IMG/VR virus record: IMGVR_UViG_3300036939_000084 | Span: 33,261 to 97,260 of that record | DNA from: a virus | Reading direction: 5' to 3' (one strand) | Length of the DNA stretch: 64,000 nucleotides | Part shown: positions 1 to 64,000 of the stretch, piece by piece | How positions within the stretch are numbered: the first letter of the stretch is position 1 | Layout: every line of letters starts with the position of its first letter | Translations under genes and position numbers: made by a program | The notes under the pieces: generated by a model | Told to the model about the DNA's origin: nothing | Databases searched by the model: none | What the model saw: only the letters and a program-made list of their open reading frames with translations

Positions 1-452
1 ACATAGATGGATCTCCTGCAACTAACCTAAATCCGGTTGTTGTCGCTCTCAAAAGGGACAGCGACAATACAGACATAAGTGGGGTGGTAATTACCTTCAC
101 AGAAATAACTCGGTTAGATGGCAGCAAATCGGGCTTCTACAAGTTTTATTACGATCCAATTCAGAACGGAGAAGCGTTCATTCAAATCGATTTAGGTTCT
201 TCTCTACCCGCTGCTGTCCGATATGTAAGTGCTCAGCTTACGGCAGACAGTACATCTAACCTATTAGCTTCCCTAATAGATTCTGGGTTGTCATTAGGCA
301 AAGCGGTGAAAGCGATGGCGGCTGTACTTTTTGGCAATGCAGTCGCAAGCAACGGAAGTATTGCCTATAAAGATCAAGCTGGTACTACGATAATCACTGG
401 CAACGGCTTCGACGGAGCTGGAAGCCGGATAATCACTAAAGAGAATCTGTAG
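1..452 (+). CDS. Hypothetical phage protein, 5'-partial (frame open to the left edge)
   Basis: The frame of ORF 84..452 has no stop back to position 3; Ser/Gly/Ala/Thr-rich, next to tail genes. Confidence 0.6.
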   Translation, partial: IDGSPATNLNPVVVALKRDSDNTDISGVVITFTEITRLDGSKSGFYKFYYDPIQNGEAFIQIDLGSSLPAAVRYVSAQLTADSTSNLLASLIDSGLSLGKAVKAMAAVLFGNAVASNGSIAYKDQAGTTIITGNGFDGAGSRIITKENL

Positions 453-486
453 AAATTTATTAACATTTCCCTTTATTATATTTTAT

Positions 487-1945
487 CAAAATCGCCGTAA
501 TACCCCATCCTCAATCGGAGCGAAGCGGAGATAGGTTGGGGATGTAAGGCAGGGCAGCGGAGGAACGGAGCTGCCCAAACACCAAGTTGTTACTTGTAGT
601 AAAATATAGCTATAATCAAGATACATAATTAGTACCCTTCTGCTTAATGCTAGTTCTAGAAGCCAAGCTAAAAGGAAAAACTGCCCAGTACGAAGCCATT
701 GATCAGGCTATCCGTACTGGGCAGTTTATTCGTAATAAAGCTCTTCGTTTCTGGATGGACAGCAAGCCAGAAGATAAGATTAATCGCTTCTCCCTCAACA
801 ACTACTGCAAGGTATTAGCAGACAATCCTGAATTTCCCTGGGTTTCCCGGCTCAACTCAATGGCTCGTCAAGCATCGGCGGAACGAGCATGGGCTAGCAT
901 CTCTCGTTTCTTTGAGAATTGCAAGAAGAAAATTCCGGGGAAGAAAGGGTTTCCCAAGTTCAAGAAACACAGTCGCTCAGTTGAGTACAAGACCAGTGGC
1001 TGGAAACTGTCTGAAGACCGGAAGTTCTTAACTCTCAAAGACGGGTTTAACGCCGGGAGATTCAAACTCCTAGGGACTCGTGATCTTAATTTCTACGACA
1101 TCAAAGCTATTAAGCGAGTCAGAATCGTAAAAAGAGCTGATGGGTATTATGCTCAGTTCTGTATTGATGTTGAGAGAAAAGAGAAGATTCAGTATACCGG
1201 AAGTGAAATAGGGATAGACATCGGTTTAGCCCATTTCCTCACCGATTCCAGCGGGAATAAGATAGACAATCCTCGCCATCTCAGGAAAGCTCACAAAAGA
1301 TTAAAGAAGTCTCAACGTAAGCTTTCTCGCAGATATTCTAATCCCAACAAAGGGAAGAAGGGTGAGAGGATGGTCAAATCTAAATTCCCTCAATCCAAGC
1401 GCTATCACAAAGCAAGAATTCAAGTTGCTCGCAAACATTTAGAAGTAAGTAGGCGGCGGAAAGATTTTGTGGTAAAGACCGCAAGAACGCTCATCCAATC
1501 TAACGATTTGGTAGCCTACGAAGATTTGAAGGTGCGGAACATGGTAAAGAACCACAAGCTCGCACTCTCAATTAGCGATGCTGGTTGGTCGTTGTTCCGG
1601 GAGTGGCTTGAATATTTTGCTAAGGTTTTTGATAAAGTTGTCGTTGCCGTTCCTCCCCATCACACTTCTCAAAAGTGTTCCTGTTGTGGGATGGTTGTGA
1701 AAAAATCCCTATCCGTTAGGACTCACATCTGTAGATGTGGAACTGTTCTAGATAGGGATAAAAATGCAGCAATCAACATCTTGATGAAAGCGCTTGAGAT
1801 ATTAGAAAAAAATACGGCGGGGAGCGCCGAAATTCACGTTCGGGGAGATTTGCCCTCTTGGGTGGTTGGAGAAGTCCTGCTATCTAACGGCGAGTCGATG
1901 AACCGAGAATCCCCACCCTCAACGAAGTAGGGTGGGGAGCTTCAA
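487..1945 (+). mobile_element. IS200/IS605-family (IS1341-like, tnpB-only) element
   Basis: Left-end hairpin gccgtaataccccatcc...ggggatgtaaggc (~494-549); right-end hairpin ccccaccctc/agggtgggga followed by gcttcaa ending at 1945; omegaRNA expected to overlap the tnpB 3' end. Left boundary approximate. Confidence 0.8.
647..1930 (+). CDS. tnpB: TnpB RNA-guided endonuclease
   Basis: RuvC motifs IGIDIGL, AYEDL, DRDKNAAINI; Zn finger CSCCG...CRCG. Confidence 0.95.
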   Translation: MLVLEAKLKGKTAQYEAIDQAIRTGQFIRNKALRFWMDSKPEDKINRFSLNNYCKVLADNPEFPWVSRLNSMARQASAERAWASISRFFENCKKKIPGKKGFPKFKKHSRSVEYKTSGWKLSEDRKFLTLKDGFNAGRFKLLGTRDLNFYDIKAIKRVRIVKRADGYYAQFCIDVERKEKIQYTGSEIGIDIGLAHFLTDSSGNKIDNPRHLRKAHKRLKKSQRKLSRRYSNPNKGKKGERMVKSKFPQSKRYHKARIQVARKHLEVSRRRKDFVVKTARTLIQSNDLVAYEDLKVRNMVKNHKLALSISDAGWSLFREWLEYFAKVFDKVVVAVPPHHTSQKCSCCGMVVKKSLSVRTHICRCGTVLDRDKNAAINILMKALEILEKNTAGSAEIHVRGDLPSWVVGEVLLSNGESMNRESPPSTK

Positions 1946-2005
1946 TTGGGTAACGCAAAATAAAGTTACCCAACCTTGTTTTGTTTTTGTAAGGATTACC
2001 ATCAA

Positions 2006-3457
2006 ATGGCTTTAATTTCCTTAACCTCATCAGTAGCTTCTGCTAGTTCTGTTTATCAAAACAATGCGACTTACTCTCCTAACAAAGCAATAGATGGCAA
2101 TTCTTCAACTTATTACAATTCAAATGCTGCGACCACGTCAGAGCATTGGACTCTAGACTTAAACGGAATTGCGACAATTAATTTTATTAGTATTATCGGA
2201 CTCGCTAATTTTGGGAATCGCCTCAACAATATTCAAGTCATTGCTAGTGCTAATGCAGATTTCTCTTCGTCGGTAGTGGTTGGAACAACTCCATCAACTG
2301 TTTCTACTCAATCTGTTGTTATAACTCCGCCTAATCCTATTTCTAATATTCGATATATTAGGCTTCAAAAAACAGTAATTCAGAATGCAATAAATGATCT
2401 TTTAACTATTGCGGAAGTGCGAATCGATGGTGTTTTTTCTGACGCCACAACTTATACACTGACTGCTCCCGCAATATCTGTGGGATCGGTTGGTGTGGTA
2501 TCAGGTAATTTTACTGTAGCATTGCCAACTAATACAACTCTTCCTACTCCTGTAACAATTACGCCGAGTGATAATGGCGCTGGAGGAACTTTCAGTCCTA
2601 CGACAGTTCAATTATCTAAAAGTATCCTCTCTGCTACTTTTACTTATACTCCTACCACGCCAGGAGCAAAATTAATCTCAACCGTTAATAACGGAAACTT
2701 AATTAATCCATCTACTGTTCGCTATACAGCGATGGTTTTAATTCCTTTGGTTTCAGCAATAGCTTCTGCTAGCTCTGTTTATCAAAACAATGCGACTTAC
2801 TCTCCTAACAAAGCAATAGACGGCAATTCTTCAACTTATTACAATTCAAATGCTGCGACCACGTCAGAGCATTGGACTCTAGACTTAGATAGAATTGCGA
2901 CAATTAATTGTATTGGTATTATCGGACTCGCTAATTTTGGGAATCGCCTCAACAATATTCAAGTCATTGCTAGTGCTAATGCAGATTTCTCTTCGTCGGT
3001 AGTGGTTGGAACAACTCCATCAACTGTTTCTACTCAATCTGTTGTTATAACTCCGCCTAATCCTATTTCTAATATTCGATATATTAGGCTTCAAAAAACA
3101 GTAATTCAGAATGCAATAAATGATCTTTTAACTATTGCGGAAGTGCGAATCGATGGTGTTTTTTCTGACGCCACAACTTATACACTGACTGCTCCCGCAA
3201 TATCTGTGGGATCGGTTGGTGTGGTATCAGGTAATTTTACTGTAGCATTGCCAACTAATACAACTCTTCCTACTCCTGTAACAATTACGCCGAGTGATAA
3301 TGGCGCTGGAGGAACTTTCAGTCCTACGACAGTTCAATTATCTAAAAGTATCCTCTCTGCTACTTTTACTTATACTCCTACCACGTCAGGAGCAAAATTA
3401 ATCTCAACCGTTAATAACGGAAACTTGATTAATCCATCTACTGTTAATTACATAGCA
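2006..3457 (+). repeat. 726-bp near-identical tandem direct repeat (units ~2006-2731 and ~2732-3457)
   Basis: Matching landmarks offset by 726 nt (tgctag 2041/2767; aaactt 2695/3421). Confidence 0.95.
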
Positions 3458-3553
3458 ATTGCTCAAAAATATGGATTTATTGATAACAACAGAAAACAGC
3501 TAAACCGCCAGAGACTCACTTCTAATCGATTAACTGGTATAACAAGGGCTTAG
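2006..3553 (+). CDS. Virion/tail protein with two tandem discoidin (F5/8C-like) plus Ig-like modules
   Basis: ASASSVY...KAIDGNSSTYY..WTLDL motif present twice; probable start ATG 2006. Confidence 0.65.
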   Translation: MALISLTSSVASASSVYQNNATYSPNKAIDGNSSTYYNSNAATTSEHWTLDLNGIATINFISIIGLANFGNRLNNIQVIASANADFSSSVVVGTTPSTVSTQSVVITPPNPISNIRYIRLQKTVIQNAINDLLTIAEVRIDGVFSDATTYTLTAPAISVGSVGVVSGNFTVALPTNTTLPTPVTITPSDNGAGGTFSPTTVQLSKSILSATFTYTPTTPGAKLISTVNNGNLINPSTVRYTAMVLIPLVSAIASASSVYQNNATYSPNKAIDGNSSTYYNSNAATTSEHWTLDLDRIATINCIGIIGLANFGNRLNNIQVIASANADFSSSVVVGTTPSTVSTQSVVITPPNPISNIRYIRLQKTVIQNAINDLLTIAEVRIDGVFSDATTYTLTAPAISVGSVGVVSGNFTVALPTNTTLPTPVTITPSDNGAGGTFSPTTVQLSKSILSATFTYTPTTSGAKLISTVNNGNLINPSTVNYIAIAQKYGFIDNNRKQLNRQRLTSNRLTGITRA

Positions 3554-3598
3554 CTTTCTTGCGACAGTCTAAAAACAGCCGCAACCATCCCCGAAGAT

Positions 3599-4621
3599 AT
3601 GCGATCACACCTTACCACTCTCTCTGCCTTCCTCAACACACTTCCCATCGGCGTCAGCCTAGCCGGAGAGCGGCTTACTGAGTTTGCCCTCCACCCCTAC
3701 ACGACCGAGTATGAATTTTCCCTATGTAGGCTATTCCTCCAGGAGACGGATAGCATACCCCAGTTAGGCAAAGTCGCAAATCGGCTTTTGCCATCTATTG
3801 TTGAGCACATCGGCGGATACTCCCCAAGAGAATTGGCAACGGTACTGGGTTTGCCTCCTTTACGGTTATTCGACAGCATGTTTGCCGCAGACGTGCTGTC
3901 TATTGTGTTGAATGTCCGATTGGAATCCTCTGGGGTAGATGTGGGGTTCGTAAATACCTGCCCTAGTTGTGGCACAGAAAATGATGATGACCCGCGCAAA
4001 GGGAGACCGTATCATGACTTGTCGGCTTTGGATATTTGGTATACGGAGGGGGAGGAGGGGGAGGTGGGGGTTGATGTGGAATTGCGATCGCCTATTATCC
4101 TTAACAACCAATCTGTTTCATCTCTTCATCTCTCGCCCCTCACTTTTGCCCAGTTTCAGCAGCTAGAGAATTGTCCGGACAGTTTGCTGGATATAGAACT
4201 ATTGAGGCGAATGGTGGTGGAGTCGGGATTTGATTATCGGTTGATTAAGGATTTGCGTGATCGCCAACGATTGCTCAAAGCGGCACGCGAACTTTTCAGC
4301 GTGGGACCGGATATGGAAATGACTGTTGCCATGCTTTGCTACAAATGCAGGTTTGAGTGGGAGAGTCGAATGGCACCATCTCAAGCCTACTCCTTCTACT
4401 ACAACCTTTTGCGTCCAGCGCAAGAGGAATACTTGCAGAATATTCTTTTCTTCCTAACCTTTGGCGAACAGGCACCCTGCAAGTCGATTCAAGAGGCAAA
4501 GCAGTTGCCAGTGAGGGAAAGGAATTTTTATGTGGATAAGCTCAACGAGTCTTATCAGAAACAGAAGGAGGAGATGGACAAAGCTAGCCGAAAGGGAAAA
4601 AGTACCAAGAAGTCGTTTTAG
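3599..4621 (+). CDS. Baseplate hub / tail assembly protein (T4 gp26-like, with a gp51-like C-terminus)
   Basis: CPSCG and CYKC motifs; C-terminal 'AKQLPVRERNFYVDKL'; tail context. Confidence 0.45.
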   Translation: MRSHLTTLSAFLNTLPIGVSLAGERLTEFALHPYTTEYEFSLCRLFLQETDSIPQLGKVANRLLPSIVEHIGGYSPRELATVLGLPPLRLFDSMFAADVLSIVLNVRLESSGVDVGFVNTCPSCGTENDDDPRKGRPYHDLSALDIWYTEGEEGEVGVDVELRSPIILNNQSVSSLHLSPLTFAQFQQLENCPDSLLDIELLRRMVVESGFDYRLIKDLRDRQRLLKAARELFSVGPDMEMTVAMLCYKCRFEWESRMAPSQAYSFYYNLLRPAQEEYLQNILFFLTFGEQAPCKSIQEAKQLPVRERNFYVDKLNESYQKQKEEMDKASRKGKSTKKSF

Positions 4622-4670
4622 CTTGTGATATAATAACTGTGTAAACAAAAATAGGTTTATCTTTGTGGCA

Positions 4671-4961
4671 ATGATTAAAATCGGTGATCGCATCATCAAT
4701 ACAGAGGCGATCGCGTCTGTCAACCTTCAGAGTTTTATAAACAAGGGGTTTTCTAATCCCGTAGAACATGAAGGAGTTGAAATTACAATGCTCTCAATTC
4801 AGCGAGAGGATGTTACTGAGAACATAAGTGTTTCAGTCTCCGATACTCTTTTCTTTGAAGGAGAGGAAGCAGAGGCTCTACGCTGGTGGTTTAGCCAAGA
4901 GACACAAAATAGCGATATATCGGTACTTTATCGTGCCGCTAAGGGACGAAGCAAAAAATAG
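4671..4961 (+). CDS. Hypothetical early-cassette protein
   Basis: ORF behind promoter 4624 and ending in terminator 4970-4994. Confidence 0.7.
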   Translation: MIKIGDRIINTEAIASVNLQSFINKGFSNPVEHEGVEITMLSIQREDVTENISVSVSDTLFFEGEEAEALRWWFSQETQNSDISVLYRAAKGRSKK

Positions 4962-4969
4962 CAGAACAC

Positions 4970-4994
4970 GGCGGGCAAACCCGCCTTTTTTTTT
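4970..4994 (+). terminator. Intrinsic terminator
   Basis: ggcggg-caaa-cccgcc followed by a T run. Confidence 0.8.
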
Positions 4995-5055
4995 GCATTA
5001 AAATAAATTATTTTGTGATAAAATATATATGTAAACAAAAAAACAGATTGTTACT

Positions 5056-5379
5056 ATGACTACTCAAACAGTAGACTTCCAAACCGTAATCCAGAAGGCA
5101 ATGAAAAACTCGCTTATAAGTCTGTTTGATTGCTACTGGTATGGTGAAGGTGAAGGATATGATGAAGAGTTTTTGAGCGAAATCGAAAAATATCGCAAGA
5201 AAAACTCCGAATGGGCAAAGTTGCTCTATACTGCTCATCTAAAAGAAGAGGGCGGAATAAATATGGAGTGTGGCTCAGTGTTTGAGTTCGTTGAGGATGT
5301 AGCCAAGGCGGCTCTCCGGTTGGTTGATTGGAAAGACATCACACAACACACTGAAAAGCTGTTGAAACGTCAGAAGTAA
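5056..5379 (+). CDS. Hypothetical acidic early-cassette protein
   Basis: ORF behind promoter 5014 and ending in terminator 5384-5407. Confidence 0.75.
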   Translation: MTTQTVDFQTVIQKAMKNSLISLFDCYWYGEGEGYDEEFLSEIEKYRKKNSEWAKLLYTAHLKEEGGINMECGSVFEFVEDVAKAALRLVDWKDITQHTEKLLKRQK

Positions 5380-5471
5380 AAGGAAGCGGGGATAATCCCC
5401 GCTTTTTATTTGTTTTGTTATTTTATAACTTATTGTGCTAACCTAGATATAGAAACTCAGTTCGTCGTAAA

Positions 5472-6092
5472 ATGGCAGACCTCAAAGCGCACGACTATCG
5501 GCAAATGTTCCTAAAAGAGATAGGATTTCCGTTAATTCGGGCAAATGCCGAGCGTTTTGTACCTAGAGTCGGCGATCTTCGCAAAACTGAGAATGTTAAA
5601 GCTGTTTTCGAGGCAGCTATGCAAAAAAAAATGGAGGAACACCAAAGAGTAGAAGAAAAACAAAAACAACACGAGGCAGAGATAGAAGCTTTGCGGCAAG
5701 AACTAGAACTGGTGCGAACCAGGTTAGAGCAAGTTGAAGAACCGGAACCTAATCACACGGAAGAGGAGCCGGAGCGTCAGCTTGCTCATTATGTTGGTTC
5801 TGTATCTATGGATGCTGCCGAAAAAATCATCTGTGCTGTTCTCTGTTCAGAACAGACTGACTGCAAACATACATACAGGAGATTATCCAAGGTTTTTCAC
5901 CCAGACACAACCAGTCTTCCGAAAGACAAGGCGGCTGAATTGTTTGCACTACTCCGCCGCCTTTACGAACAAGTTGCCGAATCGAACAACTCATTCAACT
6001 CAATTCTAGGCTATGACAAATCAAGATCCCACGAACCCGATGAAAGAAAAAGCTGGATCTCCAAAGAAGATCCAGACGACATCGATTTTTAG
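5472..6092 (+). CDS. J-domain (DnaJ-like HPD) protein, copy 1
   Basis: KHTYRRLSKVFHPDTT...AAELFALLRRLYE; N-terminal helical domain, coiled coil, acidic tail EDPDDIDF. Confidence 0.8.
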   Translation: MADLKAHDYRQMFLKEIGFPLIRANAERFVPRVGDLRKTENVKAVFEAAMQKKMEEHQRVEEKQKQHEAEIEALRQELELVRTRLEQVEEPEPNHTEEEPERQLAHYVGSVSMDAAEKIICAVLCSEQTDCKHTYRRLSKVFHPDTTSLPKDKAAELFALLRRLYEQVAESNNSFNSILGYDKSRSHEPDERKSWISKEDPDDIDF

Positions 6093-6669
6093 AAGCGAAG
6101 CGGAAATTGTTGCTGCAATGGCAAGAGTTGCCGCAACACTACCAAAAGAAATCAGAGATGTCCTAAGTTTTGGAAATGGAGAAACCCAGGTCTTACAGGT
6201 AATAGGTGCTGATACTCGAAGAAACGATGCTATCTTTCATTCTTGCAAGTTGTTTTATGGTGCTGAATTTAAGAAAGGGATGCTCCTAGAAAGCCATATA
6301 TATGAATCAATAATTCGCCGTCAATACCCCCAAACACTCAAAGCGAAATTTGGGAACGAACTTGGCGGATTTATTTTTGTAGCAGAGCAGATACAGAAAG
6401 AGTTTTCCAGTTTCCCGATAATGAAGGAATGGGAAAAACTAGTTGGTGTCAAAATGGCTGTTGCTGATACAAAAGAATTCGCAAGAATTCTGATTTCTAA
6501 AGCAATGAAGGACGTGCAAAGTGACACCACTCGTTTTACTCCTTACGCCCTCTGTCAAATACCTCTACAGCTACATGCTTTGACAACAAAGAGTGATGGC
6601 TACCCACAGTGGTTTGATGAGGAGTGGCTACAAAGGATGATGAGTAAGTTTTTCCCAATCTGCCAGTAA
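6013..6669 (+). CDS. PD-(D/E)xK nuclease-fold protein, partner of J-domain copy 1
   Basis: RRNDAIF...YGAEFKKG...RRQY...GFIFVA pattern; overlaps the J gene 3' end (alternative start 6040). Confidence 0.6.
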   Translation: MTNQDPTNPMKEKAGSPKKIQTTSIFRSEAEIVAAMARVAATLPKEIRDVLSFGNGETQVLQVIGADTRRNDAIFHSCKLFYGAEFKKGMLLESHIYESIIRRQYPQTLKAKFGNELGGFIFVAEQIQKEFSSFPIMKEWEKLVGVKMAVADTKEFARILISKAMKDVQSDTTRFTPYALCQIPLQLHALTTKSDGYPQWFDEEWLQRMMSKFFPICQ

Positions 6670-6700
6670 AATCAAGCGATCGCACTCAAAATCAAATCTC

Positions 6701-6729
6701 AAAGCCGATGTTAATCCATCGGTTTTTTT
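6701..6729 (+). terminator. Intrinsic terminator after J/nuclease pair 1
   Basis: ccgatg-ttaatc-catcgg followed by T7. Confidence 0.75.
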
Positions 6730-6780
6730 GTGCCCTCTAGAATAGATTATGCCTAAAAAACATATTAAACCTTTAATAAA

Positions 6781-8028
6781 GTGGACTACGACAAACATTA
6801 CCAGTTAAAAGCGCTTCAAGAAAATAACCCCCGTCTCATTTCTTCCCCAGATATCTGGAGAATTAAGGCGAGTGAATTGTTGGCAGCCTATCTTGACCGC
6901 TTAGCCCAGCCACTGCCCAATGGGATGGAGTCTCCCTTCAGCTCCAAGGCACCAGGAACAGCACAAGAAACACTGGGCAGTGGATTAATCCACCTCCTAG
7001 ACACGTTTGGGTATGAGGCGAATAAACTATCAGACCAAGAAATTCTTCAGTTTTTTAGGTTTATTGGCGCGGAAATTTTGCCTGCCGAGTATGCGGTGGT
7101 GATGATGAGGTTTGGGCGATCGCAAGAAGCGGTGGTCAACCGCATCCCTGTCGATATTGAAATCGGCACCGAAGTTCGCAGCCAGTACAACCCAAATCTC
7201 GCCGTGTACACGATGTACACCGTCACGATTGGCGACCCATCAATTGATATCGATGCTGAGTATGTGGAGGTGCCTGCTCGACTAAACTACCTAGGTCCAC
7301 TCCCCGCTATTCGAGAAAATGAGTTTACTGAAACACAGGTTGCCCTATCGTTCTTGGCACGAGCAACGAATATTAGCGTTGTCTCCACGGGTCGCAATAC
7401 CGAAACGCTGGAAGAAGCTGTCCTCAGAACTAGGGATGGCATCCGCACGGGTAATCTGGGGCGCTTCTATCAAGATGGGGTTATTGACTTCGAGCGTGAG
7501 GATTTCCTCGGTAGAGCAGTAAGTCGAAGCGATTATGACTTTTACGCTAAGCAATTGGGCGCACAAAAAGTTAACGTGCTTCCGGGAGTTGCATATGGCT
7601 CGGATGGCTACTGGGCAGATTTAGTTACCATTGCCATTTACCCAGGAGAGTTACGACCCTTGGTTGAACTACCCTACTCCTCAATCACCCCTGTAGATTT
7701 GAGATTTAGCGTTGTAGCGGCAGAGGTTGTTCCGGTGACGGGAACGGTATGGGTTAAAATTACGCCTGAACTGACTGATAGTCAGGCGCGAAATTTGGCA
7801 GCAAGCGCGATCGCATCCAATATCAATCCTCCTTACGGTATCTGGGGCGATCGCGATTTCGTCAGCCATCTCGCCGATGCCTTAGAGCGGGAAGTGGGGA
7901 TTTATGCCGTTCCCCAGATGGATTTGAGACTGGAATCGACAAATGAATCTATTTCAACACTGAATGTGAAAGGTTGGCATCTGTGGGAGATACAGGACAG
8001 TATCCAGTTTGTGTTTCTGCGCAATTGA
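6781..8028 (+). CDS. Baseplate J-like protein
   Basis: Typical BPJ layout (IEIGTEV, 'ATNISVVSTGRNTETLEEAVLR', 'RAVSRSDYDFYA', VTIAIYP). Confidence 0.85.
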   Translation: MDYDKHYQLKALQENNPRLISSPDIWRIKASELLAAYLDRLAQPLPNGMESPFSSKAPGTAQETLGSGLIHLLDTFGYEANKLSDQEILQFFRFIGAEILPAEYAVVMMRFGRSQEAVVNRIPVDIEIGTEVRSQYNPNLAVYTMYTVTIGDPSIDIDAEYVEVPARLNYLGPLPAIRENEFTETQVALSFLARATNISVVSTGRNTETLEEAVLRTRDGIRTGNLGRFYQDGVIDFEREDFLGRAVSRSDYDFYAKQLGAQKVNVLPGVAYGSDGYWADLVTIAIYPGELRPLVELPYSSITPVDLRFSVVAAEVVPVTGTVWVKITPELTDSQARNLAASAIASNINPPYGIWGDRDFVSHLADALEREVGIYAVPQMDLRLESTNESISTLNVKGWHLWEIQDSIQFVFLRN

Positions 8029-8043
8029 TAATAAAGGTTTAAT

Positions 8044-8307
8044 ATGGTTCTGCGGTTTGAGTACTCCGATATTCCATCCCCCGTTTCAACCTATGGTTAT
8101 TACAATTCACCTACCGCACCTATCAAGAAGGTGCGGTACGACGGCACATTGATGCCTTATTTTGTGATGAAGAACGGTGGCAATCCCAGCTTGTGGCAAG
8201 ACATCTTAGAATACAACCAGATCGGGTCAGTATTAGACCTGGAGGAGGGGATAATGCTTGCAGTCCCTCAAAATACAGAAGCGTTTAGGAAGCATCCAGA
8301 AGCTTAA
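8044..8307 (+). CDS. Baseplate LysM/tail-X-like protein
   Basis: LWQDILEYNQI..VLDLEEGIMLAVP; follows baseplate J. Confidence 0.65.
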   Translation: MVLRFEYSDIPSPVSTYGYYNSPTAPIKKVRYDGTLMPYFVMKNGGNPSLWQDILEYNQIGSVLDLEEGIMLAVPQNTEAFRKHPEA

Positions 8308-10370
8308 TACCCGTACTTCTTCCTTTCTCCACCGTAATCCCATCGTCTTCTGCGCCCTACGTCTATGTGGAATGTCCTGCCCGCCTCATTTAAACCACAC
8401 CCACCATTCCAGTTAGGTTCAATGGTTTTCAGAAAATAAGTAACGAAATTCACTTCAGGAGGGCGAACATCAGCTGCATTACCGTCTAAGTGTTCGCTGT
8501 TTGGTTTTCCTCTGGCAGCCCTATTAGACACAGGATCACGGTACCAGGAAATTATGTTCCACTTGCCTTTTCCAAGCTCTTTTGTTACTCGATCTAGTTG
8601 TTGGGCAAGTGCAATTATTCCTTTCATTATTTCTTTGCTTGGCACCCGAGTACCATTTTTTGTAGCATCTCCCCACGTATAAAGGCAGCCTGGGAATATC
8701 GGATCACCCATTTTCAGTGAGCCCCATTCTGGTACAGCGATTACCTTACCGGGGTCAGTGGGTGGATTGACAGGATTAACTACCGTCACTCCCACGCTTG
8801 CTTTTTCCTGAATATTGTATCCAGCCACGGTTGTTGCTCCAAGAGCTGATTGCATTTGCAGGGCAGTACGCCTAAAAATGACTGGGCGACCAATGAAGAT
8901 GGAGGGGTTTCCATAGTCAAGTACCACATTGCTGCTTGAGGCTTGATTGGCTGACATTTCACGGATTGTGTTAGCACGGGCGATAACCACATCTCCCCGT
9001 AAAGCCGCTTCTAAAGAGGCTACTCTCCCTTGAGACTGCTGAAGACTGACAATGCCTTCAGCTTTTGTGTCAAAGCTTGTGTTTTTTGCAAATTTCAAAT
9101 CCGAGCTTTTTAGGGTAAAAAGCTCAGCGGGGGTGGTAGCTGTTTTGTTCTTGGTGGAATTTAGTTGCATTTCTTGAAGGATGTCATTTCCATCAAGTGT
9201 TCGTGCTGGGCTAGTGGGCGCTGGTGTTGGTGTAGCAACCGGAGCAGGAGAGGTTATTGGTGTCGGCGTGGCAACCGGGGCAGGAGTTGTTGCTGCTGTC
9301 GGTTTAATGGGAGAGGTTGTGGTTTTTGGAGTGGTAGCCGAGGTAGTGGGTGTTGGTTTACCACCACTCCCTTCTCCCGGTTTAGTCGCTGCCGACACAG
9401 GACTAGTGGATAAAATTTCTGCCTTTACTTTGCCATGCCCTGCGGGGACTAGTCCAATCGCTTCCGCTGCTGAATAAGATAAGTCAATATCTCTTCCCGC
9501 AACAAATGGACCTCGGTCATTGACTCGTACCACTACAGACTTGTTGTTATAGGTAACCCTGATTTGTGTGCCAAATGGCAGCGTTTTATGAGCACAGGTT
9601 AATTTCTTGTAGTCAAATATCTCTCCGTTCGCTGTTTTGCGACCGTCAAAGTTATCGGTCTTTCCGTAAAATGATGCGCCCCAGGTGTGAGTTGATTTGA
9701 CTTGCGCTCCCGCAGTTGCAACACCTGCACTCGTATCTTCAACTTTGTTGGGACTGTCAGGGGTTTCGCCATTACTGGTGACAGTGGGTCCGGAATTCTG
9801 TTGAAGTGCGATCGCTGCATCAACTGCAACCACAATCGTTCCGTCAGGCGGAATCCTTCCGTACTTATAAATCTTGCCCCCCGAAAACTTGTTCACCCGA
9901 TACCCGTTGTTGAAGCCAATTTCAACCTCAACCGTTTGGGCATCTTTCAAGGATGCATAGATGGAGGCGTCGGGGTCATTAAGCACAAACCGGGCTTCGG
10001 AATGGCGACGGGTGTGCAGCCAAACATGGGGTGGATGTTGTTTAACCAGGATTTGCCCCTGGGAAGAGTCAAACACCTTGTCGTCAATCTTGACTCGGAA
10101 CTGCGCGACTAGTCGCTCATCAGCCCCTCTATCCTTTTTTTCTTCCTCTGTTCCTGGTAGCGGTTGAATTAAATTACTAGTAATAGTACTCACCTCAACC
10201 TTGTCGAAGCTAAGGGGCTTAACAGGGTTGGTGGTCTTAGCGAGGGGGGTTAGCTTTGCTGTTTTGCTGATATTCAGCGTAGAAGCATCTAGCTTGGAGG
10301 TATCAGCTGAGGTAAACAATAATGTCGGTTGGGATGATGCAATTTTCTTAGTGTTTGGTGTTTCTACCAT
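8304..10370 (-). CDS. Tail hub (GpD-like, N-terminal part) protein with an RlpA-like lytic transglycosylase and a C-terminal peptidase M15A domain
   Basis: RlpA: GASFYG..TANGEIFD..LTCAHKTLPFGT..VVVRVNDRGPFVAGRDIDLSYSAA; M15A: SWYRDP..N...SEHLDGNAADV...HIDVG; Pro/Thr linker. Confidence 0.75.
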   Translation of the reverse strand: MVETPNTKKIASSQPTLLFTSADTSKLDASTLNISKTAKLTPLAKTTNPVKPLSFDKVEVSTITSNLIQPLPGTEEEKKDRGADERLVAQFRVKIDDKVFDSSQGQILVKQHPPHVWLHTRRHSEARFVLNDPDASIYASLKDAQTVEVEIGFNNGYRVNKFSGGKIYKYGRIPPDGTIVVAVDAAIALQQNSGPTVTSNGETPDSPNKVEDTSAGVATAGAQVKSTHTWGASFYGKTDNFDGRKTANGEIFDYKKLTCAHKTLPFGTQIRVTYNNKSVVVRVNDRGPFVAGRDIDLSYSAAEAIGLVPAGHGKVKAEILSTSPVSAATKPGEGSGGKPTPTTSATTPKTTTSPIKPTAATTPAPVATPTPITSPAPVATPTPAPTSPARTLDGNDILQEMQLNSTKNKTATTPAELFTLKSSDLKFAKNTSFDTKAEGIVSLQQSQGRVASLEAALRGDVVIARANTIREMSANQASSSNVVLDYGNPSIFIGRPVIFRRTALQMQSALGATTVAGYNIQEKASVGVTVVNPVNPPTDPGKVIAVPEWGSLKMGDPIFPGCLYTWGDATKNGTRVPSKEIMKGIIALAQQLDRVTKELGKGKWNIISWYRDPVSNRAARGKPNSEHLDGNAADVRPPEVNFVTYFLKTIEPNWNGGCGLNEAGRTFHIDVGRRRRWDYGGERKKYGY

Positions 10371-10466
10371 TTTTAATAAAGAAAAACCTCGATTACGAAC
10401 CGAGGTTGCACTACTTTTACAAGCTTTATTATCTTATCGCTCTTGCTTGTAATAAAGGTTTAATAT

Positions 10467-10492
10467 AAAAAACCCGGACAAACCGGGTTTTT
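10467..10492. terminator. Bidirectional intrinsic terminator
   Basis: A run-cccgg-acaaa-ccggg-T run. Confidence 0.75.
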
Positions 10493-10497
10493 CGGTA

Positions 10498-10878
10498 CTA
10501 CTTGCTAGATATTGAATCTTTTAAAAGATTCGCCATCGTCTCGCAGTGAATGATCGTTACCTGTATTTGATGCAGCGACCCTGGTAGCTCTCCGTTCAAG
10601 CACTTGATCACTTCAGAAAGATCGTCAAACAAGTCATCTATACTTGCTTTCGCATTTTTTACGAACAACTCATGTTCTAAAATTTCTGCTTTGTCCGTGA
10701 GCTTCATGTACCGGGTCATATCTTGCAGGTCGCTGCACCAGCTATGGGCGATCGCCACGGTTTTGGCAAGCTTAAATACCGACCCTTTCTCTTTCCCTGT
10801 GGCTATCTCACTAGCAAGCCGAAGATTGATGATCAACTTGTCGGTTAGCCGTAAAGCTTCTTGGGTTAACGTTCTCAT
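10498..10878 (-). CDS. Hypothetical helical early-cassette protein
   Basis: ORF behind minus-strand promoter 10904. Confidence 0.65.
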   Translation of the reverse strand: MRTLTQEALRLTDKLIINLRLASEIATGKEKGSVFKLAKTVAIAHSWCSDLQDMTRYMKLTDKAEILEHELFVKNAKASIDDLFDDLSEVIKCLNGELPGSLHQIQVTIIHCETMANLLKDSISSK

Positions 10879-11083
10879 TGTTGTCTTTTGAGTTTACTTT
10901 ATTATTTTATCACATTAGGTCTATTAAAGGTTTAATACAGGCAGAAATCTTCCGTAGACAATAGTTGAATTTATTTTTGTGCGTTAAAATTAATACATAA
11001 ATTGGCGAGTTTGCCGGGTACTGGAAATACCCAACAAACTTGTTTCCGCCAATCGACCACAACCTAGTAGAGTAGGAGCAGTC

Positions 11084-11839
11084 ATGACTATTTTAAGTGC
11101 AAGTGTTGCATCTGTGTCTATTGGTGCAATAAAAATAGATGGATTGATGGATGAAAATGGGGACTTCTACATTGGAATACCCCAGATAGCAGCCCTCTTC
11201 GAGACATCCACCAATACCGCAGCAAGAGACTTCAAACGCTTGATGGGAGAGGATTTCAAGACATCCAAACTGAAGACCGAGTTTAACCGAAACACAACGC
11301 TAGGGATTCCTTTGCCGGAATTTGAGAAATTAGTAGCAAAACTTGATCGAAAAGGAAACAAAGCTGCTCAAGATTTTCGCGATGATCTGGTTTGTCTTTC
11401 TCTGCGTTAATTGTTTTCAGATGCTTTTGGCATTAAATTCGAGGAGCAGCAACGTCAGGAATTTCTCAAAACCCGCCAAGAAGGTAAGCAAGTTCGTTTA
11501 ACGCTAACTAACGCAATTGATTGGTATCTCAAGGAAGATGCCAAAAAAGATGAAAAGCACAGACGTTCTGCAAATTATGTTAACTTCATTTTTTCTAACT
11601 GCTCCGACCTGGTCAATCTTGGCTTGTTCGGTCGCAAGTCAAAGCGGTTGTGTGTTGATTTGAAGATTGAAGACCGCTCTCAACTCCGCGATTTCTTAAC
11701 GGCTGACGAACTGCGGTGGTTGTCAGAGATTGAGGATCTTGGGGCGAGACTTATCGTCTATCAAGGTTTTGAGCCGATGGATGCTGTTCGAGAAGCCGTC
11801 TCTCGTGTAGCAATTCCAAAGGTTGATCGAACTGCTTAA
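11084..11839 (+). pseudogene. Antirepressor-like DNA-binding protein interrupted by in-frame TAA at 11408-11410
   Basis: ORFs 11084..11410 and 11411..11839 are contiguous and in frame: DDLVCLSLR*LFSDAFGIKFE; strong SD (aggag). Confidence 0.7.
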
Positions 11840-11924
11840 TTTTCGCAAAACGCAAAAACCCCGGACTAGCCGGGGTTTTTAATGTCGTTAATCAAACTGC
11901 AATGAGTGTCGGAAGTATGTCACC

Positions 11925-12275
11925 TCATCCTTCGATTACCGAGAGCACATCTAAAGGCGCGATCGCCTTTAGCACCTCTAAGTGGAAGTTTGTTTCAGAC
12001 GAAGGAAACGTTCCGACGTAAGACACAATATTTGCGTTCTCATTACGAGGGTCATCTCCCATATACCGAGGACCACAAGGGTAGCCCAAGGCATCTATCG
12101 CAAGTTCTACGTCGATTTGAATCAATGACTCCTCATTATCTTTTTCGTAATCGACGAAGATAATAACTTCACCCTTTTTTGGATTTTCCAGTGGTGGACA
12201 AAGATGTCCTTGCTCTTTTGTCCAAACTATTGTTCCAGGTGTTTTCCAGTCATGAGCCGTTGCTTGTAAATTCAT
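11925..12275 (-). CDS. Hypothetical protein
   Basis: ORF directly downstream of 12285..12692 on the same strand. Confidence 0.65.
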   Translation of the reverse strand: MNLQATAHDWKTPGTIVWTKEQGHLCPPLENPKKGEVIIFVDYEKDNEESLIQIDVELAIDALGYPCGPRYMGDDPRNENANIVSYVGTFPSSETNFHLEVLKAIAPLDVLSVIEG

Positions 12276-12284
12276 CGCATTCTC

Positions 12285-12692
12285 CTAATAAAAAACGCAT
12301 TCCCACTGATTGCCTAAGTAGTGGCGCACCTCTTGCAAAGTACGTCCTTTAGCTATGGCTCTGCACCGTTCTGTCGCCTTTTTGCGAGTACCCGCAATTA
12401 CTGTTTCTGATTGCGGATCTGCCATTCGCTCCATTTCTCTTTCTGGATCTTGTAGCATTCTTAAGACGTTACCCGCAGCATCTGCCGCCAATTTCTTGCC
12501 TCCTTGAAATTCCCAGACATAGTACAAGCCGCCAGCAATAACGACCGTACCTACCAGAACGCAACCTGCGCCTGTCGCACATAATGCGGGGGCTAAACCT
12601 GCTGGGTTGCTTTGTGCTGGTCTTACTGGAGTCCCAATTGCAAATGAACCTGCCAGCATTACTGCTAGCACTTTTCGGTTAAAATTAGGCAT
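12285..12692 (-). CDS. Secreted/membrane protein (signal peptide plus hydrophobic segment)
   Basis: MPNFNRKVLAVMLAGSFAIG..AQS leader; GGAG SD; promoter 12773. Confidence 0.7.
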   Translation of the reverse strand: MPNFNRKVLAVMLAGSFAIGTPVRPAQSNPAGLAPALCATGAGCVLVGTVVIAGGLYYVWEFQGGKKLAADAAGNVLRMLQDPEREMERMADPQSETVIAGTRKKATERCRAIAKGRTLQEVRHYLGNQWECVFY

Positions 12693-13000
12693 AATACTCC
12701 TTCGTGAGTGTTGAGCGATCACGTTGATTTTCCAGATCCGGCGTGATTGCTCTCGAATTTGTTTGCATTTTTATTTTATCACATAAATAGTAGAATTTAA
12801 TAGTAAATAAACATCAAATAGCGACGCGAGTTTTTTATTAAACCTTTAATATAAGCAACTCCTAATCTTAGGGATAAACCGGAATTTTCCCCAATGCTAA
12901 AATTCCGATAAGAAAATCAAAACTGTAGGATTCGGCACGCGCCACCCCCTTTTAAGGAGGTGGTCTATTTTTTGCAGCTATCTTAATTAGGAGGTTTCCT

Positions 13001-14305
13001 ATGTCTGAAATGTACAAGAGTTTGCGATTCCGTAATGTCAATACCGTTACGGGACTTCGCACACCAGCCGTTGATACTGATGCTTTCCGACTAGTTGACT
13101 TCCGGGAAGGCGCAACTAACATCACAAACCAATTCCAAAATGCTGACGCCGCAGAGGCTCAAGCTCGTGAGGATGGTGACGCGACCTTGCAGAATAGCCT
13201 GAATACTGCGATCGCGCAATTGGAAGCTGCCTACCAAGCTGCCGACACCGCAGAAGCTCAGGCACGACAAGCTGATATTCAATCTCTAGTTTCTGGTTTC
13301 ACTCCTAAAGATCCAGTATTTACAATTCTCAATGCACCTGTTGCTTTATCAGGTCTAACCGTTAATACCCCATCGTTTAATGGCAGCATTCCGGCAGGTA
13401 GCCGTGTTTTAGTTATTGGTCAAGGGGGAGACGCGGCAACGGCTGATGTTGCTAACGGCATCTATATTGCGGCTAATGGAGCATGGAGTCGTTCTACAGA
13501 TGCTGATGAAGGCGATGAACTAGTTCGGTCAATTCTAGTTCCAGTCGAGAATGGCACAGATGCGTTTCGCAACACCATTTACTTCCTAGCTGAACCAGCG
13601 ATTTTCCGGGATACGGTTATCGGTACTACCGCTCTTCGTTTTTCGCGCTGGCTAGGAACTGAGAATGTCCGCGCCGACGAAACAACAATTCATCGGGAAG
13701 GTAACGTCTTCTCTACTATTCTCAATGCCACCCAACTAATAGCAGGTGCAAGCGGAATTGAATTAGCCCCAGCATTTATCGCTCAACTGCGCGACTTAGG
13801 TCAAGCCACTGGCTTGCTGAGCACAGATCAGATTCGAGACTTGATGGCTTACATCACCGCCATCACTCTAAACAGTTTTGCCGCGCCAACCGCACCAGTA
13901 GCCTACGCCAACCAGCGTATTACTAATCTTGCTGACCCTACAGCGCCTCAAGATGGCGTCAATCAGCGAACATTGACAGCAGCCGTTGATTCTCTTAATG
14001 GTGCAATTAACAACCTCAATCAAACCCTTACCGCATCTATCCAGGCGCAAGAAGATAAGGACGGTTACTACCCTCTATCTGGCGGGGATATCGTAGATGG
14101 CGATCTTGTTGTAACAGTCAACCACAACAAGAACTCTTTCAAGATCATGAAGGAGGTTATTGATGCAACGAATGGCGAAACTATAGACACCGATTTTGTT
14201 CGGATTATGAACAACGGTGCAAACGAGTGCCGAGTAATTTTTAGAGGACATACGACCATCGCAGCAGGTCAATTTGCACTGATGGTGCATCGCGTTGCTT
14301 CCTAA
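13001..14305 (+). CDS. Tail fibre / virion structural protein
   Basis: 'NGIYIAANGAWSRSTDAD' and 'QRITNLADPTAPQDGVN' motifs typical of phage fibres. Confidence 0.75.
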   Translation: MSEMYKSLRFRNVNTVTGLRTPAVDTDAFRLVDFREGATNITNQFQNADAAEAQAREDGDATLQNSLNTAIAQLEAAYQAADTAEAQARQADIQSLVSGFTPKDPVFTILNAPVALSGLTVNTPSFNGSIPAGSRVLVIGQGGDAATADVANGIYIAANGAWSRSTDADEGDELVRSILVPVENGTDAFRNTIYFLAEPAIFRDTVIGTTALRFSRWLGTENVRADETTIHREGNVFSTILNATQLIAGASGIELAPAFIAQLRDLGQATGLLSTDQIRDLMAYITAITLNSFAAPTAPVAYANQRITNLADPTAPQDGVNQRTLTAAVDSLNGAINNLNQTLTASIQAQEDKDGYYPLSGGDIVDGDLVVTVNHNKNSFKIMKEVIDATNGETIDTDFVRIMNNGANECRVIFRGHTTIAAGQFALMVHRVAS

Positions 14306-14378
14306 TTCAATATGAAGAATGCCATCGGTGAAGAGTCGGTGGCATTCTTCACTTTCACCTTAATGTCGGTAGGTTTTC

Positions 14379-15383
14379 GTGGCTCAAACAATTCAGTTTA
14401 AACGCTCGCCTGGAACAACCCCTCCTGCAACCCTTGCACCCGGTGAACCAGCCTGGTTAGACGGTAATAATACCTTGTATATAGGTAAAGTTAGTGGCGG
14501 AATTCAGGCGATCGCAGGCGACAACACTGGTTACATAAAAGGAAATCAGAATATAAACTTTACAGGAGATGTCACAGGTTCTGGTACTACGGCAGTCGCC
14601 TTAACTCTGCCGACCTTACCAGGGCTATCTGTGGGTACCTACTCCAAGGTGACTGTTAACGTGAAAGGGCAGGTGACAGCAGGAGCAAATCTAACTGCTT
14701 CAGACATTCCTGCTGTGCCAATTAGTAATATAACTGGACTCCAAGCCGCGTTAGACAGTAAACCAACTTTGGTTAATGGGGTTCTTCCGACCAGCGTCTT
14801 GCCTGCCATATCAATATCAGATACGTTCGTCGTTGCTTCTCAGACCGCCATGCTTGCCCTCACTGCACAGCGAGGTGATTTTGCAGTTCGGACTGATATT
14901 TTAGAAAACTTTATTCTTCAAGGTAACGATCCAACGCGATTAGATAACTGGGTTCAGTTAGTACATCCAACTGCCGCAGCGGGTGGGGTTCAAACCGTTA
15001 ACAGTTTGACAGGTCCAAATGTTACCCTTGCAGCAAGCAACATCCCCTTTACTCCGACCGGAGGTGTAACCAGTAACAACACTCAGTCTGCGATTACTGA
15101 GTTAGATACCAAGAAACTCTCCGCCAACCAGACTATTGCTTTTACAGGAGATGCCACGGGTTCAGGGACAACGGCAGTTTCTCTAACCCTAGCAACCATA
15201 CAAGGTCTGTCTGCGGGCAGCTATTCCAAGGTAACGGTTAACACAAAAGGGCAGGTAACAGCAGGAACAAGTCTCGTTGCTACAGATATTCCTGCTATTA
15301 CTATCTCTCAAGTAACTGGACTCCAAACTGCTCTCGATGCCAAGCTCAATGCGACAGCCGTAATTGATGGAGGGACGTTCTGA
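14379..15383 (+). CDS. Tail fibre protein with Mtd-N-like N-terminus and two internal repeats
   Basis: IQFKR..LAPGEP N-terminus; two copies of FTGD(V/A)TGSGTTAV..YSKVTVN.KGQVTAG..DIP..ITGLQ.ALD.K. Confidence 0.75.
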   Translation: MAQTIQFKRSPGTTPPATLAPGEPAWLDGNNTLYIGKVSGGIQAIAGDNTGYIKGNQNINFTGDVTGSGTTAVALTLPTLPGLSVGTYSKVTVNVKGQVTAGANLTASDIPAVPISNITGLQAALDSKPTLVNGVLPTSVLPAISISDTFVVASQTAMLALTAQRGDFAVRTDILENFILQGNDPTRLDNWVQLVHPTAAAGGVQTVNSLTGPNVTLAASNIPFTPTGGVTSNNTQSAITELDTKKLSANQTIAFTGDATGSGTTAVSLTLATIQGLSAGSYSKVTVNTKGQVTAGTSLVATDIPAITISQVTGLQTALDAKLNATAVIDGGTF

Positions 15384-17113
15384 TGCCGGATATCCGTTTA
15401 AAACGTTCCACTGGTAGCACGGCCCCTGCGAGTTTGAGCCCTGGTGAGCCAGCTTGGGTAGACGGAACTAAAACTCTCTATATCGGAAAAACGGGTGGTG
15501 GTGTTGAAGCAATCGCTGGAGATGGGGCTGGGTATGTCAAGACTAGCAACCTCTGGGTGAATGCTCGTAACTTCGGTACTAAGGGAGATCTGGTCACTTC
15601 CAGGGTTGATCATCAAACTCAAGCTTACATCTCAGGTTCCGACGACACTGCTGCATTGCAAGCTGCTCTTAACTATGCTGGATCACTGGTAAGCTCGGAT
15701 TTAACTTTAGAGTTTGAAGGCAATGTAGTTTGTTATGTACCTTTTGGAATTACAGGCAAGTATCGGCTTACAGCTCAACTTAAGATCCCGCCCAACGTTA
15801 TTTTTCATTGCGAAGGGTTTATTTATAATTTTTTGAGTGACCCTCATCAACCGATGATTTGGGGCGATCGCCACTCGCACTGTAGAAAACTTCAGGTACA
15901 CTGCAATGGTAAAGCTGGGGTTGACTGGGGAAGAGTTGGTAGTGATCCTTGTGCTTCAAACCTGGAATCTCTTGTAATTTGGAACGTCGGGGTGGACTTC
16001 AACCCTTCTGAACCTACAAATCGCCAAAAATGTGGATTAAGACTATACGGTTTAGACTTTCGTATTGGTCATGTTTGGGTCAAGGGTGGCAACATCGGTA
16101 TACACGGCTCTGGGGCTTCCGATGTTCTGAGTGCTAACCTCTTTTTAATCGGCTGCGCCAACGGGATGCAGCTTCAAAACGGCGAACAGTGGAGTTGCCC
16201 ATCAATTTGTATTGATACTAATATAACTAGCGGTATCAATATAGATAACTGCAACAATATTGAGTTGAAAGCTAGGGCATTCATTGATAGCGATACCTAC
16301 GGTACCCCGATGCAGTATGGTGTTGTTATCGGTCGCTATACGGGTTCTCGGTTAAATACCAATATTGAAATCGAGTACGCTGCTCAATCTACGGGCGGAT
16401 ATGGAATAGAGGTTGGTAAGGTTGAAAGCTTTAAAGGCAAATTTTATTTAACTAATTCCCGAACGTATTCGCAGAATGGCACAGGGGCAACCAGTCATTG
16501 GACGCCAACAAGTACAGGAGCTTTACTTCCTCACGATATTGGGCGTTTCTATTACTTAAACAATGGTGTTCCAGCAGAAAATGCAGCAGCGGCGGTAAAA
16601 TATACAGGAAACTATGGGCGGTATGTCGATATCGACGTTTACCTGGATGATGGTATTCCGCTTTCTGAAGGAACGATTTATGGACAATTGCGTGGTCATT
16701 TTCCCTCATCAACAGTTAAATATCCAATAGATGGCAACACCAGCCCTGGGCAAGTAACGGCGACAGCAAGCGAGGCTATCACCGCTAATTCCTTGGTTAA
16801 TATTGTCGCGAACGGTCAGATTCGGAATGCTAGTGCAAGTGCAGGTATTCCCGCAGACGGATTTGTTCGAGTAACTGTTGCCAGTGGTCAACAGACGATC
16901 GTTTATCTACTTACTGGAATAGTATTTACTCCGCTAGTAGAAGCAAATACAGTACTGACTGCGGGAGCAGATTATTTTCTGTCTACAGTAAATGGAAGGA
17001 TCTCAGCCAGTACCGTTGATCAAAACAGTGGGTACCTGCATCAACGTATCGGAAAGGCTATTAATTCTACTACTTTAATATTCCGCCCAAGCGATTCAAT
17101 TTTGAAGAGTTGA
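15383..17113 (+). CDS. Tail spike with Mtd-N-like N-terminus, pectate-lyase-like beta-helix and C-terminal cement-like domain
   Basis: VNARNFGTKGD..DDTAALQAALN; C-terminal ASEAITAN..GADYFLS..QRIGKA. Confidence 0.7.
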   Translation: MPDIRLKRSTGSTAPASLSPGEPAWVDGTKTLYIGKTGGGVEAIAGDGAGYVKTSNLWVNARNFGTKGDLVTSRVDHQTQAYISGSDDTAALQAALNYAGSLVSSDLTLEFEGNVVCYVPFGITGKYRLTAQLKIPPNVIFHCEGFIYNFLSDPHQPMIWGDRHSHCRKLQVHCNGKAGVDWGRVGSDPCASNLESLVIWNVGVDFNPSEPTNRQKCGLRLYGLDFRIGHVWVKGGNIGIHGSGASDVLSANLFLIGCANGMQLQNGEQWSCPSICIDTNITSGINIDNCNNIELKARAFIDSDTYGTPMQYGVVIGRYTGSRLNTNIEIEYAAQSTGGYGIEVGKVESFKGKFYLTNSRTYSQNGTGATSHWTPTSTGALLPHDIGRFYYLNNGVPAENAAAAVKYTGNYGRYVDIDVYLDDGIPLSEGTIYGQLRGHFPSSTVKYPIDGNTSPGQVTATASEAITANSLVNIVANGQIRNASASAGIPADGFVRVTVASGQQTIVYLLTGIVFTPLVEANTVLTAGADYFLSTVNGRISASTVDQNSGYLHQRIGKAINSTTLIFRPSDSILKS

Positions 17114-17152
17114 TACACTAATTTAGGTAAATTTGTAGGAATGTATTGAGGT

Positions 17153-18169
17153 ATGCAAAAGGTATTGAGCCTTGCTAGAGCGGGAATATCAGAACTTTTC
17201 CAGCCTATTGGAATGAAGAATCTGATTATCAATGGTAATTTCGATATTTGGCAGCGGGGAACATCTTTTGCTGCTGCTACTGGATACACAGCAGATCGTT
17301 TTTCTATCTCCAAGGTTGGGACGACTGTCGGGACCGTTAGTCAGGAAGCGGATTCGCCAGGTTCTCTTTCGCCCGTTTATAGCGGCTATTGTTTGAGGCA
17401 TAGAGTTACGACAGCTCAAGCGACTCTTAGAACCTCCGATGTCTATCGTCTCCGTTATACCGTTGAGGGCTACCACACCCGTTTGATATTTGGACAACCT
17501 TTCACTTTGTCATTTTGGGTTAAGGCGACGATGCCTGGTATTTACTGTGTTTCATTTAGGAATACAGATAGCACCTACTCTTATGTCGATGAGTTTTCGG
17601 TCAATGCTGCAAACACCTGGGAAAAGAAAATAATCATTGTTCCCGCACCACCACTTGGTATTGCCTGGGATTATGAAAGTGGGGTTGGCTTAAGAGTCTC
17701 TTGGGCTTTAGCAGCGGGAACAACCCATCAAACCACTCCAAAGGGTTGGAGAGCAGGTAACTTTTCTGGAACTAGCAAGCAAATCAATGCTGTTGCTGCT
17801 GTAAACAATGATTTTTCCATAAGCCAGGTGCAGTTAGAGCCCGGTATTGTTGCTACAGAGTTTGAACAAAGATCTTTTGATCAAGAATTTAATTTATGTA
17901 GACGATATTATCTGCGTATGGTACTGACTGCGACCGGATACGCCCCAACTGCTGATAGTACTCTATACTTCCCTTTGATTATTTCCCAGGCGATGAGAGT
18001 AACCCCATCCTTCTCTTTGGTAGGTGGAACTGAAAGAAGTAATGTATATGACGCGGTTACGATCGCCTACGATTATCCAAACTCAACAGCCTATCTAGGC
18101 TTAGCCCCAGAGGGGGAAGGAATGGTTTCCTTAACTAATGAAGTATGGGAAGGTAATTCGGAGTATTAG
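17153..18169 (+). CDS. Tail fibre with carbohydrate-binding-like module
   Basis: KNLIINGNFDIWQRGTSF and QVQLEPGIVATEFEQRS..EFNLCRRYY motifs; start may be ATG 17212. Confidence 0.75.
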   Translation: MQKVLSLARAGISELFQPIGMKNLIINGNFDIWQRGTSFAAATGYTADRFSISKVGTTVGTVSQEADSPGSLSPVYSGYCLRHRVTTAQATLRTSDVYRLRYTVEGYHTRLIFGQPFTLSFWVKATMPGIYCVSFRNTDSTYSYVDEFSVNAANTWEKKIIIVPAPPLGIAWDYESGVGLRVSWALAAGTTHQTTPKGWRAGNFSGTSKQINAVAAVNNDFSISQVQLEPGIVATEFEQRSFDQEFNLCRRYYLRMVLTATGYAPTADSTLYFPLIISQAMRVTPSFSLVGGTERSNVYDAVTIAYDYPNSTAYLGLAPEGEGMVSLTNEVWEGNSEY

Positions 18170-18209
18170 TATAGTTTCTTCTCTGTCGCAGACACATTAA
18201 ACCTTTAAT

Positions 18210-18905
18210 ATGAATATGTTTATCAGTAATTTAGGAAATTCCAAGGCTGGCGTCATTGACACTATTAAAACAGCTGAGAGAATTCATTGGACTCTTGGTC
18301 TTAAGCAGGCAGAGAATACGGTATTTGCTCAATCAGCCACCTTGCGATCTAATATATGGAACAATCGCAAGCTTGGTCGTGATGTTTGTCTAAAACGAGA
18401 AAAAGTTTCTTGGCTAAAAAAAATTTGGTATTTTTGCAGATTCATACCCATCCTAGGAAATTCTATTCGCAATAACATAGAAACGCTGCTTGATGAAATT
18501 GCGGCATGGGAGGAAGGCGATTTAGTTCGTGAGTCACTTTTTAGAGATTGTGCTTACGAACTTAAAATTGCTCAAGAAGAATTACACAGAATATTGCAAG
18601 AGCATCCTGAGATTGAATCTCTAAGTTACGAAGAACTTCAAGAGTATTCCCTGGTTGCCTTGAAAGAGAAAAAATTGAGTTATCTTTTCCCCCGCTACTG
18701 GTCGGCAAAGAACGGCTTGCCAGAAACAGTAGGGGTAACACTATTTGAAGTAAGTGATGATGAGCGTGATTATCTGATTACTCGCATTGCTCAAAAAATG
18801 TATAATCTTCCAGCGACTGAGGAGACGATAAGATTGGCTGGGATATTTTCTCAGTTACCGCCTCACGAAAAAGAAATTTTACTTCAAAATACTAAGGCAG
18901 GTTAG
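18210..18905 (+). CDS. Helical/coiled-coil virion-associated hypothetical protein
   Basis: The ATG overlaps palindrome 18195; operon context. Confidence 0.65.
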   Translation: MNMFISNLGNSKAGVIDTIKTAERIHWTLGLKQAENTVFAQSATLRSNIWNNRKLGRDVCLKREKVSWLKKIWYFCRFIPILGNSIRNNIETLLDEIAAWEEGDLVRESLFRDCAYELKIAQEELHRILQEHPEIESLSYEELQEYSLVALKEKKLSYLFPRYWSAKNGLPETVGVTLFEVSDDERDYLITRIAQKMYNLPATEETIRLAGIFSQLPPHEKEILLQNTKAG

Positions 18906-20075
18906 ATGCCAAAAAATTCATTAATCTATCCTGAAGATTTTGCGCTTCCTACTAGACTGGGAGGTTCATCTACAACCAATGCAGGTATAACACTTGAGGC
19001 TGCCGTATCTCAGATAGCTGTGCAAGCTAGAGACACAGCATTGAGGCAGGCTCACACCAGACGAATTTTAGGACAAAGTGTTATTTCTCAGAATAGGGCA
19101 AAGACAGGGCTTCTAATGCCCCTTCATCAGGTAGGTACAGCGATCGCTTCCCCTCCTTTTTTGGGTACGGCAGCTTATATTCCCGGAACAGAAGGGCTGC
19201 AATGCTTTCTTTTCTCGAATGAATCTTTTAAGAGATCAACAGCCAAATTACCTCAAGAGTATGTTTATGGTTCCGTAACAGGAAATTCGGAATCGGGGAA
19301 GTTTGTCGGGGGAGAAACTGGAACAGGGCTAATTGGCAGCAGTTTCGACAAGCTTAACTACAAGAAGGAGTCGGTTTCGCGAACTGGAGCTAAATTAACA
19401 GAACCCAGACTGGTTGGAATCGGGCAAATGGGAACCCCTCTTACTGGGATTATCGCGGGTGGGGCTGACTCGTTAGGAGTTCTAAAGAGAGATTGCCATT
19501 TTTATAACCATGCAACTGATACTGTGACCGTGGTTGCAAATTTCTTGCAACGGACACGTTTTGCTCCACATGGAGGGCTATCAAGTCAGTTCAATGGGTA
19601 CATCTTGGGAGGCTCTAGTAGTTATTTTGGCGCAAACATGATTCGCTCTGTTGAGCGAATTCCTTATGCCGCTGGTACAACAGCATCTATAAACGTATCA
19701 CCTGATGCTCCTCACTCCCACTGGGTTCACGCCGCTTTTTCCAACCCAAATAAAGGTTATTTTGCGGGTGGCGCAAATTCAATCCCTTACGGTACGAACT
19801 TGGATCGTATTACAGCTTTAACATTTTCTGGCGAAACAACTGCTCTGATTGCTGCTAAATTGGCTCAGCCTACTATGTGTTCTTTTGGAGCAGGCAGTAG
19901 TGCTGCTGGATATATATTTGCTGGATGGAACGGTGATTTAACGTTAGTAAACAAAGGCGTGTCTAAATTAGACTATGCAACCGAATCAACTAGCATTATA
20001 GGCGCTCAGCTTTTGGAGCAAGCGTGGGATAGAGGAGCGGTTTCCGATTATTCACCAGGTTTTAGTTACGTATAA
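18906..20075 (+). CDS. Beta-propeller-like repeat virion protein
   Basis: Repeated G(Y/I)(I/F)(A/L)GG blades. Confidence 0.6.
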   Translation: MPKNSLIYPEDFALPTRLGGSSTTNAGITLEAAVSQIAVQARDTALRQAHTRRILGQSVISQNRAKTGLLMPLHQVGTAIASPPFLGTAAYIPGTEGLQCFLFSNESFKRSTAKLPQEYVYGSVTGNSESGKFVGGETGTGLIGSSFDKLNYKKESVSRTGAKLTEPRLVGIGQMGTPLTGIIAGGADSLGVLKRDCHFYNHATDTVTVVANFLQRTRFAPHGGLSSQFNGYILGGSSSYFGANMIRSVERIPYAAGTTASINVSPDAPHSHWVHAAFSNPNKGYFAGGANSIPYGTNLDRITALTFSGETTALIAAKLAQPTMCSFGAGSSAAGYIFAGWNGDLTLVNKGVSKLDYATESTSIIGAQLLEQAWDRGAVSDYSPGFSYV

Positions 20076-20087
20076 TAAACGTTTAAT

Positions 20088-22226
20088 ATGTTAGAGGAAA
20101 AAATTGCCAGATCTATTCAAGGAAGCTTGATTGAGTTAAACCAAGGAGAGGTTCCAAATTTTGAGCGCCGTTCTCCTGTTTGGCTTGAACAATATTTAAA
20201 CGATTCCATTCAGCTTTATCCAGTAGAAGCTAATTATCCTGCGATCGCATCCGAGGATAGCGCTTGGTTATTAGAGCCTTCTGGCACAAACTTGGTAAAT
20301 TACAACATAGATTTAAGCCAAACAAGTTGGGTGAAAGGGTCAAACGTCATCGTTTTTCCAGATGAGGTTCCAGCCCCAGACGCATCAACCTATATGGCGG
20401 ACAGAGTTGTATGGAGCAGTGGTGACGGGCTCACTCAAATTCTTAAGCGTAGTTTCAGTTTGGAAGCTGGCTATACCTATACGATGTCCCTGATTTTAAT
20501 GCTTACAGGTGGTCAGCTTGCGGGAGATAGGGATGTTATTAGATTGGTAGGTGGGGTAGAAGGGTCGTCAACAATCAAACTTAGTCAGCTAAATAATTAT
20601 TCAAACCGCTATCGTTTAATTTCTCTACAGTTCAAGGTCGCAGGAAAGCAACTCGTTCTTCCTACAGCATCAGCTGGAGGGTATAGTCATGACACTGGCT
20701 ATACAGTTACCGCCGTTTCTGCTAATACAATTACCACGACTATTAGCGGTACCATTGTTGCAGATCAGTTTAAGGGTGGACAAGTTCAGTTCGGTACTAA
20801 CACAAAAGTTTACCCAATACTATCTAGCTCGCCAAATGCTGCAAATGGAAGTGTAACAGTAACAATCGATGCTTCAACGTTGATTGTTGACGGGGTTACT
20901 GTTGGAACGGTAGCCAGATTCCTGGGTGCCCAAAACCAGCCAGTTGATTTAGAATTTTATGTTGAGTCTACTCTATCACTAAACTTTGGCGGCATTCAGA
21001 TCGAGAAGAGTCCTTTTAGGACTTCTATGATTTATCAGGATGCCGATCTTAAGGTGCGGGCTATTTCTCGATTAGTATATAGAAATAATCCCATCGCAAA
21101 ACTTAAGTCGTTTGGTATTTTTATCAATCTAAAAGAATGGAGGGGCGATGGCAATATTGCCGATTTTGGTACGTTAAACTTGTCGATTGTCTCCAATCGA
21201 CTCGTTGTTAAAGCCCAAAACGCAACTCTATCCACGGACTTGGTACTGCCTGCGTCGGTTAAGATTTTCTTGCAAGTAACTGAGGAAAATAACTCTATTT
21301 CCCTGTTTATAAACAAAACCCTAGTAGCTAAGACAAATCTCCTGGGATATGTAGGAGATCATCATGCCAACTTCACACTTACTTCAGAAGGAGTGCGATC
21401 TTGGAAGTCTTTTATTGTTTTTGATAAAGTTCTACTTGATGGCAATCCAGAGACAGGTGGTATCGCTAGCCAGGAAGTTGCATATTTATTTGATACAGAA
21501 GCTATTATTAGCGCACGGGCGATATCAGCACCCCCACCCTTAATTGTCTTGCCGCCAGTTCTTATTCCGTCTAAGCCTGCACCAATTGCGCGATCGCTAA
21601 TCGTTGGTCTTAACAGCGCAACCAACACTATAACCGTTGCTGACGGAACCAATTTTCCGCTTAATGCCCCCGTTTCTGTTATGCGGGAGGATCGGTTTAT
21701 CTTAAGGAGTCGAATCCAAACCCGGACACCTGCTACAGGAACTCAATTTAATTTGGGGCTAGATCTTACGGCTGGTGTATTGGTCGGAGATTTCCTTGTG
21801 TATGGCAATATCGATCAACCTGGGCGAGCTAGCGTAAGGTTTCCTTTTACCCCCATAGATCAGCAAAAGATTCTCGAAGTTGACCCAACCTTGCTACGCA
21901 TTAAGTTGGGGTCAACTCTTGCTTTTAACAGGGGACGGGGATTTGTACAAAATATTTTTTATCAAGATATTTCCGAGGTTTTGGTACTAGATAAACAAGA
22001 TAATTTGGGTTACCTGTATTTAGACAAGGTGACCAATTTAGAGATAGGTCATGTTTTTAGTCAAGCCGAAGATGAGATGTTGGTGAGTCCTAGATGCTAT
22101 CTACCGACATTGTTGAACCCAGTTGACAACGTGGCGATCGCTAATTGTTACGAAAATGGGCTAGTAATCGAAAATCTAAATCCCTTTCCCGTTCAGGTAC
22201 AACCAGCAATTCGGGTTTATTATTAA
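20088..22226 (+). CDS. Large fibre/spike protein (head-spike-fibre-like N-terminus, ConA-like middle)
   Basis: LLEPSGTNLV..W...APD..YMAD; GGIQIEK..FRTSMI. Confidence 0.6.
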   Translation: MLEEKIARSIQGSLIELNQGEVPNFERRSPVWLEQYLNDSIQLYPVEANYPAIASEDSAWLLEPSGTNLVNYNIDLSQTSWVKGSNVIVFPDEVPAPDASTYMADRVVWSSGDGLTQILKRSFSLEAGYTYTMSLILMLTGGQLAGDRDVIRLVGGVEGSSTIKLSQLNNYSNRYRLISLQFKVAGKQLVLPTASAGGYSHDTGYTVTAVSANTITTTISGTIVADQFKGGQVQFGTNTKVYPILSSSPNAANGSVTVTIDASTLIVDGVTVGTVARFLGAQNQPVDLEFYVESTLSLNFGGIQIEKSPFRTSMIYQDADLKVRAISRLVYRNNPIAKLKSFGIFINLKEWRGDGNIADFGTLNLSIVSNRLVVKAQNATLSTDLVLPASVKIFLQVTEENNSISLFINKTLVAKTNLLGYVGDHHANFTLTSEGVRSWKSFIVFDKVLLDGNPETGGIASQEVAYLFDTEAIISARAISAPPPLIVLPPVLIPSKPAPIARSLIVGLNSATNTITVADGTNFPLNAPVSVMREDRFILRSRIQTRTPATGTQFNLGLDLTAGVLVGDFLVYGNIDQPGRASVRFPFTPIDQQKILEVDPTLLRIKLGSTLAFNRGRGFVQNIFYQDISEVLVLDKQDNLGYLYLDKVTNLEIGHVFSQAEDEMLVSPRCYLPTLLNPVDNVAIANCYENGLVIENLNPFPVQVQPAIRVYY

Positions 22227-22240
22227 AGGTTTAATATAAA

Positions 22241-23653
22241 ATGCCGAGTTTAACCCTTGAAGCACTGGGAGCAACATACCAAAAACTTTGGGATACGACA
22301 CAAATTAATCCTAAGTTTGCCGGAAAGGCTAACGAAATTACGTCTCAAATTCAGGCGAATAAAGCTAGGTATGAGGCGGTTGCGGCAAAGACGGGTTGCC
22401 CTTGGCACTTTATTGCGGTAACTCATAATATGGAGTCCAGTTTGAGTTTTTCCAAGCATCTGCACAATGGAGACCCATTAACTGGCAAAACATTTCAAGT
22501 TCCCAGCGGGAGACCACCAGGTCCACCGAAGAACGGCTCAGCCTATACCTGGGAAGAAAGTGCAGAAGATATATTACTACACAAAAAACTAAATTTAATC
22601 AAAGACTGGTCTATCCCAAGACTGTTGTATGAACTAGAAAAATACAACGGGTGGGGCTACAGGCAGTACCACCCAGATGTTTTAACGCCTTATCTTTGGT
22701 CAGGTACTAATCACTATACCTCTGGTAAGTATGTTGCAGATGGTCGATTTGATCGGGGCGCAGTGTCTGCTCAGTGCGGATGTGTGCCATTACTGAAAAT
22801 TTTGACTAATGGTGCGCCCATTGTTGCGCCCAATAAAGGCTTGAACTGCGTTGATCCAGGATTAGCAGGGTCTCAGACGCTGACCATGCAAAATCCCCAA
22901 ACCCAAGCCGACGCCTTTCAAATTGCCATTGGGTTGGATCAGCAGTACCGTTCTCGTACCCATGAGTTTAAAGGGCGGCTTAATCCAGCCTCTAATCCCG
23001 ATGTGTTAGATATAGACATCCAGAAAACCTTTGCTGTTAAGGGGTTTGGAGAAGAGTTGGATGGTGATTACAATTGCGAGGATGTCTGCTTTCGCCTGCT
23101 AGATAGTGGGATTGAGGTTGAAGTTAATGGCTTCAAGGGTGACCCCAGCATGGCGGCACCCCAAGTATTCGCTCACGATTCCACTCAACCACTAACAGGT
23201 GGTCAAGCACCCGCCGCAGATACTGCGGATTCAGCGGCTGCGGCGATACCCGCTGGAAGTATTAATCAGAGGATCTTCCAAGCTGCTCAGGCGAGCCGGG
23301 GAGCAAGTAGTAGAAGTGGTCCAGGTGGTGGTAACGTCGCTTGCGCCTGGATACTTAATACTGTTGTTTTTCCTAAAGCCGGGATTAAGACTATTGGTTC
23401 TAACCCAAATCTGGTTGCATCGGTAGAACAGGCATTGCAGGGAGGAAGAGGGCAAGCGGTAGAGCGATCGCAGGCTCAACCTGGTGACATCGCCATCATG
23501 CCCAATAAGCATATTGGTATTTGCATGGCAGCTGGATGCACTTCTCTTTTGTCGAACTCCAGCAGCAAGGCAACTTTTACGTGGGACGCTCCTATCGGTA
23601 GTTACGACTCTTACTACCGCACCACAACAAAAATCTATCGGGTGACGAGCTGA
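22241..23653 (+). CDS. Virion hydrolase: lysozyme-family N-terminus, GpD-like C-terminal hub segment and NlpC/P60-like domain
   Basis: CPWHFIAVTHNMESS..HLHNGDP..EKYNGWGY; ACAW..QPGDI..HIGI. Confidence 0.7.
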   Translation: MPSLTLEALGATYQKLWDTTQINPKFAGKANEITSQIQANKARYEAVAAKTGCPWHFIAVTHNMESSLSFSKHLHNGDPLTGKTFQVPSGRPPGPPKNGSAYTWEESAEDILLHKKLNLIKDWSIPRLLYELEKYNGWGYRQYHPDVLTPYLWSGTNHYTSGKYVADGRFDRGAVSAQCGCVPLLKILTNGAPIVAPNKGLNCVDPGLAGSQTLTMQNPQTQADAFQIAIGLDQQYRSRTHEFKGRLNPASNPDVLDIDIQKTFAVKGFGEELDGDYNCEDVCFRLLDSGIEVEVNGFKGDPSMAAPQVFAHDSTQPLTGGQAPAADTADSAAAAIPAGSINQRIFQAAQASRGASSRSGPGGGNVACAWILNTVVFPKAGIKTIGSNPNLVASVEQALQGGRGQAVERSQAQPGDIAIMPNKHIGICMAAGCTSLLSNSSSKATFTWDAPIGSYDSYYRTTTKIYRVTS

Positions 23654-23991
23654 TGCTGATTGACCCCTACTTCTTGCAATGTTACGACGAGGAAATGCTC
23701 AATCCACCCCCAGGCGTCTATTATCGAATCCGGGGGTATTATCAGTACGCCGACTACACCCTGGTGACTTGGGCATATGGGGAAGAGGAGGAGTATTTCA
23801 CCGGGGAAATACTATACAAGGGGTACGAACTAATCGCCTCCGGCGCGGGTGCCCTGGAGATCGGAATGCCACCCTCTGCACCTACATCGGTTTGGGACAG
23901 GATCGATACGAGAGCCAACGCTTACGGGCTTAGCACCCAAGCGGCGCAGCAGTTGAGAAATCTGGATAACTACACCCCGTTGATTTTCTGA
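23653..23991 (+). CDS. Hypothetical protein
   Basis: Coupled to the previous gene (TGATG). Confidence 0.65.
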   Translation: MLIDPYFLQCYDEEMLNPPPGVYYRIRGYYQYADYTLVTWAYGEEEEYFTGEILYKGYELIASGAGALEIGMPPSAPTSVWDRIDTRANAYGLSTQAAQQLRNLDNYTPLIF

Positions 23992-24144
23992 GGTTTTGCA
24001 ATTTGCGAAAAAAGAAGGGGGTGATCGCACCCCCCCCTCTTATTAAACCTTTATTATCAGACCTCTTGATCGCAGTAAAGCTGCCCACCCTAATTTAGTG
24101 TGATGGACAGCTTTTAGGTTGGTAGAGCCTGACTAAGTCAAATT

Positions 24145-24393
24145 CTATTGGTTGTCACTGATAATGATTTCTGATTGCGTCCAATAACAAGGCTCATTCT
24201 CGCTCCAAGGGTTGGAAGGGCTGCACAAGTAGAGACCTGTAGGCTTTCCTTCTTTGTTCAAGCAAATTTCTTTGACCTCCCATTGCTCTTCGTTCCAGTG
24301 GAATGTTATGCCTTTCTCTATGCTCATGGCTTTACCGATTGTTGCTGCTACGATTTCTGGCTCTAATTTCCGAACTTTGTCTCTAATGTTCAT
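24145..24393 (-). CDS. Hypothetical protein
   Basis: ORF coupled to the RHH gene. Confidence 0.55.
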   Translation of the reverse strand: MNIRDKVRKLEPEIVAATIGKAMSIEKGITFHWNEEQWEVKEICLNKEGKPTGLYLCSPSNPWSENEPCYWTQSEIIISDNQ

Positions 24394-24560
24394 ACCTTTA
24401 TCGGTGGTGGTTGAATAACGGGTGGTTCGTCAGGGAGCGACTGAAGCATTCGCCTGACAAAAGTGGAGGTGTCTTCTCCATAGGCTGTAGACCAGGCTAG
24501 TAATTTTTCCTTCTCTTGTGGCGTCAGTCTAACTCTGAGCCAGTCTGTTTTAGTGTTCAT
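24390..24560 (-). CDS. Ribbon-helix-helix regulator
   Basis: WLRVRLTPQEKEKL..YGEDTSTFVRRML. Confidence 0.7.
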   Translation of the reverse strand: MNTKTDWLRVRLTPQEKEKLLAWSTAYGEDTSTFVRRMLQSLPDEPPVIQPPPIKV

Positions 24561-24620
24561 ACTTGCTATTCTGTATCCCAATGAAATACAATGTCAATAG
24601 TAAATTGAAGAAAAGGTCAG

Positions 24621-25007
24621 ATGACTAAACATAAATTCAGTAAATCTTTGAGGAATTGGCTGGACAGTAAATCTGTCGTAGTCGCAGGTTATTTTGATGA
24701 CGTCAAAGGAGTCAACCTTAGCTATCTACTAGAGTCATGGGTTGAAACTATGCATCTTAACGATGCATTTGCCTGTGATCATCCGTATGCCGCCGATTAT
24801 TTTCAAGTTGCTGTCGTGGATAAAGACGATCCAAGATTGGAGCAACCAGGTATCTTACTCAAGGTGTTGAATGATTTTCGCCATTGTCGGCACCTGAAAG
24901 TTTGGAGTGGCGGCGAGTTAATGGACAGTCAGGAGATAGTAGAGATAATGGAGCGCACTGACGATCTGTTCCATCTAGAGCCTTTAGAGCCTGCTCCTTG
25001 GGACTGA
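24621..25007 (+). CDS. Hypothetical protein
   Basis: Divergent from the RHH gene. Confidence 0.65.
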   Translation: MTKHKFSKSLRNWLDSKSVVVAGYFDDVKGVNLSYLLESWVETMHLNDAFACDHPYAADYFQVAVVDKDDPRLEQPGILLKVLNDFRHCRHLKVWSGGELMDSQEIVEIMERTDDLFHLEPLEPAPWD

Positions 25008-25094
25008 TTGAAACGAAAAAGCGATCGTTTCCTCCCCGTCGAAAGATTGGAAGCGATCGCCCTCCCACGAATCAATACACATAGGAGTAAATTA

Positions 25095-25673
25095 ATGTTA
25101 CAGCTTTTCACGTTTGAATCCAAGGAAGTTCGCTTTGTCGGTACAGCTGACAAGCCTGAATGGATTGCTCAGGATGTATGCAACTGCCTTGATTTAGCTA
25201 ATGTTAGTCAGGCGCTTGACTCGCTCGATGAGGATGAAAAGGGTATCACGATTATAGATACCCTTGGAGGTGAGCAACGGTTGCTAACAGTGACAGAGCC
25301 CGGTCTTTACAGTCTTACCTTTAAATCCCGTAAGGCACCTGCTAAGCGATTCAAGCGATGGATATTTCATGACGTTTTGCCCTCTATCCGCAAGACTGGT
25401 AGCTACAGCGTCAGTCAGCAACCTATTCAACAATCCTCAGTCAAGGAAGAAATCGACATTCTCAAGGACTGCCTTTTTATTGCGGGACTTGACCCGAAGT
25501 TAATTGCAGGGATTGCATTAAATCACGCAGGTACTCGGATACCAGAACTTAAAGAAGCTGTACAAGAGGGACATGAGCTGCTAGCTGCATCAGGACAAAC
25601 CGAATTGCTGCTTACTCCAACAAAAATTGGAAAAGAACTGGGGATATCCAACCGCAAGGTTAACGAGATCTTA
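25095..25673 (+). pseudogene. Bro-N antirepressor truncated by IS insertion
   Basis: Bro-N: FESKEVRFVG..PEWIAQDVC..VTEPGLYSLTFKSRKAPAKRFKRWIFHDVLPSIRKTGSY; runs into the IS right end (gtgac at 25674). Confidence 0.8.
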
Positions 25674-25684
25674 GTGACATACTC

Positions 25685-26914
25685 CTACACTGACTTGAGT
25701 ACAGGTACAGTGTAGGCTTCCAAGACAATCCGGCTATCACTGAGGAGACTCTTGGCTTTAAGAACGGGATGCCCCGCCGCTCTATTTTTGATATTAATAG
25801 CTGCATTATGATCGCGGTCTAAACTACACCCACAATGGGGACAGTCGTGCCAGCGAACATGCAGCTTTTTTGGTACTTTCTCGCCGCAATTAGAGCAATC
25901 TTGTGAGGTGTTATGGGCACTGACAGGGACAACCAACAAACCAGCATTTTCGGCTTTGTTTGTCAGTATCGACAGAAAGCTTGACCACCCAGCATCCAGC
26001 ACAGATTTAGCTAATCGGGTACGAGAAAGACCTTTAACATTCAACTCTTCGTGAGCAACTACGTCATATTTTGATAACAGCCACTTGGCGGTTTTGAAGT
26101 GAAAGTCTTTTCTCTTGTCAGCAACTTTCTTATGCTGTTTCCCCAACTGTTTAATAGCTTTAAGCCTACCGTTACTTCCCTTCTTACGGCGTGATACCCG
26201 CTTTTGAATGACTCGTAAGCGTTTTTGCGCCTTGCGATAGTGCTGAGGGATGGCAATCGTTTCACCCTCGGAAGTTGTTAAAAATTCCTTTAGTCCTACA
26301 TCAATTCCGGTAATTTTGTTCGGATTGAAATCTGGCTTAATTTCGGGAACGGTTTTGTCTTCGAGGGAAAGCGTGAGGTAATAGCCATCAGCCTTCTTAG
26401 TAACAGAAGCGGTTTTAATCTTGAACCCATCTGGGATAGGGCGATGCAGAACAACCTTAACTTTGCCAAACATCGGTAAGTTAATCTGGTTGCCTTGCAA
26501 ACACCCATCCTTCATCTGAGGATAAGTAAAGGTGCGATAACGATTCTTCGCTTTAAACCTAGGCTTACCGCTTCTTTTACCGCTACTATCACCCTTTAAA
26601 AAACGGTCAAATGTTACCTTGACTCGCTTAACTACATCTTGAATAACCTGGGAATAAATCTCGCTGTACCAGGGATGAGTTTTCTTGAGTTGGGGTAGCG
26701 TCTTTTTTTGACTGTAATAGTCAGGATTATCCCTCAGCTCTCGTAGATGGCAGACAAGGGGGCAAGCATTGACAGGAGAACGATTTTGCTCATACCAGTT
26801 AAACCTATCAGCCAACAAATAGTTGTACTGAGCACAAAGCATTGCAAGCCACCTATCAAAGTTGGCGGCTTGCAATGCTGTTGGTCGTAATCGGTACTGG
26901 TAGGCTGTTCTCAT
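25685..26914 (-). CDS. tnpB: TnpB RNA-guided endonuclease
   Basis: [11 protein letters not shown]; [24 protein letters not shown]; CSNCG/CPHCG. Confidence 0.95.
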
Positions 26915-26951
26915 GTCATAATTATATCAAAAGCGACGGCAGTATGACGAC

Positions 26952-27098
26952 ATGACAAAAATAACAGTTCGCCCCACTGATAGCGAGTATGAACATTTGG
27001 TAACATACTGCTTTCATAAAGGACGAACCCAGAATGATGTACTCAGAGAACTTATCAGAAGATTGTCAATCAAAGGGGTATTGAACCCCCTTGATTGA
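26952..27098 (+). CDS. 48-aa ribbon-helix-helix (CopG-like) protein, missed by the ORF track
   Basis: Hand translation MTKITVRPTDSEYEHLVTYCFHKGRTQNDVLRELIRRLSIKGVLNPLD. Confidence 0.75.
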   Translation: MTKITVRPTDSEYEHLVTYCFHKGRTQNDVLRELIRRLSIKGVLNPLD

Positions 27099-27324
27099 CC
27101 GCAATGACCATCCCAACACCAAAACGTAGGACGGTACTCAGCTGCGCTTCGATATTCCGTCCCGTCTATGGTGTGGGGCTTCCGGCGAAGAAAGCTAAAA
27201 GGTACTTCTGTTCTAGATAAGATCGGGAAGAAGTAAACAAAGAGCGATCGCACCCGTAATGAATGCGATCGCTCTTTGTTCTATTCCCTTTAGTGTGATA
27301 AAATAACAATATATCAAACAAAAA

Positions 27325-27600
27325 ATGGTAGAATCAACTCAAAACACATGGTCTTACGAATATCAGCTAAAATTCTGGAAAGAAAAAGGCTTTGATATCG
27401 ATTACGCCAACCGTATTGCGAAATACATGAGTCAGGTATACGGGAAGGTGGGAAAAGAATCTCTAGAAGATCAGCGCACTTTCTGTGCGACACAAAATTT
27501 TAGCTATGCCTTAGATAGTGAGGTTTTTCCAAGATTCTTAACGAGACTTGAGATGGCTATAAGTATTATGGACGGGAAAGCTGACGATATGCTGTTTTAG
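27325..27600 (+). CDS. Hypothetical early-cassette protein
   Basis: Behind promoter 27294. Confidence 0.7.
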   Translation: MVESTQNTWSYEYQLKFWKEKGFDIDYANRIAKYMSQVYGKVGKESLEDQRTFCATQNFSYALDSEVFPRFLTRLEMAISIMDGKADDMLF

Positions 27601-27692
27601 GGCGATCGCTCTTTTCCCCATAACGTAATATTGGTTCAACCCATATAGAAACCCTCTAGATTCACAAATCGGGGGGTTTTGGTTTGTAAAAT

Positions 27693-27869
27693 ATGAACAA
27701 GATTTTGGGAATTGCTAGTGTTTTTGCTACCTGGTTCTTAGCCGTATACCTAATCGTGGCACTTGTTGTATTTTGGAATGCTACTCAACGCGACTGGCAA
27801 CAGATATCTCCACGGGTCGTAGCACGAAATATCGTTGCCTCACTTCTGTGGATCAAAGAAATACTTTGA
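27693..27869 (+). CDS. 58-aa single-pass membrane protein, missed by the ORF track
   Basis: Hand translation MNKILGIASVFATWFLAVYLIVALVVFWNATQRDWQQISPRVVARNIVASLLWIKEIL. Confidence 0.6.
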   Translation: MNKILGIASVFATWFLAVYLIVALVVFWNATQRDWQQISPRVVARNIVASLLWIKEIL

Positions 27870-27941
27870 TCTATATTAAACCTTTATTATGCTGTTATTA
27901 TGTGATAAAATATAATAGTAAACACAAAAAAAACAAAGGCA

Positions 27942-28301
27942 ATGCAAAAAAATCTACAAGGATTTTGGGCAGTTCAAAAGTGTAGTGGAGAAGAATATCA
28001 TATCTTCCTCTCTCAAGAAGAAGCTCAGAACGCTTGTGATAAATGGAATGCGGAACTTGATCTTAAACTACAATCCTGGTTATCAGGAGATAGAACAATA
28101 TCTGATTCTCTAATTATGCCTAACCTCGAAGCCGACTTAGAGGGGGGTTGCTATCAGAATTATATTATTAATCCTGCTTGGCGACCAAGTGGATACAGTT
28201 TTATCCCTGCCTATTCTGCAACGTTCGCTGTATGGCAAAAGTCCGTAGGCTGTCACCGGGTTTCTTGGGGAAATCCAGCTACTGCCAGACCAGCTAAATA
28301 A
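27942..28301 (+). CDS. Hypothetical early-cassette protein
   Basis: Behind promoter 27901. Confidence 0.7.
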   Translation: MQKNLQGFWAVQKCSGEEYHIFLSQEEAQNACDKWNAELDLKLQSWLSGDRTISDSLIMPNLEADLEGGCYQNYIINPAWRPSGYSFIPAYSATFAVWQKSVGCHRVSWGNPATARPAK

Positions 28302-28383
28302 TCCGAATCTAGTGGTCTGTTAAACCTTTATTATCCCCGCCTTTCACAAATTGTGAAAGGCGGGGATTTTACCATGAAGTAAA

Positions 28384-28644
28384 GTGCGTGCCACACTCAT
28401 GCTAGATCTAGAATTCCTGACGGGTCTCCCTTCTCTGCAAGAGGTGGCTCGACATCAATATAAACTCTACTCCCAGTTCGACCAAGAAGCGCCGACCTGG
28501 GATGAGCTGTCTCCAGAAATACAGCTGGCATGGGAACTTAGTCTCCGAGCATTGCAAGCTAGCGTGAATAATCAACCCCAGCCAACCGAATACTGGAGGG
28601 AACTAGCTAAACGTAGGCTGGAGCGAAAGAATAGATTTGAGTAA
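28384..28644 (+). CDS. Hypothetical protein upstream of endolysin
   Basis: Overlaps the endolysin start. Confidence 0.55.
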   Translation: MRATLMLDLEFLTGLPSLQEVARHQYKLYSQFDQEAPTWDELSPEIQLAWELSLRALQASVNNQPQPTEYWRELAKRRLERKNRFE

Positions 28645-30184
28645 CATCACGCTGACAGAATTGAGGGGGGAGTATCAGCGACTATGGAATAGCTGCCGAA
28701 TATTGCCGGAGTGGGAAGACCGAGTAGATGAGGTGGTGGCGCGGATTAGAAAAAACCAAAAAAGGTATGAAGCGATCGCCTCCCTTCTCGGCAAATGCCC
28801 CTGGTATTTCATCGGCGCAATCCACAACATGGAGTCCTCCCTTAGTTTCTCCAAACACCTGCACAACGGAGACTCCTTACGCCGCCGCACCGTTCAAGTT
28901 CCAGCGGATCGTCCGGTTGCAGAACCCAGCAGGGGATGGGACGAAGGATATACCTGGGAAGAGAGTGCGATAGATGCCCTGAAATTGCAAGAAATCGACC
29001 GAGTCCGCGACTGGTCAATTGCAGGACTACTGTTTCAATCCGAGCGGTACAACGGTTGGGGATACCGCCTCTATTACCCACACATCCTCTCTCCCTATCT
29101 CTGGTCGGGCACTAATCACTACAGCAAAGGCAAGTATGCAGCAGACGGCAAGTTCGACCGCAATCTCAAGAGTGAGCAGGTTGGGATTGTGCCGCTGCTC
29201 AAGAAACTGATGGAGGATTGCGATACCCCGGTTTCGCAAATTGCAAATTCGCAAATTGCAAAAACTGAGAATAATAAACCTTTATTAAAAGGCGGGGCTT
29301 GCAAGCTGCGGACTGAGAACGACACTTGGTTTACCCAGGCACCTATTGATGCTGAGCTATTGGACGAGAGCGATCGCACCCAACTCCCAGCCAAAAGCAT
29401 ACTCCCCGTCCTCGCTTGGCGGGAAACTCACAACAATTACTTAGTTATTACATTTGGCGCAACGTTTGAGGGACGCAATACCTGGCATGTTAAAGCGAGC
29501 GACGTGCGGATGTCGGTGCCAGCTGTTGTTAAATCACCTGTTCAGCAAGTTGTTCAACATGCCGCACCTCGTCCGATTGTTGCGGGTGATTTATCCACAC
29601 TCCCTGGAGAAAAAGTATTACGCTTCATGAAAAGCCGAGAGTTTAGGGTAAAAGCTCTCAATATTGTGTATTTGGTCAATGCTTCTGCTGACGACTGGTC
29701 TCCAGTAAACAATGTGCTTGATGACTGGAACGATGTTCGTTGTCTGATTAGAGATACGGGCGAGGTTTTGGGGAGCTGGAAGGCTACTACCGATCCAGGT
29801 CGTCACTATCTCTACAATCCGATGAATCCTGCGGGATGCGCTATTCTCGCCTTGGGCCAGCACAGGGATGGGTGGAGAATCGGTTTACATCATGGTCACC
29901 CGGCATTAACCCAGTGTGGAAATTTGGTGATTTATCGCGATCGCAGAAAGTCAGGATCGAGAACAGGTCACACGGTCATTGCTGGAGCGGAGTGTGGAAT
30001 CAACCATCACGGCACGTCCGGTAGGGATGGTAATCCAAAATCTATAGGACGGTGGAGTGCAGGATGTTGCGTCGGGTTGTTCTGGAAATCCCATTTGCAG
30101 TTTATGCAGTTTTGTCGGGATTCGGGTAATTCAAGGTTTGACGCCACTTTGATTGATGGCGTTTCACTACATAATTTTGAATGA
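28637..30184 (+). CDS. Endolysin: lysozyme-family domain plus additional C-terminal domain(s)
   Basis: CPWYFIGAIHNMESS..HLHNGD..SERYNGWGY..YLWSGTNHY..GKYAADG; followed by a holin-like gene. Confidence 0.8.
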   Translation: MSNITLTELRGEYQRLWNSCRILPEWEDRVDEVVARIRKNQKRYEAIASLLGKCPWYFIGAIHNMESSLSFSKHLHNGDSLRRRTVQVPADRPVAEPSRGWDEGYTWEESAIDALKLQEIDRVRDWSIAGLLFQSERYNGWGYRLYYPHILSPYLWSGTNHYSKGKYAADGKFDRNLKSEQVGIVPLLKKLMEDCDTPVSQIANSQIAKTENNKPLLKGGACKLRTENDTWFTQAPIDAELLDESDRTQLPAKSILPVLAWRETHNNYLVITFGATFEGRNTWHVKASDVRMSVPAVVKSPVQQVVQHAAPRPIVAGDLSTLPGEKVLRFMKSREFRVKALNIVYLVNASADDWSPVNNVLDDWNDVRCLIRDTGEVLGSWKATTDPGRHYLYNPMNPAGCAILALGQHRDGWRIGLHHGHPALTQCGNLVIYRDRRKSGSRTGHTVIAGAECGINHHGTSGRDGNPKSIGRWSAGCCVGLFWKSHLQFMQFCRDSGNSRFDATLIDGVSLHNFE

Positions 30185-30197
30185 AGCGGAAAAAATT

Positions 30198-30617
30198 ATG
30201 CCTAAGGAAAAATTAGAACCATCTCAGTGGGTTGTTGATGTTGTCGCCTTGTCGGGCGCGGCTGGCGAATTTCTAAGTCAGGCTGGGGGGACGATTACCA
30301 CGGCGATCGCGGTCATCTCTGTTGCCTCAGTCGTTGGGATTTGCGTGGTTAGTTCTAAAGACTTACCCCCTTGGGCACAATTAATTCTCGGCACAAGCGG
30401 GATAGCGGGGGTTGTTTACGACCCGAAGAAGGGTCGGACGGATATTAAACAAGAGTTTCAGCAACCTGTAGACAACGTTACCTCAGGCGCTCAAACAATA
30501 ACAGAGACTGTTGCACCATCTATTACACCTTCTGCTTATAGTCTTCCGATGATAGACAACGATCTGAGTGATGATGGGGAATGGCTAACTCCGGAAGAAG
30601 CGGCGACGAGGTATTGA
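30198..30617 (+). CDS. Holin-like membrane protein
   Basis: Two hydrophobic segments, acidic tail, directly after endolysin; terminator 30621-30649. Confidence 0.5.
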   Translation: MPKEKLEPSQWVVDVVALSGAAGEFLSQAGGTITTAIAVISVASVVGICVVSSKDLPPWAQLILGTSGIAGVVYDPKKGRTDIKQEFQQPVDNVTSGAQTITETVAPSITPSAYSLPMIDNDLSDDGEWLTPEEAATRY

Positions 30618-30651
30618 CACAAAAAAAGGAGGCATCTGCCTCCTTTTTTAC

Positions 30652-31092
30652 CTAATCAGCGTAATCGACGAGAAAATATTTCAAGTGATTAATTTCTTCA
30701 GCTTTTAAGCTATTTAGGTATTGTATCTTTTCTTCCATTAGCCGAATCCTTTTCTCATGAAATTCTTGAATTTCCGCTGCTGCGATTTTCCAGTTATCGG
30801 CAAGATTCTGCCTCAATTCTCTTAACACCTTTCGGGCTTCTATATCTATTTCCCCGTTGGGAATACGAAAACCCTGTTTATCAATAAGCTCCCAGTTTAT
30901 TGATGGTATCTTGTGGTCGCAATAATAATACTGCTGCAACGAGGGCAGACTGCTTCCGTTGTATGTCGAGGAGATGAACCAACGACATCCCGGTTCTTTC
31001 TGTTCCAATACATCTTCGTTTGATGGGATGTACGACAACTCAATTATTGAGCTGATTTGCTTGCCTTCGTACTCAGTAATGAAATTTTGCAT
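30652..31092 (-). CDS. Hypothetical protein
   Basis: 146-aa ORF with an A-rich leader. Confidence 0.65.
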   Translation of the reverse strand: MQNFITEYEGKQISSIIELSYIPSNEDVLEQKEPGCRWFISSTYNGSSLPSLQQYYYCDHKIPSINWELIDKQGFRIPNGEIDIEARKVLRELRQNLADNWKIAAAEIQEFHEKRIRLMEEKIQYLNSLKAEEINHLKYFLVDYAD

Positions 31093-31225
31093 GACGTACT
31101 ATTTAACTTGTTTACATTAATAATTTTAACATATTTTGTGATAAATGTATTACACAAACAACCGCAATAACTAAGAAAATAGTGGTCTCAAGGATCGGGA
31201 TAATAGCCCGACCATTGAGACTATC

Positions 31226-31429
31226 TCAGAGAGCTTTTTTCTTCATCGCCTCCAACACAGCCTCGTCTCCCCTAGCCATACGCTCCACCAGTTCTGATCG
31301 GCTTATTTTAAACTGCTTGGCAACCATATCGAGGAAAACAATTGCGGTGGGGGTAATTCGCATGGTCACCTTCTGCTTGTTTTCTTCATAGTGCCGAGGT
31401 TGCCCTCTGCCTCTTTTTTTCTCCGGCAT
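31226..31429 (-). CDS. CopG/RHH regulator
   Basis: RGRGQPRHY..KQKVTMRITPTAIVFLD..AKQFKISRSELVE. Confidence 0.75.
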   Translation of the reverse strand: MPEKKRGRGQPRHYEENKQKVTMRITPTAIVFLDMVAKQFKISRSELVERMARGDEAVLEAMKKKAL

Positions 31430-31493
31430 GTTGATCTTTTATTAATGTACGTCTATTATCAATAATGTACAGACATTAACTAAGGCTTGTCAA

Positions 31494-31715
31494 ATGGAAA
31501 TCAGATTCATGGCAGCACGCGAAGAACTCGGAAAGAAGGGATTTCTTCAGAACGAGATTGAGGGATTGCACACAGAGATCGTTGCACGCCCCGTGAAGAA
31601 TGAATTTTTCTCTAACACAGGTCAGGTTGTTTTGGTTGTAGAAGGTAAAGCAGTCGTCGTAGCGCTTACAGATCTTGAAAGTGTTGTTGCGGCATTTAAA
31701 ATCCAAAACAGCTAA
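31494..31715 (+). CDS. Hypothetical protein
   Basis: Divergent from the RHH gene. Confidence 0.65.
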   Translation: MEIRFMAAREELGKKGFLQNEIEGLHTEIVARPVKNEFFSNTGQVVLVVEGKAVVVALTDLESVVAAFKIQNS

Positions 31716-31804
31716 CCCTGTTTAGACAAGTCGCCCCGAAGATTAGGACTCCAGGGGCGATCTCACTCCCACAAACAACGACGAATATAGGAGCAACAAC
31801 AATC

Positions 31805-32605
31805 ATGTCACATAATCTGGCATTAGAAAACTACGGTGAGATACGGGTGACCCCAGATGAGCGTTACAGTGTATTTGACGTAATTGAGGTTATTGGCGGA
31901 AAAAACAACCCCCGTAAAGCTTGGAGCGATCTGAAAGAGCAATTTCCAGAAGTTGTAACCAGAAGTGACAACTTCAAGTTTGATGGTCAAGGGCAACGCC
32001 CCACACCAGTCACAAATAAGGAAGGGCTGCTTTATATTATCGGACTGCTTCCAGGAGCTGTTGGAAGAAGTTATCGAGAAGATGCGGCAAAATTAATGCT
32101 AGCCAAGATTGAAGGGCGATCAGATTTCGCTATACAAACATCGGACAGATTACTTGCGCTCCCTGCTCCAAAAGAAATAGCGGAGGCGATTACACTTGTT
32201 CTGCAAATTGCAAATATCGATCCGCTGCTGATCGCTGGTGTTGTTGCTAATGAGATTGGTAATACTCACCCGCAGCTGAAGCCGCAAATGGAAGCAGCTA
32301 AGAAACTTCTTCCTTTCCCAGTCGAGCAGGAACTTTTAACTGTTACGGATTTGGCGAAAAAATATGTGGCAGAAACAGGTAATCCTCTCAGCAAGAACAA
32401 TACGGAACGGGGCAATGCCATTGCTCTCAATAAGCTGCTAATTAGCTTAGGTTTGCAAGTGCAAAATCCAGACGGCAATCCAAGCTACCTGCCCACCGAA
32501 TTGGGCAAACCCTACTCTCAGCTTGTACTACAGGAGGGGAAAGAATCAAACAAGACATGCCAGCAGCTTCGTTGGTATCCGAAGGTAATTGAGCGTTTAG
32601 CGTAG
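31805..32605 (+). CDS. Antirepressor-like DNA-binding protein (intact)
   Basis: YSVFDVIEVIGGKNNPRKAWSDL N-terminus; C-terminal half homologous to 25095 (IDPLLIAG..HPQLK..ELLTVT); YLPTELGKPY..QLRWY. Confidence 0.75.
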   Translation: MSHNLALENYGEIRVTPDERYSVFDVIEVIGGKNNPRKAWSDLKEQFPEVVTRSDNFKFDGQGQRPTPVTNKEGLLYIIGLLPGAVGRSYREDAAKLMLAKIEGRSDFAIQTSDRLLALPAPKEIAEAITLVLQIANIDPLLIAGVVANEIGNTHPQLKPQMEAAKKLLPFPVEQELLTVTDLAKKYVAETGNPLSKNNTERGNAIALNKLLISLGLQVQNPDGNPSYLPTELGKPYSQLVLQEGKESNKTCQQLRWYPKVIERLA

Positions 32606-32699
32606 AAATAGAAAGAGCGATCGCATTCATAACGGGTGCGATCGCTTTTTCTATAATCATTGTGATAAAATATCTATATCAACCTAATCAGCCAAACTA

Positions 32700-33086
32700 A
32701 TGCTAAAACCGACCGAAACCCATGAACAAATCGCTTCAGAGATATACCAAGATTTTTGCGAGGGTACTGCCGAAAACAGCCCTTTTCAAAAAGCATGGGA
32801 TGCTTATGAAGAAAAGCATGGAAATATCGTTACTGGAAGTTTAGAAGAAAATCTTGTCTACCAAGCAATTCTCTACGCCATTCAGGTGGGGTGTGACAAC
32901 TATTATTCGCCTTCAGTCCCTCCAGGGATGCAGGTAGCTGTCCCCAGAAAAGTGCGGCACAGAACACTTCCAATGACAGGCACTGTGATACAAGAGTTGG
33001 AGACAATGCCTGTTTAGTACAAAATTAACTGGAATGATGGAACCGTTTCTACAGAGTTTGAAGATTCCATTGTATTTGAAGATTAA
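32700..33086 (+). pseudogene. Early-cassette gene with probable premature TAG at 33015-33017
   Basis: In-frame continuation YKINWNDGTVSTEFEDSIVFED* completes an SH3-like segment and ends just before hairpin 33091. Confidence 0.5.
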
Positions 33087-33182
33087 GTAGAAAAGCGATC
33101 GCATTTATCACAGGTGCGATCGCTCTTTGTTTTTTATGTCATTATGTGATAAAATAAAATAGTAAACCAAACACATTGCATC

Positions 33183-33431
33183 ATGATAATCAAAGTAGAA
33201 ATAAATGGAAAACCGATAGATGTCGAAATTATTACTGACATTCGAGTAACAGTTTTAGATGCAGATTTCGAGGCAGAGGGGTATAATTCCCTCGAAATCA
33301 CCTACAAGATAAATCACGAGGGGGTGAGTATTGATTTAGTAGACGGAGAAACGGGAGAAGTTGTTGGAGACAGTGCCAGTTCCCACTGGGACTATGTTGC
33401 AGAACATACCCCAGTTGACGATTTGGTTTAA
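33183..33431 (+). CDS. Acidic early-cassette protein
   Basis: Promoter 33145, hairpin 33433; 19 D/E versus 4 K/R in 82 aa. Confidence 0.7.
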   Translation: MIIKVEINGKPIDVEIITDIRVTVLDADFEAEGYNSLEITYKINHEGVSIDLVDGETGEVVGDSASSHWDYVAEHTPVDDLV

Positions 33432-33537
33432 TAAAAAGAGTGATCGCATTCATTCCGGGTGCGATCACTCTTTTTGTATTAAACCTTTATTATAAATGTG
33501 ATAAAATAATACTTAAGACAAAACAAGGTAAAGATAG

Positions 33538-33762
33538 ATGAATAGAGAAGAATGGATCAACTCGCTAAAAGTTGGAGACAGGGTTATCTATATCAGTTCA
33601 GAAGAATCCTGGGATGCGAGAATTGGAGTTGTTAAAAGCATCTCTAATACGAAAATCTGTGTTTATTTTTTTAAAGATCAAAAGAAAGGTTCTATGTTTG
33701 ATAAGAAAACAGGATCTAGGGCTGACTGGAATGGGTGGATTCAGCCTTACAGAGAATTCTAG
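33538..33762 (+). CDS. SH3/KOW-like early-cassette protein
   Basis: LKVGDRVIY..IGVVKSIS; promoter 33497. Confidence 0.7.
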   Translation: MNREEWINSLKVGDRVIYISSEESWDARIGVVKSISNTKICVYFFKDQKKGSMFDKKTGSRADWNGWIQPYREF

Positions 33763-33957
33763 TTGTCTGAAGCGATCACATTCATCACGGGTGAGATCGC
33801 TCTTCTGTTTATTAAACCTTTATTATAGAAACCTGCTTAAAACGCTATAATTCGCACAATGAGGCTGTGTTAGCCCATGATATAGAGTGAATTAAACAAA
33901 ATTTTAACCGGAACGTCTCGCGACCTCGGCATTTTATGTGCCGGGGTTTTTGTGTTT

Positions 33958-35685
33958 ATGGCTAAATACTTGTCAATGACCGAACCAATTGAGATTGAGA
34001 TTGCTGCCAGCTCGGAAGAGTTGGTGGCAGATGCTGAATCTCAAGAAACGCAGGCAGCGGGACGGGTACTGTCTCAAAGAAATGCGGATAGACTCAGTGG
34101 GTCGGTTCGCACGCTGCTTGAAGTCCTGGGCGATGCAGGGATTCTCGACACTGGCGACATGAATTCGCTAGCCGACTTCCTGAGGAAAGAGGCAAATGCA
34201 TCCCCAGCTCTTGAAGTCGCAGAGGTGGAGGCGGGTGCCTTCAAGGAGATGTGCGATCGCAATACTTGGCAAATGCGGCTCAATTCAGCAGTCAATTTGT
34301 TCCAGGACAGATTTTGCATGTTGCATGAAATGGGGGATGACGAGATGGCTCGTTTCCTTCCCCCCGGAAGCAGTCGGTCTGCCGAAATTGCGGCACTCAT
34401 GGAAGACTTTAACTCTGTTCTCTCAGCATTAGATAAAGATCATCCGGGACCGGGTCGGCGTTTAAGCCCCATTATGCTATCAACTTCAGAGGGAGAGGGA
34501 TTGCAAGCCTTGGCGTTTGAAGCCCCTATAGAGATAGCGGCGAACGCCGGTAACCCCAACCGTCACCCAATCAAAGGTGTTCTGTTCCAAGTTGACGAAC
34601 CCTCCCCGGCTATTCCCGCAGTGGGTCCGGGGCTTCCTCTATTTATCCCCCGCGCAGTTGCTGAGCGAGATGTGGTTCAGGCGGGGGTTTCGGGTCTTCC
34701 TCTTGATGCCCACGACAGTCTTTCTCAGCACGCCAACGAGGATATTGCTGGCGTAATGCAGTCGGCAGCGATTAATGGAAACGATTGCGAGATGGTGGGC
34801 TTTGTCTGGCCTTGGTCACGCAAGAAAAAGGTGCAATCGATTTTGCAAAATGCAAATCGCCTGGGCATGTCTATTAATGCGATGGCTAAAGGGCATCAAG
34901 CGGAGGTTAATGGCACCCGTGTTTTTTGGGTCGATGAGCTACGCCTGATGGGGGCTAACATCCTCTACTCCGACAAAGCTACTTATCGCAAAACTCGATT
35001 ACTTGCTGCTCAAGGATTGCCAGAGGAAGACTTGTTGGAACGGGAAATCACCCTGCTTGATTTCCCTGTCGCGGCTGTTAGTACAGGCGCGAGAGACCCT
35101 ACCGATGAAGTTGAGGTAGCAATTGCCGCCAGCGCTAAACCCAACGACGAGTACGACGAAAGGGAATATCAACCACAACCAGAGGAAACAATGTCCGAGG
35201 AGATAAAAGAACAATTACAGGCGATGTCGCGCACGCTGTCCGATGTAGTCGGCACACTTAATGGCACGGTCTCGCAATTGTCGAATGAAATCGACGGAAT
35301 TAAAACCCAGCTCCGTGATGTGCGCTCCGACTTTGAAACTCGACAAAATATTGCTGCTCAAGCGGCTGAGGATGCTCGTAAAAAAGAGGAGCAAACTAGC
35401 CTAGTTCAGCTTGTCAGAGCAGAGATGGAAACAGTTCTTCGCCAGATCAATCCATCCGGTTCACCCGCTCGTTCTACTCACCGCACAGTGCCTGTTGCAG
35501 CAAGCTCTGGTGGTAGCGGCACTGTCTCTCCAGAGCTTATTCAGATTCAGCTTCAAATTGCCACCATTGATGGACAACTGGCGGAAGCCCAAAGTGCGAC
35601 GGGTGGTCACTACGATTCAGTCAAAATAATGCAACTGCTAGATCGTAAGCGTGATCTGCAAATGCAAATCGGTGGAGGCTACTAA
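33958..35685 (+). CDS. Prohead protease-scaffold protein
   Basis: HPIKGVLFQVD..LSQH..LGMSINA protease-like core, C-terminal coiled coil; directly upstream of the capsid gene. Confidence 0.7.
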   Translation: MAKYLSMTEPIEIEIAASSEELVADAESQETQAAGRVLSQRNADRLSGSVRTLLEVLGDAGILDTGDMNSLADFLRKEANASPALEVAEVEAGAFKEMCDRNTWQMRLNSAVNLFQDRFCMLHEMGDDEMARFLPPGSSRSAEIAALMEDFNSVLSALDKDHPGPGRRLSPIMLSTSEGEGLQALAFEAPIEIAANAGNPNRHPIKGVLFQVDEPSPAIPAVGPGLPLFIPRAVAERDVVQAGVSGLPLDAHDSLSQHANEDIAGVMQSAAINGNDCEMVGFVWPWSRKKKVQSILQNANRLGMSINAMAKGHQAEVNGTRVFWVDELRLMGANILYSDKATYRKTRLLAAQGLPEEDLLEREITLLDFPVAAVSTGARDPTDEVEVAIAASAKPNDEYDEREYQPQPEETMSEEIKEQLQAMSRTLSDVVGTLNGTVSQLSNEIDGIKTQLRDVRSDFETRQNIAAQAAEDARKKEEQTSLVQLVRAEMETVLRQINPSGSPARSTHRTVPVAASSGGSGTVSPELIQIQLQIATIDGQLAEAQSATGGHYDSVKIMQLLDRKRDLQMQIGGGY

Positions 35686-35689
35686 TTAG

Positions 35690-36766
35690 ATGTACTTAAA
35701 AGACAGATTAGTAACCTCCACCGATATTCAAGGCGCTGGAGGGGTGAACGAGGGCGGGTTTATGCCCGTACAAGCCACTTACGGCACCGCGCTTGATGGC
35801 TTCATGGTGCGACAGGATTACCAACCCATTGTTAAGAATCTTGTTCGCTCCGAGATGTTCTTGTGGCCTCAACTCGCTAAAGAACAGGCCGAAGCTGACC
35901 AAATCCAAGGAATGTCTGAAGGGCAAGAACCCTACAGCGGATTTGTTGACAAAATTGATCTCAACCCGCCTGAAAACCCATCGGACATCATTCCGTTTGT
36001 TTACAACGGTGTGCCCCAGGGTGTGAAAGCTATTGGGGGAGTGATTAAATTTGGGCATTATGCGCGATCGCTCTATGACCAGCAAGGAAAACCTTATGGT
36101 GATATCGCTGCTCGTCGCACCCAAAAACTCCTCCAAAACGTTCTCCGCAACTTAGAACGAGCCTTGTTTATCGGTGATGCCACTCGCAACCCCTTGGAGT
36201 TCAACGGGATTGAGACTCAAATGTCTGCCCAAAACCGTTTCCACGCTTCTGTAATCAACGGTGATTCGGTAGTGCAGAAGTTGCGTGCGATCGTTCGCCT
36301 TGCAGTCAACGATCCGTATATTATGCGGAAAATTGACTTCATCTACTGTTCCGGATTAGCCCTTGAGCTAATTGAGGAAGAGGTTCAACAGCGACTTGAG
36401 TACCACAATCTCGACTCAATCCGACCTGGATTAAGAGTACCGGGTATTATTACTCAGGCTGGTGTCGTACCCATCCTCCCTACTCCCTACATCCAGGACA
36501 TCCTTAATCCAAATGGACCCGATCAAGTAGTGTTCTACCTGATGGACAAAGACAGCTTGACTTGGAAGGGTGTTTATCCTCAGGGCGGGCAGAAAACCTT
36601 CGAGCCCCAGATTTTTGAGGTAGCTAGCTATACCCAGAATGCCGCTCCCTATCTACTAGAGAAGCGGATGGCATTGTGCTATGGAACTCTATTCTCTGAA
36701 AACCAAGGATTAGGGCTTTATCGGTTAACGGTTGATATTCCCAAGGGTCGAGTGGGGACGATCTAA
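35690..36766 (+). CDS. Major capsid protein (HK97 fold)
   Basis: 358 aa; 'LERALFIGD..NPLEFNGI' motif; follows protease. Confidence 0.85.
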   Translation: MYLKDRLVTSTDIQGAGGVNEGGFMPVQATYGTALDGFMVRQDYQPIVKNLVRSEMFLWPQLAKEQAEADQIQGMSEGQEPYSGFVDKIDLNPPENPSDIIPFVYNGVPQGVKAIGGVIKFGHYARSLYDQQGKPYGDIAARRTQKLLQNVLRNLERALFIGDATRNPLEFNGIETQMSAQNRFHASVINGDSVVQKLRAIVRLAVNDPYIMRKIDFIYCSGLALELIEEEVQQRLEYHNLDSIRPGLRVPGIITQAGVVPILPTPYIQDILNPNGPDQVVFYLMDKDSLTWKGVYPQGGQKTFEPQIFEVASYTQNAAPYLLEKRMALCYGTLFSENQGLGLYRLTVDIPKGRVGTI

Positions 36767-37287
36767 TGCCTGAAGGACAAGAACCAACCAGTATGATAGT
36801 TGTTCCAATGCGGCGATGGATCAATCAGACCATCCGCACGCCTTGGGACGGTCCCATCACTCGCAACGGGAATCTTCCAATCACCGTTCCGGCGCGGGCA
36901 GGAAAGTGGCTCATCGACAGGTGCTTTGCCGAACTGTATGTGGAGGGGTCGGGACAAACAGCACAAGTGGCACCCTTGGGAAGTCCAGAAGTGCCGCAGC
37001 CGCTCGACGAGTCTGCGATTATCGATCATCCGAAAGTGGAGGATATTAAGCCACCAGAGGGTGAAGCTACTACACCAGAACAGAATCTATCTCCTCCAGA
37101 ATCGTGGCAAACAATTTGTGTGGAGCGACTCAATGGCATGAGTGCGGACGAAATTTCTCAAATTCGTGGAATAAGCGCTCCAATGGCAGAGTTAATTTCT
37201 AACTCTAAGCCGTTAAATTGGGAAAAGCTCAGCACAATTGTTAACGAACGGCAAATCAAATCGCTGCAATCCTGGATTGATGGCTGA
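36766..37287 (+). CDS. Head-associated protein with C-terminal helix-hairpin-helix-like motif
   Basis: ISQIRGISAPMAELI; coupled to MCP. Confidence 0.55.
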   Translation: MPEGQEPTSMIVVPMRRWINQTIRTPWDGPITRNGNLPITVPARAGKWLIDRCFAELYVEGSGQTAQVAPLGSPEVPQPLDESAIIDHPKVEDIKPPEGEATTPEQNLSPPESWQTICVERLNGMSADEISQIRGISAPMAELISNSKPLNWEKLSTIVNERQIKSLQSWIDG

Positions 37288-37320
37288 AAATAATAAACCT
37301 TTAATATAAAGGAGACGTTT

Positions 37321-37767
37321 ATGGTTAATGCCGCAACAACACCTACTACTAAAGATCTGCCCCCCAATATCCCGTTTGGTGGAAATTACCAGTATTTATA
37401 CCCAAACGAGCCGTTTCTTCGCAAAGTACCTCCAGGTCTCCCTGCGACTGAACATCTGGGTTCTGACGGCAAATTTTACAGCCTCAATCCTGAAGGAGTA
37501 ATTCCCTTCAGCCTGCACAAATCGAAACAAGTGGAAAACGCAACGGGTAGACCTCCCAGTCTGATCAGAAGTTTGCCATCCCTACCACCACAAGACCGTC
37601 CGCACGGCACACCCGGCAGCACTCACGACCCGAACCCTTGGTTCATCCCAGCGGCGCTCAATCCTCCTGCGGAACTCACCGCACCTCCGATTCCTGCTGC
37701 TGGTTATGTTCCACCGCCTGCTGCTAGTACGCCGACAACGACGGGGAGTACTGCTCCGTCAACTTAG
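37321..37767 (+). CDS. Proline-rich virion/decoration-like protein
   Basis: SD ggag; palindrome 37291 upstream. Confidence 0.55.
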   Translation: MVNAATTPTTKDLPPNIPFGGNYQYLYPNEPFLRKVPPGLPATEHLGSDGKFYSLNPEGVIPFSLHKSKQVENATGRPPSLIRSLPSLPPQDRPHGTPGSTHDPNPWFIPAALNPPAELTAPPIPAAGYVPPPAASTPTTTGSTAPST

Positions 37768-37841
37768 GTTTTGCAAATTGCAAAAAAAAGAGAGGGGGCG
37801 ATCGTACATTGATCACCCCCTCTCTCTTTTTCTAATTTACC

Positions 37842-38150
37842 TTATTCAACATCATCAATAAGGCTTTCTGCTATTTCCTGCGCCTCTTCAAGAGTGCAGT
37901 GGTAGGGAATACTGTTGTATGCCCAATATCCCCGATGATCGGTATCATACTGACTATCACCCGTTATGAGTGACCAATCACCCTCAAACACCCTTAGTCG
38001 GCAGTCCGTTCCAGAAAAGTCGGAGTCAGGCATTTGCAATTCCTCTTCGGTGAAGTTTCGTCGCAAGTAATCAGCCTCTTCAAATATCTGTTCAGCTAAA
38101 TCTTCAACAGATATTTCGATTGATTCAGTCTTTGTTAGTTGAACCTTCAT
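37842..38150 (-). CDS. Highly acidic early-cassette protein
   Basis: Promoter 38180 (-); 26 D/E versus 7 K/R in 102 aa; GDSQYDTDHRGYW motif. Confidence 0.75.
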   Translation of the reverse strand: MKVQLTKTESIEISVEDLAEQIFEEADYLRRNFTEEELQMPDSDFSGTDCRLRVFEGDWSLITGDSQYDTDHRGYWAYNSIPYHCTLEEAQEIAESLIDDVE

Positions 38151-38218
38151 TCTCTTGTGCTTAATTTGTTTGCCTAATTATTTTATCACATTATAACTAA
38201 AAAATATATAAACCTTTA

Positions 38219-38265
38219 TTGACACTCTCCGGATTTTAGCGTTAGCGGAATCTGGAGAGTGTCAA
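38219..38265. repeat. 47-bp palindromic element with TTGAC...GTCAA ends
   Basis: Arms ttgacactctccggatt / aatctggagagtgtcaa match 16/17. Confidence 0.8.
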
Positions 38266-38392
38266 CCTCAATCTTTCTAAATCCTAGAAAAGCTAGTCCG
38301 TCACAACCTTCCAGAGCAATGATTATTGTCTGAAGGCGATCGCCGTGATTGTGTGATATAACAATAATGAAATCTATTAAAGTTTCAAAACT

Positions 38393-38587
38393 ATGAATCA
38401 AAGACAGCAGGAACTAATTAAAAAGCTTAGTCAAATTGCAGACGAAGCAGAGTTAAGCGGCTTGCTAGGAGAAGCAGGCGTACTAAAAGCTGTTTGTGGA
38501 GCAATGTGCTCTGGACGCTAGATAGATTTGCTAAGGTATATTTCTGTATTTACAGAAAAAGAAATGGAAAGACTACGACAGCCTTGA
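38393..38587 (+). pseudogene. Small early-cassette ORF with internal TAG at 38519-38521
   Basis: MNQRQQELIKKLSQIADEAELSGLLGEAGVLKAVCGAMCSGR*IDLLRYISVFTEKEMERLRQP*; promoter 38352. Confidence 0.45.
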
Positions 38588-38621
38588 CTTATTCACTAAG
38601 CAAGATAGGGGAGAAGCGACC

Positions 38622-39080
38622 TTATGGGTCGCTTTTTTCTTCTTCGTTTTTTTCTTCTATTTTTCTAAATCCCAGAAATGCTAGTCCGCCACAACCTCCA
38701 AGAGCGATTATTATTGCCTGAAGGCGATCGCCGTGCCATTCAAACTCACCTGCACTCCAGCTCAAAGCACTAGAAAAAGAGGCAAACGTCAAGACTCCTA
38801 TGCCAAAATTCCTTAAGAAAGCAATATTTTTTGTATTTCTACGCACCACAGCAGATTGATGCTTTTGGATTTTTTCGATTAGTTCCTTTGATTCTTTTAG
38901 TTCTTGCCTTAATTCTTTTATTTCCTGGCTAAGGTTTTCAATTTCGTTACAATTCCGAAAGATTTGCTCAGAGCTAGTAATCTCTAGCTCTGATACATTC
39001 TCAGCAAGTTTATTAAATTCGGAGTGGAGTGCCTGAAAGTCGGCATCATTTGCACATGGTTCTCGTTCTGGCGGTTGCAT
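38622..39080 (-). CDS. Coiled-coil plus two-TM membrane protein
   Basis: Heptad-rich N-terminus, two hydrophobic segments. Confidence 0.65.
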   Translation of the reverse strand: MQPPEREPCANDADFQALHSEFNKLAENVSELEITSSEQIFRNCNEIENLSQEIKELRQELKESKELIEKIQKHQSAVVRRNTKNIAFLRNFGIGVLTFASFSSALSWSAGEFEWHGDRLQAIIIALGGCGGLAFLGFRKIEEKNEEEKSDP

Positions 39081-39174
39081 GATGATAATGGGTTTTACCC
39101 TATTATCGACGGCTAAGTTTCTTCATGCCCTAAACTAATAGCAGCAAAAATCTTATATTAAACCTTTAATAAAG

Positions 39175-39810
39175 ATGTTGATCGATCCATTAGATGCGAG
39201 AACGCGGCTAATTACTGTTGGAGACTATACAGAAGAGAATGCGCCAACAGTAGAAGCATTGACACTAGTACTAGAAGGTCTAGAGGCTTATCTTGTAGAC
39301 TGGCTAGGATTCTATCCAGGTATACAAGAGTACGAAGAAGTTTTATCACTAAATGCTAATAGTGTTGTCATTCTAACCAATTTCCCGGTCTTGGCGGTAG
39401 AAAGCGTTGCCTTGTACCAAGACTATCTGCCGCATGTACACACTCCCCCTGTACAAGTGCTAGAAGTCCCCACTATCTGGCGACAGGGTAGAGTCCTCCC
39501 AATTCCTGCCTGCTCATGCCGCTGGGTCAAGGTCAGGTACACAGCAGGAATGGCTGTGCCCAAGGAGGTCGGATTGGCGCTGTTCCAATTACTGAGAAAA
39601 GCCTTGGAGGAAGGCGGAACATCAGGGGATTTGTCATTTTTGTTTGAACCTACTAGGGATGTGACCAGTATCTCTATTCCTGGCATGTCCAAGTCTTGGG
39701 CACTCGGCGGGGCAAATGCGGCTAATAACAATGGCGGAGGAAGTACAGGAACCATCGGCGATAGAATGCTGAGAATGCTTCAATCGTTGAGAAGGTCTTA
39801 CATCACCTGA
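39175..39810 (+). CDS. Head-tail adaptor (gp6/gp15-like)
   Basis: LEAYLVDWLG..YEEVL..LTNFPVLAVESV..VKVRYTAG..VPKEVGLALFQL. Confidence 0.75.
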   Translation: MLIDPLDARTRLITVGDYTEENAPTVEALTLVLEGLEAYLVDWLGFYPGIQEYEEVLSLNANSVVILTNFPVLAVESVALYQDYLPHVHTPPVQVLEVPTIWRQGRVLPIPACSCRWVKVRYTAGMAVPKEVGLALFQLLRKALEEGGTSGDLSFLFEPTRDVTSISIPGMSKSWALGGANAANNNGGGSTGTIGDRMLRMLQSLRRSYIT

Positions 39811-40073
39811 TGAAAAACGAAGAGGATAAGCTTTATCAATATGAACAGGTAGGGCACGAATCTTCCCGCGAGCATGAATTACCTGAGAAAATTCAGCTTA
39901 AGGGATGGTATGTTGACGCGGACGAAAATGAATTTCATTTGGCTTGGTACGTCAAGGAAAACATCAAAGATCGTGAGAAAAATCTGATTTTACAGGCGAT
40001 CGCATCCCTACTCCTAGACAACGGCTTCAACGTCGGCTGGCTAGAAGATGAGCATGACCCAGAGCTTGACTAA
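39810..40073 (+). CDS. Hypothetical protein
   Basis: Coupled to adaptor (TGATG). Confidence 0.55.
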   Translation: MKNEEDKLYQYEQVGHESSREHELPEKIQLKGWYVDADENEFHLAWYVKENIKDREKNLILQAIASLLLDNGFNVGWLEDEHDPELD

Positions 40074-40497
40074 GTAGCTAAATATCTTCCTAAACTTACG
40101 TAAACCTGCTTGCACACAAGCAGGTTTTTTGTGATAAAGTATATTTGTTGCCGAAAACCAAGGCAGAAAAAATCGCGAAACCTTTTTCGCACAAAACATT
40201 AAAAAGCAGATCGAGTACGCTCGGCTTGAGCGGAATTGACGCCCGTGGACAAGAAGAGGCCGACCTCCTTGGTTGAGACGGGGAGAAAACATCAAATTTT
40301 AGCTTTAGCTAGGTTTGAGTAAGTTTTTCGGAGCAGAACATGATTTTAGTCATAGACTTGCCACAGGGACAGGTTAGCTACGACATTCCCAAGTCTCTTA
40401 TGATTGCGAAGTTACCTGTGTTCGAGGGGGTCAACTTCAGAAGGGTAGGATGGGAGCAGTGCGATCACCTTCAACAATTTATTGAGAACTATAACGA

Positions 40498-40769
40498 TGA
40501 ACCATCCAACAGCTAGTGTTGAAGAATTAGAAGTTTCTCAACTACCTGAAATCCCCTGGATCTTTTTTGCAGCAAGCGCCTACCGTGTACATTGCATGAC
40601 AGCAGGAGAAGAGGTAATTCCTTTTGAGAAGTTGGATGTTGTTAAACAAGAAGCATGGAAGATCACTCTGAAGCATGTTGTCGCTTCATTGGGTGGTCAG
40701 GTAACTTATGTGATGAATCCGGTTCTTCTAACAGAACTTGAGAATAGTTGGCTCGTTCAAAAACAATAA
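40498..40769 (+). CDS. Hypothetical protein
   Basis: ORF 40482..40769, probable ATG ~40498. Confidence 0.5.
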
Positions 40770-40782
40770 AGGTTTAATAAAA

Positions 40783-41064
40783 ATGGCAAACACAGTGACT
40801 CAAGAACAAATTAACGCAATTCTTGATTCTGCTGAGAAGGTAGAAGCTATTTTCTGGGGCAAAGAATTGGTTGTTAGTTACAAATTGGTGACTCGCGGCG
40901 GATTCACGATTATAGGAAGAGGTGCTTGCGTTGATCCTGCTAATTTCGATCTAGAGGTTGGTCGAAAAGTTGCAAAAGAAGATGCTGCTGATAAGTTGTG
41001 GCAGCTGGAGGGCTATCTCCTGCAACTGAAGCTGGCTGGTTTAATCACGGCAGATATTGTTTAA
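40783..41064 (+). CDS. Phage Gp49/Gp66-family protein
   Basis: TVTQEQINAIL..GFTIIGRGACVDPANFDLEVGRKVA..A.DKLWQLEGYLL. Confidence 0.85.
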   Translation: MANTVTQEQINAILDSAEKVEAIFWGKELVVSYKLVTRGGFTIIGRGACVDPANFDLEVGRKVAKEDAADKLWQLEGYLLQLKLAGLITADIV

Positions 41065-41100
41065 CACAAAACGACTGCTGCAAAATAATAAAGGTTTAAT

Positions 41101-41514
41101 ATGGCATTCTCCCCCACACCAGACCCTACAAACCCAAGCACAAATCCAGTTCAGTACTACGCAACCCCCTCGATGGTTGCAAACAATCTGGTTTTGAGCG
41201 ATGCACAACTAGAAGTATTAGCTGAACTGGGAATTGCCAAAACTGACATCTATTATATTAGGGGAGAGTTACTCCAGGGCACTATTGTTAAAGCCCACGG
41301 ATATACCAACGGGCAATTTGTTTTCTTCCTGGAAGGTAACGCCACAGAGCATGCAATTTTCTTAAAATACCTATTCGGAAACGAATACCGCCCCCAGATG
41401 CCCTACCGCTTCCGGGGTTTAACCATATATGGGACACCGACTCAGGCGTTCATGAAGCCTGAGTACAAGGTAACCATATCTTCAGTGTCGGAACCACTAG
41501 TGGACTATCAATGA
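41101..41514 (+). CDS. Hypothetical protein, paralog A
   Basis: Homologous to the next ORF; ATG overlaps palindrome 41086. Confidence 0.7.
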   Translation: MAFSPTPDPTNPSTNPVQYYATPSMVANNLVLSDAQLEVLAELGIAKTDIYYIRGELLQGTIVKAHGYTNGQFVFFLEGNATEHAIFLKYLFGNEYRPQMPYRFRGLTIYGTPTQAFMKPEYKVTISSVSEPLVDYQ

Positions 41515-41843
41515 TGGCTACACCTTACGGACTGAACTTAACGGCTGATCAGGCTGAGGTTTTCTCAGATCTCAAGATTGACCCCAAAAAACTGTACTTT
41601 ATCGACAACGACCTACTGCCTAGTGCGATTTATTTGCGCGTCAACGGGTATACCAGTGGGCATTATGTTGTCTTCGTCGAGGGTGAGGAACACGAACACA
41701 AAGCATTCCTCCAGTCTCTATACGGGAAAGAGTTTGACGCCCCATTGATTCAAAAAGCCAGGGGCATCACCATATACGGTGCTCCGACGCAGCCTTTTGT
41801 TAAGGACATGAATCTCGTCGCTGTTAATGTTGCAGCAGCTTGA
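41511..41843 (+). CDS. Hypothetical protein, paralog B
   Basis: Shares GY(T)xG..VFF.EG..EH..FL..L.G.E..RG.TIYG.PTQ.F.K with paralog A. Confidence 0.7.
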   Translation: MMATPYGLNLTADQAEVFSDLKIDPKKLYFIDNDLLPSAIYLRVNGYTSGHYVVFVEGEEHEHKAFLQSLYGKEFDAPLIQKARGITIYGAPTQPFVKDMNLVAVNVAAA

Positions 41844-42126
41844 TGAGCAGACAGGGGGATAGCGATTGCACTTGCGATGAGTTCGACTGGGTTGAGCAAC
41901 TCCCCTTAGACCAGCTTGAACTGCTCGAATGGCTTCTAGGGAGCGGGTTGAAGAGCCAGGTTGGGATTAATACCGGGACAGAGAGGTGGGAGAGGGGATG
42001 GAAGTTGGTAGACGCGATCGCTTGCCGTAAGGAGAAGCTCAGTTGTGCGAGAAAAGATTGACTGTTGCTTGGCACAAAAAACACCTGCCTTTGTTGGGCA
42101 GGTGTTAAGTAATTTCTTGACAGAGA

Positions 42127-42441
42127 TCAGCTTGCTTGAATATCGCAGACCTCAAATATATTCTTGAGAAGAGGACATTGGGTCATCGCAACATAACGTT
42201 CTTTCAGTCCTCGCCATTCACCACTCAGTGCCAGATGAGCGGATTTGTACTCATCAAAGCTCATAGCGGACGGAGAAACAATCACAGTCTCGCAATTTTC
42301 TAGAAAAATATTCTTCCAGACTCCTTTGCTAACCTTTTCCATCAAGTAAGTACACGACACCCAGTCATAAGGTGATGGATAGAGTGCGTCAACCGGATAA
42401 TGCTTGACTATTGTAGCTTCTGTTTTTGAAACACTTAACAT
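42127..42441 (-). CDS. Hypothetical early-cassette protein
   Basis: Promoter 42470 (-), SD aggag. Confidence 0.7.
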   Translation of the reverse strand: MLSVSKTEATIVKHYPVDALYPSPYDWVSCTYLMEKVSKGVWKNIFLENCETVIVSPSAMSFDEYKSAHLALSGEWRGLKERYVAMTQCPLLKNIFEVCDIQAS

Positions 42442-42569
42442 AGGTTCTCCTGTTTTTGTATGTATTATTATTTTATCACATCATAAGTATGAATACGATG
42501 CTGACTTGCAGCACGGTAGAGGTGGCGCGAGAAGAGAATGAAAAAGCCACCCAGGCGGGTGGCTTTTTG

Positions 42570-43007
42570 CTAGCTATAAATATTTTTAATGAGTGCGATA
42601 ACTCTTTTCCAGTCTCGCTCATTAAAACTGTTTTTATTCACAACCTGAGGGAGAGGGTAGACGTAGCAACTTGCAATGCAATAGTCATGATCTGTTCGGA
42701 ACGCGATCGCAGGCATAATGCCATAATCAACTTGATTGTCCGGTACAAATACTCCCATCATTCTCACCGTCTGGTCTGTCTCGTAATACAAGCCAGTATC
42801 GTTCAAGAATTGCTCAAACTGTTTTCGGTTAAGCAAGGCTGCATACTTCCTGTGTTTGCCTTTCTTCCATATTCCCCCTAAGTGAGAGTATTTGTAGTAT
42901 GCGTCGGTCTCTTGCGGGACAAACAGCAGGCTTAACTGACTTGGCTGGTAAGGTTTAATGCTCTCTGTGTAGGGAACGTCAAACTCATAAATGATTGAGA
43001 AAAGCAT
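42570..43007 (-). CDS. Hypothetical early-cassette protein
   Basis: Promoter 43034 (-); terminator 42541-42568. Confidence 0.7.
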   Translation of the reverse strand: MLFSIIYEFDVPYTESIKPYQPSQLSLLFVPQETDAYYKYSHLGGIWKKGKHRKYAALLNRKQFEQFLNDTGLYYETDQTVRMMGVFVPDNQVDYGIMPAIAFRTDHDYCIASCYVYPLPQVVNKNSFNERDWKRVIALIKNIYS

Positions 43008-43019
43008 ACTTGTTTTTAT

Positions 43020-43523
43020 TTGTTTACAAATACATTTTATCACACTGTGGATATGGATACAATAATTAATTGCTGCTTGGTGGAAGTGGCGCGATCGCAG
43101 GTGATTTTACTGGTGGGGGCGATCGCGCTTCAAGCCGCAAAATACGATCACATTGACTTCGTTCCACCCAAAGCGGTGCAAGAAACTGCTCGAAGAGGAC
43201 TTGAATTGAGAAGGAAGCAGCCCAAAAGTAAGCGAGGTGGGTTGGATGTTAGACAAGCTTCGGAGGAAGGGATTGGTTCCGGCGTGCAGAGAGCGGCTAA
43301 CCTTTCTAGCGGGAAAGCTGTGTCGCCAGAAACGGTGAGGAGAATGCTTGCGTATTTCACCCGGCACCAGAAAGACAAAGACGCCCCAGGTTGGGGCGAT
43401 GCTAGCAATCCGTCTAAGGGTTATCAAGCGTGGCTTTTGTGGGGTGGATCAGACGGATGGAATTGGAGCAAGAAGGTTGTGGAACAGATGAATCGGGCTG
43501 ACGAAGATGTTGCTTCATATTAA
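43020..43523 (+). CDS. Conserved phage domain of unknown function (PP..A.RGL..RA..L..RM..YF.RH..PS.G..AW.LWGG); true start probably ~43110 or later
   Basis: Motif recognised from phage head-morphogenesis-associated proteins. Confidence 0.65.
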   Translation: MFTNTFYHTVDMDTIINCCLVEVARSQVILLVGAIALQAAKYDHIDFVPPKAVQETARRGLELRRKQPKSKRGGLDVRQASEEGIGSGVQRAANLSSGKAVSPETVRRMLAYFTRHQKDKDAPGWGDASNPSKGYQAWLLWGGSDGWNWSKKVVEQMNRADEDVASY

Positions 43524-43530
43524 AGGTTTA

Positions 43531-44139
43531 TTAGAAATTGAGCAGTAGTTGACACTTCCTTTCAATTTCTAGCTTCGCATGCCTACTTTCCGCAATCTTT
43601 CCAGAATTTTTGCCCCAAATTTCAAGTTTCTTCACCACGCTCTTCACCAGGTTGTTGTAGGTGTGGATTCGATCTTTGCGATCCAGCTCATGATTAATAT
43701 CATTGAGAACCTTCAACGTCTTTTTACTAGGAGGAAGTGGCGAAACATACCAGATATCGGCTTTCCGACCAACCATTTTCTCGTAGATTTTGCGATAATG
43801 GCGACCGAATAGCGTTTCCAAAATGATGTCGCTGTCGATTATTTCGGTTTTGCATTCGCCGAGAATATCAGAACCGTTATCGTATCTTTCTACAAGAAAA
43901 TCAACAGAGCGATGTTTCCCCGGTTGAAGCAAGTCTGGCATATAGAATTCACCAAAGCATTGGGCGACGCCACGGAATTCGCGAGGAAGCAGGAAAAACA
44001 TAGTTGCAATTTCTCGCAAGAAGTCGTCATGGTGAATGCGGCGATCTCCTGATGCTAGGTACGATTCTCCATTAACCCAGACGGGTTTCCAGTCGCCAGA
44101 ATAGCTGATTTGATTAGAACTCACTGTCAAAATCCTCAA
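43531..44139 (-). CDS. PD-(D/E)xK nuclease-fold protein, partner of J-domain copy 3
   Basis: HRSVDFLV..ILGECKTE..ETLFGRHY..DIWYVS. Confidence 0.65.
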   Translation of the reverse strand: MRILTVSSNQISYSGDWKPVWVNGESYLASGDRRIHHDDFLREIATMFFLLPREFRGVAQCFGEFYMPDLLQPGKHRSVDFLVERYDNGSDILGECKTEIIDSDIILETLFGRHYRKIYEKMVGRKADIWYVSPLPPSKKTLKVLNDINHELDRKDRIHTYNNLVKSVVKKLEIWGKNSGKIAESRHAKLEIERKCQLLLNF

Positions 44140-44719
44140 GATCTAATTCGATTTTTTCTGCCACTGCATAGTTTCCATAAGAACTTCCCCAACCTTCATG
44201 GACAGAATCGACATCATCAAAAGCATTAGACAGAATTGCAAAAAGCCTATTAGATTGCTCACCCGGTAGTTGAGAACTATCTGGATGGAATGACCGGGCA
44301 AGTGATCGATAGACAGGTTTCAATTCCTCTTTCTCAAAAGAAAGAATGGTCGATAAGACTCTTTTAGCCAAGTCATCTGGAACATGAGTCATGTATTCCG
44401 CCAAGTAGTCTTCCGCTGAAAGGTTAGTATCTTCTTCCCGGTGGTTAGCCTCATGCTTGGCTTGGTCAGATGTTTGGGAATGTTCTTCCAAGGGAGGGGA
44501 TTGGTCTTGAAAACCATTGCTGAATTGATAGGTTGGCGCACTTGGAACAAGTTTGAATTCGATCACCGAAAGAACTACTTGCCAGTCATACTTTGAACGC
44601 ATAGGGTAGCTTGCCATCAGAGGGGCGGCAATAACTACAAAAGACTTCTTGGCAGGTAGACCTGTCATGCGCGTAAATTCGGCTTTAAGTTCTTTGAGAG
44701 ACAAATTTTCCAGTTCCAC
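44114..44719 (-). CDS. J-domain protein, copy 3 (divergent)
   Basis: ELKPVYRSLARSFHPDSS..NRLFAILSNAFD; tail LEDFDSEF; GGAGG SD before GTG 44719. Confidence 0.8.
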   Translation of the reverse strand: MELENLSLKELKAEFTRMTGLPAKKSFVVIAAPLMASYPMRSKYDWQVVLSVIEFKLVPSAPTYQFSNGFQDQSPPLEEHSQTSDQAKHEANHREEDTNLSAEDYLAEYMTHVPDDLAKRVLSTILSFEKEELKPVYRSLARSFHPDSSQLPGEQSNRLFAILSNAFDDVDSVHEGWGSSYGNYAVAEKIELDLEDFDSEF

Positions 44720-44769
44720 AGCAAACCTCCAATTAATGAAGCGCACCACTTTTGTGGTGCGCTGTGTGT

Positions 44770-45066
44770 TTAGAACTTGTTCGGTTCTATAGATTGATGA
44801 CGAATCTTCCAGTTGCTTACTAGTGCGTCGGCAGCCGCTTCAGCAGTACCAAATCGACGGTTATCAAAATCGCTAGTCAACCAATGAGGGAGACATATGG
44901 AACGCACGACTCGACCGATGTAAGCATGATTGTAATAGACAACGAAAGCTTCGGTGAGATCATCGATCGCTTCCATGACTATCTCATTCTTTTTTATTGG
45001 TGCGGAAAACGTTAACATGGCATTATGTGTGATTTTGCGGATGCAGAGTTTCTCAGTCTGCTGCAT
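44770..45066 (-). CDS. Hypothetical protein
   Basis: Between the HTH gene and J-domain copy 3. Confidence 0.55.
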   Translation of the reverse strand: MQQTEKLCIRKITHNAMLTFSAPIKKNEIVMEAIDDLTEAFVVYYNHAYIGRVVRSICLPHWLTSDFDNRRFGTAEAAADALVSNWKIRHQSIEPNKF

Positions 45067-45105
45067 CCGCCTTTACGTTAACCATAATAGCACATGTTGG
45101 TGCGA

Positions 45106-45303
45106 TTATGTTTTTCTTTTTCTTCCCTTGGGATAACCGCGCTTCCTGTCCCTGACTACATCTAAGTCTTTTTCGGCGATCGCCCAGTATGATCCGATCT
45201 TTATAGCAGGCAGTTTCCCTGACTTGATCAGTCTACTGACTCGGCTCCTATCTATCCCAAGGGCTTTTGCCGCTTCCGACGTGCTGAGCATTTTTTCTTT
45301 CAT
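45106..45303 (-). CDS. Excisionase-like HTH DNA-binding protein
   Basis: MLSTSEAAKALGIDRSRVSRLIKSGKLPAIKIGSYWAI. Confidence 0.85.
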   Translation of the reverse strand: MKEKMLSTSEAAKALGIDRSRVSRLIKSGKLPAIKIGSYWAIAEKDLDVVRDRKRGYPKGRKRKT

Positions 45304-45481
45304 TATCTAAAACAGCACAAACCTAAGCTATTATTGTGTCACAAAAGCCGTCGAGATGATAGCAGGCAAAGATTTATTAACCATTAAATTGGTATCTAGG
45401 TTTCTAGGTACCTCTACTCCTTGACACCTAATAAACAAGGTGCAATAGTTTCGATAAATCAAATTTTCTATATATCCGTGC

Positions 45482-46255
45482 ATGCGAACTATAACGATTA
45501 CTTCACTATCAGGGGGCATGGGGAAAACCACCTCATCCATCCTCTTGGCAAAGAAGCTAGCTCAAATGGGGAACAAGACACTTGCTATAGACTGCGATCC
45601 TCAATCAAGTCTGACCTTCTTTCTGGGTCACGCGATTGAAAATAATGACCCCACTCTTTTGGAAATTCTGATGGGCATAGTAGAACCCAAGGCTGCTATT
45701 TATCCGACCTCTGACAATAATCTGTACCTGATTCCAGCAGATGGGCATCTTGCAAAAGCTCAAGAGCATTTAGCTAGCAGTGGTATGGGAGCGGCTGTAC
45801 TGAAGCAGTTGTTGCAGGAGGTTGCTATCTTCGACTTCTGTGTGATCGACTCACCTCCCCAAAAGACACAGCTAGCGATGACAGCAGTCGGTGCGGCCGA
45901 TCATTTGCTTGTCCCAATAGAATCAACGACAAAGGGGGTAAACTCACTGCTTCGCACGTTGGAATTAGAACAGTCCCTGCGGAAACTGGGTGCGTTCCAA
46001 GGAGATATCCTGGGCGTTATTCCCTTCCGAGACAGATGGTTTGGTCGCAGCCAGTCAACCGACAGTCGCGATGCTATTCAGATGATTGGGGAGATTTTCC
46101 CTGATATTCAGGTATTTCCTTCTATTTTGGAAAGCGAGCAATTTAAAAAGGCCCTCCGGAAAGGTGTCACTCTAGCGGACGCAGGATTTAAAGACTTAGA
46201 GTACTCATTCGACGTAATCATCGAAAAATGTCTAACGATTTCCTCAAGCAACTAA
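45482..46255 (+). CDS. parA: ParA partition ATPase
   Basis: Deviant Walker A SLSGGMGKTT, DCDPQSSLT, VIDSPP. Confidence 0.95.
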   Translation: MRTITITSLSGGMGKTTSSILLAKKLAQMGNKTLAIDCDPQSSLTFFLGHAIENNDPTLLEILMGIVEPKAAIYPTSDNNLYLIPADGHLAKAQEHLASSGMGAAVLKQLLQEVAIFDFCVIDSPPQKTQLAMTAVGAADHLLVPIESTTKGVNSLLRTLELEQSLRKLGAFQGDILGVIPFRDRWFGRSQSTDSRDAIQMIGEIFPDIQVFPSILESEQFKKALRKGVTLADAGFKDLEYSFDVIIEKCLTISSSN

Positions 46256-46620
46256 ACCAAAGACCAAAGGTTCCGCCACGTACCGACGAAGAAGTGCAAA
46301 ACAATCCCGAAGTTTCTGTACCACGAAACAATGGTACAACAAAATCCGTGTACAAGGATATCGAAGAATCCGGGATTAAAACCGTCCGAAGCTCCCTGCT
46401 TCTAGAGGAGTCGATGCATTTCAAGTTCCGCGATTGGTGCAATCGCAACGGTATTATCAGGGCCTGTTGGGTTGAGGCGGCGATGATAATAGCAGAAAAA
46501 GACCCCCAGTTGCTAAAGCAGATTGAAGAGTTGGCGAAAGAACTTACCTCAGAGCGCAAAGAGGAGGCGGATGACAAGCGGCGGGTAACCATGTGGGAAA
46601 ATCGAAAAAAAACGAGGTGA
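46228..46620 (+). CDS. ParA partner (type Ib ParG-like centromere-binding protein)
   Basis: Small, overlaps parA, disordered N-terminus then RHH-like segment; no ParB/Srx motif seen. Confidence 0.65.
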   Translation: MSNDFLKQLNQRPKVPPRTDEEVQNNPEVSVPRNNGTTKSVYKDIEESGIKTVRSSLLLEESMHFKFRDWCNRNGIIRACWVEAAMIIAEKDPQLLKQIEELAKELTSERKEEADDKRRVTMWENRKKTR

Positions 46621-46775
46621 CCACAGTGCCCTATAAACTCAAAAAAGAAGGTTCGGACTGGTTTGTTATCAATCCAGACACTGGCGAGAAAAAGAATAAA
46701 AAACCTCTCACTGAAGAAGAGGCTAAGAAATATTTGCGAGCGCTGTACGCGAATGTTCCAGACGCTAGAGATTAA
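46617..46775 (+). CDS. Small conserved phage protein (PYKLKK..VINPDTG..EAKKYLRALYAN)
   Basis: GTGA overlap; motif recognised from phage ORFs; terminator 46774-46803. Confidence 0.6.
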   Translation: MTTVPYKLKKEGSDWFVINPDTGEKKNKKPLTEEEAKKYLRALYANVPDARD

Positions 46776-46818
46776 AAAAAGCACCCGGATGGGTGCTTTT
46801 TTTAAGACAGCCAGGATA

Positions 46819-47487
46819 TTACAAAGATTCTAATATCCGAGCAAACTCGATGTAATTTTTCCTTAACCACTCTTGGTCAAACCACTCAGGATAACCATCT
46901 GAAGCGGTTGTTAAGGCATGGAGTTGCAAGGGTATTTGACCCAAAGTGTAAAGAGAATAGTTGGAGACATTGTTTTGCACATCAAGCAAAGCCTTCCTTA
47001 CCAATATCCTTGCGAAGTTTTTTGTGTCTGCAACGAATATATTTGTATCGAAAACCTCAGACAAGGTTTTGATAATTCCTGCCGGAGAATCGGGGGAAAT
47101 ACTGCTGTCAATAGATTCCCCTACAAATATCATTCCCGCCAAATCTGAGCCATGTCTAGCTCGAAGGGTTAAAGAATATCGCCTCCTGATTAAACAATCG
47201 TAAAGATGAGCATCGCGGAGAATGCCTTTTTTAAACTCAGCTCCATAAAATTTAGAGCAAGAACAAAAAACATTGTCTGTTCTCCGGGTATCTGCTCCAA
47301 TCACTTGCAATACATCAGACTGTCCATTTCCAAAGCTAAGCCTATCCCTGACCTCTTTCGGTAAAGTGGCAGCAATTCTCGACATTGCTGCCACAATTTC
47401 CGCTTCGGAGTTAAAAGTCAATATCCCCGATGTCGTTAACCCAGTAGCTCGTTGTACCAGTTTCGGATTCTGATTCTTTTCGTTCAT
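46819..47487 (-). CDS. PD-(D/E)xK nuclease-fold protein, partner of J-domain copy 2
   Basis: Clear paralog of 6013..6669 (SEAEIVAAM, QVIGADTRRTD, FYGAEFKKG, QIPLQLHALTT..DGYP.WFD.EWL). Confidence 0.65.
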   Translation of the reverse strand: MNEKNQNPKLVQRATGLTTSGILTFNSEAEIVAAMSRIAATLPKEVRDRLSFGNGQSDVLQVIGADTRRTDNVFCSCSKFYGAEFKKGILRDAHLYDCLIRRRYSLTLRARHGSDLAGMIFVGESIDSSISPDSPAGIIKTLSEVFDTNIFVADTKNFARILVRKALLDVQNNVSNYSLYTLGQIPLQLHALTTASDGYPEWFDQEWLRKNYIEFARILESL

Positions 47488-48037
47488 CGTTTACAATGTT
47501 ATTTGCGAGAGGTCGTGAATTAATCTGCTCGTACAAGCGGCGAACAAGCGCAAACAAGGTCGCCGCTTCGTCTTTTGGAAGACGTGTCGTATCTGGATGA
47601 AAGACCTTAGAAAGTCTTCTGTACGTGTCTTTGGCGGCCCCCTTATCGGCATAAAAAACTGCGCTTAATACATCTTCAGCAGTTGGCAGTGAGACGGAAG
47701 CAATATATTCAGCCAACTGTCGCTCAGGTTCTTTTGTTGGTTCTTCAGGGCTGAGTTCTACTTGTCTAGATTTCAGTTCTTCAATTTCAGCCTGGGCGAC
47801 ATCTAGTTTTTGGGTGAGTTCGGACAATTGGGATTGCTGCCTCGCCAGCTCTTCGCTCATATCTTTGGGCTGTTGCTCTTTCCAGCGCATAGCTGCCTCA
47901 AAAACAATTTTCAGGTTATCTGTTTTTCTTAGATCACCGACTTCCTGTACAAAGCGCTTCGCATTTGCCTTGATCAGTGGGAAGCCAATCTCCTCTAAAA
48001 ACTTTTGTCGATAATCTGATGCTTTAAGGTCTGCCAT
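47411..48037 (-). CDS. J-domain protein, copy 2
   Basis: Clear paralog of 5472..6092 (MADLKA.DYRQ, YRRLSKVFHPDTT, tail DIGDIDF). Confidence 0.8.
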   Translation of the reverse strand: MADLKASDYRQKFLEEIGFPLIKANAKRFVQEVGDLRKTDNLKIVFEAAMRWKEQQPKDMSEELARQQSQLSELTQKLDVAQAEIEELKSRQVELSPEEPTKEPERQLAEYIASVSLPTAEDVLSAVFYADKGAAKDTYRRLSKVFHPDTTRLPKDEAATLFALVRRLYEQINSRPLANNIVNDERKESESETGTTSYWVNDIGDIDF

Positions 48038-48086
48038 GTCTGTTTTCGCACACTAAATTAATTATAGCTATCGTTACCGAGAGTGA

Positions 48087-48323
48087 CTACTTAGATTTTG
48101 AATTTTTCATAACGGCAAGAAATTCATCATCGGAAAGATGGAAAAATTTCTTTATCGCGATCGCCCTTTCTATCGTCAAAAAGTCCATGCGTCCATTCCG
48201 CCAATGATTCAGGGTAGTGTAAGGGATATCTACACCTGTCGCATCCCTTATCCTCTCCCTAGCTGTAGGGACACTACCGTAAATCATGAGAAGGTCGTGA
48301 AGGGCTAGTCCTGTCTTATCCAT
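48087..48323 (-). CDS. Cro/CI-type HTH regulator
   Basis: IRDATGVDIPYTTLNHWRNG..LTIERAIAIKKFF. Confidence 0.65.
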   Translation of the reverse strand: MDKTGLALHDLLMIYGSVPTARERIRDATGVDIPYTTLNHWRNGRMDFLTIERAIAIKKFFHLSDDEFLAVMKNSKSK

Positions 48324-48397
48324 CTTTCGCTTGCGACACTTCTCTTATATTAAACCTTTAATAGAAATAGTGCGCCCAAGTGATAGAACCCCATTGC

Positions 48398-48784
48398 TTA
48401 TGACTTTTTCGCAAATTGCAAAAAGTTGGAACGGAAATAGATTGCCAACTTGCCGAAAACAGGCAAAACACGGTCTTGGGCAAACTGGTGAAATTGAACC
48501 TCTAGTTGAACGATGGTATTTGAGGAGCGAGCCTTTTTGCCGAGGGAGTGCGATCGCCTCATCAAGCCAAAAAACCCAACAATCAAAAACCCACCCAGCG
48601 CCCCCAACGCGACCAGCGTATACCAAGCGAGCACAGCCAAAGAATAAATGAAGTGCATAATCTTCGGCACAGCATCAAAAAATTCCCGCACCCCATCCTT
48701 GATTACTGGTAGGCGAGACTGCCATTGGGTGACAGCCAGGAATAGACATTGAGAAAGATTGTTTTGCGCGGTTACAAGTTGCAT
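48398..48784 (-). CDS. Possible membrane protein
   Basis: Long hydrophobic stretch; a competing antisense ORF exists. Confidence 0.4.
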   Translation of the reverse strand: MQLVTAQNNLSQCLFLAVTQWQSRLPVIKDGVREFFDAVPKIMHFIYSLAVLAWYTLVALGALGGFLIVGFFGLMRRSHSLGKKARSSNTIVQLEVQFHQFAQDRVLPVFGKLAIYFRSNFLQFAKKS

Positions 48785-48909
48785 TGCGAATTCCTCTGTT
48801 GTTTACTAGGCGTGAAGCGCTTGCCCATATTGTTATAAAATTAATACACAAACATTGCTTCTGTCAACCCCAATTTCTTAGAATTAATAATAAACCTTTA
48901 ATATCAGTC

Positions 48910-49464
48910 ATGGATGCTAACACCGCCGAGGCTACCATCTGGGCAAAAAATTTACTCAAACGCGACGACTGGGTTATCCTTGATACCGAAACAACGGGTT
49001 TGGATGCAAACGCTGAAATTTGCCAGATAGCTATTTGCAACCATCGTGGCAAAGCCGTTATGAACACCTTAGTTAAACCTGGCGTCGAGATGACGATGGG
49101 GGCCTACATGGTGCATGGAATTTCGGACGATGATTTCAAAAATTTCCCTATGTTTTCGGGCGTCTATCACCAGCTTCAAGAAGCAGTAAGGGGAAAAACG
49201 GTCATAATCTACAATGCAAAATTCGATAGACGAATCATTCGCCATTGCTGCACTGCATACAACCTACCCATCATTCGCTGCAAAGGTATCGAATGTCTAA
49301 TGGAAGAATACAGTAGATGGTATCCCCACTATCGGAAGCGGGGTGGGTATAAGTGGAAAAAGCTGCCAGGGGGTGACCACTCTGCTATTGGTGATTGCTT
49401 AGCAGCGCTCCAAGTTATTTACAAGATGGCTGGCGTCGAAAACAAAATAGCGCTCTCGTATTGA
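48910..49464 (+). CDS. DEDDh 3'-5' exonuclease (DnaQ-like)
   Basis: ILDTETTG, IYNAKFD, HSAIGDC; ATG 48910 after palindrome 48888. Confidence 0.9.
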   Translation: MDANTAEATIWAKNLLKRDDWVILDTETTGLDANAEICQIAICNHRGKAVMNTLVKPGVEMTMGAYMVHGISDDDFKNFPMFSGVYHQLQEAVRGKTVIIYNAKFDRRIIRHCCTAYNLPIIRCKGIECLMEEYSRWYPHYRKRGGYKWKKLPGGDHSAIGDCLAALQVIYKMAGVENKIALSY

Positions 49465-49477
49465 GAGCGCCATTAAC

Positions 49478-49771
49478 CTAGCGGTTTAACTTTCCTTGAT
49501 ACCGACCTTCTAGAAAACGAGAACGTCGCTTAGGAGCTATTTTTTGCATCAAGAACAGAGCCAGTTTGTCTCTCGTTCTTGAATTCATCATATCCACTAG
49601 TAAGATCATCTCGATTAGTCGAGGGGAAGAATTGTGGATTACAATTCCTTGTCCTGCGGATTTCGCCATCATATAGGCGACTATACTTCTGATTTCTTCC
49701 TCGGTCATTTTTTCCACGCAGACCTTAAGTGGTGTTTGTGGAACCTGTGGTGCCTGTTTTTGTGTTAGCAT
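49478..49771 (-). CDS. Hypothetical protein
   Basis: 97-aa ORF. Confidence 0.5.
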   Translation of the reverse strand: MLTQKQAPQVPQTPLKVCVEKMTEEEIRSIVAYMMAKSAGQGIVIHNSSPRLIEMILLVDMMNSRTRDKLALFLMQKIAPKRRSRFLEGRYQGKLNR

Positions 49772-49989
49772 TTTGGTGACTTATATTGATGGAAGGGCGA
49801 TCGCGAAACTCTGTTGTTACCAGAGGCGATCGCTTTTTTGTTACAACAATATTATAGCACTTTTTGTTATAAAATAAACACAAAAACAGAGAAGAGCGAA
49901 TGAAATTCTTCTTTTTCTAGATCTCCTCGACAACTTTCTCTATCATTTGGATAATAGAGAAAGTTTAGAACAAACAAAGGTTTCGGTTA

Positions 49990-50355
49990 ATGACTATATA
50001 TTTTGGCTTCGCGATCGCTGACAGCATGATTCCGGATGACGCCGACATTCAGAAGCGCAAACTAGAAATTGAGGAGGCTAAAGAATTGATTCAGACTGCT
50101 GTGCCATGCGTGAATGCCTCGCATACCGCAACGATTGAAGCTATGACTGAACGATTCGGGATTCAACTAGAAATTCCCGAAAAACCACCTATGGTTAATC
50201 TCCAGTATGGTGACGTGTTGGTAGTTATGGGCGTTAGAGGGCTACCTCGGCTCACAGATCGCCATCACTACACGGAAGAAGAGATAGCGGCTGCGTCTTT
50301 TAAGTTCAGCTCGTATGAAATATTTGAAGATTTAAGAGAGCTGTACGCAAACTAG
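49990..50355 (+). CDS. DUF1874/STIV-B116-like protein (AcrIII-1 ring nuclease candidate)
   Basis: IYF..AI..SMI; IEEAKELI; SHTATI; VNL.YGDVLVV; LPRL..TEEEI follow the DUF1874 pattern from memory. Confidence 0.6.
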   Translation: MTIYFGFAIADSMIPDDADIQKRKLEIEEAKELIQTAVPCVNASHTATIEAMTERFGIQLEIPEKPPMVNLQYGDVLVVMGVRGLPRLTDRHHYTEEEIAAASFKFSSYEIFEDLRELYAN

Positions 50356-50364
50356 TTTAAATAA

Positions 50365-50430
50365 GCCGAAACACCGAAACAATCGGTGTCTGCCAGGTAG
50401 TCGTTTACTGGCACTGACGAGGAAGACGAA
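50365..50430 (+). ncRNA. Type II hammerhead ribozyme (predicted cleavage after GUC, C50390)
   Basis: GAAA 50368-71; 7-bp stem III; GUC; 6-bp stem I; CUGACGA 50414-20; 2-bp stem II; loop I UCGUUU can pair with 3' AGACGA (pseudoknot). Confidence 0.85.
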
Positions 50431-50432
50431 TA

Positions 50433-50654
50433 ATGTTCGATCAAGGCAAAGACTTGAAACTATTTTTGCTCACTCGTGACGGTAACTATTGGGTGGCCGA
50501 AGTTCAGCACAATGGCTGGGAGGTTATTGAAGAATTTGTTTGGTCTGCCAACAAAACCGAAAATATTCTCATTAACTGGCTAGAGCGTTTAATTGCAGAA
50601 GGCAAAATCACGGTAGCTGATGCTATCCGTGTAGGGGTTTACATTAACCGATAA
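50433..50654 (+). CDS. Hypothetical protein
   Basis: Starts immediately after the ribozyme. Confidence 0.65.
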   Translation: MFDQGKDLKLFLLTRDGNYWVAEVQHNGWEVIEEFVWSANKTENILINWLERLIAEGKITVADAIRVGVYINR

Positions 50655-51376
50655 TGCCTAAAGGTAGTAATCCCAATAGCCACCACAATAAGCCCACCAT
50701 CTCAGGATTAAAAGCATCGGAAATATCTCTCCTGCATGAGCAATGGGCTTTTCTAGAAATTATCGGACGCAAAAATAAATCAAGAGGAGGACGTGAAGTG
50801 GTCAGAGCGATGCAAGTCATTGCCAAGCGCAATTGGCAAAAATCTGCTGAAATTTTCAAATGTGAGCCAACACCAGAAGCATTGAAGTCCAAGCTGATTG
50901 AGATGTTCCCCAGCATTCAAAAGGGGCGCAAAACAGCAGATGATTTAATTCAAGAAATAGCTTTAGGCGAATGCAGCCTTGATTGGAAACCTGAGACTGG
51001 TTTTATCAGAGTTGTTAATTTAGCTAGTATTGCTATTGTTGATGGCGATCGCAAGCTCGTCGAGGCCTATCAGGAACTAGCGAGTGGAGAAATATTCCCC
51101 CGCAACATCGAAGGCGTAGCAGAGAAAATCCAGTATCCTGAATCTCCCCAAGAGGGAGCACTGCGAGGATTAGAAGAGGAATTGGGAATTGTACCTGCAT
51201 CTTTAGAGTTTATTGGTGAGACCTTTGATAAGAATCAACGGTCAAAATACCAGGGTATTGAGTCCTTTGCGCGAAAGTATCAATTTCGCGCAACACTCAA
51301 ACCGGAAGATATCAAAGATGAGTACGTAGAAGACAGGGATGGTGATAAGACAGTGTTTAGATGGGTTCTTGTTTAA
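50654..51376 (+). CDS. Nudix hydrolase with N-terminal RHH-like extension
   Basis: Nudix-like box EKIQYPESPQEGALRGLEEELGI; KT.DDL.QEI..GEC. Confidence 0.7.
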   Translation: MPKGSNPNSHHNKPTISGLKASEISLLHEQWAFLEIIGRKNKSRGGREVVRAMQVIAKRNWQKSAEIFKCEPTPEALKSKLIEMFPSIQKGRKTADDLIQEIALGECSLDWKPETGFIRVVNLASIAIVDGDRKLVEAYQELASGEIFPRNIEGVAEKIQYPESPQEGALRGLEEELGIVPASLEFIGETFDKNQRSKYQGIESFARKYQFRATLKPEDIKDEYVEDRDGDKTVFRWVLV

Positions 51377-51420
51377 TTTGTGATAAAATAAACATACAGA
51401 TCAATAAGGAAAACAAAAAG

Positions 51421-51768
51421 ATGGGTTGGAATGGATTCCAAGAGGCAATTGGCGGATACATAGAAGAAGTTGTCGTAAGACAGCTTAAAGTTAACGAGTA
51501 CAATGTTTCAGTTAAAAACATTGCTCATCGACAAGAACAAGGACTATTGAGTAGTTCCACTGCTTTCTACCAGGGAACCACGTATAGTGGTGAATGGTTG
51601 GTGCTTATGTCAGATATTGAGTTGTCCACTGAGCTTGTCAGAAGGGACAAAGAAAAGAACGAAAAACAGAAGCTAATAAACGAATTAAATTCTCTCGTTT
51701 ATCACAAAGGTGTCATCACTAAAGCAATGAAACAGAGAATCGCAGAACTTAGAAGAATTTTGTACTAA
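51421..51768 (+). CDS. Hypothetical early-cassette protein
   Basis: Promoter 51379. Confidence 0.65.
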   Translation: MGWNGFQEAIGGYIEEVVVRQLKVNEYNVSVKNIAHRQEQGLLSSSTAFYQGTTYSGEWLVLMSDIELSTELVRRDKEKNEKQKLINELNSLVYHKGVITKAMKQRIAELRRILY

Positions 51769-51957
51769 AAATTCTTGTCTAGGATGATATTTGCGAAGAA
51801 AGCCCAAAAGTTGTTGATGTAGAGCGTTCCTCTAAAAGCAGAAGGTTGCCAGATTAAAGAAAAAGTTATCGCATATATATGCGATAACTTTTTTGTTTGC
51901 ATATTATTATGTATTGTTGTGTGATAAAATATAAAAGTAAACAAACATTAAACAACG

Positions 51958-52227
51958 ATGACTATCAACAAAATTCAACATTTCGAGTTCGGTGAATACG
52001 AAGGTAGCGACCGGATATCGGGAAGAATTGAAGCCGGGGACGATGGATTGGCCGTATTCATAGATGGCTATGGCGAATGTACTTCTCCAGACGGTAATGG
52101 GGCAATCATTATCCTTGAAAAATACCAGGGACGACTAAGGGTTCTTGTCTGGGATGATATTCGCGAAGAAAATCCAAAGGTTGTTGATGTAGAGTGCGCC
52201 TCTGAAAGCAGAAGGTTGCCGAATTAA
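51958..52227 (+). CDS. Hypothetical acidic early-cassette protein
   Basis: Promoter 51920; hairpin 52231. Confidence 0.7.
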   Translation: MTINKIQHFEFGEYEGSDRISGRIEAGDDGLAVFIDGYGECTSPDGNGAIIILEKYQGRLRVLVWDDIREENPKVVDVECASESRRLPN

Positions 52228-52365
52228 AGAAGAAGCGATCGCGTTATTATCTGCGATCGCTTTTTTCTTGTTAAACATCTAACATGACGTGATAAAATAA
52301 ACACAAAACTAAAAAGCTAACAAAGTCCCTCTCTTTGTCCCAACCAATCAACAGGAGCAAGCCAA

Positions 52366-53136
52366 ATGACAAAAACTAGTCCAGCAAAACCTAAACCAAA
52401 GCCCCGGCAGTCCCTCATTGAGTTACCAGAAGACAGCGGGGCTATTTTCCAAGCGGTGGGAATTCTCCCAGGTGATGTAGCGTTTGAAGAGCAGGTCGCA
52501 TCAATAACGGTCGGAGGAAAACAGTACCGCCTCTTCTATTCCAAAGAACATCGGAATGCTTTCGAGGCGCTCAAATTAAATGTTAGGGCTACCGGGTCAA
52601 GCCAACGATTGATTGTCTATCCCTGCGTTCGCCACTTCCCAAAAAAAGAGCAACCTTATCAATTAGCCTTTCAAGTCGTTGGCTTTATCGGGAAGACGCC
52701 TATCGAGAGCTGTATCTCACAAGAACTCCAAGACTTTGAGTTTAGGATTGCTGGGCTGTGGCAGTTCATCCCTGTTTGTACCACTCCCTGCGTCACGGTT
52801 CTAAAAAACTTCTCTTCCGAACGAATTGGTTTCATCAGAGAGGCGACTGTAGAGGAGAAAGTACGGTTCATGAAGGCGTCTCACATTCCGTTACTCTGGT
52901 CAAACCCGCCGGTGCGACCTTTCAGGTTTAACCCTAAGCTTGAGAAAGAACAACAGGGTTCATCCGCGTTTGTCCAAATTACGGCGCGATTCTTACCAGA
53001 CCAGGACATATTCGAGTTCAAAACCTTGCGCTCTCTCCCAGCCAGTAACTCACCTAAAGGTCTGAAAGCTGGGAAGAAAGATAAGGCTGAGGTTTTGGCT
53101 AAGTTAAGATCTCAGCAGAGCAAAGCCAAAAGATGA
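52366..53136 (+). CDS. Conserved cyanobacterial plasmid-type hypothetical protein
   Basis: SD aggag; LIVYP..F..VGF, GLWQFIPVC..PCVTV pattern; terminator 53166-53195. Confidence 0.7.
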   Translation: MTKTSPAKPKPKPRQSLIELPEDSGAIFQAVGILPGDVAFEEQVASITVGGKQYRLFYSKEHRNAFEALKLNVRATGSSQRLIVYPCVRHFPKKEQPYQLAFQVVGFIGKTPIESCISQELQDFEFRIAGLWQFIPVCTTPCVTVLKNFSSERIGFIREATVEEKVRFMKASHIPLLWSNPPVRPFRFNPKLEKEQQGSSAFVQITARFLPDQDIFEFKTLRSLPASNSPKGLKAGKKDKAEVLAKLRSQQSKAKR

Positions 53137-53213
53137 TTCCTACTTTTTTATTAAACCTTTAATACAAAAAGCCCCGGAATTAACTGGGGCTTTTTGCTGT
53201 AACTATTCATACA

Positions 53214-53435
53214 TCAAAACATCTTTCCTCTCCAAAAACGATGTCGATCTTGGATTAGCAAATATTGAGAATAGCTTGGCTGTAAAGGATCACAATTAAT
53301 TAGACTGTTGAGTTGTTTCATTTCGGATTCCCAAAAAGTCAGATCCACAGGCGGATACCGAGAATTCCAGTGATGAGTTCGGAGATATCGTCGCAAAGCT
53401 TCTCGTTCATGCCAAAGAGTGAAATTTTTAGACAT
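53214..53435 (-). CDS. Hypothetical protein
   Basis: ATG 53435 next to near-palindrome 53440. Confidence 0.5.
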   Translation of the reverse strand: MSKNFTLWHEREALRRYLRTHHWNSRYPPVDLTFWESEMKQLNSLINCDPLQPSYSQYLLIQDRHRFWRGKMF

Positions 53436-54573
53436 CGACCAATAAACCTTTAAGACAACTTGCCATGTCCGTGATCGCCCCCGGCAGCATCCCCATCGAC
53501 AGCATCTTGATCCGCTCATTCGCCGACAACTCGACGAGCTTGCCCTCATGTGACAAACCATACCTGGTACAGTCTGTCATCTCCCCCATTATGCGTTCAA
53601 TTTCGGTTGGCAGGGGAGGTCGGGTTTCACCGTTGGGCATCCTCACTTTCATGTGGCCGGTACCAGGCTGACGATACCCTGAGCGTTTCTGCCAGTTCAT
53701 TCCCCGAATAGTGGGAGCGAAGCGCGTGTATACTCGTTCCCCCGCTGCTGCCCTCATCACGAAAGCGGTTGCTCCCTTTTCCAGTACATTCTGCAACGTC
53801 GCCCAGTGGTAGGCAAAGTTCTCAAACTCTGCATCCACGGACAGGAGTTGACCCAAGCCAAAACAGCAGAACTTGAGAGACGGAGGTGGAGATGCATCAG
53901 CTAAATTGCTGATACTCAGCGTCTTTTCCTTAAATGCGCTAAGCCTCTTAAAGAAGTGGTTTGCAATTTGAGCGGGAGCCTTGCGACTCAACAAAGGGAA
54001 TACCCCGGCTAGTGCCTGAACATTCAAATCAATACACGGTTGACCAAGATCTAATAAATCATTTCGGACGCCGATTAGATAAATCCGTTGGCGCAACTGA
54101 GGTGCCCAGTGGGTACCATCAATAACACCAGAACAACCAGAGTATCCAGCCTCGCTTAAGGCGGATAAAAACTCCAGATAATCAGTTCCTGGCGGACGGT
54201 CTTTTACTTTCCGGGGAGAGCTGAGCATTCCTGGGACATTCTCAAACAGAATCCCCCTAGGCTGCTTGTCGAGAACCACTCGCACATACTCGAAAGAGAG
54301 ACTACCAATTTCACTATGGATTCCCTGCTGCATCCCGCCAGAGCTGAATGCTGTACAAGGGCTGCCGCCCAGAATAATGTCGGTGTCCGGAAAGGCGGAG
54401 GAAGAATAGCTACAGATATCTCCTTCAATCGTTTTGCAATTTGCAAAACGATAGCGGTGGACTGACAAAGCCTTGTCATCTATATCATTGCCGCAGATGA
54501 CTTCAATTCCTGCTTTAACTAATCCTGCGGTACCAAGTCCAGCGCCGCAAAACAAATGTAGAGCTGTTAGCAT
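53428..54573 (-). CDS. DNA cytosine-5 methyltransferase
   Basis: Motifs LFCGAG, GGSPC, ILFENV, PQLRQRIYLIG; start ATG 54573. Confidence 0.9.
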   Translation of the reverse strand: MLTALHLFCGAGLGTAGLVKAGIEVICGNDIDDKALSVHRYRFANCKTIEGDICSYSSSAFPDTDIILGGSPCTAFSSGGMQQGIHSEIGSLSFEYVRVVLDKQPRGILFENVPGMLSSPRKVKDRPPGTDYLEFLSALSEAGYSGCSGVIDGTHWAPQLRQRIYLIGVRNDLLDLGQPCIDLNVQALAGVFPLLSRKAPAQIANHFFKRLSAFKEKTLSISNLADASPPPSLKFCCFGLGQLLSVDAEFENFAYHWATLQNVLEKGATAFVMRAAAGERVYTRFAPTIRGMNWQKRSGYRQPGTGHMKVRMPNGETRPPLPTEIERIMGEMTDCTRYGLSHEGKLVELSANERIKMLSMGMLPGAITDMASCLKGLLVDV

Positions 54574-54988
54574 TTTTGCTCCTCCAGTTTTTGCAACACC
54601 CGCGCCACGATCTTGTCGCAATGACAAGTACGGGGGGAGCACAACACATAAGGTATACATTGTTTCTCGCCCGAACCATCTGAAAGATCCGCATCATCTC
54701 CGCTGAAACCTGACGAGATTTTGGATTTTTAAATGTTGGCGAAATCTGCAATCCCTGCTGCTTCCAAATCTCTAAGGAAATGTGGATATTGAGATAATGG
54801 CGATAAGCCAAAAGGTTCTCTTCTAACCACTCGTCATAAGCTTGGCAGACAGTGAGGCGATCGCACTCCTTCCTCATCTCAAACGGATTTCCCAAGACCG
54901 AGGAGCGATCGCACCGAACCTGCAACCACCCCTTCTCGCCAACCCAGCCACTTCGCAACGACCCAACTTTAATTTGCCCTGACTTCAT
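54567..54988 (-). pseudogene. DUF4326-like protein with a 1-nt deletion near 54642 (mutation or sequencing error)
   Basis: DRSSVLGNPF motif; adding one G restores MCWCSPRTCHCD and a stop coupled to the MTase start (ATGCTAA). Confidence 0.7.
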
Positions 54989-56141
54989 CTTTCACCTCCA
55001 ACCGACTCACCGCCAACTCATACACTCGAACTAATTCATCAACACCTGTGGTTTCCAGTTCAATTTCCAGCTCCTCCTCTGGAATTTCCACCTTCTGTTC
55101 CCGGTGCTTTGCCCAGAGAATTCTGATCTGTTGTCTGAGTGCCTGCTCTAGGTTGCGGCGCAAGTCCATTCCCCAGGCAATCAACTCTTTGTCGTCCATT
55201 TCCTCGAATTTTGGAAGGGGGACGGGGGTTGAACGGAGAGACTGGAGTTTGTCGGTTAAGCTGATGATGCGATCGCACATCTTCTGACGACTCGAAGGAG
55301 CTTTTGGCTTTAATTCCACTTCAACTTTAGGAACAATAGATGTCACAGGTACGACGAAATCACTAGCCTGGGGCTTAGCAGATAGAGTTGCAAAACCTTT
55401 AATAGCCTCTACTCTGGACTCCACCATCTTCACCCCAAATTCTGGCTCAACTTCTAGGTGGCAGAACCACTTCTTTTGGTTAAATGTTTTACCTTCAGGT
55501 GTGACGTGGCGACAGTTTTGCTGGGTCTTTACCAATACAAATGGAATATCCCTCAAGTCATATTCCTTGTAGGCTTCTAAATTGCCACTAATAGTGGTGA
55601 TGTCCTTGATGGAATGTGTGGTGAGTACAACCTCGCCCGGATACCTTAATTCAGGTATCGTAAAGCGGAGTTGACCCGTCGGCTTACACTCCTTGGGGCA
55701 TTTCTTATCCCCCTCCTTAGCTGAACAGGGAATAGGAGCATAAGGAGAATCTCCTTCTTCATCTAAATGAATGGAGCAAATTTTTCCGTCACAGTAGCGA
55801 ACACACATACTTTCCTTTCCAACCATCTGCCATTTTTGGTTTGATGGTCGCCATACCTGCATCACGTTGGGATATGGGAAGAGGATATGCACCTGTTTAG
55901 GTTTGTCCAACTCTTCGTAACGGGCAAGAAGTTCATCATAGAGAGAGTTAAACTTCCCCGTTATACTTGGAACCTTCTTGAATCTTTCTAGGGGTTCAAA
56001 CCGATAGTACTCCAGTTCGTCCCCGTAAACTTGAATTTCTTTCCCTTTCCTGTTGACGGTTTTTTTCTTTCCGCCCTTGTATATTTTCCCTATTTCCACG
56101 ATTTTTGGCTCGATTGGTTGATTTGCTCGGAAGACGGCCAT
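54969..56141 (-). CDS. Gp3-like recombination-associated protein
   Basis: EIGKIYKGG N-terminus, C-x-DG, CP..CKPTGQLRFTIPEL, LTTHS motifs. Confidence 0.55.
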   Translation of the reverse strand: MAVFRANQPIEPKIVEIGKIYKGGKKKTVNRKGKEIQVYGDELEYYRFEPLERFKKVPSITGKFNSLYDELLARYEELDKPKQVHILFPYPNVMQVWRPSNQKWQMVGKESMCVRYCDGKICSIHLDEEGDSPYAPIPCSAKEGDKKCPKECKPTGQLRFTIPELRYPGEVVLTTHSIKDITTISGNLEAYKEYDLRDIPFVLVKTQQNCRHVTPEGKTFNQKKWFCHLEVEPEFGVKMVESRVEAIKGFATLSAKPQASDFVVPVTSIVPKVEVELKPKAPSSRQKMCDRIISLTDKLQSLRSTPVPLPKFEEMDDKELIAWGMDLRRNLEQALRQQIRILWAKHREQKVEIPEEELEIELETTGVDELVRVYELAVSRLEVKDEVRAN

Positions 56142-56156
56142 GATAATAAACCTTTA

Positions 56157-57293
56157 TTACGCGAGAGCAGGTGCCATGACTGCCGTTACAATAACCAAAT
56201 CTTTCTCGGAATGGGGACGGAGGAAGAATGGTAAGCGATCGCCAAATAACTCCATCACACCCTCTTTGTCCTTTATGTTCTTGAGGTTGGATAAAAGGTA
56301 AACGAAGTTAACGCAAACTTCCAAGCTTTCGCCTTTGACAATAACAGGAATTTCCTGGAAGCTCTCTTTTCCATCTGTCTGGGCCCACAGTTTCATCGTC
56401 TGGTCTTCAGCGCAGACATGTACCTTAAGCCTGTTACTTGCGGCTGTTGCTGAAGGTTCGAGAATTTCTAAAATCTTCAACAAATCAGAAACTGAGAAGA
56501 GAATCTCTCGTTTCAAAGCATCAGGTCGTGCGGGAACTTGTTGAATATATTCTGGCATGATTGTGCCTGGGTACTGCCCTGCCAAAGTTCGGCATAAAAT
56601 GTACCCACCCTGAGAGTCTTCGATTTTCATCATGCCGTGCTCTTTACGCATGGCAAGTTTAACCTCTCCCTGTTCCAACCTCAGGAAGGAGATTACAGCT
56701 TTGATGGCAGAACTCGCAACCATACAAGATGTGTCTTGTACCTCCTGCTCATTCTTCATGCAGAACAGTGCCATTCGTTGCGACTCTCCAGCCATGAAAC
56801 GAATGACACTGTTCTGAATCTGCAAATAAATAGATGCCCAGGTCTGCTTGTACTCATCGGTGGTGGCAGCGAATTCCACTGCCTCAAATCCCTCTAGCAA
56901 CAAAGATGAAGAAATACTGATTGTTTCCCCTGCTGTGAAATTAATCCGAGGGTACTCTTCTCCGTCAAGGAGACCTACTCTTGTTTTTCCTGTAGTACAG
57001 TAGAACCAGGCTTGCTTGGAATCAATAGGTACCTGAATCGATTTCAACCCGTATAGTCGAGGAATCTCTTTCTCAATAATCGAGATCGTTCCTGGCGTAA
57101 TAACTGTTGCTGATTCGGAGTCTACAACGGACAAAATCTCTATTGCTAAGTCGCAAGCCTTAAAGATGACCTTGCTCTCAGTCGCCTCAATGGTTAGTGC
57201 TGTGGAGATAACCTGTGGTGCTTTGGACGCGATTGCGTGCTTTACCCGCGCTAAATGCAGCGCGAATGTTTTTTCGTCGATCTCGATATGCAT
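56157..57293 (-). CDS. dnaN: DNA polymerase III beta sliding clamp homolog
   Basis: 378 aa; KACDL, DGEEYPRI, AGESQRMA, LAGQYP, VNFVYLL..L, APLA end. Confidence 0.8.
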   Translation of the reverse strand: MHIEIDEKTFALHLARVKHAIASKAPQVISTALTIEATESKVIFKACDLAIEILSVVDSESATVITPGTISIIEKEIPRLYGLKSIQVPIDSKQAWFYCTTGKTRVGLLDGEEYPRINFTAGETISISSSLLLEGFEAVEFAATTDEYKQTWASIYLQIQNSVIRFMAGESQRMALFCMKNEQEVQDTSCMVASSAIKAVISFLRLEQGEVKLAMRKEHGMMKIEDSQGGYILCRTLAGQYPGTIMPEYIQQVPARPDALKREILFSVSDLLKILEILEPSATAASNRLKVHVCAEDQTMKLWAQTDGKESFQEIPVIVKGESLEVCVNFVYLLSNLKNIKDKEGVMELFGDRLPFFLRPHSEKDLVIVTAVMAPALA

Positions 57294-57326
57294 TAGCTGA
57301 CAATAAATGTTTGTCTATTTACTTTA

Positions 57327-59666
57327 TCACAAAAGAACGGGTTCAGCGACTCGTTCTAGGAAATTCGCCAAGGCTGCCGATACACGCACCCAGTAGTCGT
57401 TCAGTGTCTCACCAAAGGCTGCACCAATCTGTTCAGCTTTGGTGAAAAGGGAAATGGCTTCATCCTCGGACGCGATCGCCCCCTTCTCTAAATCTTCCAA
57501 GTATTGGTTCAGAAACTCTTCGGGCTGAGGTGCTTGAGATAGAAGATTTAGGCTACTGAGGTCAAATGAACAGAGGCGATCGCGTTCCTGCTCTGGCAAC
57601 CGTTCCCAAACCTCTTGCACCACGCCAGCATACTGCTTAGCAATGCTTTCGATATCCCTTTGACCTTTCGCATTTTGCAATTTGCGAAAGCACAGTCCCA
57701 TTAGTTGACCCCGTTTCTCGTCAACAGGGGAAGGCTTATGCAAGGGTAAGGGGGCAACGGGGATTGATTGAACAACCACTGGCTCAACGATGGGTTCTGC
57801 AATCATCTCTACCTGGGGTTGTAATTCAACAACAGGTGCCTCAACGATAGGTTCCTGATAATAAAGGTTTAATATGGACTCTCCTGGAACGGGATTCCAG
57901 CTTCTCAGTCGGTCAATCTCGGCACAAGCCTCACGGTTTTGAGCATCATAGTATTCTCGATCTTTCTCGTTATCACCCGCTTGTGACCAACGTTCCAGGC
58001 AGTACTTGCGTTGTTTATGCAGCTGCTGAATCTGCATATAGTTCAAGCAACGGATTAGAGACTCCTCAACTTCTCGGATAGTTGCCCAATGGGCTTCTAG
58101 TCCGTGCTTCTGGTTGTATGAGGCGATCGCCTCATAGTCTCCACTATGCAAAGAATGAAACAAATCGCGGCAATGGGAGAACGAGATACCTCGCTTTTCC
58201 AGCTCTCCCTTAACAACAGCTTGATACTCCTTGCAATTTTGATAAATGGCTAAAACCGTCAGCTCAGCCGTTTCTAGAACAGAACGCTCAGGCTTGGAAT
58301 GAGTTGGAGTTACGGGTTTGGCTTTTACTTTCCGATTCCAGGCTGCCAACGCTGTTTGCAGACTCGCAATGATGGCATTTGGACTAAATCCACTGCGAGA
58401 AGCTAAGATTCTCGCAGCTTTGTCGCAAGCGGGAACAAATGCAGTAGGGTTGAGTGAAGCGATAATCTCAACCAACTGAGTTGCAGCCTTCTGATAAGCC
58501 TGAGCATCAGATAGGTTTCCTATACAAATTCGGTCAAATTTCCACTCAACCCAACTCAAAGCCTTATCCACCAAAGAACGGTAAGCATCTGCACCATGCT
58601 GAGTTACGAATTCGTCGGCGTCCTTGCCCTCTGGTAAAGAAATAACTTTGAGGTCGATAGAGTCGGTAGCAAGAGGCGTAAGTTCTGCGATCGCCTTATG
58701 GGTTGCATCAATTCCTGCTTTGTCTGAATCCATACCCAACACAACTCGATTAGATTGTGTATATCGGCAGACCTGCTTGATGTGTTGCACAGACAGAGCT
58801 GTTCCCATTACCCCCACCACGTTAGAGATACCCGCCTGGTGGAGACTGATTACATCCAGGTGCCCTTCGACGATGATGGCTTGATCAATAGAGGCGATCG
58901 CGTCTTTTGCCCTATCCAATCCAAACAATACTCGTGCCTTCTGAAAGAGTAACGTTTCAGGCGAGTTGAGGTACTTAGCTTGATCATCTCCCAGGGTTCG
59001 CCCGGTAAAGGCAATAACCACTCCTTTTTCGTCACAGATGGGAATCATTAGGCGGTTGCGGAAGCGATCGTAGTAGCCGCCTGACTCCCGCTTCACAATG
59101 AGACCCGCTCGTTCAATCGAGTCGGGTGAAAAGTTTTTTGAGGTTAGGTGATTGAATAGGCTATCCCAAGAATCTGGCGCGTAGCCCAATTTCCATGTAT
59201 TTGCTGTTTCTGGGGTGATGTGGCGGTGATCGCTCAAATACTGTTTAGCAACTGGAGATAAATTGAGTTGGCGTTGATAGAAAGCCACCGCAGCGTTGTG
59301 GATTTCGCGCAGTTCTTCTAGTAGAGACTTCTCTTTCTGATAGTCGCGACTTGAGTGCTTGTATTCGACAGGGACGTTAAACCGTTCCGCTAGGGCAACA
59401 ATAGCGTCAGCAAATTCATGAGTACTGGTTTTACGGAAGAAGGCGATCGCGTCCCCTCCCTCTCCGCACCCGTGGCAGTGGTACACCCCCTTGGTTGGGT
59501 TCACACTGAAACTGGGGGTAGAGTCATCATGGAACGGGCATCTGCCCATGAACTCGCGACCGGATTTCTTTAAAACGACAGAGTCGGAGATGATTTCGAC
59601 AATATTTTCTGTGGCGACTTGCCGAACCGCTTCGACGGTACTGGGGTGGATGGATGATTTAACCAT
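57327..59666 (-). CDS. dnaG: DNA primase with long C-terminal extension
   Basis: CPFHDDSTPSF..YHCHGCGEGGD, DRFRNRLMIPI, KYLNSPET, VEGHLDVI, MDSDKAG, GKDADE; probable start ATG 59666. Confidence 0.95.
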   Translation of the reverse strand: MVKSSIHPSTVEAVRQVATENIVEIISDSVVLKKSGREFMGRCPFHDDSTPSFSVNPTKGVYHCHGCGEGGDAIAFFRKTSTHEFADAIVALAERFNVPVEYKHSSRDYQKEKSLLEELREIHNAAVAFYQRQLNLSPVAKQYLSDHRHITPETANTWKLGYAPDSWDSLFNHLTSKNFSPDSIERAGLIVKRESGGYYDRFRNRLMIPICDEKGVVIAFTGRTLGDDQAKYLNSPETLLFQKARVLFGLDRAKDAIASIDQAIIVEGHLDVISLHQAGISNVVGVMGTALSVQHIKQVCRYTQSNRVVLGMDSDKAGIDATHKAIAELTPLATDSIDLKVISLPEGKDADEFVTQHGADAYRSLVDKALSWVEWKFDRICIGNLSDAQAYQKAATQLVEIIASLNPTAFVPACDKAARILASRSGFSPNAIIASLQTALAAWNRKVKAKPVTPTHSKPERSVLETAELTVLAIYQNCKEYQAVVKGELEKRGISFSHCRDLFHSLHSGDYEAIASYNQKHGLEAHWATIREVEESLIRCLNYMQIQQLHKQRKYCLERWSQAGDNEKDREYYDAQNREACAEIDRLRSWNPVPGESILNLYYQEPIVEAPVVELQPQVEMIAEPIVEPVVVQSIPVAPLPLHKPSPVDEKRGQLMGLCFRKLQNAKGQRDIESIAKQYAGVVQEVWERLPEQERDRLCSFDLSSLNLLSQAPQPEEFLNQYLEDLEKGAIASEDEAISLFTKAEQIGAAFGETLNDYWVRVSAALANFLERVAEPVLL

Positions 59667-59722
59667 GGCTGACAATAAATGTTTTAGTTGGAAGAATTGT
59701 ACCACTACATGTGGTAAAGAAA

Positions 59723-61105
59723 TTAATCTTGACTTCTTTGCATATTGCGAAAGATTCCACAGGATGGGTCAAAGAGCATTTTTGCTACACCTGTCTCACC
59801 TAGTCTGGCCTTAAGAGCTAGCCACTCAATAATCCCTCGATCTGGAGTATCTGGGTTGTAGTACTCATCTCGGTACATAGCAACAATCGTATCAGCTACC
59901 ATTTCCAAAACCCCAGATTGAGCTAGATCACTCATCATTGGGCGTTTATTAGTCCGCGTCTCCACGGCTCGACTCACTTGGGAAAGGGCAACAACAGCAA
60001 CTCCAAGCTTGCCCGCCATGTTATACAGTCCGCGAGCAATTTTACCTAGCTCGTAGGATCGGTTGTCATCTTCGGTAACTCCCGCCATCATTTGCAGGTA
60101 ATCAACTACGACAACGCCTACTTGACCGTGCTTTCGGATGAGGCTGCGAGTTTCTGACCATATCCCCTGAAGAGAGATGGATCTGTTTTCATTGATGAAA
60201 ATGGGTAGATCAACCGCGACCTCAGCAATTTCGTTGAGCATCTGGCGTTCCCAGTCTTGCAAAGGTTCGATGCGGGAGCGGTGGCGACGGATGCGATCGC
60301 TCTTTAACGTCGAAAACTTGCGATCTTTGTAAGCACTATGCCCACTAATTAACGACCACAGGCGGCACTCTAACTGGACTAACGTCATTTCCAGGGAAAA
60401 ATATACTACTGGTATCTGATGAAGATGGGCAATTTGATGACAAATCGCCAGCGCCCCCTGGGTTTTGCCCATTGATGGACGACCCGCAAGGATGGTAAGG
60501 GTTCCAGGTTCTAATCCACCCAACAGAAAATCCAAGTCATAGAAACCTAGATTGAATATCTTGTTGTCGGCTTCTATGTATTCTTTGGTCTTAGCCACAG
60601 CCTCAGCCTGCGACTTGCTTTTTCTATCGTCAACCTTGGCTACCTCAACGTTGATTTTGCAAACCTGCTCCTGAGACTGATTTACAACCTCTTCCAAAGG
60701 TTTTTCAGTCTCATGAGCCAATTCAGCTATCTCGTTAGCAGCAGCAGTTAACTGCCGACGCACATATCGATCAGCCACTGCGGCAGCCTCGTCTGTGATT
60801 CCACCGATGCAACTACCTAGGTCGGCTAAGGCGTTTAGCTTATCCTCTCCCCCCGCCTCGGCTAAAACCTTATGAGATTTGAGCCAGGTCAAGACTGTTG
60901 TTAGATAAACAGGTCTGCCTAGCCCGTGTAGAGAGTGGGCGGCACGATAAATCTCCTGATGGCTTTCTAAGTAGAACGATTCTGGTTTTAGGATGTCTGC
61001 GACTTTTTCAATCGCCTCTGGATTGACCAATATCTTGCCAAGGATCTTTTCCTCGGCACCTGTGTCTTGGAGAGGGAGTTTTAAATTTTGTTGTTGCTGC
61101 GACAT
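59723..61105 (-). CDS. dnaB: Replicative DNA helicase
   Basis: LAGRPSMGKT, YFSLEM, VVDYLQMM, ALSQVSR, SDLAQSG, KARLGETG. Confidence 0.95.
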   Translation of the reverse strand: MSQQQQNLKLPLQDTGAEEKILGKILVNPEAIEKVADILKPESFYLESHQEIYRAAHSLHGLGRPVYLTTVLTWLKSHKVLAEAGGEDKLNALADLGSCIGGITDEAAAVADRYVRRQLTAAANEIAELAHETEKPLEEVVNQSQEQVCKINVEVAKVDDRKSKSQAEAVAKTKEYIEADNKIFNLGFYDLDFLLGGLEPGTLTILAGRPSMGKTQGALAICHQIAHLHQIPVVYFSLEMTLVQLECRLWSLISGHSAYKDRKFSTLKSDRIRRHRSRIEPLQDWERQMLNEIAEVAVDLPIFINENRSISLQGIWSETRSLIRKHGQVGVVVVDYLQMMAGVTEDDNRSYELGKIARGLYNMAGKLGVAVVALSQVSRAVETRTNKRPMMSDLAQSGVLEMVADTIVAMYRDEYYNPDTPDRGIIEWLALKARLGETGVAKMLFDPSCGIFRNMQRSQD

Positions 61106-61157
61106 GGAACTTTTGCGTAGGGTAACTTTAATCCCGCCAGAGGGGCGGGATGCAGGC

Positions 61158-61403
61158 TTAAGCGAATATGGATTTAATGGCAGTCATCAAACCGACTCGT
61201 TGTTGCGGAATCTTACCGTCATCGATTGCGTTTTTGACGGCGATCGCAGCGATCGTCGCATTCGGAAAATTCTGGGCACTTACTACCGGGCGAAATCCTG
61301 GCTTAAACGCTGTGACTTGGTACCCCTTTATACCCTTCCAGTCTTCGATAGTCGTTGGAGCAATGGTGATGGTGTAGCCTTTGTACTTGAGTGTTTTTTG
61401 CAT
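61158..61403 (-). CDS. Hypothetical protein
   Basis: Has the shared 13-nt leader. Confidence 0.6.
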   Translation of the reverse strand: MQKTLKYKGYTITIAPTTIEDWKGIKGYQVTAFKPGFRPVVSAQNFPNATIAAIAVKNAIDDGKIPQQRVGLMTAIKSIFA

Positions 61404-61610
61404 GGTGACAATAAATGTGAGTGAAACGAAAACCTTATTAAAGGTTTAATAAGGTTAGAGAGTTGAGCTTTCCTGACGCATACTGCTGAGTTCGCGATCG
61501 CAAACCTTTGCTAAGGTATCTAATCCAAGCGAATTGTCAGTACGCAGAAATTCGGCAAGAGCAGCGAGAACCGTGTAGACTAAACTTATAGAAATCTGTG
61601 GTTCAGTCTT

Positions 61611-62810
61611 TCACACTGGATTAACCAGTATCGGCTGCACGGCGCAGCTCACTACTCCCTCAGCGGTGAAGGCTCCTGGGAGATGCTTGCGGATAATCTG
61701 AATACTTCCATTGATGTCCGCATTAATTACACGTCCAGCTCTAGATTTAAACAAACCTCTTTTGACTCGCTTTCCAGCATATTCTGGTTGCTTACAAGGA
61801 GGTTCTAAGTCTAGGGCTGATGTTTTTGAGGTGTAACTTTCCTCTTGGATTACTACCTTGATTCCTGTCAGTTCGCACTTGTAGGTTATCTGGTCGATTA
61901 GCTTGGCATGAGGAATATTGACAAACTTCTGATTGTTTCGCTTGCCCATATTTACTTCTTGCTTCCAGCCATCGTTTTTGCCGATAACCAAAGTGCCAAT
62001 ACCTTGCTGTCTAAGCAGGTCTACAATCAATCGACTGGTGTTGTGCAGGTAGTTTTCAACGAAGCGATTACGGTGATACGTGAGAGTCTGTATTCGTCTG
62101 CTAGTGCGGATTTCGCTCTTGAGATAGCCCTGAAGTTTTGCCTTAAGCTTGTTGTAATATTGATTTCGGCTCTTGAGTGGTCTTCCATTAACCAACAAAG
62201 GTCTGAAGCCTGGTTGGTTTGACGTTAAAGCCACAAGATTGTCTACGCCTAAATCAATACCAGCTATCCATTGCGACTTTATGGATTCAATGTCTGGTAC
62301 ATCGTAAACGATTTCCAAAATGTAGCAATCAGAACTTGGAACAATTCGAGCTTCTGCAATGTTCACTGCTTTGGTAGGAACACTTATATTGCTCATCGAT
62401 AAGTGACAACGTCCCTGTTTCAAGCCAGCCTTGTAGATTGACTCATGATGATAGATGACGATGTTTCGTCCTTTGGTCTTGTCCTTATATCTAGGGATAC
62501 GAGGCTCACTTTTGTATTTATCTGGATGTTTCCTCCAGTCTTTGTGAGCCTCGAAGTAAGACTTCCAACTCTCAACTAGTTTTTTGACTATCTGTTTCGA
62601 GACTTTGGTAGGTAAAGCTCGATAAGATTCTGTGTATTTGACTAAGTGATAGAGAGTTGGAAGTGTATAGCGATTTCCCGTTTCAAAGAAGTGTTGACGG
62701 CAAAAATAATTAGCTGCGTTGTACAGATTTTTTGACTTAAAAGCCAATTCATCTGCCTCCCGCCAGCATGCATGATTTCGGTTTATGACGTGTCTTTCAA
62801 CCAACTTCAT
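61611..62810 (-). CDS. tnpB: IS607 TnpB
   Basis: AGIDLGVDN, QEESYTSK, INADINGS. Confidence 0.92.
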   Translation of the reverse strand: MKLVERHVINRNHACWREADELAFKSKNLYNAANYFCRQHFFETGNRYTLPTLYHLVKYTESYRALPTKVSKQIVKKLVESWKSYFEAHKDWRKHPDKYKSEPRIPRYKDKTKGRNIVIYHHESIYKAGLKQGRCHLSMSNISVPTKAVNIAEARIVPSSDCYILEIVYDVPDIESIKSQWIAGIDLGVDNLVALTSNQPGFRPLLVNGRPLKSRNQYYNKLKAKLQGYLKSEIRTSRRIQTLTYHRNRFVENYLHNTSRLIVDLLRQQGIGTLVIGKNDGWKQEVNMGKRNNQKFVNIPHAKLIDQITYKCELTGIKVVIQEESYTSKTSALDLEPPCKQPEYAGKRVKRGLFKSRAGRVINADINGSIQIIRKHLPGAFTAEGVVSCAVQPILVNPV

Positions 62811-63445
62811 GTCTCGCAGCCCCCGACGACTTTTAGATGACGCTCCTTACGTCTATCAGCCGACCTTTTCCCGTATATCTTTGCCGAGAACGAGGCAAGT
62901 AGCGAAAGCATATCTTCCACTAGCTCTGCCTCGTAAGACTTGGGCAGCACTTCTTCAATCAACTCAATCGATACGCCGTGACTTGAGAAGAATTCTTCGT
63001 AAATTCCGAAGTTAAATCTGGTCAATCGGTCTTTGTGTTCGACCACAACCTTGGTGATTTTTCGCTTGCTCACCAATTGGAACAGTTGTTTTAGTTTTGG
63101 GCGTGTATCCGACATTCCCGAACCTACTTCAACAAGGATGTGGTCAACGTTGTACTTGCGGTTAACGCAATACTCTAGGACTCTAGCTTTTTGCCTGTCT
63201 AAGTCGCCTTTGGTCTTTTGGTCGTGGCTTGAAACCCTTACATAACATACGATGCTCTCCTTTGGCTCCTGTTGTTCTTGTTTGATACCTAGAAGCTGAT
63301 TGATATCAGATTCCTTGTATCTTCGATGACCACCTTGCGTTCTTAGCGCTGGCAACTTTCCACTGGCATCCCATTGTCTAAGTGTCCATTCGGATACATT
63401 GAGCTTCTCAGCTACTTCAGCGATTGTTAACAGCCTTTCTTCCAT
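62807..63445 (-). CDS. tnpA: IS607 TnpA serine recombinase
   Basis: MerR-like HTH plus YVRVSS..DLDRQ, EVGSG, VVVEHKDRLTRF. Confidence 0.95.
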   Translation of the reverse strand: MEERLLTIAEVAEKLNVSEWTLRQWDASGKLPALRTQGGHRRYKESDINQLLGIKQEQQEPKESIVCYVRVSSHDQKTKGDLDRQKARVLEYCVNRKYNVDHILVEVGSGMSDTRPKLKQLFQLVSKRKITKVVVEHKDRLTRFNFGIYEEFFSSHGVSIELIEEVLPKSYEAELVEDMLSLLASFSAKIYGKRSADRRKERHLKVVGGCET

Positions 63446-63617
63446 TGGTCGGAATTAGTAGACGTTTCCAGTGGTCATAGTATTCTTGAAATTCCTCCAC
63501 AGTAGGAACTTCATCCAATTCAACGACGTGCGGAAAGATGCGTCCATCTGAGAGTTCAAACTCTATTTTGGTCACTCTGACAACACGAACTTCGTCTTCA
63601 TGTTTTGGTACTTCCAT
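63417..63617 (-). CDS. Small ORF inside IS607, overlapping the tnpA start
   Basis: VVRVTKIEFELSDGR..PTVEEFQ; lies within the inferred IS ends. Confidence 0.55.
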   Translation of the reverse strand: MEVPKHEDEVRVVRVTKIEFELSDGRIFPHVVELDEVPTVEEFQEYYDHWKRLLIPTNGRKAVNNR

Positions 63618-63717
63618 AGAACCTATGTACTACCACCTTTATCTGAGATTACTACAACTTCTCTAAGATTTCCACAGGTTTGCAGAAAATACTTGAGAGA
63701 ATCTAAAGACCCATAAA

Positions 63718-64000
63718 TTATTCTGTGGGTCGCCTATAACTTTCCAAAAAGGCTTGGATGGAAATCTTGCGTGCTTGAATTTTGCCGTCTACCTTTTCTT
63801 CAAATGCCACTCTCCAAGCGCCGTGGTCTACATCCCAATAAATCTCAGTTGGTTTGGCATACTCAACATATCTAGACCAAGCGTGTTTGTACAAAAAACC
63901 AATTTCAGGCATCTCTTGGAGAAACTGTTTTTTCTCTTTTTTTAGACGCTTAACTGCTTTTGCAAATGTTTCAATTGGCGTTTTGACCTTACCTAAAGAT
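63718..64000 (-). CDS. Hypothetical protein, 5'-partial (frame open to the right edge)
   Basis: No stop in frame between 63999 and 63912. Confidence 0.6.
   Translation of the reverse strand, partial: SLGKVKTPIETFAKAVKRLKKEKKQFLQEMPEIGFLYKHAWSRYVEYAKPTEIYWDVDHGAWRVAFEEKVDGKIQARKISIQAFLESYRRPTE

Follow-up and report, generated by a model that had tools for sequence, protein, structure and literature searches.

One important question raised by this locus is whether two overlapping genes, the upstream one encoding a J-domain protein (A) and the downstream one a protein with nuclease-like motifs (B), form a module in which a phage-borne nuclease is tied to the host chaperone DnaK. The window, that is, the whole stretch of 64,000 nucleotides analysed here (record IMGVR_UViG_3300036939_000084), carries three such pairs and belongs to a cyanobacterial phage or phage-plasmid. 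The first-pass annotation had placed overlapping two-gene units at three sites; the ORFs were found there, and all of the motifs quoted for them are present. The genes and their parts are as follows:

5472..6092, plus strand: gene A1, an ORF of 206 aa
5472-5636, plus strand: N-terminal helical domain of A1 (about aa 1-55), followed by the coiled-coil linker
5808-5996, plus strand: J-domain of A1 (about aa 113-175), with the HPD at aa 143-145 (5898-5906)
about 6039-6089, plus strand: acidic tail of A1, with the C-terminal end ..DPDDIDF
6013..6669, plus strand: gene B1, 218 aa from the ATG at 6013 or 209 aa from the ATG at 6040
6097-6099, 6226-6228 and 6265-6273, plus strand: B1 residues E29, D72 and E85-x-K87, respectively, to which R103 and Y105 are added
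47411..48037, minus strand: gene A2, 208 aa, with an A1-like architecture and the tail end ..DIGDIDF
46819..47487, minus strand: gene B2, 222 aa, 58% identical to B1
44114..44749, minus strand: gene A3, 211 aa from the GTG at 44749 or 201 aa from the GTG at 44719 (the start given in the first-pass annotation), with a diverged N-domain, a J-domain with HPD and the tail end ..EDFDSEF
43531..44139, minus strand: gene B3, 202 aa, with D80 (R..D), E95-C-K97 and E....RxY in the same order as in B1 and B2

The reported overlaps of A with B (80, 77 and 26 nt) were reproduced for the longest ORFs. The gene caller started B1 at M10 and B3 at V6, which gives overlaps of 53 and 11 nt for these two pairs, and the real starts of the B genes may be more internal than those of the longest ORFs.

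The three A proteins are homologous: A1 and A2 share 50% identity, and A3 matches A1 across the J-domain region with a BLASTP E value of 8e-16. The layout that had been described for gene A (a small helical N-domain, a linker, a J-domain with HPD and an acidic tail) was seen in A1, A2 and A3, the linker being a coiled coil. The assignment of the J-domain was upheld as well, with an intact HPD in 15/15 sequences and a match of the family profile to solved J-domains (E 7e-7) that covers about 55 residues, helices I-III; a basic helix II (YRRLSKVF) precedes the HPD, and a helix III pattern follows it. Pfam DnaJ (PF00226) was the best match for A1, A2 and A3 at 21.5, 19.7 and 19.0 bits, values below the gathering cut-off of 27.8 bits, whereas the copy of A in G001 reached 25.8 bits and P0020 carries a precomputed PF00226 match. 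Since the family profile reaches solved J-domains, the A proteins of the window are divergent J-domains and not non-members. No Hsp70 gene was found in the whole record, so these J-domains would need the DnaK of the host.

The N-domain of A is a small helical domain that gave no match when it was searched alone against Pfam, and which may be of the SAP/HeH-like helix-turn-helix kind. A stand-alone gene for this domain lies directly after dnaG in G001. All three tails are acidic and have Phe as the last residue, and the tails of the family as a whole end in an acidic ..D-I-(D/W/P/S)-F; judged by eye, this tip presumably resembles the C-terminal tip of SSB (..DDDIPF). The record has no SSB gene of its own.

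B1 and B2 define a new protein family. B1, B2 and B3 matched no family in Pfam, NCBIfam or PHROG, and a profile search of the PDB sequences with the B family gave no match; remote relatives of B gave sub-threshold matches to PDDEXK_4 (E 0.074) and NERD (E 0.081). Residues E29, D72, E85 and K87 are kept throughout 14 aligned members (19-67% identity) with a single exception, and R69, D72, E85, K87, R103 and Y105 are nearly invariant across the remote homologues. The most strongly conserved block of B1 is its C-terminal ..SDGYPxWF.. motif. A natural allele, P0006, which is found in the relative L008, has Val instead of the ExK lysine, and catalysis may therefore be non-essential in some copies.

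An AF2 model of B1, built on 9 sequences and poorly modelled at residues 52-71, had a pLDDT of 71.8 and a pTM of 0.72. It shows the expected order of the alpha-beta-beta-beta-alpha-beta core elements; D72 opens one strand, and E85 and K87 lie in the next, adjacent one. Nearly all neighbours of the model in PDB, AFDB, BFVD and Swiss-Prot are PD-(D/E)xK nucleases, including Mus81/XPF/Hef, N.BspD6I, FokI, NucS, SacI and Mrr. The scores (a maximum VIA-align Z of 7.3 and Foldseek E values from 5e-3 to 8e-6, the best in PDB being 5e-3) all lie under the safe levels of the tools, with Z below 8 and no Foldseek match in PDB at E ≤0.001. These modest-scoring neighbours, together with the conserved E...D...ExK residues, indicate that B is most likely a PD-(D/E)xK-fold protein with the catalytic residues, as had been proposed, and the intact site points to B being most likely a DNA nuclease.

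The third pair is more diverged. No similarity of B3 to B1 or B2 was detectable by BLASTP (E about 1), whereas hhalign aligned them over 137 columns (P 6.4e-4) with R..D, ExK and E....RxY in register. Among the 455 ORFs of the window, B3 and B1/B2 are reciprocal best HMM matches (E 0.014 and 0.69), and B3 sits behind a homologous A gene with the same +1 frame offset as B1 and B2. The B3 family comprises 4 sequences, on which an AF2 model reached a pLDDT of 42. Judged from the sequence comparisons, B3 is probably a remote homologue of B1 and B2. The description of three paralogous pairs thus stands for A1, A2 and A3, which are homologous, and for B1 and B2 with their 58% identity, but the link to B3 is only marginal.

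Failure of A and B homologs to occur together elsewhere had been set beforehand as grounds for giving up the proposed system. An overlapping upstream HPD gene was found in 15/15 assessable loci of the B family, counted over other contigs and this window, and at every one of them B lies in the +1 frame relative to A. The pairing of A and B is far beyond chance. A programmed +1 frameshift fusing A to B was considered and set aside, its one hint being the constant offset, for which common descent accounts just as well. Most B loci are in HIP1-rich cyanobacterial phages or plasmids; they include distant versions of the pair on two contigs, a cyanobacterial one of 52 kb and another of 74 kb, as well as the pair of a complete DTR phage of 122 kb whose backbone is unrelated. 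The A-B family is rare. Megablast of the region against phage and plasmid collections gave no match, and pattern scans for the A and B families, which reach close relatives only, found none in 185,579 species genomes and only 2 further loci in metagenomes.

The surroundings of the pairs contain the following signals and small genes:

5381..5407, plus strand: hairpin resembling a terminator, at the end of the preceding unit of small ORFs and just 5' of A1
5444-5473, plus strand: AT-rich promoter-like stretch after this hairpin
6705..6729, plus strand: hairpin with a run of seven T directly 3' of B1, found by reading the sequence and absent from the consensus-scan list
48061..48089, minus strand: promoter-like site TAGTCA-17-TATAAT (10/12) directly upstream of A2
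46772..46805, no strand assigned: inverted repeat of 15 bp without mismatches, with runs of A and T on its flanks, directly after B2 and resembling a bidirectional terminator
45303-45106, minus strand: gene of an HTH_17 regulator, upstream of A3
45066-44770, minus strand: ORF of 98 aa directly upstream of A3

These signals suggest that pairs 1 and 2 are each transcribed as a unit of their own, with two genes between terminators; a chaperone gene was found next to none of the pairs. The HTH_17 gene, the 98-aa ORF and pair 3 possibly form one operon, divergent from the ParA operon. Pair 1 is set as a unit of its own among tail and baseplate genes. In a comparison of its synteny with other phages, the structural genes around pair 1 were missing from G001, and a search for viral contigs with the baseplate-like neighbour gave none. 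Pairs 2 and 3 flank the ParA partition operon, close to an RNase_T-type exonuclease, and this neighbourhood, from the exonuclease to the ParA operon, has the same synteny in the relatives L008, L009 and L020.

L020 lacks pair 2. In the near-identical relative L008, B2 and the 3' end of A2 are replaced by an allele of 65% identity between flanks that are 93-100% identical. Between B2 and this allele dS has reached saturation (2.7), with a dN/dS of about 0.1, which speaks against positive selection in situ and indicates that the difference arose by replacement with an old allele. The first-pass annotation had read the retention of three copies as a sign of selection. A more apt description is that the genes are under purifying selection (dN/dS about 0.1), that between 1 and 3 copies are carried, and that the cassettes pass from one phage to another. 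No direct or inverted repeats common to the cassette flanks, as expected for transposon- or homing-type ends, were found, and a reading of the pairs as free-standing homing endonucleases is not supported, although it may yet apply. The pairs are accessory, optional and exchangeable modules.

Whether A and B bind each other was addressed by complex prediction. The A-B complex scored 0.58 (runs of 0.58, 0.64 and 0.46) against 0.01 for the best control, a value that falls in the band the tool describes as more often wrong than right unless binding is likely beforehand, and that it rates as weak support. The predicted interface comprises residues 193-206 of A1, the tip of the tail, and lies away from the catalytic face of B. 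The prediction thus lends weak support to a docking of the A tail on B. Because the genes physically overlap, co-inheritance of the tail and B is not independent evidence of binding. Co-variation of the two was also discarded as a sign of cognate pairing: the coding sequence of the tail overlaps B, and the ..D-I-x-F tip is common to the B1 and B2 clades.

We propose, giving it an even chance, that A is a dedicated J-adaptor that brings DnaK to the nuclease B in a self-contained accessory module. Each pair would be a translationally coupled, self-contained unit of this kind in cyanobacterial phages or phage-plasmids, and A would be a dedicated J-domain adaptor of class-C type. Its N-terminal helical domain would probably target DNA or a partner, and its coiled coil would probably serve dimerisation. 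The HPD J-domain would recruit the host DnaK and turn on its ATPase, while the acidic, Phe-ending tip would dock onto B. A would hold B and pass it to DnaK, which would remodel B for release, activation or recycling, in the way that other dedicated J-proteins serve their one client. Should A hand B to DnaK in this manner, the nuclease activity would hinge on the state of the host Hsp70. In this proposal the anatomy of the genes, the motifs, the conserved pairing and the accessory nature are observed, the fold of B and its contact with the tail are predicted, and we infer DnaK dependence, nuclease activity and the biological role. As the module is optional, exchangeable and present in several copies, a conflict or maintenance role is likelier than core replication; candidate roles would be addiction, exclusion of rival elements, abortive infection and counter-defence.

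A toxin-antitoxin, abortive-infection or addiction role, as had been suggested, is possible. In its strict form, as a type II toxin-antitoxin or plasmid-addiction pair, B would be a nuclease toxin of high stability, directly neutralised by A as the labile antitoxin; the J-domain would serve only the folding or stability of A, which would then be a DnaK-'addicted' antitoxin by analogy with the SecB-dependent TAC systems, or it would make the release of the toxin responsive to chaperone titration in infection or stress. An upstream gene that overlaps the downstream one is the typical layout of such systems, the element has a ParA partition operon with pairs 2 and 3 on its two sides, the cassettes are optional and exchanged, a contact of the A tail with B is predicted, and chaperone-dependent antitoxins that defend against phages are a precedent (PMC5105189; 10.1101/2024.02.24.581848). 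However, no toxin-antitoxin, Abi or defence family matches A or B, both proteins are of about 200 aa, and A, with four modules, exceeds the usual antitoxins in size and complexity. The active site lies outside the predicted interface, the pair is also present in the complete DTR phage, which has no signs of plasmid maintenance, and three copies per element are unusual for addiction. We regard this strict form as unlikely.

The setting of pairs 2 and 3 between the exonuclease and the ParA operon, conserved in the three relatives, and the free-standing N-domain gene after dnaG would fit a replication or maintenance role equally well. Under such a role A would use DnaK to remodel a DNA-bound complex, much as DnaJ and DnaK remodel the lambda P-DnaB and P1 RepA complexes; its SSB-like tail would plug into the replisome or a repair nuclease, and B would cut particular DNA structures, as a resolvase or flap nuclease does, or nick DNA at an origin or at a specific site. 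The structure-specific nucleases Mus81/XPF/Hef and NucS are among the best structural neighbours of B, and the likeness, judged by eye, of the tail tip to that of SSB, in a record without its own SSB, agrees with this explanation. Pair 1 nevertheless lies as a separate unit within the tail and baseplate genes, L020 does without pair 2, the copy number ranges from 1 to 3, and B alleles at 65% identity within otherwise identical backbones are unlike core replication genes; a replication, recombination or maintenance accessory is an improbable explanation. It is very unlikely that B is a catalytically irrelevant DNA-binding or scaffolding protein of PD-(D/E)xK fold, or a look-alike of this fold, and the pair a module that targets the chaperone and has no nuclease chemistry, serving for instance a Rki-like host take-over. 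The fold scores are modest, the P0006 allele lacks the lysine, the structural matches include ERCC1, FAAP24, Eme1 and Rpb5, and many PD-(D/E)xK-fold domains are inactive; but the four catalytic residues are kept in all but one of the 14 members under purifying selection.

Returning to the J-adaptor proposal, a broader version of it is possible, although less likely than not: the pairs would be the phage-borne PD-(D/E)xK branch of a wider, undescribed class of conflict modules made of a J-adaptor and a nuclease, in which a private J-protein grips the nuclease by an SSB-like tip and the host Hsp70 licenses or restrains it, the up to three diverged copies per phage serving, as weapons or for addiction, against competing elements or the defences of the host. 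A private phage J-adaptor with its own nuclease would, if true, be a new means of tying DNA cleavage to the condition of the host's chaperone network, achieved by a small module of two genes of about 200 codons each. This network is itself perturbed by infection, heat and desiccation, which is relevant to biocrust cyanobacteria.

The pair had not been recognised as a named system, and this agrees with the searches, since Pfam, PHROG, NCBIfam and PADLOC match no B. In PADLOC-DB 2.0, B gave no match and A only coiled-coil noise (JetC, E 2e-3; PDC-S06, E 6.5e-3), and neither A nor B matched any of the toxin or antitoxin families of Pfam, NCBIfam or PADLOC. The elements of the proposed module have counterparts elsewhere. 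The ..DDDIPF tip of SSB and the acidic, Phe-ending tails of T7 gp2.5 and gp4 dock partner enzymes, many of them nucleases; A looks alike in its acidic stretch up to the I-P-F/I-D-F end, but it lacks an OB fold and does not belong to the SSB proteins. Dedicated J-proteins that bring Hsp70 to a single client are well known, as in HscB, auxilin, T antigen and AtcJ.

The toxin-antitoxin-chaperone (TAC) systems, which have a part in phage defence, share with the toxin-antitoxin reading of the pairs the concept of a toxin restrained by a partner that relies on a chaperone (PMC5105189; 10.1101/2024.02.24.581848). They have three genes, a SecB-like chaperone and toxins of the HigBA, MqsRA or HicAB type, whereas the pairs have no chaperone gene, ChAD element or related toxin family. 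In bNACHT25/32, PD-(D/E)xK effectors require the host DnaJ for activation (PMC12169576), so that a PD-(D/E)xK DNase is likewise tied to DnaJ/DnaK in a phage-bacterium conflict; there, however, the general DnaJ of the host serves sensing by a large bacterial NACHT protein, whereas here a private J-protein is joined to a small stand-alone nuclease candidate on a phage. Rki of the T4-like phage RB43 is an orphan J-protein that acts with the host DnaK through its HPD and stabilises sigma-32 (PMC3486835). It is phage-encoded, as A is, and its non-J part sets the target, but its J-domain is N-terminal, it acts alone without a coupled nuclease gene, and its non-J parts are dissimilar to A.

In Shewanella oneidensis, AtcJ recruits DnaK and binds its operon partner by means of a short motif at its C-terminus (PMC6715715). 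AtcJ-AtcC and the pairs have in common a small dedicated J-protein encoded beside its partner and a C-terminal motif with a crucial aromatic residue (PMC6715715; 10.64898/2026.09.07.749886). AtcJ has 94 aa and a PX7W motif, and its partner AtcC is not a nuclease, the system modulating RNA polymerase in the cold; A has in addition the N-terminal and coiled-coil modules, an acidic ..D-I-x-F tip, a partner of PD-(D/E)xK fold and a phage setting. Beyond the J-domain there is no sequence relationship between A and AtcJ: the NCBIfam AtcJ model matched A in the J-domain only (E 0.03-0.06), and the A tails have no PX7W. By analogy, A may work like AtcJ, although it is not a member of the AtcJ family.

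The first-pass annotation had described three overlapping gene pairs, in each of which a gene for a J-domain (HPD) protein (A) runs into the gene of a partner with D...ExK motifs (B). Open reading frames were found exactly at those positions of the window, and pair 2 is flanked by two putative control elements:

5472-6092, + strand, A1 (pair 1)
6013-6669, + strand, B1 (pair 1)
48089-48061, near-consensus promoter-like site of pair 2
48037-47411, - strand, A2 (pair 2)
47487-46819, - strand, B2 (pair 2)
46772-46805, perfect, bidirectional terminator-like repeat of pair 2
44749-44114, - strand, A3 (pair 3)
44139-43531, - strand, B3 (pair 3)

The overlaps of 80, 77 and 26 nt reported for pairs 1, 2 and 3 were confirmed for the longest ORFs. 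The true B starts are possibly a few codons downstream, yet lie upstream of the A stop in all cases, and the conserved region of B starts at the A stop or up to 61 nt before it. Hence, a stretch is read in two frames, which consists of a functionally important A tail and a poorly conserved B leader. This dual-coding stretch is conserved, and each of the 15 pairs has B in frame +1 with respect to A.

The record that carries the window (107 kb, classed by IMG/VR as a provirus, 63% complete) comes from a biocrust metagenome. The cyanobacterial HIP1 octamer occurs 60 times in the window versus about 2 copies expected, and the genes of the element include ParA, DnaB, DnaG, TnpB, lysis and tail-type genes. 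Two TnpB genes (OrfB_IS605 plus Cas12f1-like TNB) are located at 647-1930 (+) and 25685-26914 (-), and the related loci L017 and L019 each have one TnpB gene near the A-B pair. A 688-aa protein with lytic transglycosylase (DPBB_1) and Peptidase_M15 domains (8304-10370, -) is probably a peptidoglycan hydrolase that is virion-associated or serves lysis, and a 525-aa protein with two F5/8 type C (discoidin, galactose-binding-like) domains (1976-3553, +) is plausibly a receptor-binding or fibre protein. The replication block contains a C-5 cytosine DNA methyltransferase gene (53428-54660, -); in L008, a close relative of the element, a DNA_methylase gene adjoins a DUF4326 gene. A 121-aa ORF (49990-50355, +) gave a sub-threshold Pfam match to STIV_B116-like (E 1.5e-4, 22.3 versus 26 bits).

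A1 and A2 are 50% identical, and A3 aligns with both across its C-terminal half (E 8e-16). Four modules emerged from an alignment of 12 family members: an N-terminal helical domain (~55 residues), which is conserved; a coiled-coil linker, which is charged and variable; a J-domain in which HPD is invariant; and a linker that runs into an acidic tip (..DDIDF, ..DDIWF, ..EDIPF or ..DFDSEF). Among 15 tallied A genes, 11 encode Phe as the final residue, the others Ile, Tyr or Asp. DnaJ was the top Pfam model for A1, A2 and A3. The HPD described earlier as intact is present in all three, and the family profile reaches the solved J-domains of DNAJB8, DNAJB6, CbpA and DnaJ over helices I to III (E down to 7e-7), but the Pfam cut-off was missed (19-21.5 bits versus 27.8). 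On these profile matches the J-domain is accepted as divergent but complete. The N-domain, for which the libraries searched returned no named match, is a separable unit, since a 72-aa gene consisting of it alone lies immediately downstream of dnaG (DnaG primase) in the complete 122-kb DTR phage G001 (L015, 1495-1713) and since it is present as two tandem copies in a distant A homologue (L023, 2989-3840, on a contig of NCBI GCA_010672265.1), where an HPD domain and an acidic tail follow and the gene overlaps a B homologue. The stand-alone gene beside dnaG suggests binding of the domain to DNA or to a replication component.

Only 9 close relatives of B1/B2 were present among 5.8 billion clustered proteins. 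When 1.84 billion representatives were searched with a profile, 11 matches were obtained, of which 9 are apparently true relatives; P0030 and P0034 were set aside, as both are long, rich in repeats and aligned through many short segments. No match to B was obtained in Pfam, PHROGs, NCBIfam, PADLOC or PDB sequences. Among 14 aligned sequences (19-67% identity to B1), residues E29, R69, D72, E85, K87, R103, Y105 and F122 are invariant or nearly so. In the AlphaFold2 model of B1 (pLDDT 71.8, pTM 0.72), D72 opens one strand and E85-x-K87 lies on the next, with the E29-bearing helix in front, a modelled arrangement that is the classical PD-(D/E)xK layout. Its neighbours in four structure libraries belong almost all to this superfamily (Mus81/XPF/Hef, N.BspD6I, the FokI cleavage domain, NucS, EcoT38I, SacI, Mrr, Cap4 and Avs nuclease domains). 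The PD-(D/E)xK assignment made from the motifs fits the conserved E29, D72, E85 and K87 and these neighbours, but all fold scores were modest: the best Z was 7.3 and the best Foldseek E against PDB 5e-3, none reaching 0.001, with better values for one uncharacterised entry each in AFDB (7.6e-6) and BFVD (3.4e-5). We consider the PD-(D/E)xK fold of B probable from the model, and B is predicted to be likely catalytically competent. P0006, a natural B allele from L008, carries Val in place of the ExK lysine.

The claim of three paralogous pairs stood for the A genes, which are homologous, and for B1 and B2 (58% identity), but only marginally for B3. This protein falls in a separate four-member family and showed no similarity to B1/B2 by BLASTP. 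Profile-profile comparison brought all motifs into register over 137 aligned columns (P 6.4e-4), and B3 and B1 were reciprocal best HMM matches among 455 window ORFs (E 0.014 and 0.69). These matches, and the homologous A gene that precedes it, make B3 a probable remote homologue.

A failure of A and B homologues to co-occur elsewhere had been named beforehand as a result that would refute the proposal, but they do co-occur: all 15 assessable B-family genes, distant members included, have an overlapping HPD gene upstream on the same strand. Carriers of the pairs include the close relatives L008, L009 and L020, G001 (phage with terminal repeats), a contig carrying a phage tail gene (L010) and two contigs from cyanobacterial assemblies (L012 and L023, 52 and 74 kb); most of the loci are HIP1-rich. 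Searches in G001 for two structural proteins flanking pair 1 gave no match. No A gene precedes two further B-like genes: the one in L021 encodes a very distant protein of 355 aa with its own N-terminal extension, and the one in L025 is cut by the contig end.

The pairs, which are accessory and exchangeable modules, are present in different numbers, three in the window, at least two in L008 (12 kb examined) and one in G001. Around pair 1, small orphan genes form a block within the tail genes; the pair itself is bounded by a terminator-like hairpin at 5381-5407 and by a hairpin plus T-run at 6705-6729. In L020, pair 3 is kept but pair 2 is missing: the interval from the exonuclease gene to ParA contains other genes, one with RRXRR and HNH domains (IscB-like). 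Window and L008 DNA are 93-100% identical over ParA, its partner gene, A3 and B3, versus 62-68% in the segment that starts in the 3' part of A2 and ends just beyond the B2 stop; protein identity is 98% in the A2 N-domain, 88% in its J-domain, 65% in its tail and 65% in B2. Fast in-place evolution of B2 was rejected, since dS is saturated (2.7) and dN/dS is ~0.1, values which indicate at the sequence level replacement by an old, functional allele. As the A tail coding overlaps B, co-inheritance of the two was not counted as evidence for binding.

The ParA-type ATPase (257 aa) and an overlapping 130-aa partner occupy 45482-46620 (+). Near-identical copies of the partner on other contigs bear a precomputed PF26392 (McdB) label, and the window copy itself had no Pfam match at E 0.01; it would be unusual, if real, for a cyanophage or plasmid to carry a McdAB-like pair. 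An RNase_T/DnaQ-type exonuclease gene (48784-49464, +) lies on the opposite strand ~750 bp from the A2 start, with identical synteny in L008, L009 and L020. The A tail tip presumably resembles the one at the C-terminus of bacterial SSB. Exonuclease I-type enzymes bind SSB tails, so the A tip might also address this neighbouring exonuclease.

A single complex prediction was run with B1 residues 24-218 and A1 residues 100-206, using custom alignments. The score was 0.58 (runs 0.58, 0.64 and 0.46) versus 0.01 for the best control, graded as 'weak support' by the tool; in its calibration, 58 of 80 solved complexes attained the mark, as did 2 of 110 mismatched pairs, and scores of 0.60 or less comprised only 7 of the 80 solved complexes plus both passing mismatches. 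The confident contacts on A1 fall on the tail tip (residues 193-195, 200-204 and 206) and those on B1 on residues 118-121, 137-138, 147-151, 158-166 and 205-212. Since the prediction fits a prior idea drawn from the conserved tip, it gives modest support to docking of the A tail tip on B. The predicted interface is away from D72/E85/K87, and simple active-site plugging by the A tail is thus not indicated.

HPD J-domains switch on the Hsp70 ATPase, and class-C J-proteins bring Hsp70 to a single client, which is then remodelled; deliveries of this kind include HscB-IscU, auxilin-clathrin, T antigen, and DnaJ with lambda P-DnaB or P1 RepA. AtcJ-AtcC is a further example (PMC6715715). No Hsp70 gene was found in the record carrying the window. 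Because known class-C J-proteins work in this way, A would be a private adaptor that holds B by its tail tip and brings host DnaK to it, with activation, recycling or restraint of B as the effect, and with the N-domain probably localising the complex. We give this adaptor-client reading, built by analogy, about an even chance. Optional, multi-copy, allele-swapping modules point to a conflict or maintenance role, and within the adaptor-client reading a conflict or addiction role is a tentative proposal. The position of pairs 2 and 3, adjoining the partition operon, would also fit an addiction or replication-linked role.

The earlier remark that no named system was recognised was borne out, and no described system matches the A-B pairs. 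Membership was checked feature by feature where possible for the nearest mechanistic analogue (AtcJ-AtcC), the nearest phage J-protein (Rki, PMC3486835), the nearest link between a PD-(D/E)xK effector and DnaJ/DnaK (bNACHT25 with DnaJ, PMC12169576) and the nearest chaperone-dependent toxin control (TAC systems, PMC5105189), and in these checks the A-B module lacked defining features. The module, which is rare, would be of a known kind, a dedicated J-adaptor with its client, built on two new protein families.

Follow-up and report, generated by a model that had tools for sequence, protein, structure and literature searches.

A co-directional block of a DUF1874-like gene, a hammerhead ribozyme motif, a small open reading frame (ORF73) and a Nudix gene lies in the window, i.e. 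the whole 64-kb stretch of DNA that was analysed. The window belongs to a 107-kb IMG/VR record classed as a provirus. The element is a phage; genes in the window code for a major-head-like protein, endolysin-like proteins, a primase, a DNA polymerase exonuclease subunit, methyltransferases and a ParA-like protein. It derives from a biocrust metagenome, and the runs listed for its DNA comprise four biocrust DNA runs, one of which may be the source, and no RNA run. The octamer GCGATCGC (HIP1) was counted 60 times compared with 0.57 expected occurrences. Abundant HIP1 points to a cyanobacterial host, and the element looks like a phage or prophage of a cyanobacterium. The block and the site preceding it comprise the following features:

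49927..49955, + strand: promoter-like site TCGACA-17-GATAAT with 10 of 12 consensus matches, candidate transcript start
49990..50355, + strand: upstream gene, 121 aa, DUF1874/STIV_B116-like, AcrIII-1-like candidate (PF08960, phrog_5063)
50364..50431, + strand: complete type II hammerhead ribozyme motif (RF02276 match)
50433..50654, + strand: ORF73, 73 aa, no family match; its stop codon overlaps the start of the Nudix gene
50654..51376, + strand: Nudix gene, 240 aa, with the Nudix domain at the C-terminus (PF00293, E 1.1e-6)

Promoter-like sites are as numerous in this region as in shuffled sequences and are therefore weak evidence. The protein encoded upstream of the motif scores 22.3 bits (E 1.5e-4) against PF08960 and does not reach the cut-off of 26 bits; against PDB 2j6b (AFV3-109) the E value is 0.094. 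Many of its 284 homologues carry a precomputed PF08960 match, mostly flagged as weak. The AcrIII-1-like label given to this gene in the earlier note hence lies below the Pfam threshold, and the gene can be called DUF1874-like. AcrIII-1 ring nucleases themselves are characterised by cleaving cyclic tetra-adenylate and inhibiting type III CRISPR. As that note had also described, an ORF and then a Nudix gene follow downstream, at the coordinates and with the PF00293 match listed above. The sole homologue of ORF73, 85% identical, comes from strain-level relatives, where a hammerhead again lies 5′ of the gene, and copies of the Nudix protein that are 63–85% identical occur in the related loci L099, L101, L104 and L105.

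The motif shares its strand with both flanking genes and is located in the 77-nt spacer between them, the upstream stop codon (50353–50355) being 9 nt 5′ of it. No ORF of at least 40 aa overlaps it on either strand. Its elements are:

50366..50367, + strand: 5′ strand of stem II (C11.2/C11.1), pairing with G50421–G50422
50368..50370, + strand: core G12-A13-A14, invariant in 38 of 38 aligned family members
50371..50389, + strand: stem III hairpin of 7 bp with loop AACAA, A15.1 first and U16.1 last
50390, + strand: C17 of the GUC triplet, with the predicted scissile bond 50390/50391 (hammerhead consensus position)
50391..50413, + strand: stem I hairpin of 6 bp with an 11-nt loop (reading and MFE fold)
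50401..50406, + strand: 5′ strand of the pseudoknot, UCGUUU, in loop I (family register)
50414..50420, + strand: core C3-U4-G5-A6-C7-G8-A9, CUGACGA (reading and RF02276 alignment)
50419..50422, + strand: GAGG, Shine-Dalgarno-like, identical with G8-A9-G10.1-G10.2, 10 nt before the ATG at 50433
50421..50422, + strand: 3′ strand of stem II (G10.1/G10.2), direct reading
50424..50429, + strand: 3′ strand of the pseudoknot, AGACGA, in the 3′ tail (partner of the loop-I strand)

The invariant catalytic core is complete, i.e. CUGACGA, GAA, the A15.1-U16.1 pair (A50371-U50389) and a C, not G, at H17. The GAAA at 50368–50371 is made up of G12-A13-A14 and A15.1, stem III is formed by ACACCGA (50371–50377) and UCGGUGU (50383–50389), and stem I by UGCCAG (50391–50396) and CUGGCA (50408–50413). 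Stem II consists of 2 bp (CC/GG), as its third position is a G50365/A50423 mismatch. Loops close stems I and III and stem II is open, which is the type II connectivity. The minimum free energy fold of the 68 nt yields exactly stems III and I, and both are retained in a 161-nt context. Every element which had been read from the letters for a type II hammerhead was thus found in its place, and so was the next ATG, at 50433, 43 nt past the predicted cut.

The proposed comparison with the Rfam covariance models returned RF02276 (Hammerhead_II) with 47.6 bits and an E value of 1.2e-6 for the 64-kb window, covering model positions 1–66 of 66. With a gathering score of 37 the window copy lies 10 bits over the cut-off, and this is the sole above-threshold Rfam match in the 64-kb window; when the filters were relaxed, the runner-up across all families had an E value of 0.45. 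No second hammerhead was found in the 107-kb viral record and none in 14 control genomes. The window copy also scores 60.6 bits with our covariance model R1, a circular value, for the copy (L001:1501-1573) is row 1 of the alignment A1 on which R1 was trained; independent values come from the relatives. Judged by its letters, the window copy possesses all defining features of RF02276 and is predicted to be catalytic. We regard it as nearly certain that 50364–50431 is a real hammerhead motif.

Viral contigs were searched with a pattern of stem I and the 3′ core, which gave at least 97 stretches carrying the UGCCAG/CUGGCA stem I. These stretches form two classes by the length of loop I: one with a 5-nt loop I, a stem II of 3–4 bp and no pseudoknot, and one with a loop I of 9–12 nt, a stem II of 2–3 bp and then one A followed by a tail that can pair with loop I. 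This second, pseudoknotted class includes the window copy, and 38 distinct long-loop members were aligned for covariation analysis. In the true register 85.8% of the alignment cells are paired, compared with 31.7–38.7% when the 3′ partners are slid, and the covariation score of 0.370 was reached by 0 of 500 shuffles (0.119 in shuffles). The stem III columns are paired to 98.7% with both-side changes at four of six pairs, and stem II covaries with compensatory changes; stem I is fixed by the search pattern and hence uninformative on covariation in this set. Furthermore, the upstream stop codon lies mostly within ~10 nt of the hammerhead among 81 distinct viral hammerheads, so that the 9 nt observed in the window are typical.

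The helix between loop I and the 3′ tail comprises 6 bp including one G-U. Tested as a stem I-stem II tertiary contact of at least 4 bp, the window pseudoknot falls into the same alignment columns as that of the family. With a free register, 27% of the tail shuffles reach 6 bp, and this complementarity is unimpressive, given a loop rich in U and a tail rich in purines; the exact family register is reached by 2.8% of the tail shuffles and 0.3% of the loop shuffles. By itself, the window pseudoknot is weak evidence. For the family, counting in fixed columns gives only 59% paired, because the register of the pseudoknot shifts between subclasses. When the register was left free, at least 5 bp were obtained in 71% of the true loop/tail pairs vs 37% of the cross pairs. 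The complementarity of the loop-I UCGUUU to AGACGA at 50424–50429, which had been claimed from the window, is borne out by the 6 bp and by a C-G to U-A compensation (C50402-G50428) in one of the two hammerheads of L099 (HHa). The sixth pair is not conserved, since U50406 is C in strain variants.

The strain-level relatives (L182, L183 and L184; ORF73 85% identical) have kept the hammerhead, which scores 62.6 bits with R1 and differs from the window motif at two positions only; the same two differences occur in contigs of runs X2 and X3. The change 50423 A>C turns the G/A mismatch into a third stem II pair (G-C; L182), and by 50406 U>C only the outermost pseudoknot pair is lost. Two differences in 68 nt compare with ~5.5 expected from the flanks, whose divergence is ~8% (37 differences over 459 nt). 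The difference is not significant; the seemingly lower divergence of the ribozyme is suggestive and on its own carries no statistical weight. L099, whose DUF1874-like and Nudix proteins are 83% and 85% identical, contains two hammerheads (RF02276, 42.0 and 45.9 bits), the first directly after the DUF1874-like gene and the second between an unrelated 84-aa ORF (5′) and an unrelated 104-aa ORF (3′). Relative to the window, A50377-U50383 of stem III is C-G in both copies and G50376-C50384 is U-G in one, and one G-C of stem I is changed to G-U. The third stem II pair (50365/50423) is G-C in HHa and A-U in HHb; within this lineage, stem II is weakest in the window copy, with its 2 bp and G/A mismatch. 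At the innermost position of stem II (10.1-11.1), HHb unexpectedly has G facing G. Covariation in homologous loci, on which the earlier note had made its reading depend, was accordingly observed: across the two L099 copies and L182–L184, stem III, the third stem II pair and the pseudoknot all carry compensatory changes.

In other relatives the motif is decayed or absent. L100 (74%) holds a decayed hammerhead, i.e. the 5′ half only: the 5′ strand of stem II, GAAA, stem III, GUC and the start of stem I are retained, the relic ends inside loop I and CUGANGA is lost. In L101, L102 and L104–L106 the DUF1874-like gene is followed by a gap of 11–26 nt, and no hammerhead is present; in L103 a terminator-like hairpin follows this gene. 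Three further contigs have 69–72 nt after the DUF1874-like gene, a spacing which suggests a hammerhead. Neither megablast nor blastn matched the locus to any of 50,697 phage records, searches of viral contigs for the locus with a single Nudix or DUF1874-like protein query gave nothing, and a scan of metagenome contigs with a single-protein query returned one distant locus without a hammerhead.

The earlier note placed the ribozyme directly beside an anti-defence candidate and thereby implied a link between the two. An alignment of 48 homologues led to 6 viral and 68 genomic loci, which together with encoding-contig loci and one metagenome locus amount to 83 further loci of DUF1874-like homologues. 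When these were searched with the model, hammerheads were found only in L099, which is among the closest relatives, and as the relic in L100. In a survey of the ORFs flanking the 81 distinct viral hammerheads, 72 upstream and 68 downstream neighbours were scanned with Pfam. DUF1874 was present in 0 of the 71 other upstream neighbours of related hammerheads and Nudix in 0 of the 67 other downstream neighbours. The neighbours are mostly small family-less proteins, besides HU-like, Mu-like, ArdA and ArdC proteins. As a general association, the link between ribozyme and anti-defence gene does not hold, and on the two surveys we reject both a general DUF1874-hammerhead and a general Nudix-hammerhead association.

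The DUF1874-like gene (74–83% identity) and the Nudix gene (63–85%) themselves are a conserved pair across relatives. The slot between them is hypervariable and contains different, unrelated small ORFs in each relative, which in some relatives are bracketed by hammerheads. L101, L104 and L105 carry the same DUF1874-like and Nudix genes without a hammerhead, and the ribozyme is therefore dispensable for these two genes.

With respect to the start region of ORF73, no Shine-Dalgarno-like sequence other than the GAGG at 50419–50422 precedes the ATG at 50433, and this GAGG appears to serve as the ribosome-binding site of ORF73, as far as the letters can tell. Both L099 copies show the same overlap with 6 and 7 nt spacing to the ATG, so that the distance is 6–10 nt in all three copies of the lineage (window, HHa and HHb). 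The stretch between CUGANGA and the following start codon measures 12 nt here vs a median of 26 nt (interquartile range 20–35) for the 81 hammerheads, and a few unrelated viral hammerheads also have a core overlapping a Shine-Dalgarno-like sequence. The overlap of core and ribosome-binding site appears to be the only unusual feature of this copy. Translation in cyanobacteria often starts without a strong Shine-Dalgarno sequence, and the overlap may for this reason be incidental.

From these elements we infer a course of events which runs from transcription via self-cleavage to altered product stability and unmasking of the ribosome-binding site. Transcription of the cluster would begin upstream of 49990, and stems III and I would fold co-transcriptionally. 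The pseudoknot of loop I and 3′ tail would then dock stem I on the 2-bp stem II, and the 2′-OH of C50390 would attack its own 3′ phosphate, cutting the RNA at 50390/50391. The 5′ product would be the DUF1874-like mRNA, terminating with the stem III hairpin and a 2′,3′-cyclic phosphate; the 3′ product would start with a 5′-OH and the stem I hairpin and carry ORF73, Nudix and further genes. After the cut the halves would be joined by the 2 bp of stem II alone and should separate. Cut site, product ends and separation are taken here by analogy from the chemistry established for the hammerhead family, whose self-cleavage is Mg2+-dependent and occurs 3′ of position 17. Separation would free GAGG 50419–50422 and make the start region of ORF73 accessible; a folded ribozyme and a bound ribosome would exclude each other until cleavage frees the site. 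Furthermore, the fates of the two mRNA halves would be uncoupled.

The steps of this course differ in their likelihood. That the motif is a real hammerhead which cleaves itself in the native transcript is probable, and we expect with similar confidence that it is catalytically active in vivo. A selected role of the cleavage in the expression of the flanking genes is slightly favoured. It is plausible, as had been proposed, that cleavage changes the stability or translation of the two transcript halves; the mRNA-splitting role of bacterial and phage hammerheads is the standard hypothesis and still unproven (PMC6765202). The specific step of GAGG unmasking is tentative, and we rather doubt it. 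More doubtful still would be a natural ribozyme-gated translation switch, by which self-cleavage licenses the translation of the small slot ORFs and which travels with exchangeable gene cassettes. Such a switch would take the core GAGG for the Shine-Dalgarno sequence and the pseudoknot as abutting the start codon in the window, HHa and HHb, a reading we consider speculative and rather improbable. The position of the slot, flanked by DUF1874-like and Nudix as conserved genes and candidates for counter-defence, would be part of the same picture and is, in this role, just as conjectural.

Instead of an active ribozyme, the window copy could be an inactive or decaying relic without a useful cleavage rate, which persists only through recent acquisition. 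Its 2-bp stem II with the G50365/A50423 mismatch where relatives pair is in line with such a fate, as are the clear relic in L100, the G/G at 10.1-11.1 in HHb and the absence of any hammerhead from several relatives. The invariant core is intact, however, and the score lies 10 bits over the Rfam cut-off; 2-bp stems II are common in active type II hammerheads, where added pairs can lower the activity (PMC3088659), and the two substitutions of the strain variants are structure-neutral or structure-improving. Decay is thus quite unlikely. A chance resemblance, or a different element, for instance an intrinsic terminator that the stem III hairpin would form on the minus strand, has next to no probability: the terminator scan does list this minus-strand hairpin with a T-rich run after it, but terminator-like sites are just as numerous as expected from shuffles and no credible minus-strand gene ends here. 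Chance is further opposed by the full-length RF02276 match (E 1.2e-6) and by the same motif with compensatory changes in relatives; this match and the hammerheads in L099 and L182–L184 effectively refute both variants.

A role at the DNA level was also considered, in which the ~50–70 bp of ribozyme sequence act as a homologous-recombination junction that swaps the slot genes, RNA cleavage being secondary. The unrelated small ORFs which each relative carries between the conserved DUF1874-like and Nudix genes would fit, as would the truncation of the L100 relic inside loop I and the prophage hammerheads which flank single genes or short gene blocks (PMC3088659). Likewise, the hammerheads of L099, very similar to that of the window, bracket the unrelated 84-aa ORF and precede the unrelated 104-aa ORF, so that the ribozyme is the only conserved sequence between non-homologous genes. 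The covariation of the RNA pairings (stems II, III and pseudoknot), on the other hand, shows selection on the RNA fold and not merely on DNA identity, and no recombinant pair was found which shares one flank and differs in the other exactly at the hammerhead. Breakpoints at 50340/50342 in run X2, beside the hammerhead, were rejected as a cassette exchange, for relatives show an insertion of an IS605-family tnpB there, 12 nt before the DUF1874-like stop codon. We therefore judge the junction to be very unlikely as the main role; it would be compatible with ribozyme function.

A self-cleaving type II hammerhead in the spacer hence remains the preferred reading. Type II hammerheads are abundant in phages, and their biological role has been undefined since 2011. 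The window instance leaves this role as it stood and offers a compact, well-defined test case. Between two conserved genes, a natural series of two ribozymes, one, a relic and none is available, and together with the overlap of core and ribosome-binding site this series is a convenient system for asking whether the flanking messages change in translation or stability upon cleavage. In annotation, "hammerhead ribozyme" is the proper label for the spacer, which should not be taken as evidence on an anti-CRISPR function of the upstream gene.

Hammerhead cleavage is used in engineered aptazymes and RiboJ-type insulators, where it releases or standardises the downstream start region, and in synthetic devices an extended stem I or III usually contains the ribosome-binding site. 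As in these devices, the GAGG of core and stem II would be released by cleavage here; in contrast to them, the overlap is natural and lies in G8-A9-G10.1-G10.2, and its effect is the one we infer above.

The closest counterparts are the type II hammerheads of Perreault et al. 2011 (RF02276, PMC3088659), for which the loop-I/3′-tail pseudoknot, the 2-bp stem II and the polycistronic prophage context were described and mutationally tested. The pseudoknotted members cleave fast at 0.5 mM Mg2+, and a 2-bp stem II is common among them (PMC3088659). The window copy has the same core, the same topology and a loop-I/post-stem-II pseudoknot of 5–6 bp, and it lies like them in a spacer between co-directional small phage or prophage genes, typically just after a stop codon. 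There is no structural difference apart from a pseudoknot sequence of its own, UCGUU/GACGA; its particular traits are the 11-nt loop I, the G/A at the third stem II position and the unusually short distance to the next start. Architecture, pseudoknot and habitat are all as published in 2011, and the window copy is only a further member of the family.

In the prophage region of Agrobacterium tumefaciens and in Legionella, hammerheads flank the anti-restriction gene ardA and cleave in vitro and in E. coli (PMC3088659), an association echoed by the ArdA and ArdC proteins among the viral hammerhead neighbours. As at ardA, the window ribozyme adjoins a candidate anti-defence gene in a presumed polycistronic phage transcript. 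The arrangement differs in that the ribozymes lie upstream of or around ardA, whereas here the DUF1874-like gene is upstream, the ribozyme is a predicted one and the combination is confined to one narrow lineage. Finally, three prophage-associated type II hammerheads of Desulfovibrio vulgaris were active in vivo by cyPhyRNA-seq (PMC8782182). They belong to the same Rfam family and are likewise located near phage-like and hypothetical genes, in a different host and a different sequence lineage from that of the window, and they show that predicted type II motifs do cleave in cells (PMC8782182).

Downstream of the DUF1874-like gene, where the window carries the type II hammerhead ribozyme (Rfam RF02276), two relatives hold variant copies. 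In L100 a decayed hammerhead (2892-2974; 16.1 bits, E 0.14) still exhibits the 5' strand of stem II, GAAA, stem III, GUC and the start of stem I, while the CUGANGA core is gone. In the second of the two hammerheads of L099 (3172-3238), G faces G at 10.1-11.1, the innermost position of stem II, where a G-C pair is the norm. This copy reaches 45.9 bits despite the mismatch; it may be slow or inactive. As for the model itself, the two stem II pairs of RF02276 are apparently annotated one column off the canonical pairs 10.1-11.1 and 10.2-11.2: in the printed consensus G faces G and the C preceding GAAA is unpaired. This column offset may be the reason why cmscan, in copies that are regular in other respects, reports an inserted g and flags one pair as non-standard.

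In a predicted fold of 161 nt, CUCGUG within the downstream ORF73 (around 50472-50477) pairs with GACGAG of the 3' core (window 50416-50421). The z-score of this fold is only -1.5, and the pairing is a possible competing structure that could form after synthesis of the downstream RNA.

The DUF1874-like gene and the gene of a 240-aa Nudix-domain protein form a conserved pair, found in the window (49990-51376) as well as in L099, L101, L104, L105 and L182. The slot between the two genes is hypervariable and contains either one or two small ORFs, which are unrelated among the relatives and encode, depending on the relative, 73, 84 and 104, 149 or 131 and 74 aa.

In the strain-level relatives L182 and L183, which keep the hammerhead, an IS605-family element (1623-2910 in L182) is inserted at the equivalent of window 50341/50342, that is 12 nt 5' of the DUF1874-like stop codon, altering the C-terminus of the gene product, which now comprises 153 aa. 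The TnpB of this element (392 aa) carries OrfB_IS605 and a Cas12f1-like TNB domain. Since about 21 nt separate the right end of the element from the hammerhead downstream of it, read-through transcripts with the TnpB guide RNA would enter the ribozyme; the closeness of the two may be a coincidence. Within the window, a transposase of 427 aa (647-1930; phrog_506 match, E 2e-96) adjoins virion-like genes and may belong to the same IS kind as the inserted element.

With respect to the host, the HIP1 octamer GCGATCGC occurs 60 times in the whole window versus 0.57 expected copies, scattered across phage structural and replication genes. This abundance and spread indicate a long residence of the phage in a cyanobacterial host.

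Members of the family that includes the DUF1874-like protein (49990-50355) are about 113 aa long and very tightly conserved: 24 columns are invariant in an alignment of 48 sequences. Homologues at 50-63% identity (loci L114-L181) were found mostly in Patescibacteria/CPR genome bins, including Saccharibacteria, Paceibacterota and others, and a few in cyanobacterial and other genomes. Both this distribution and the degree of conservation are odd for a phage anti-CRISPR.
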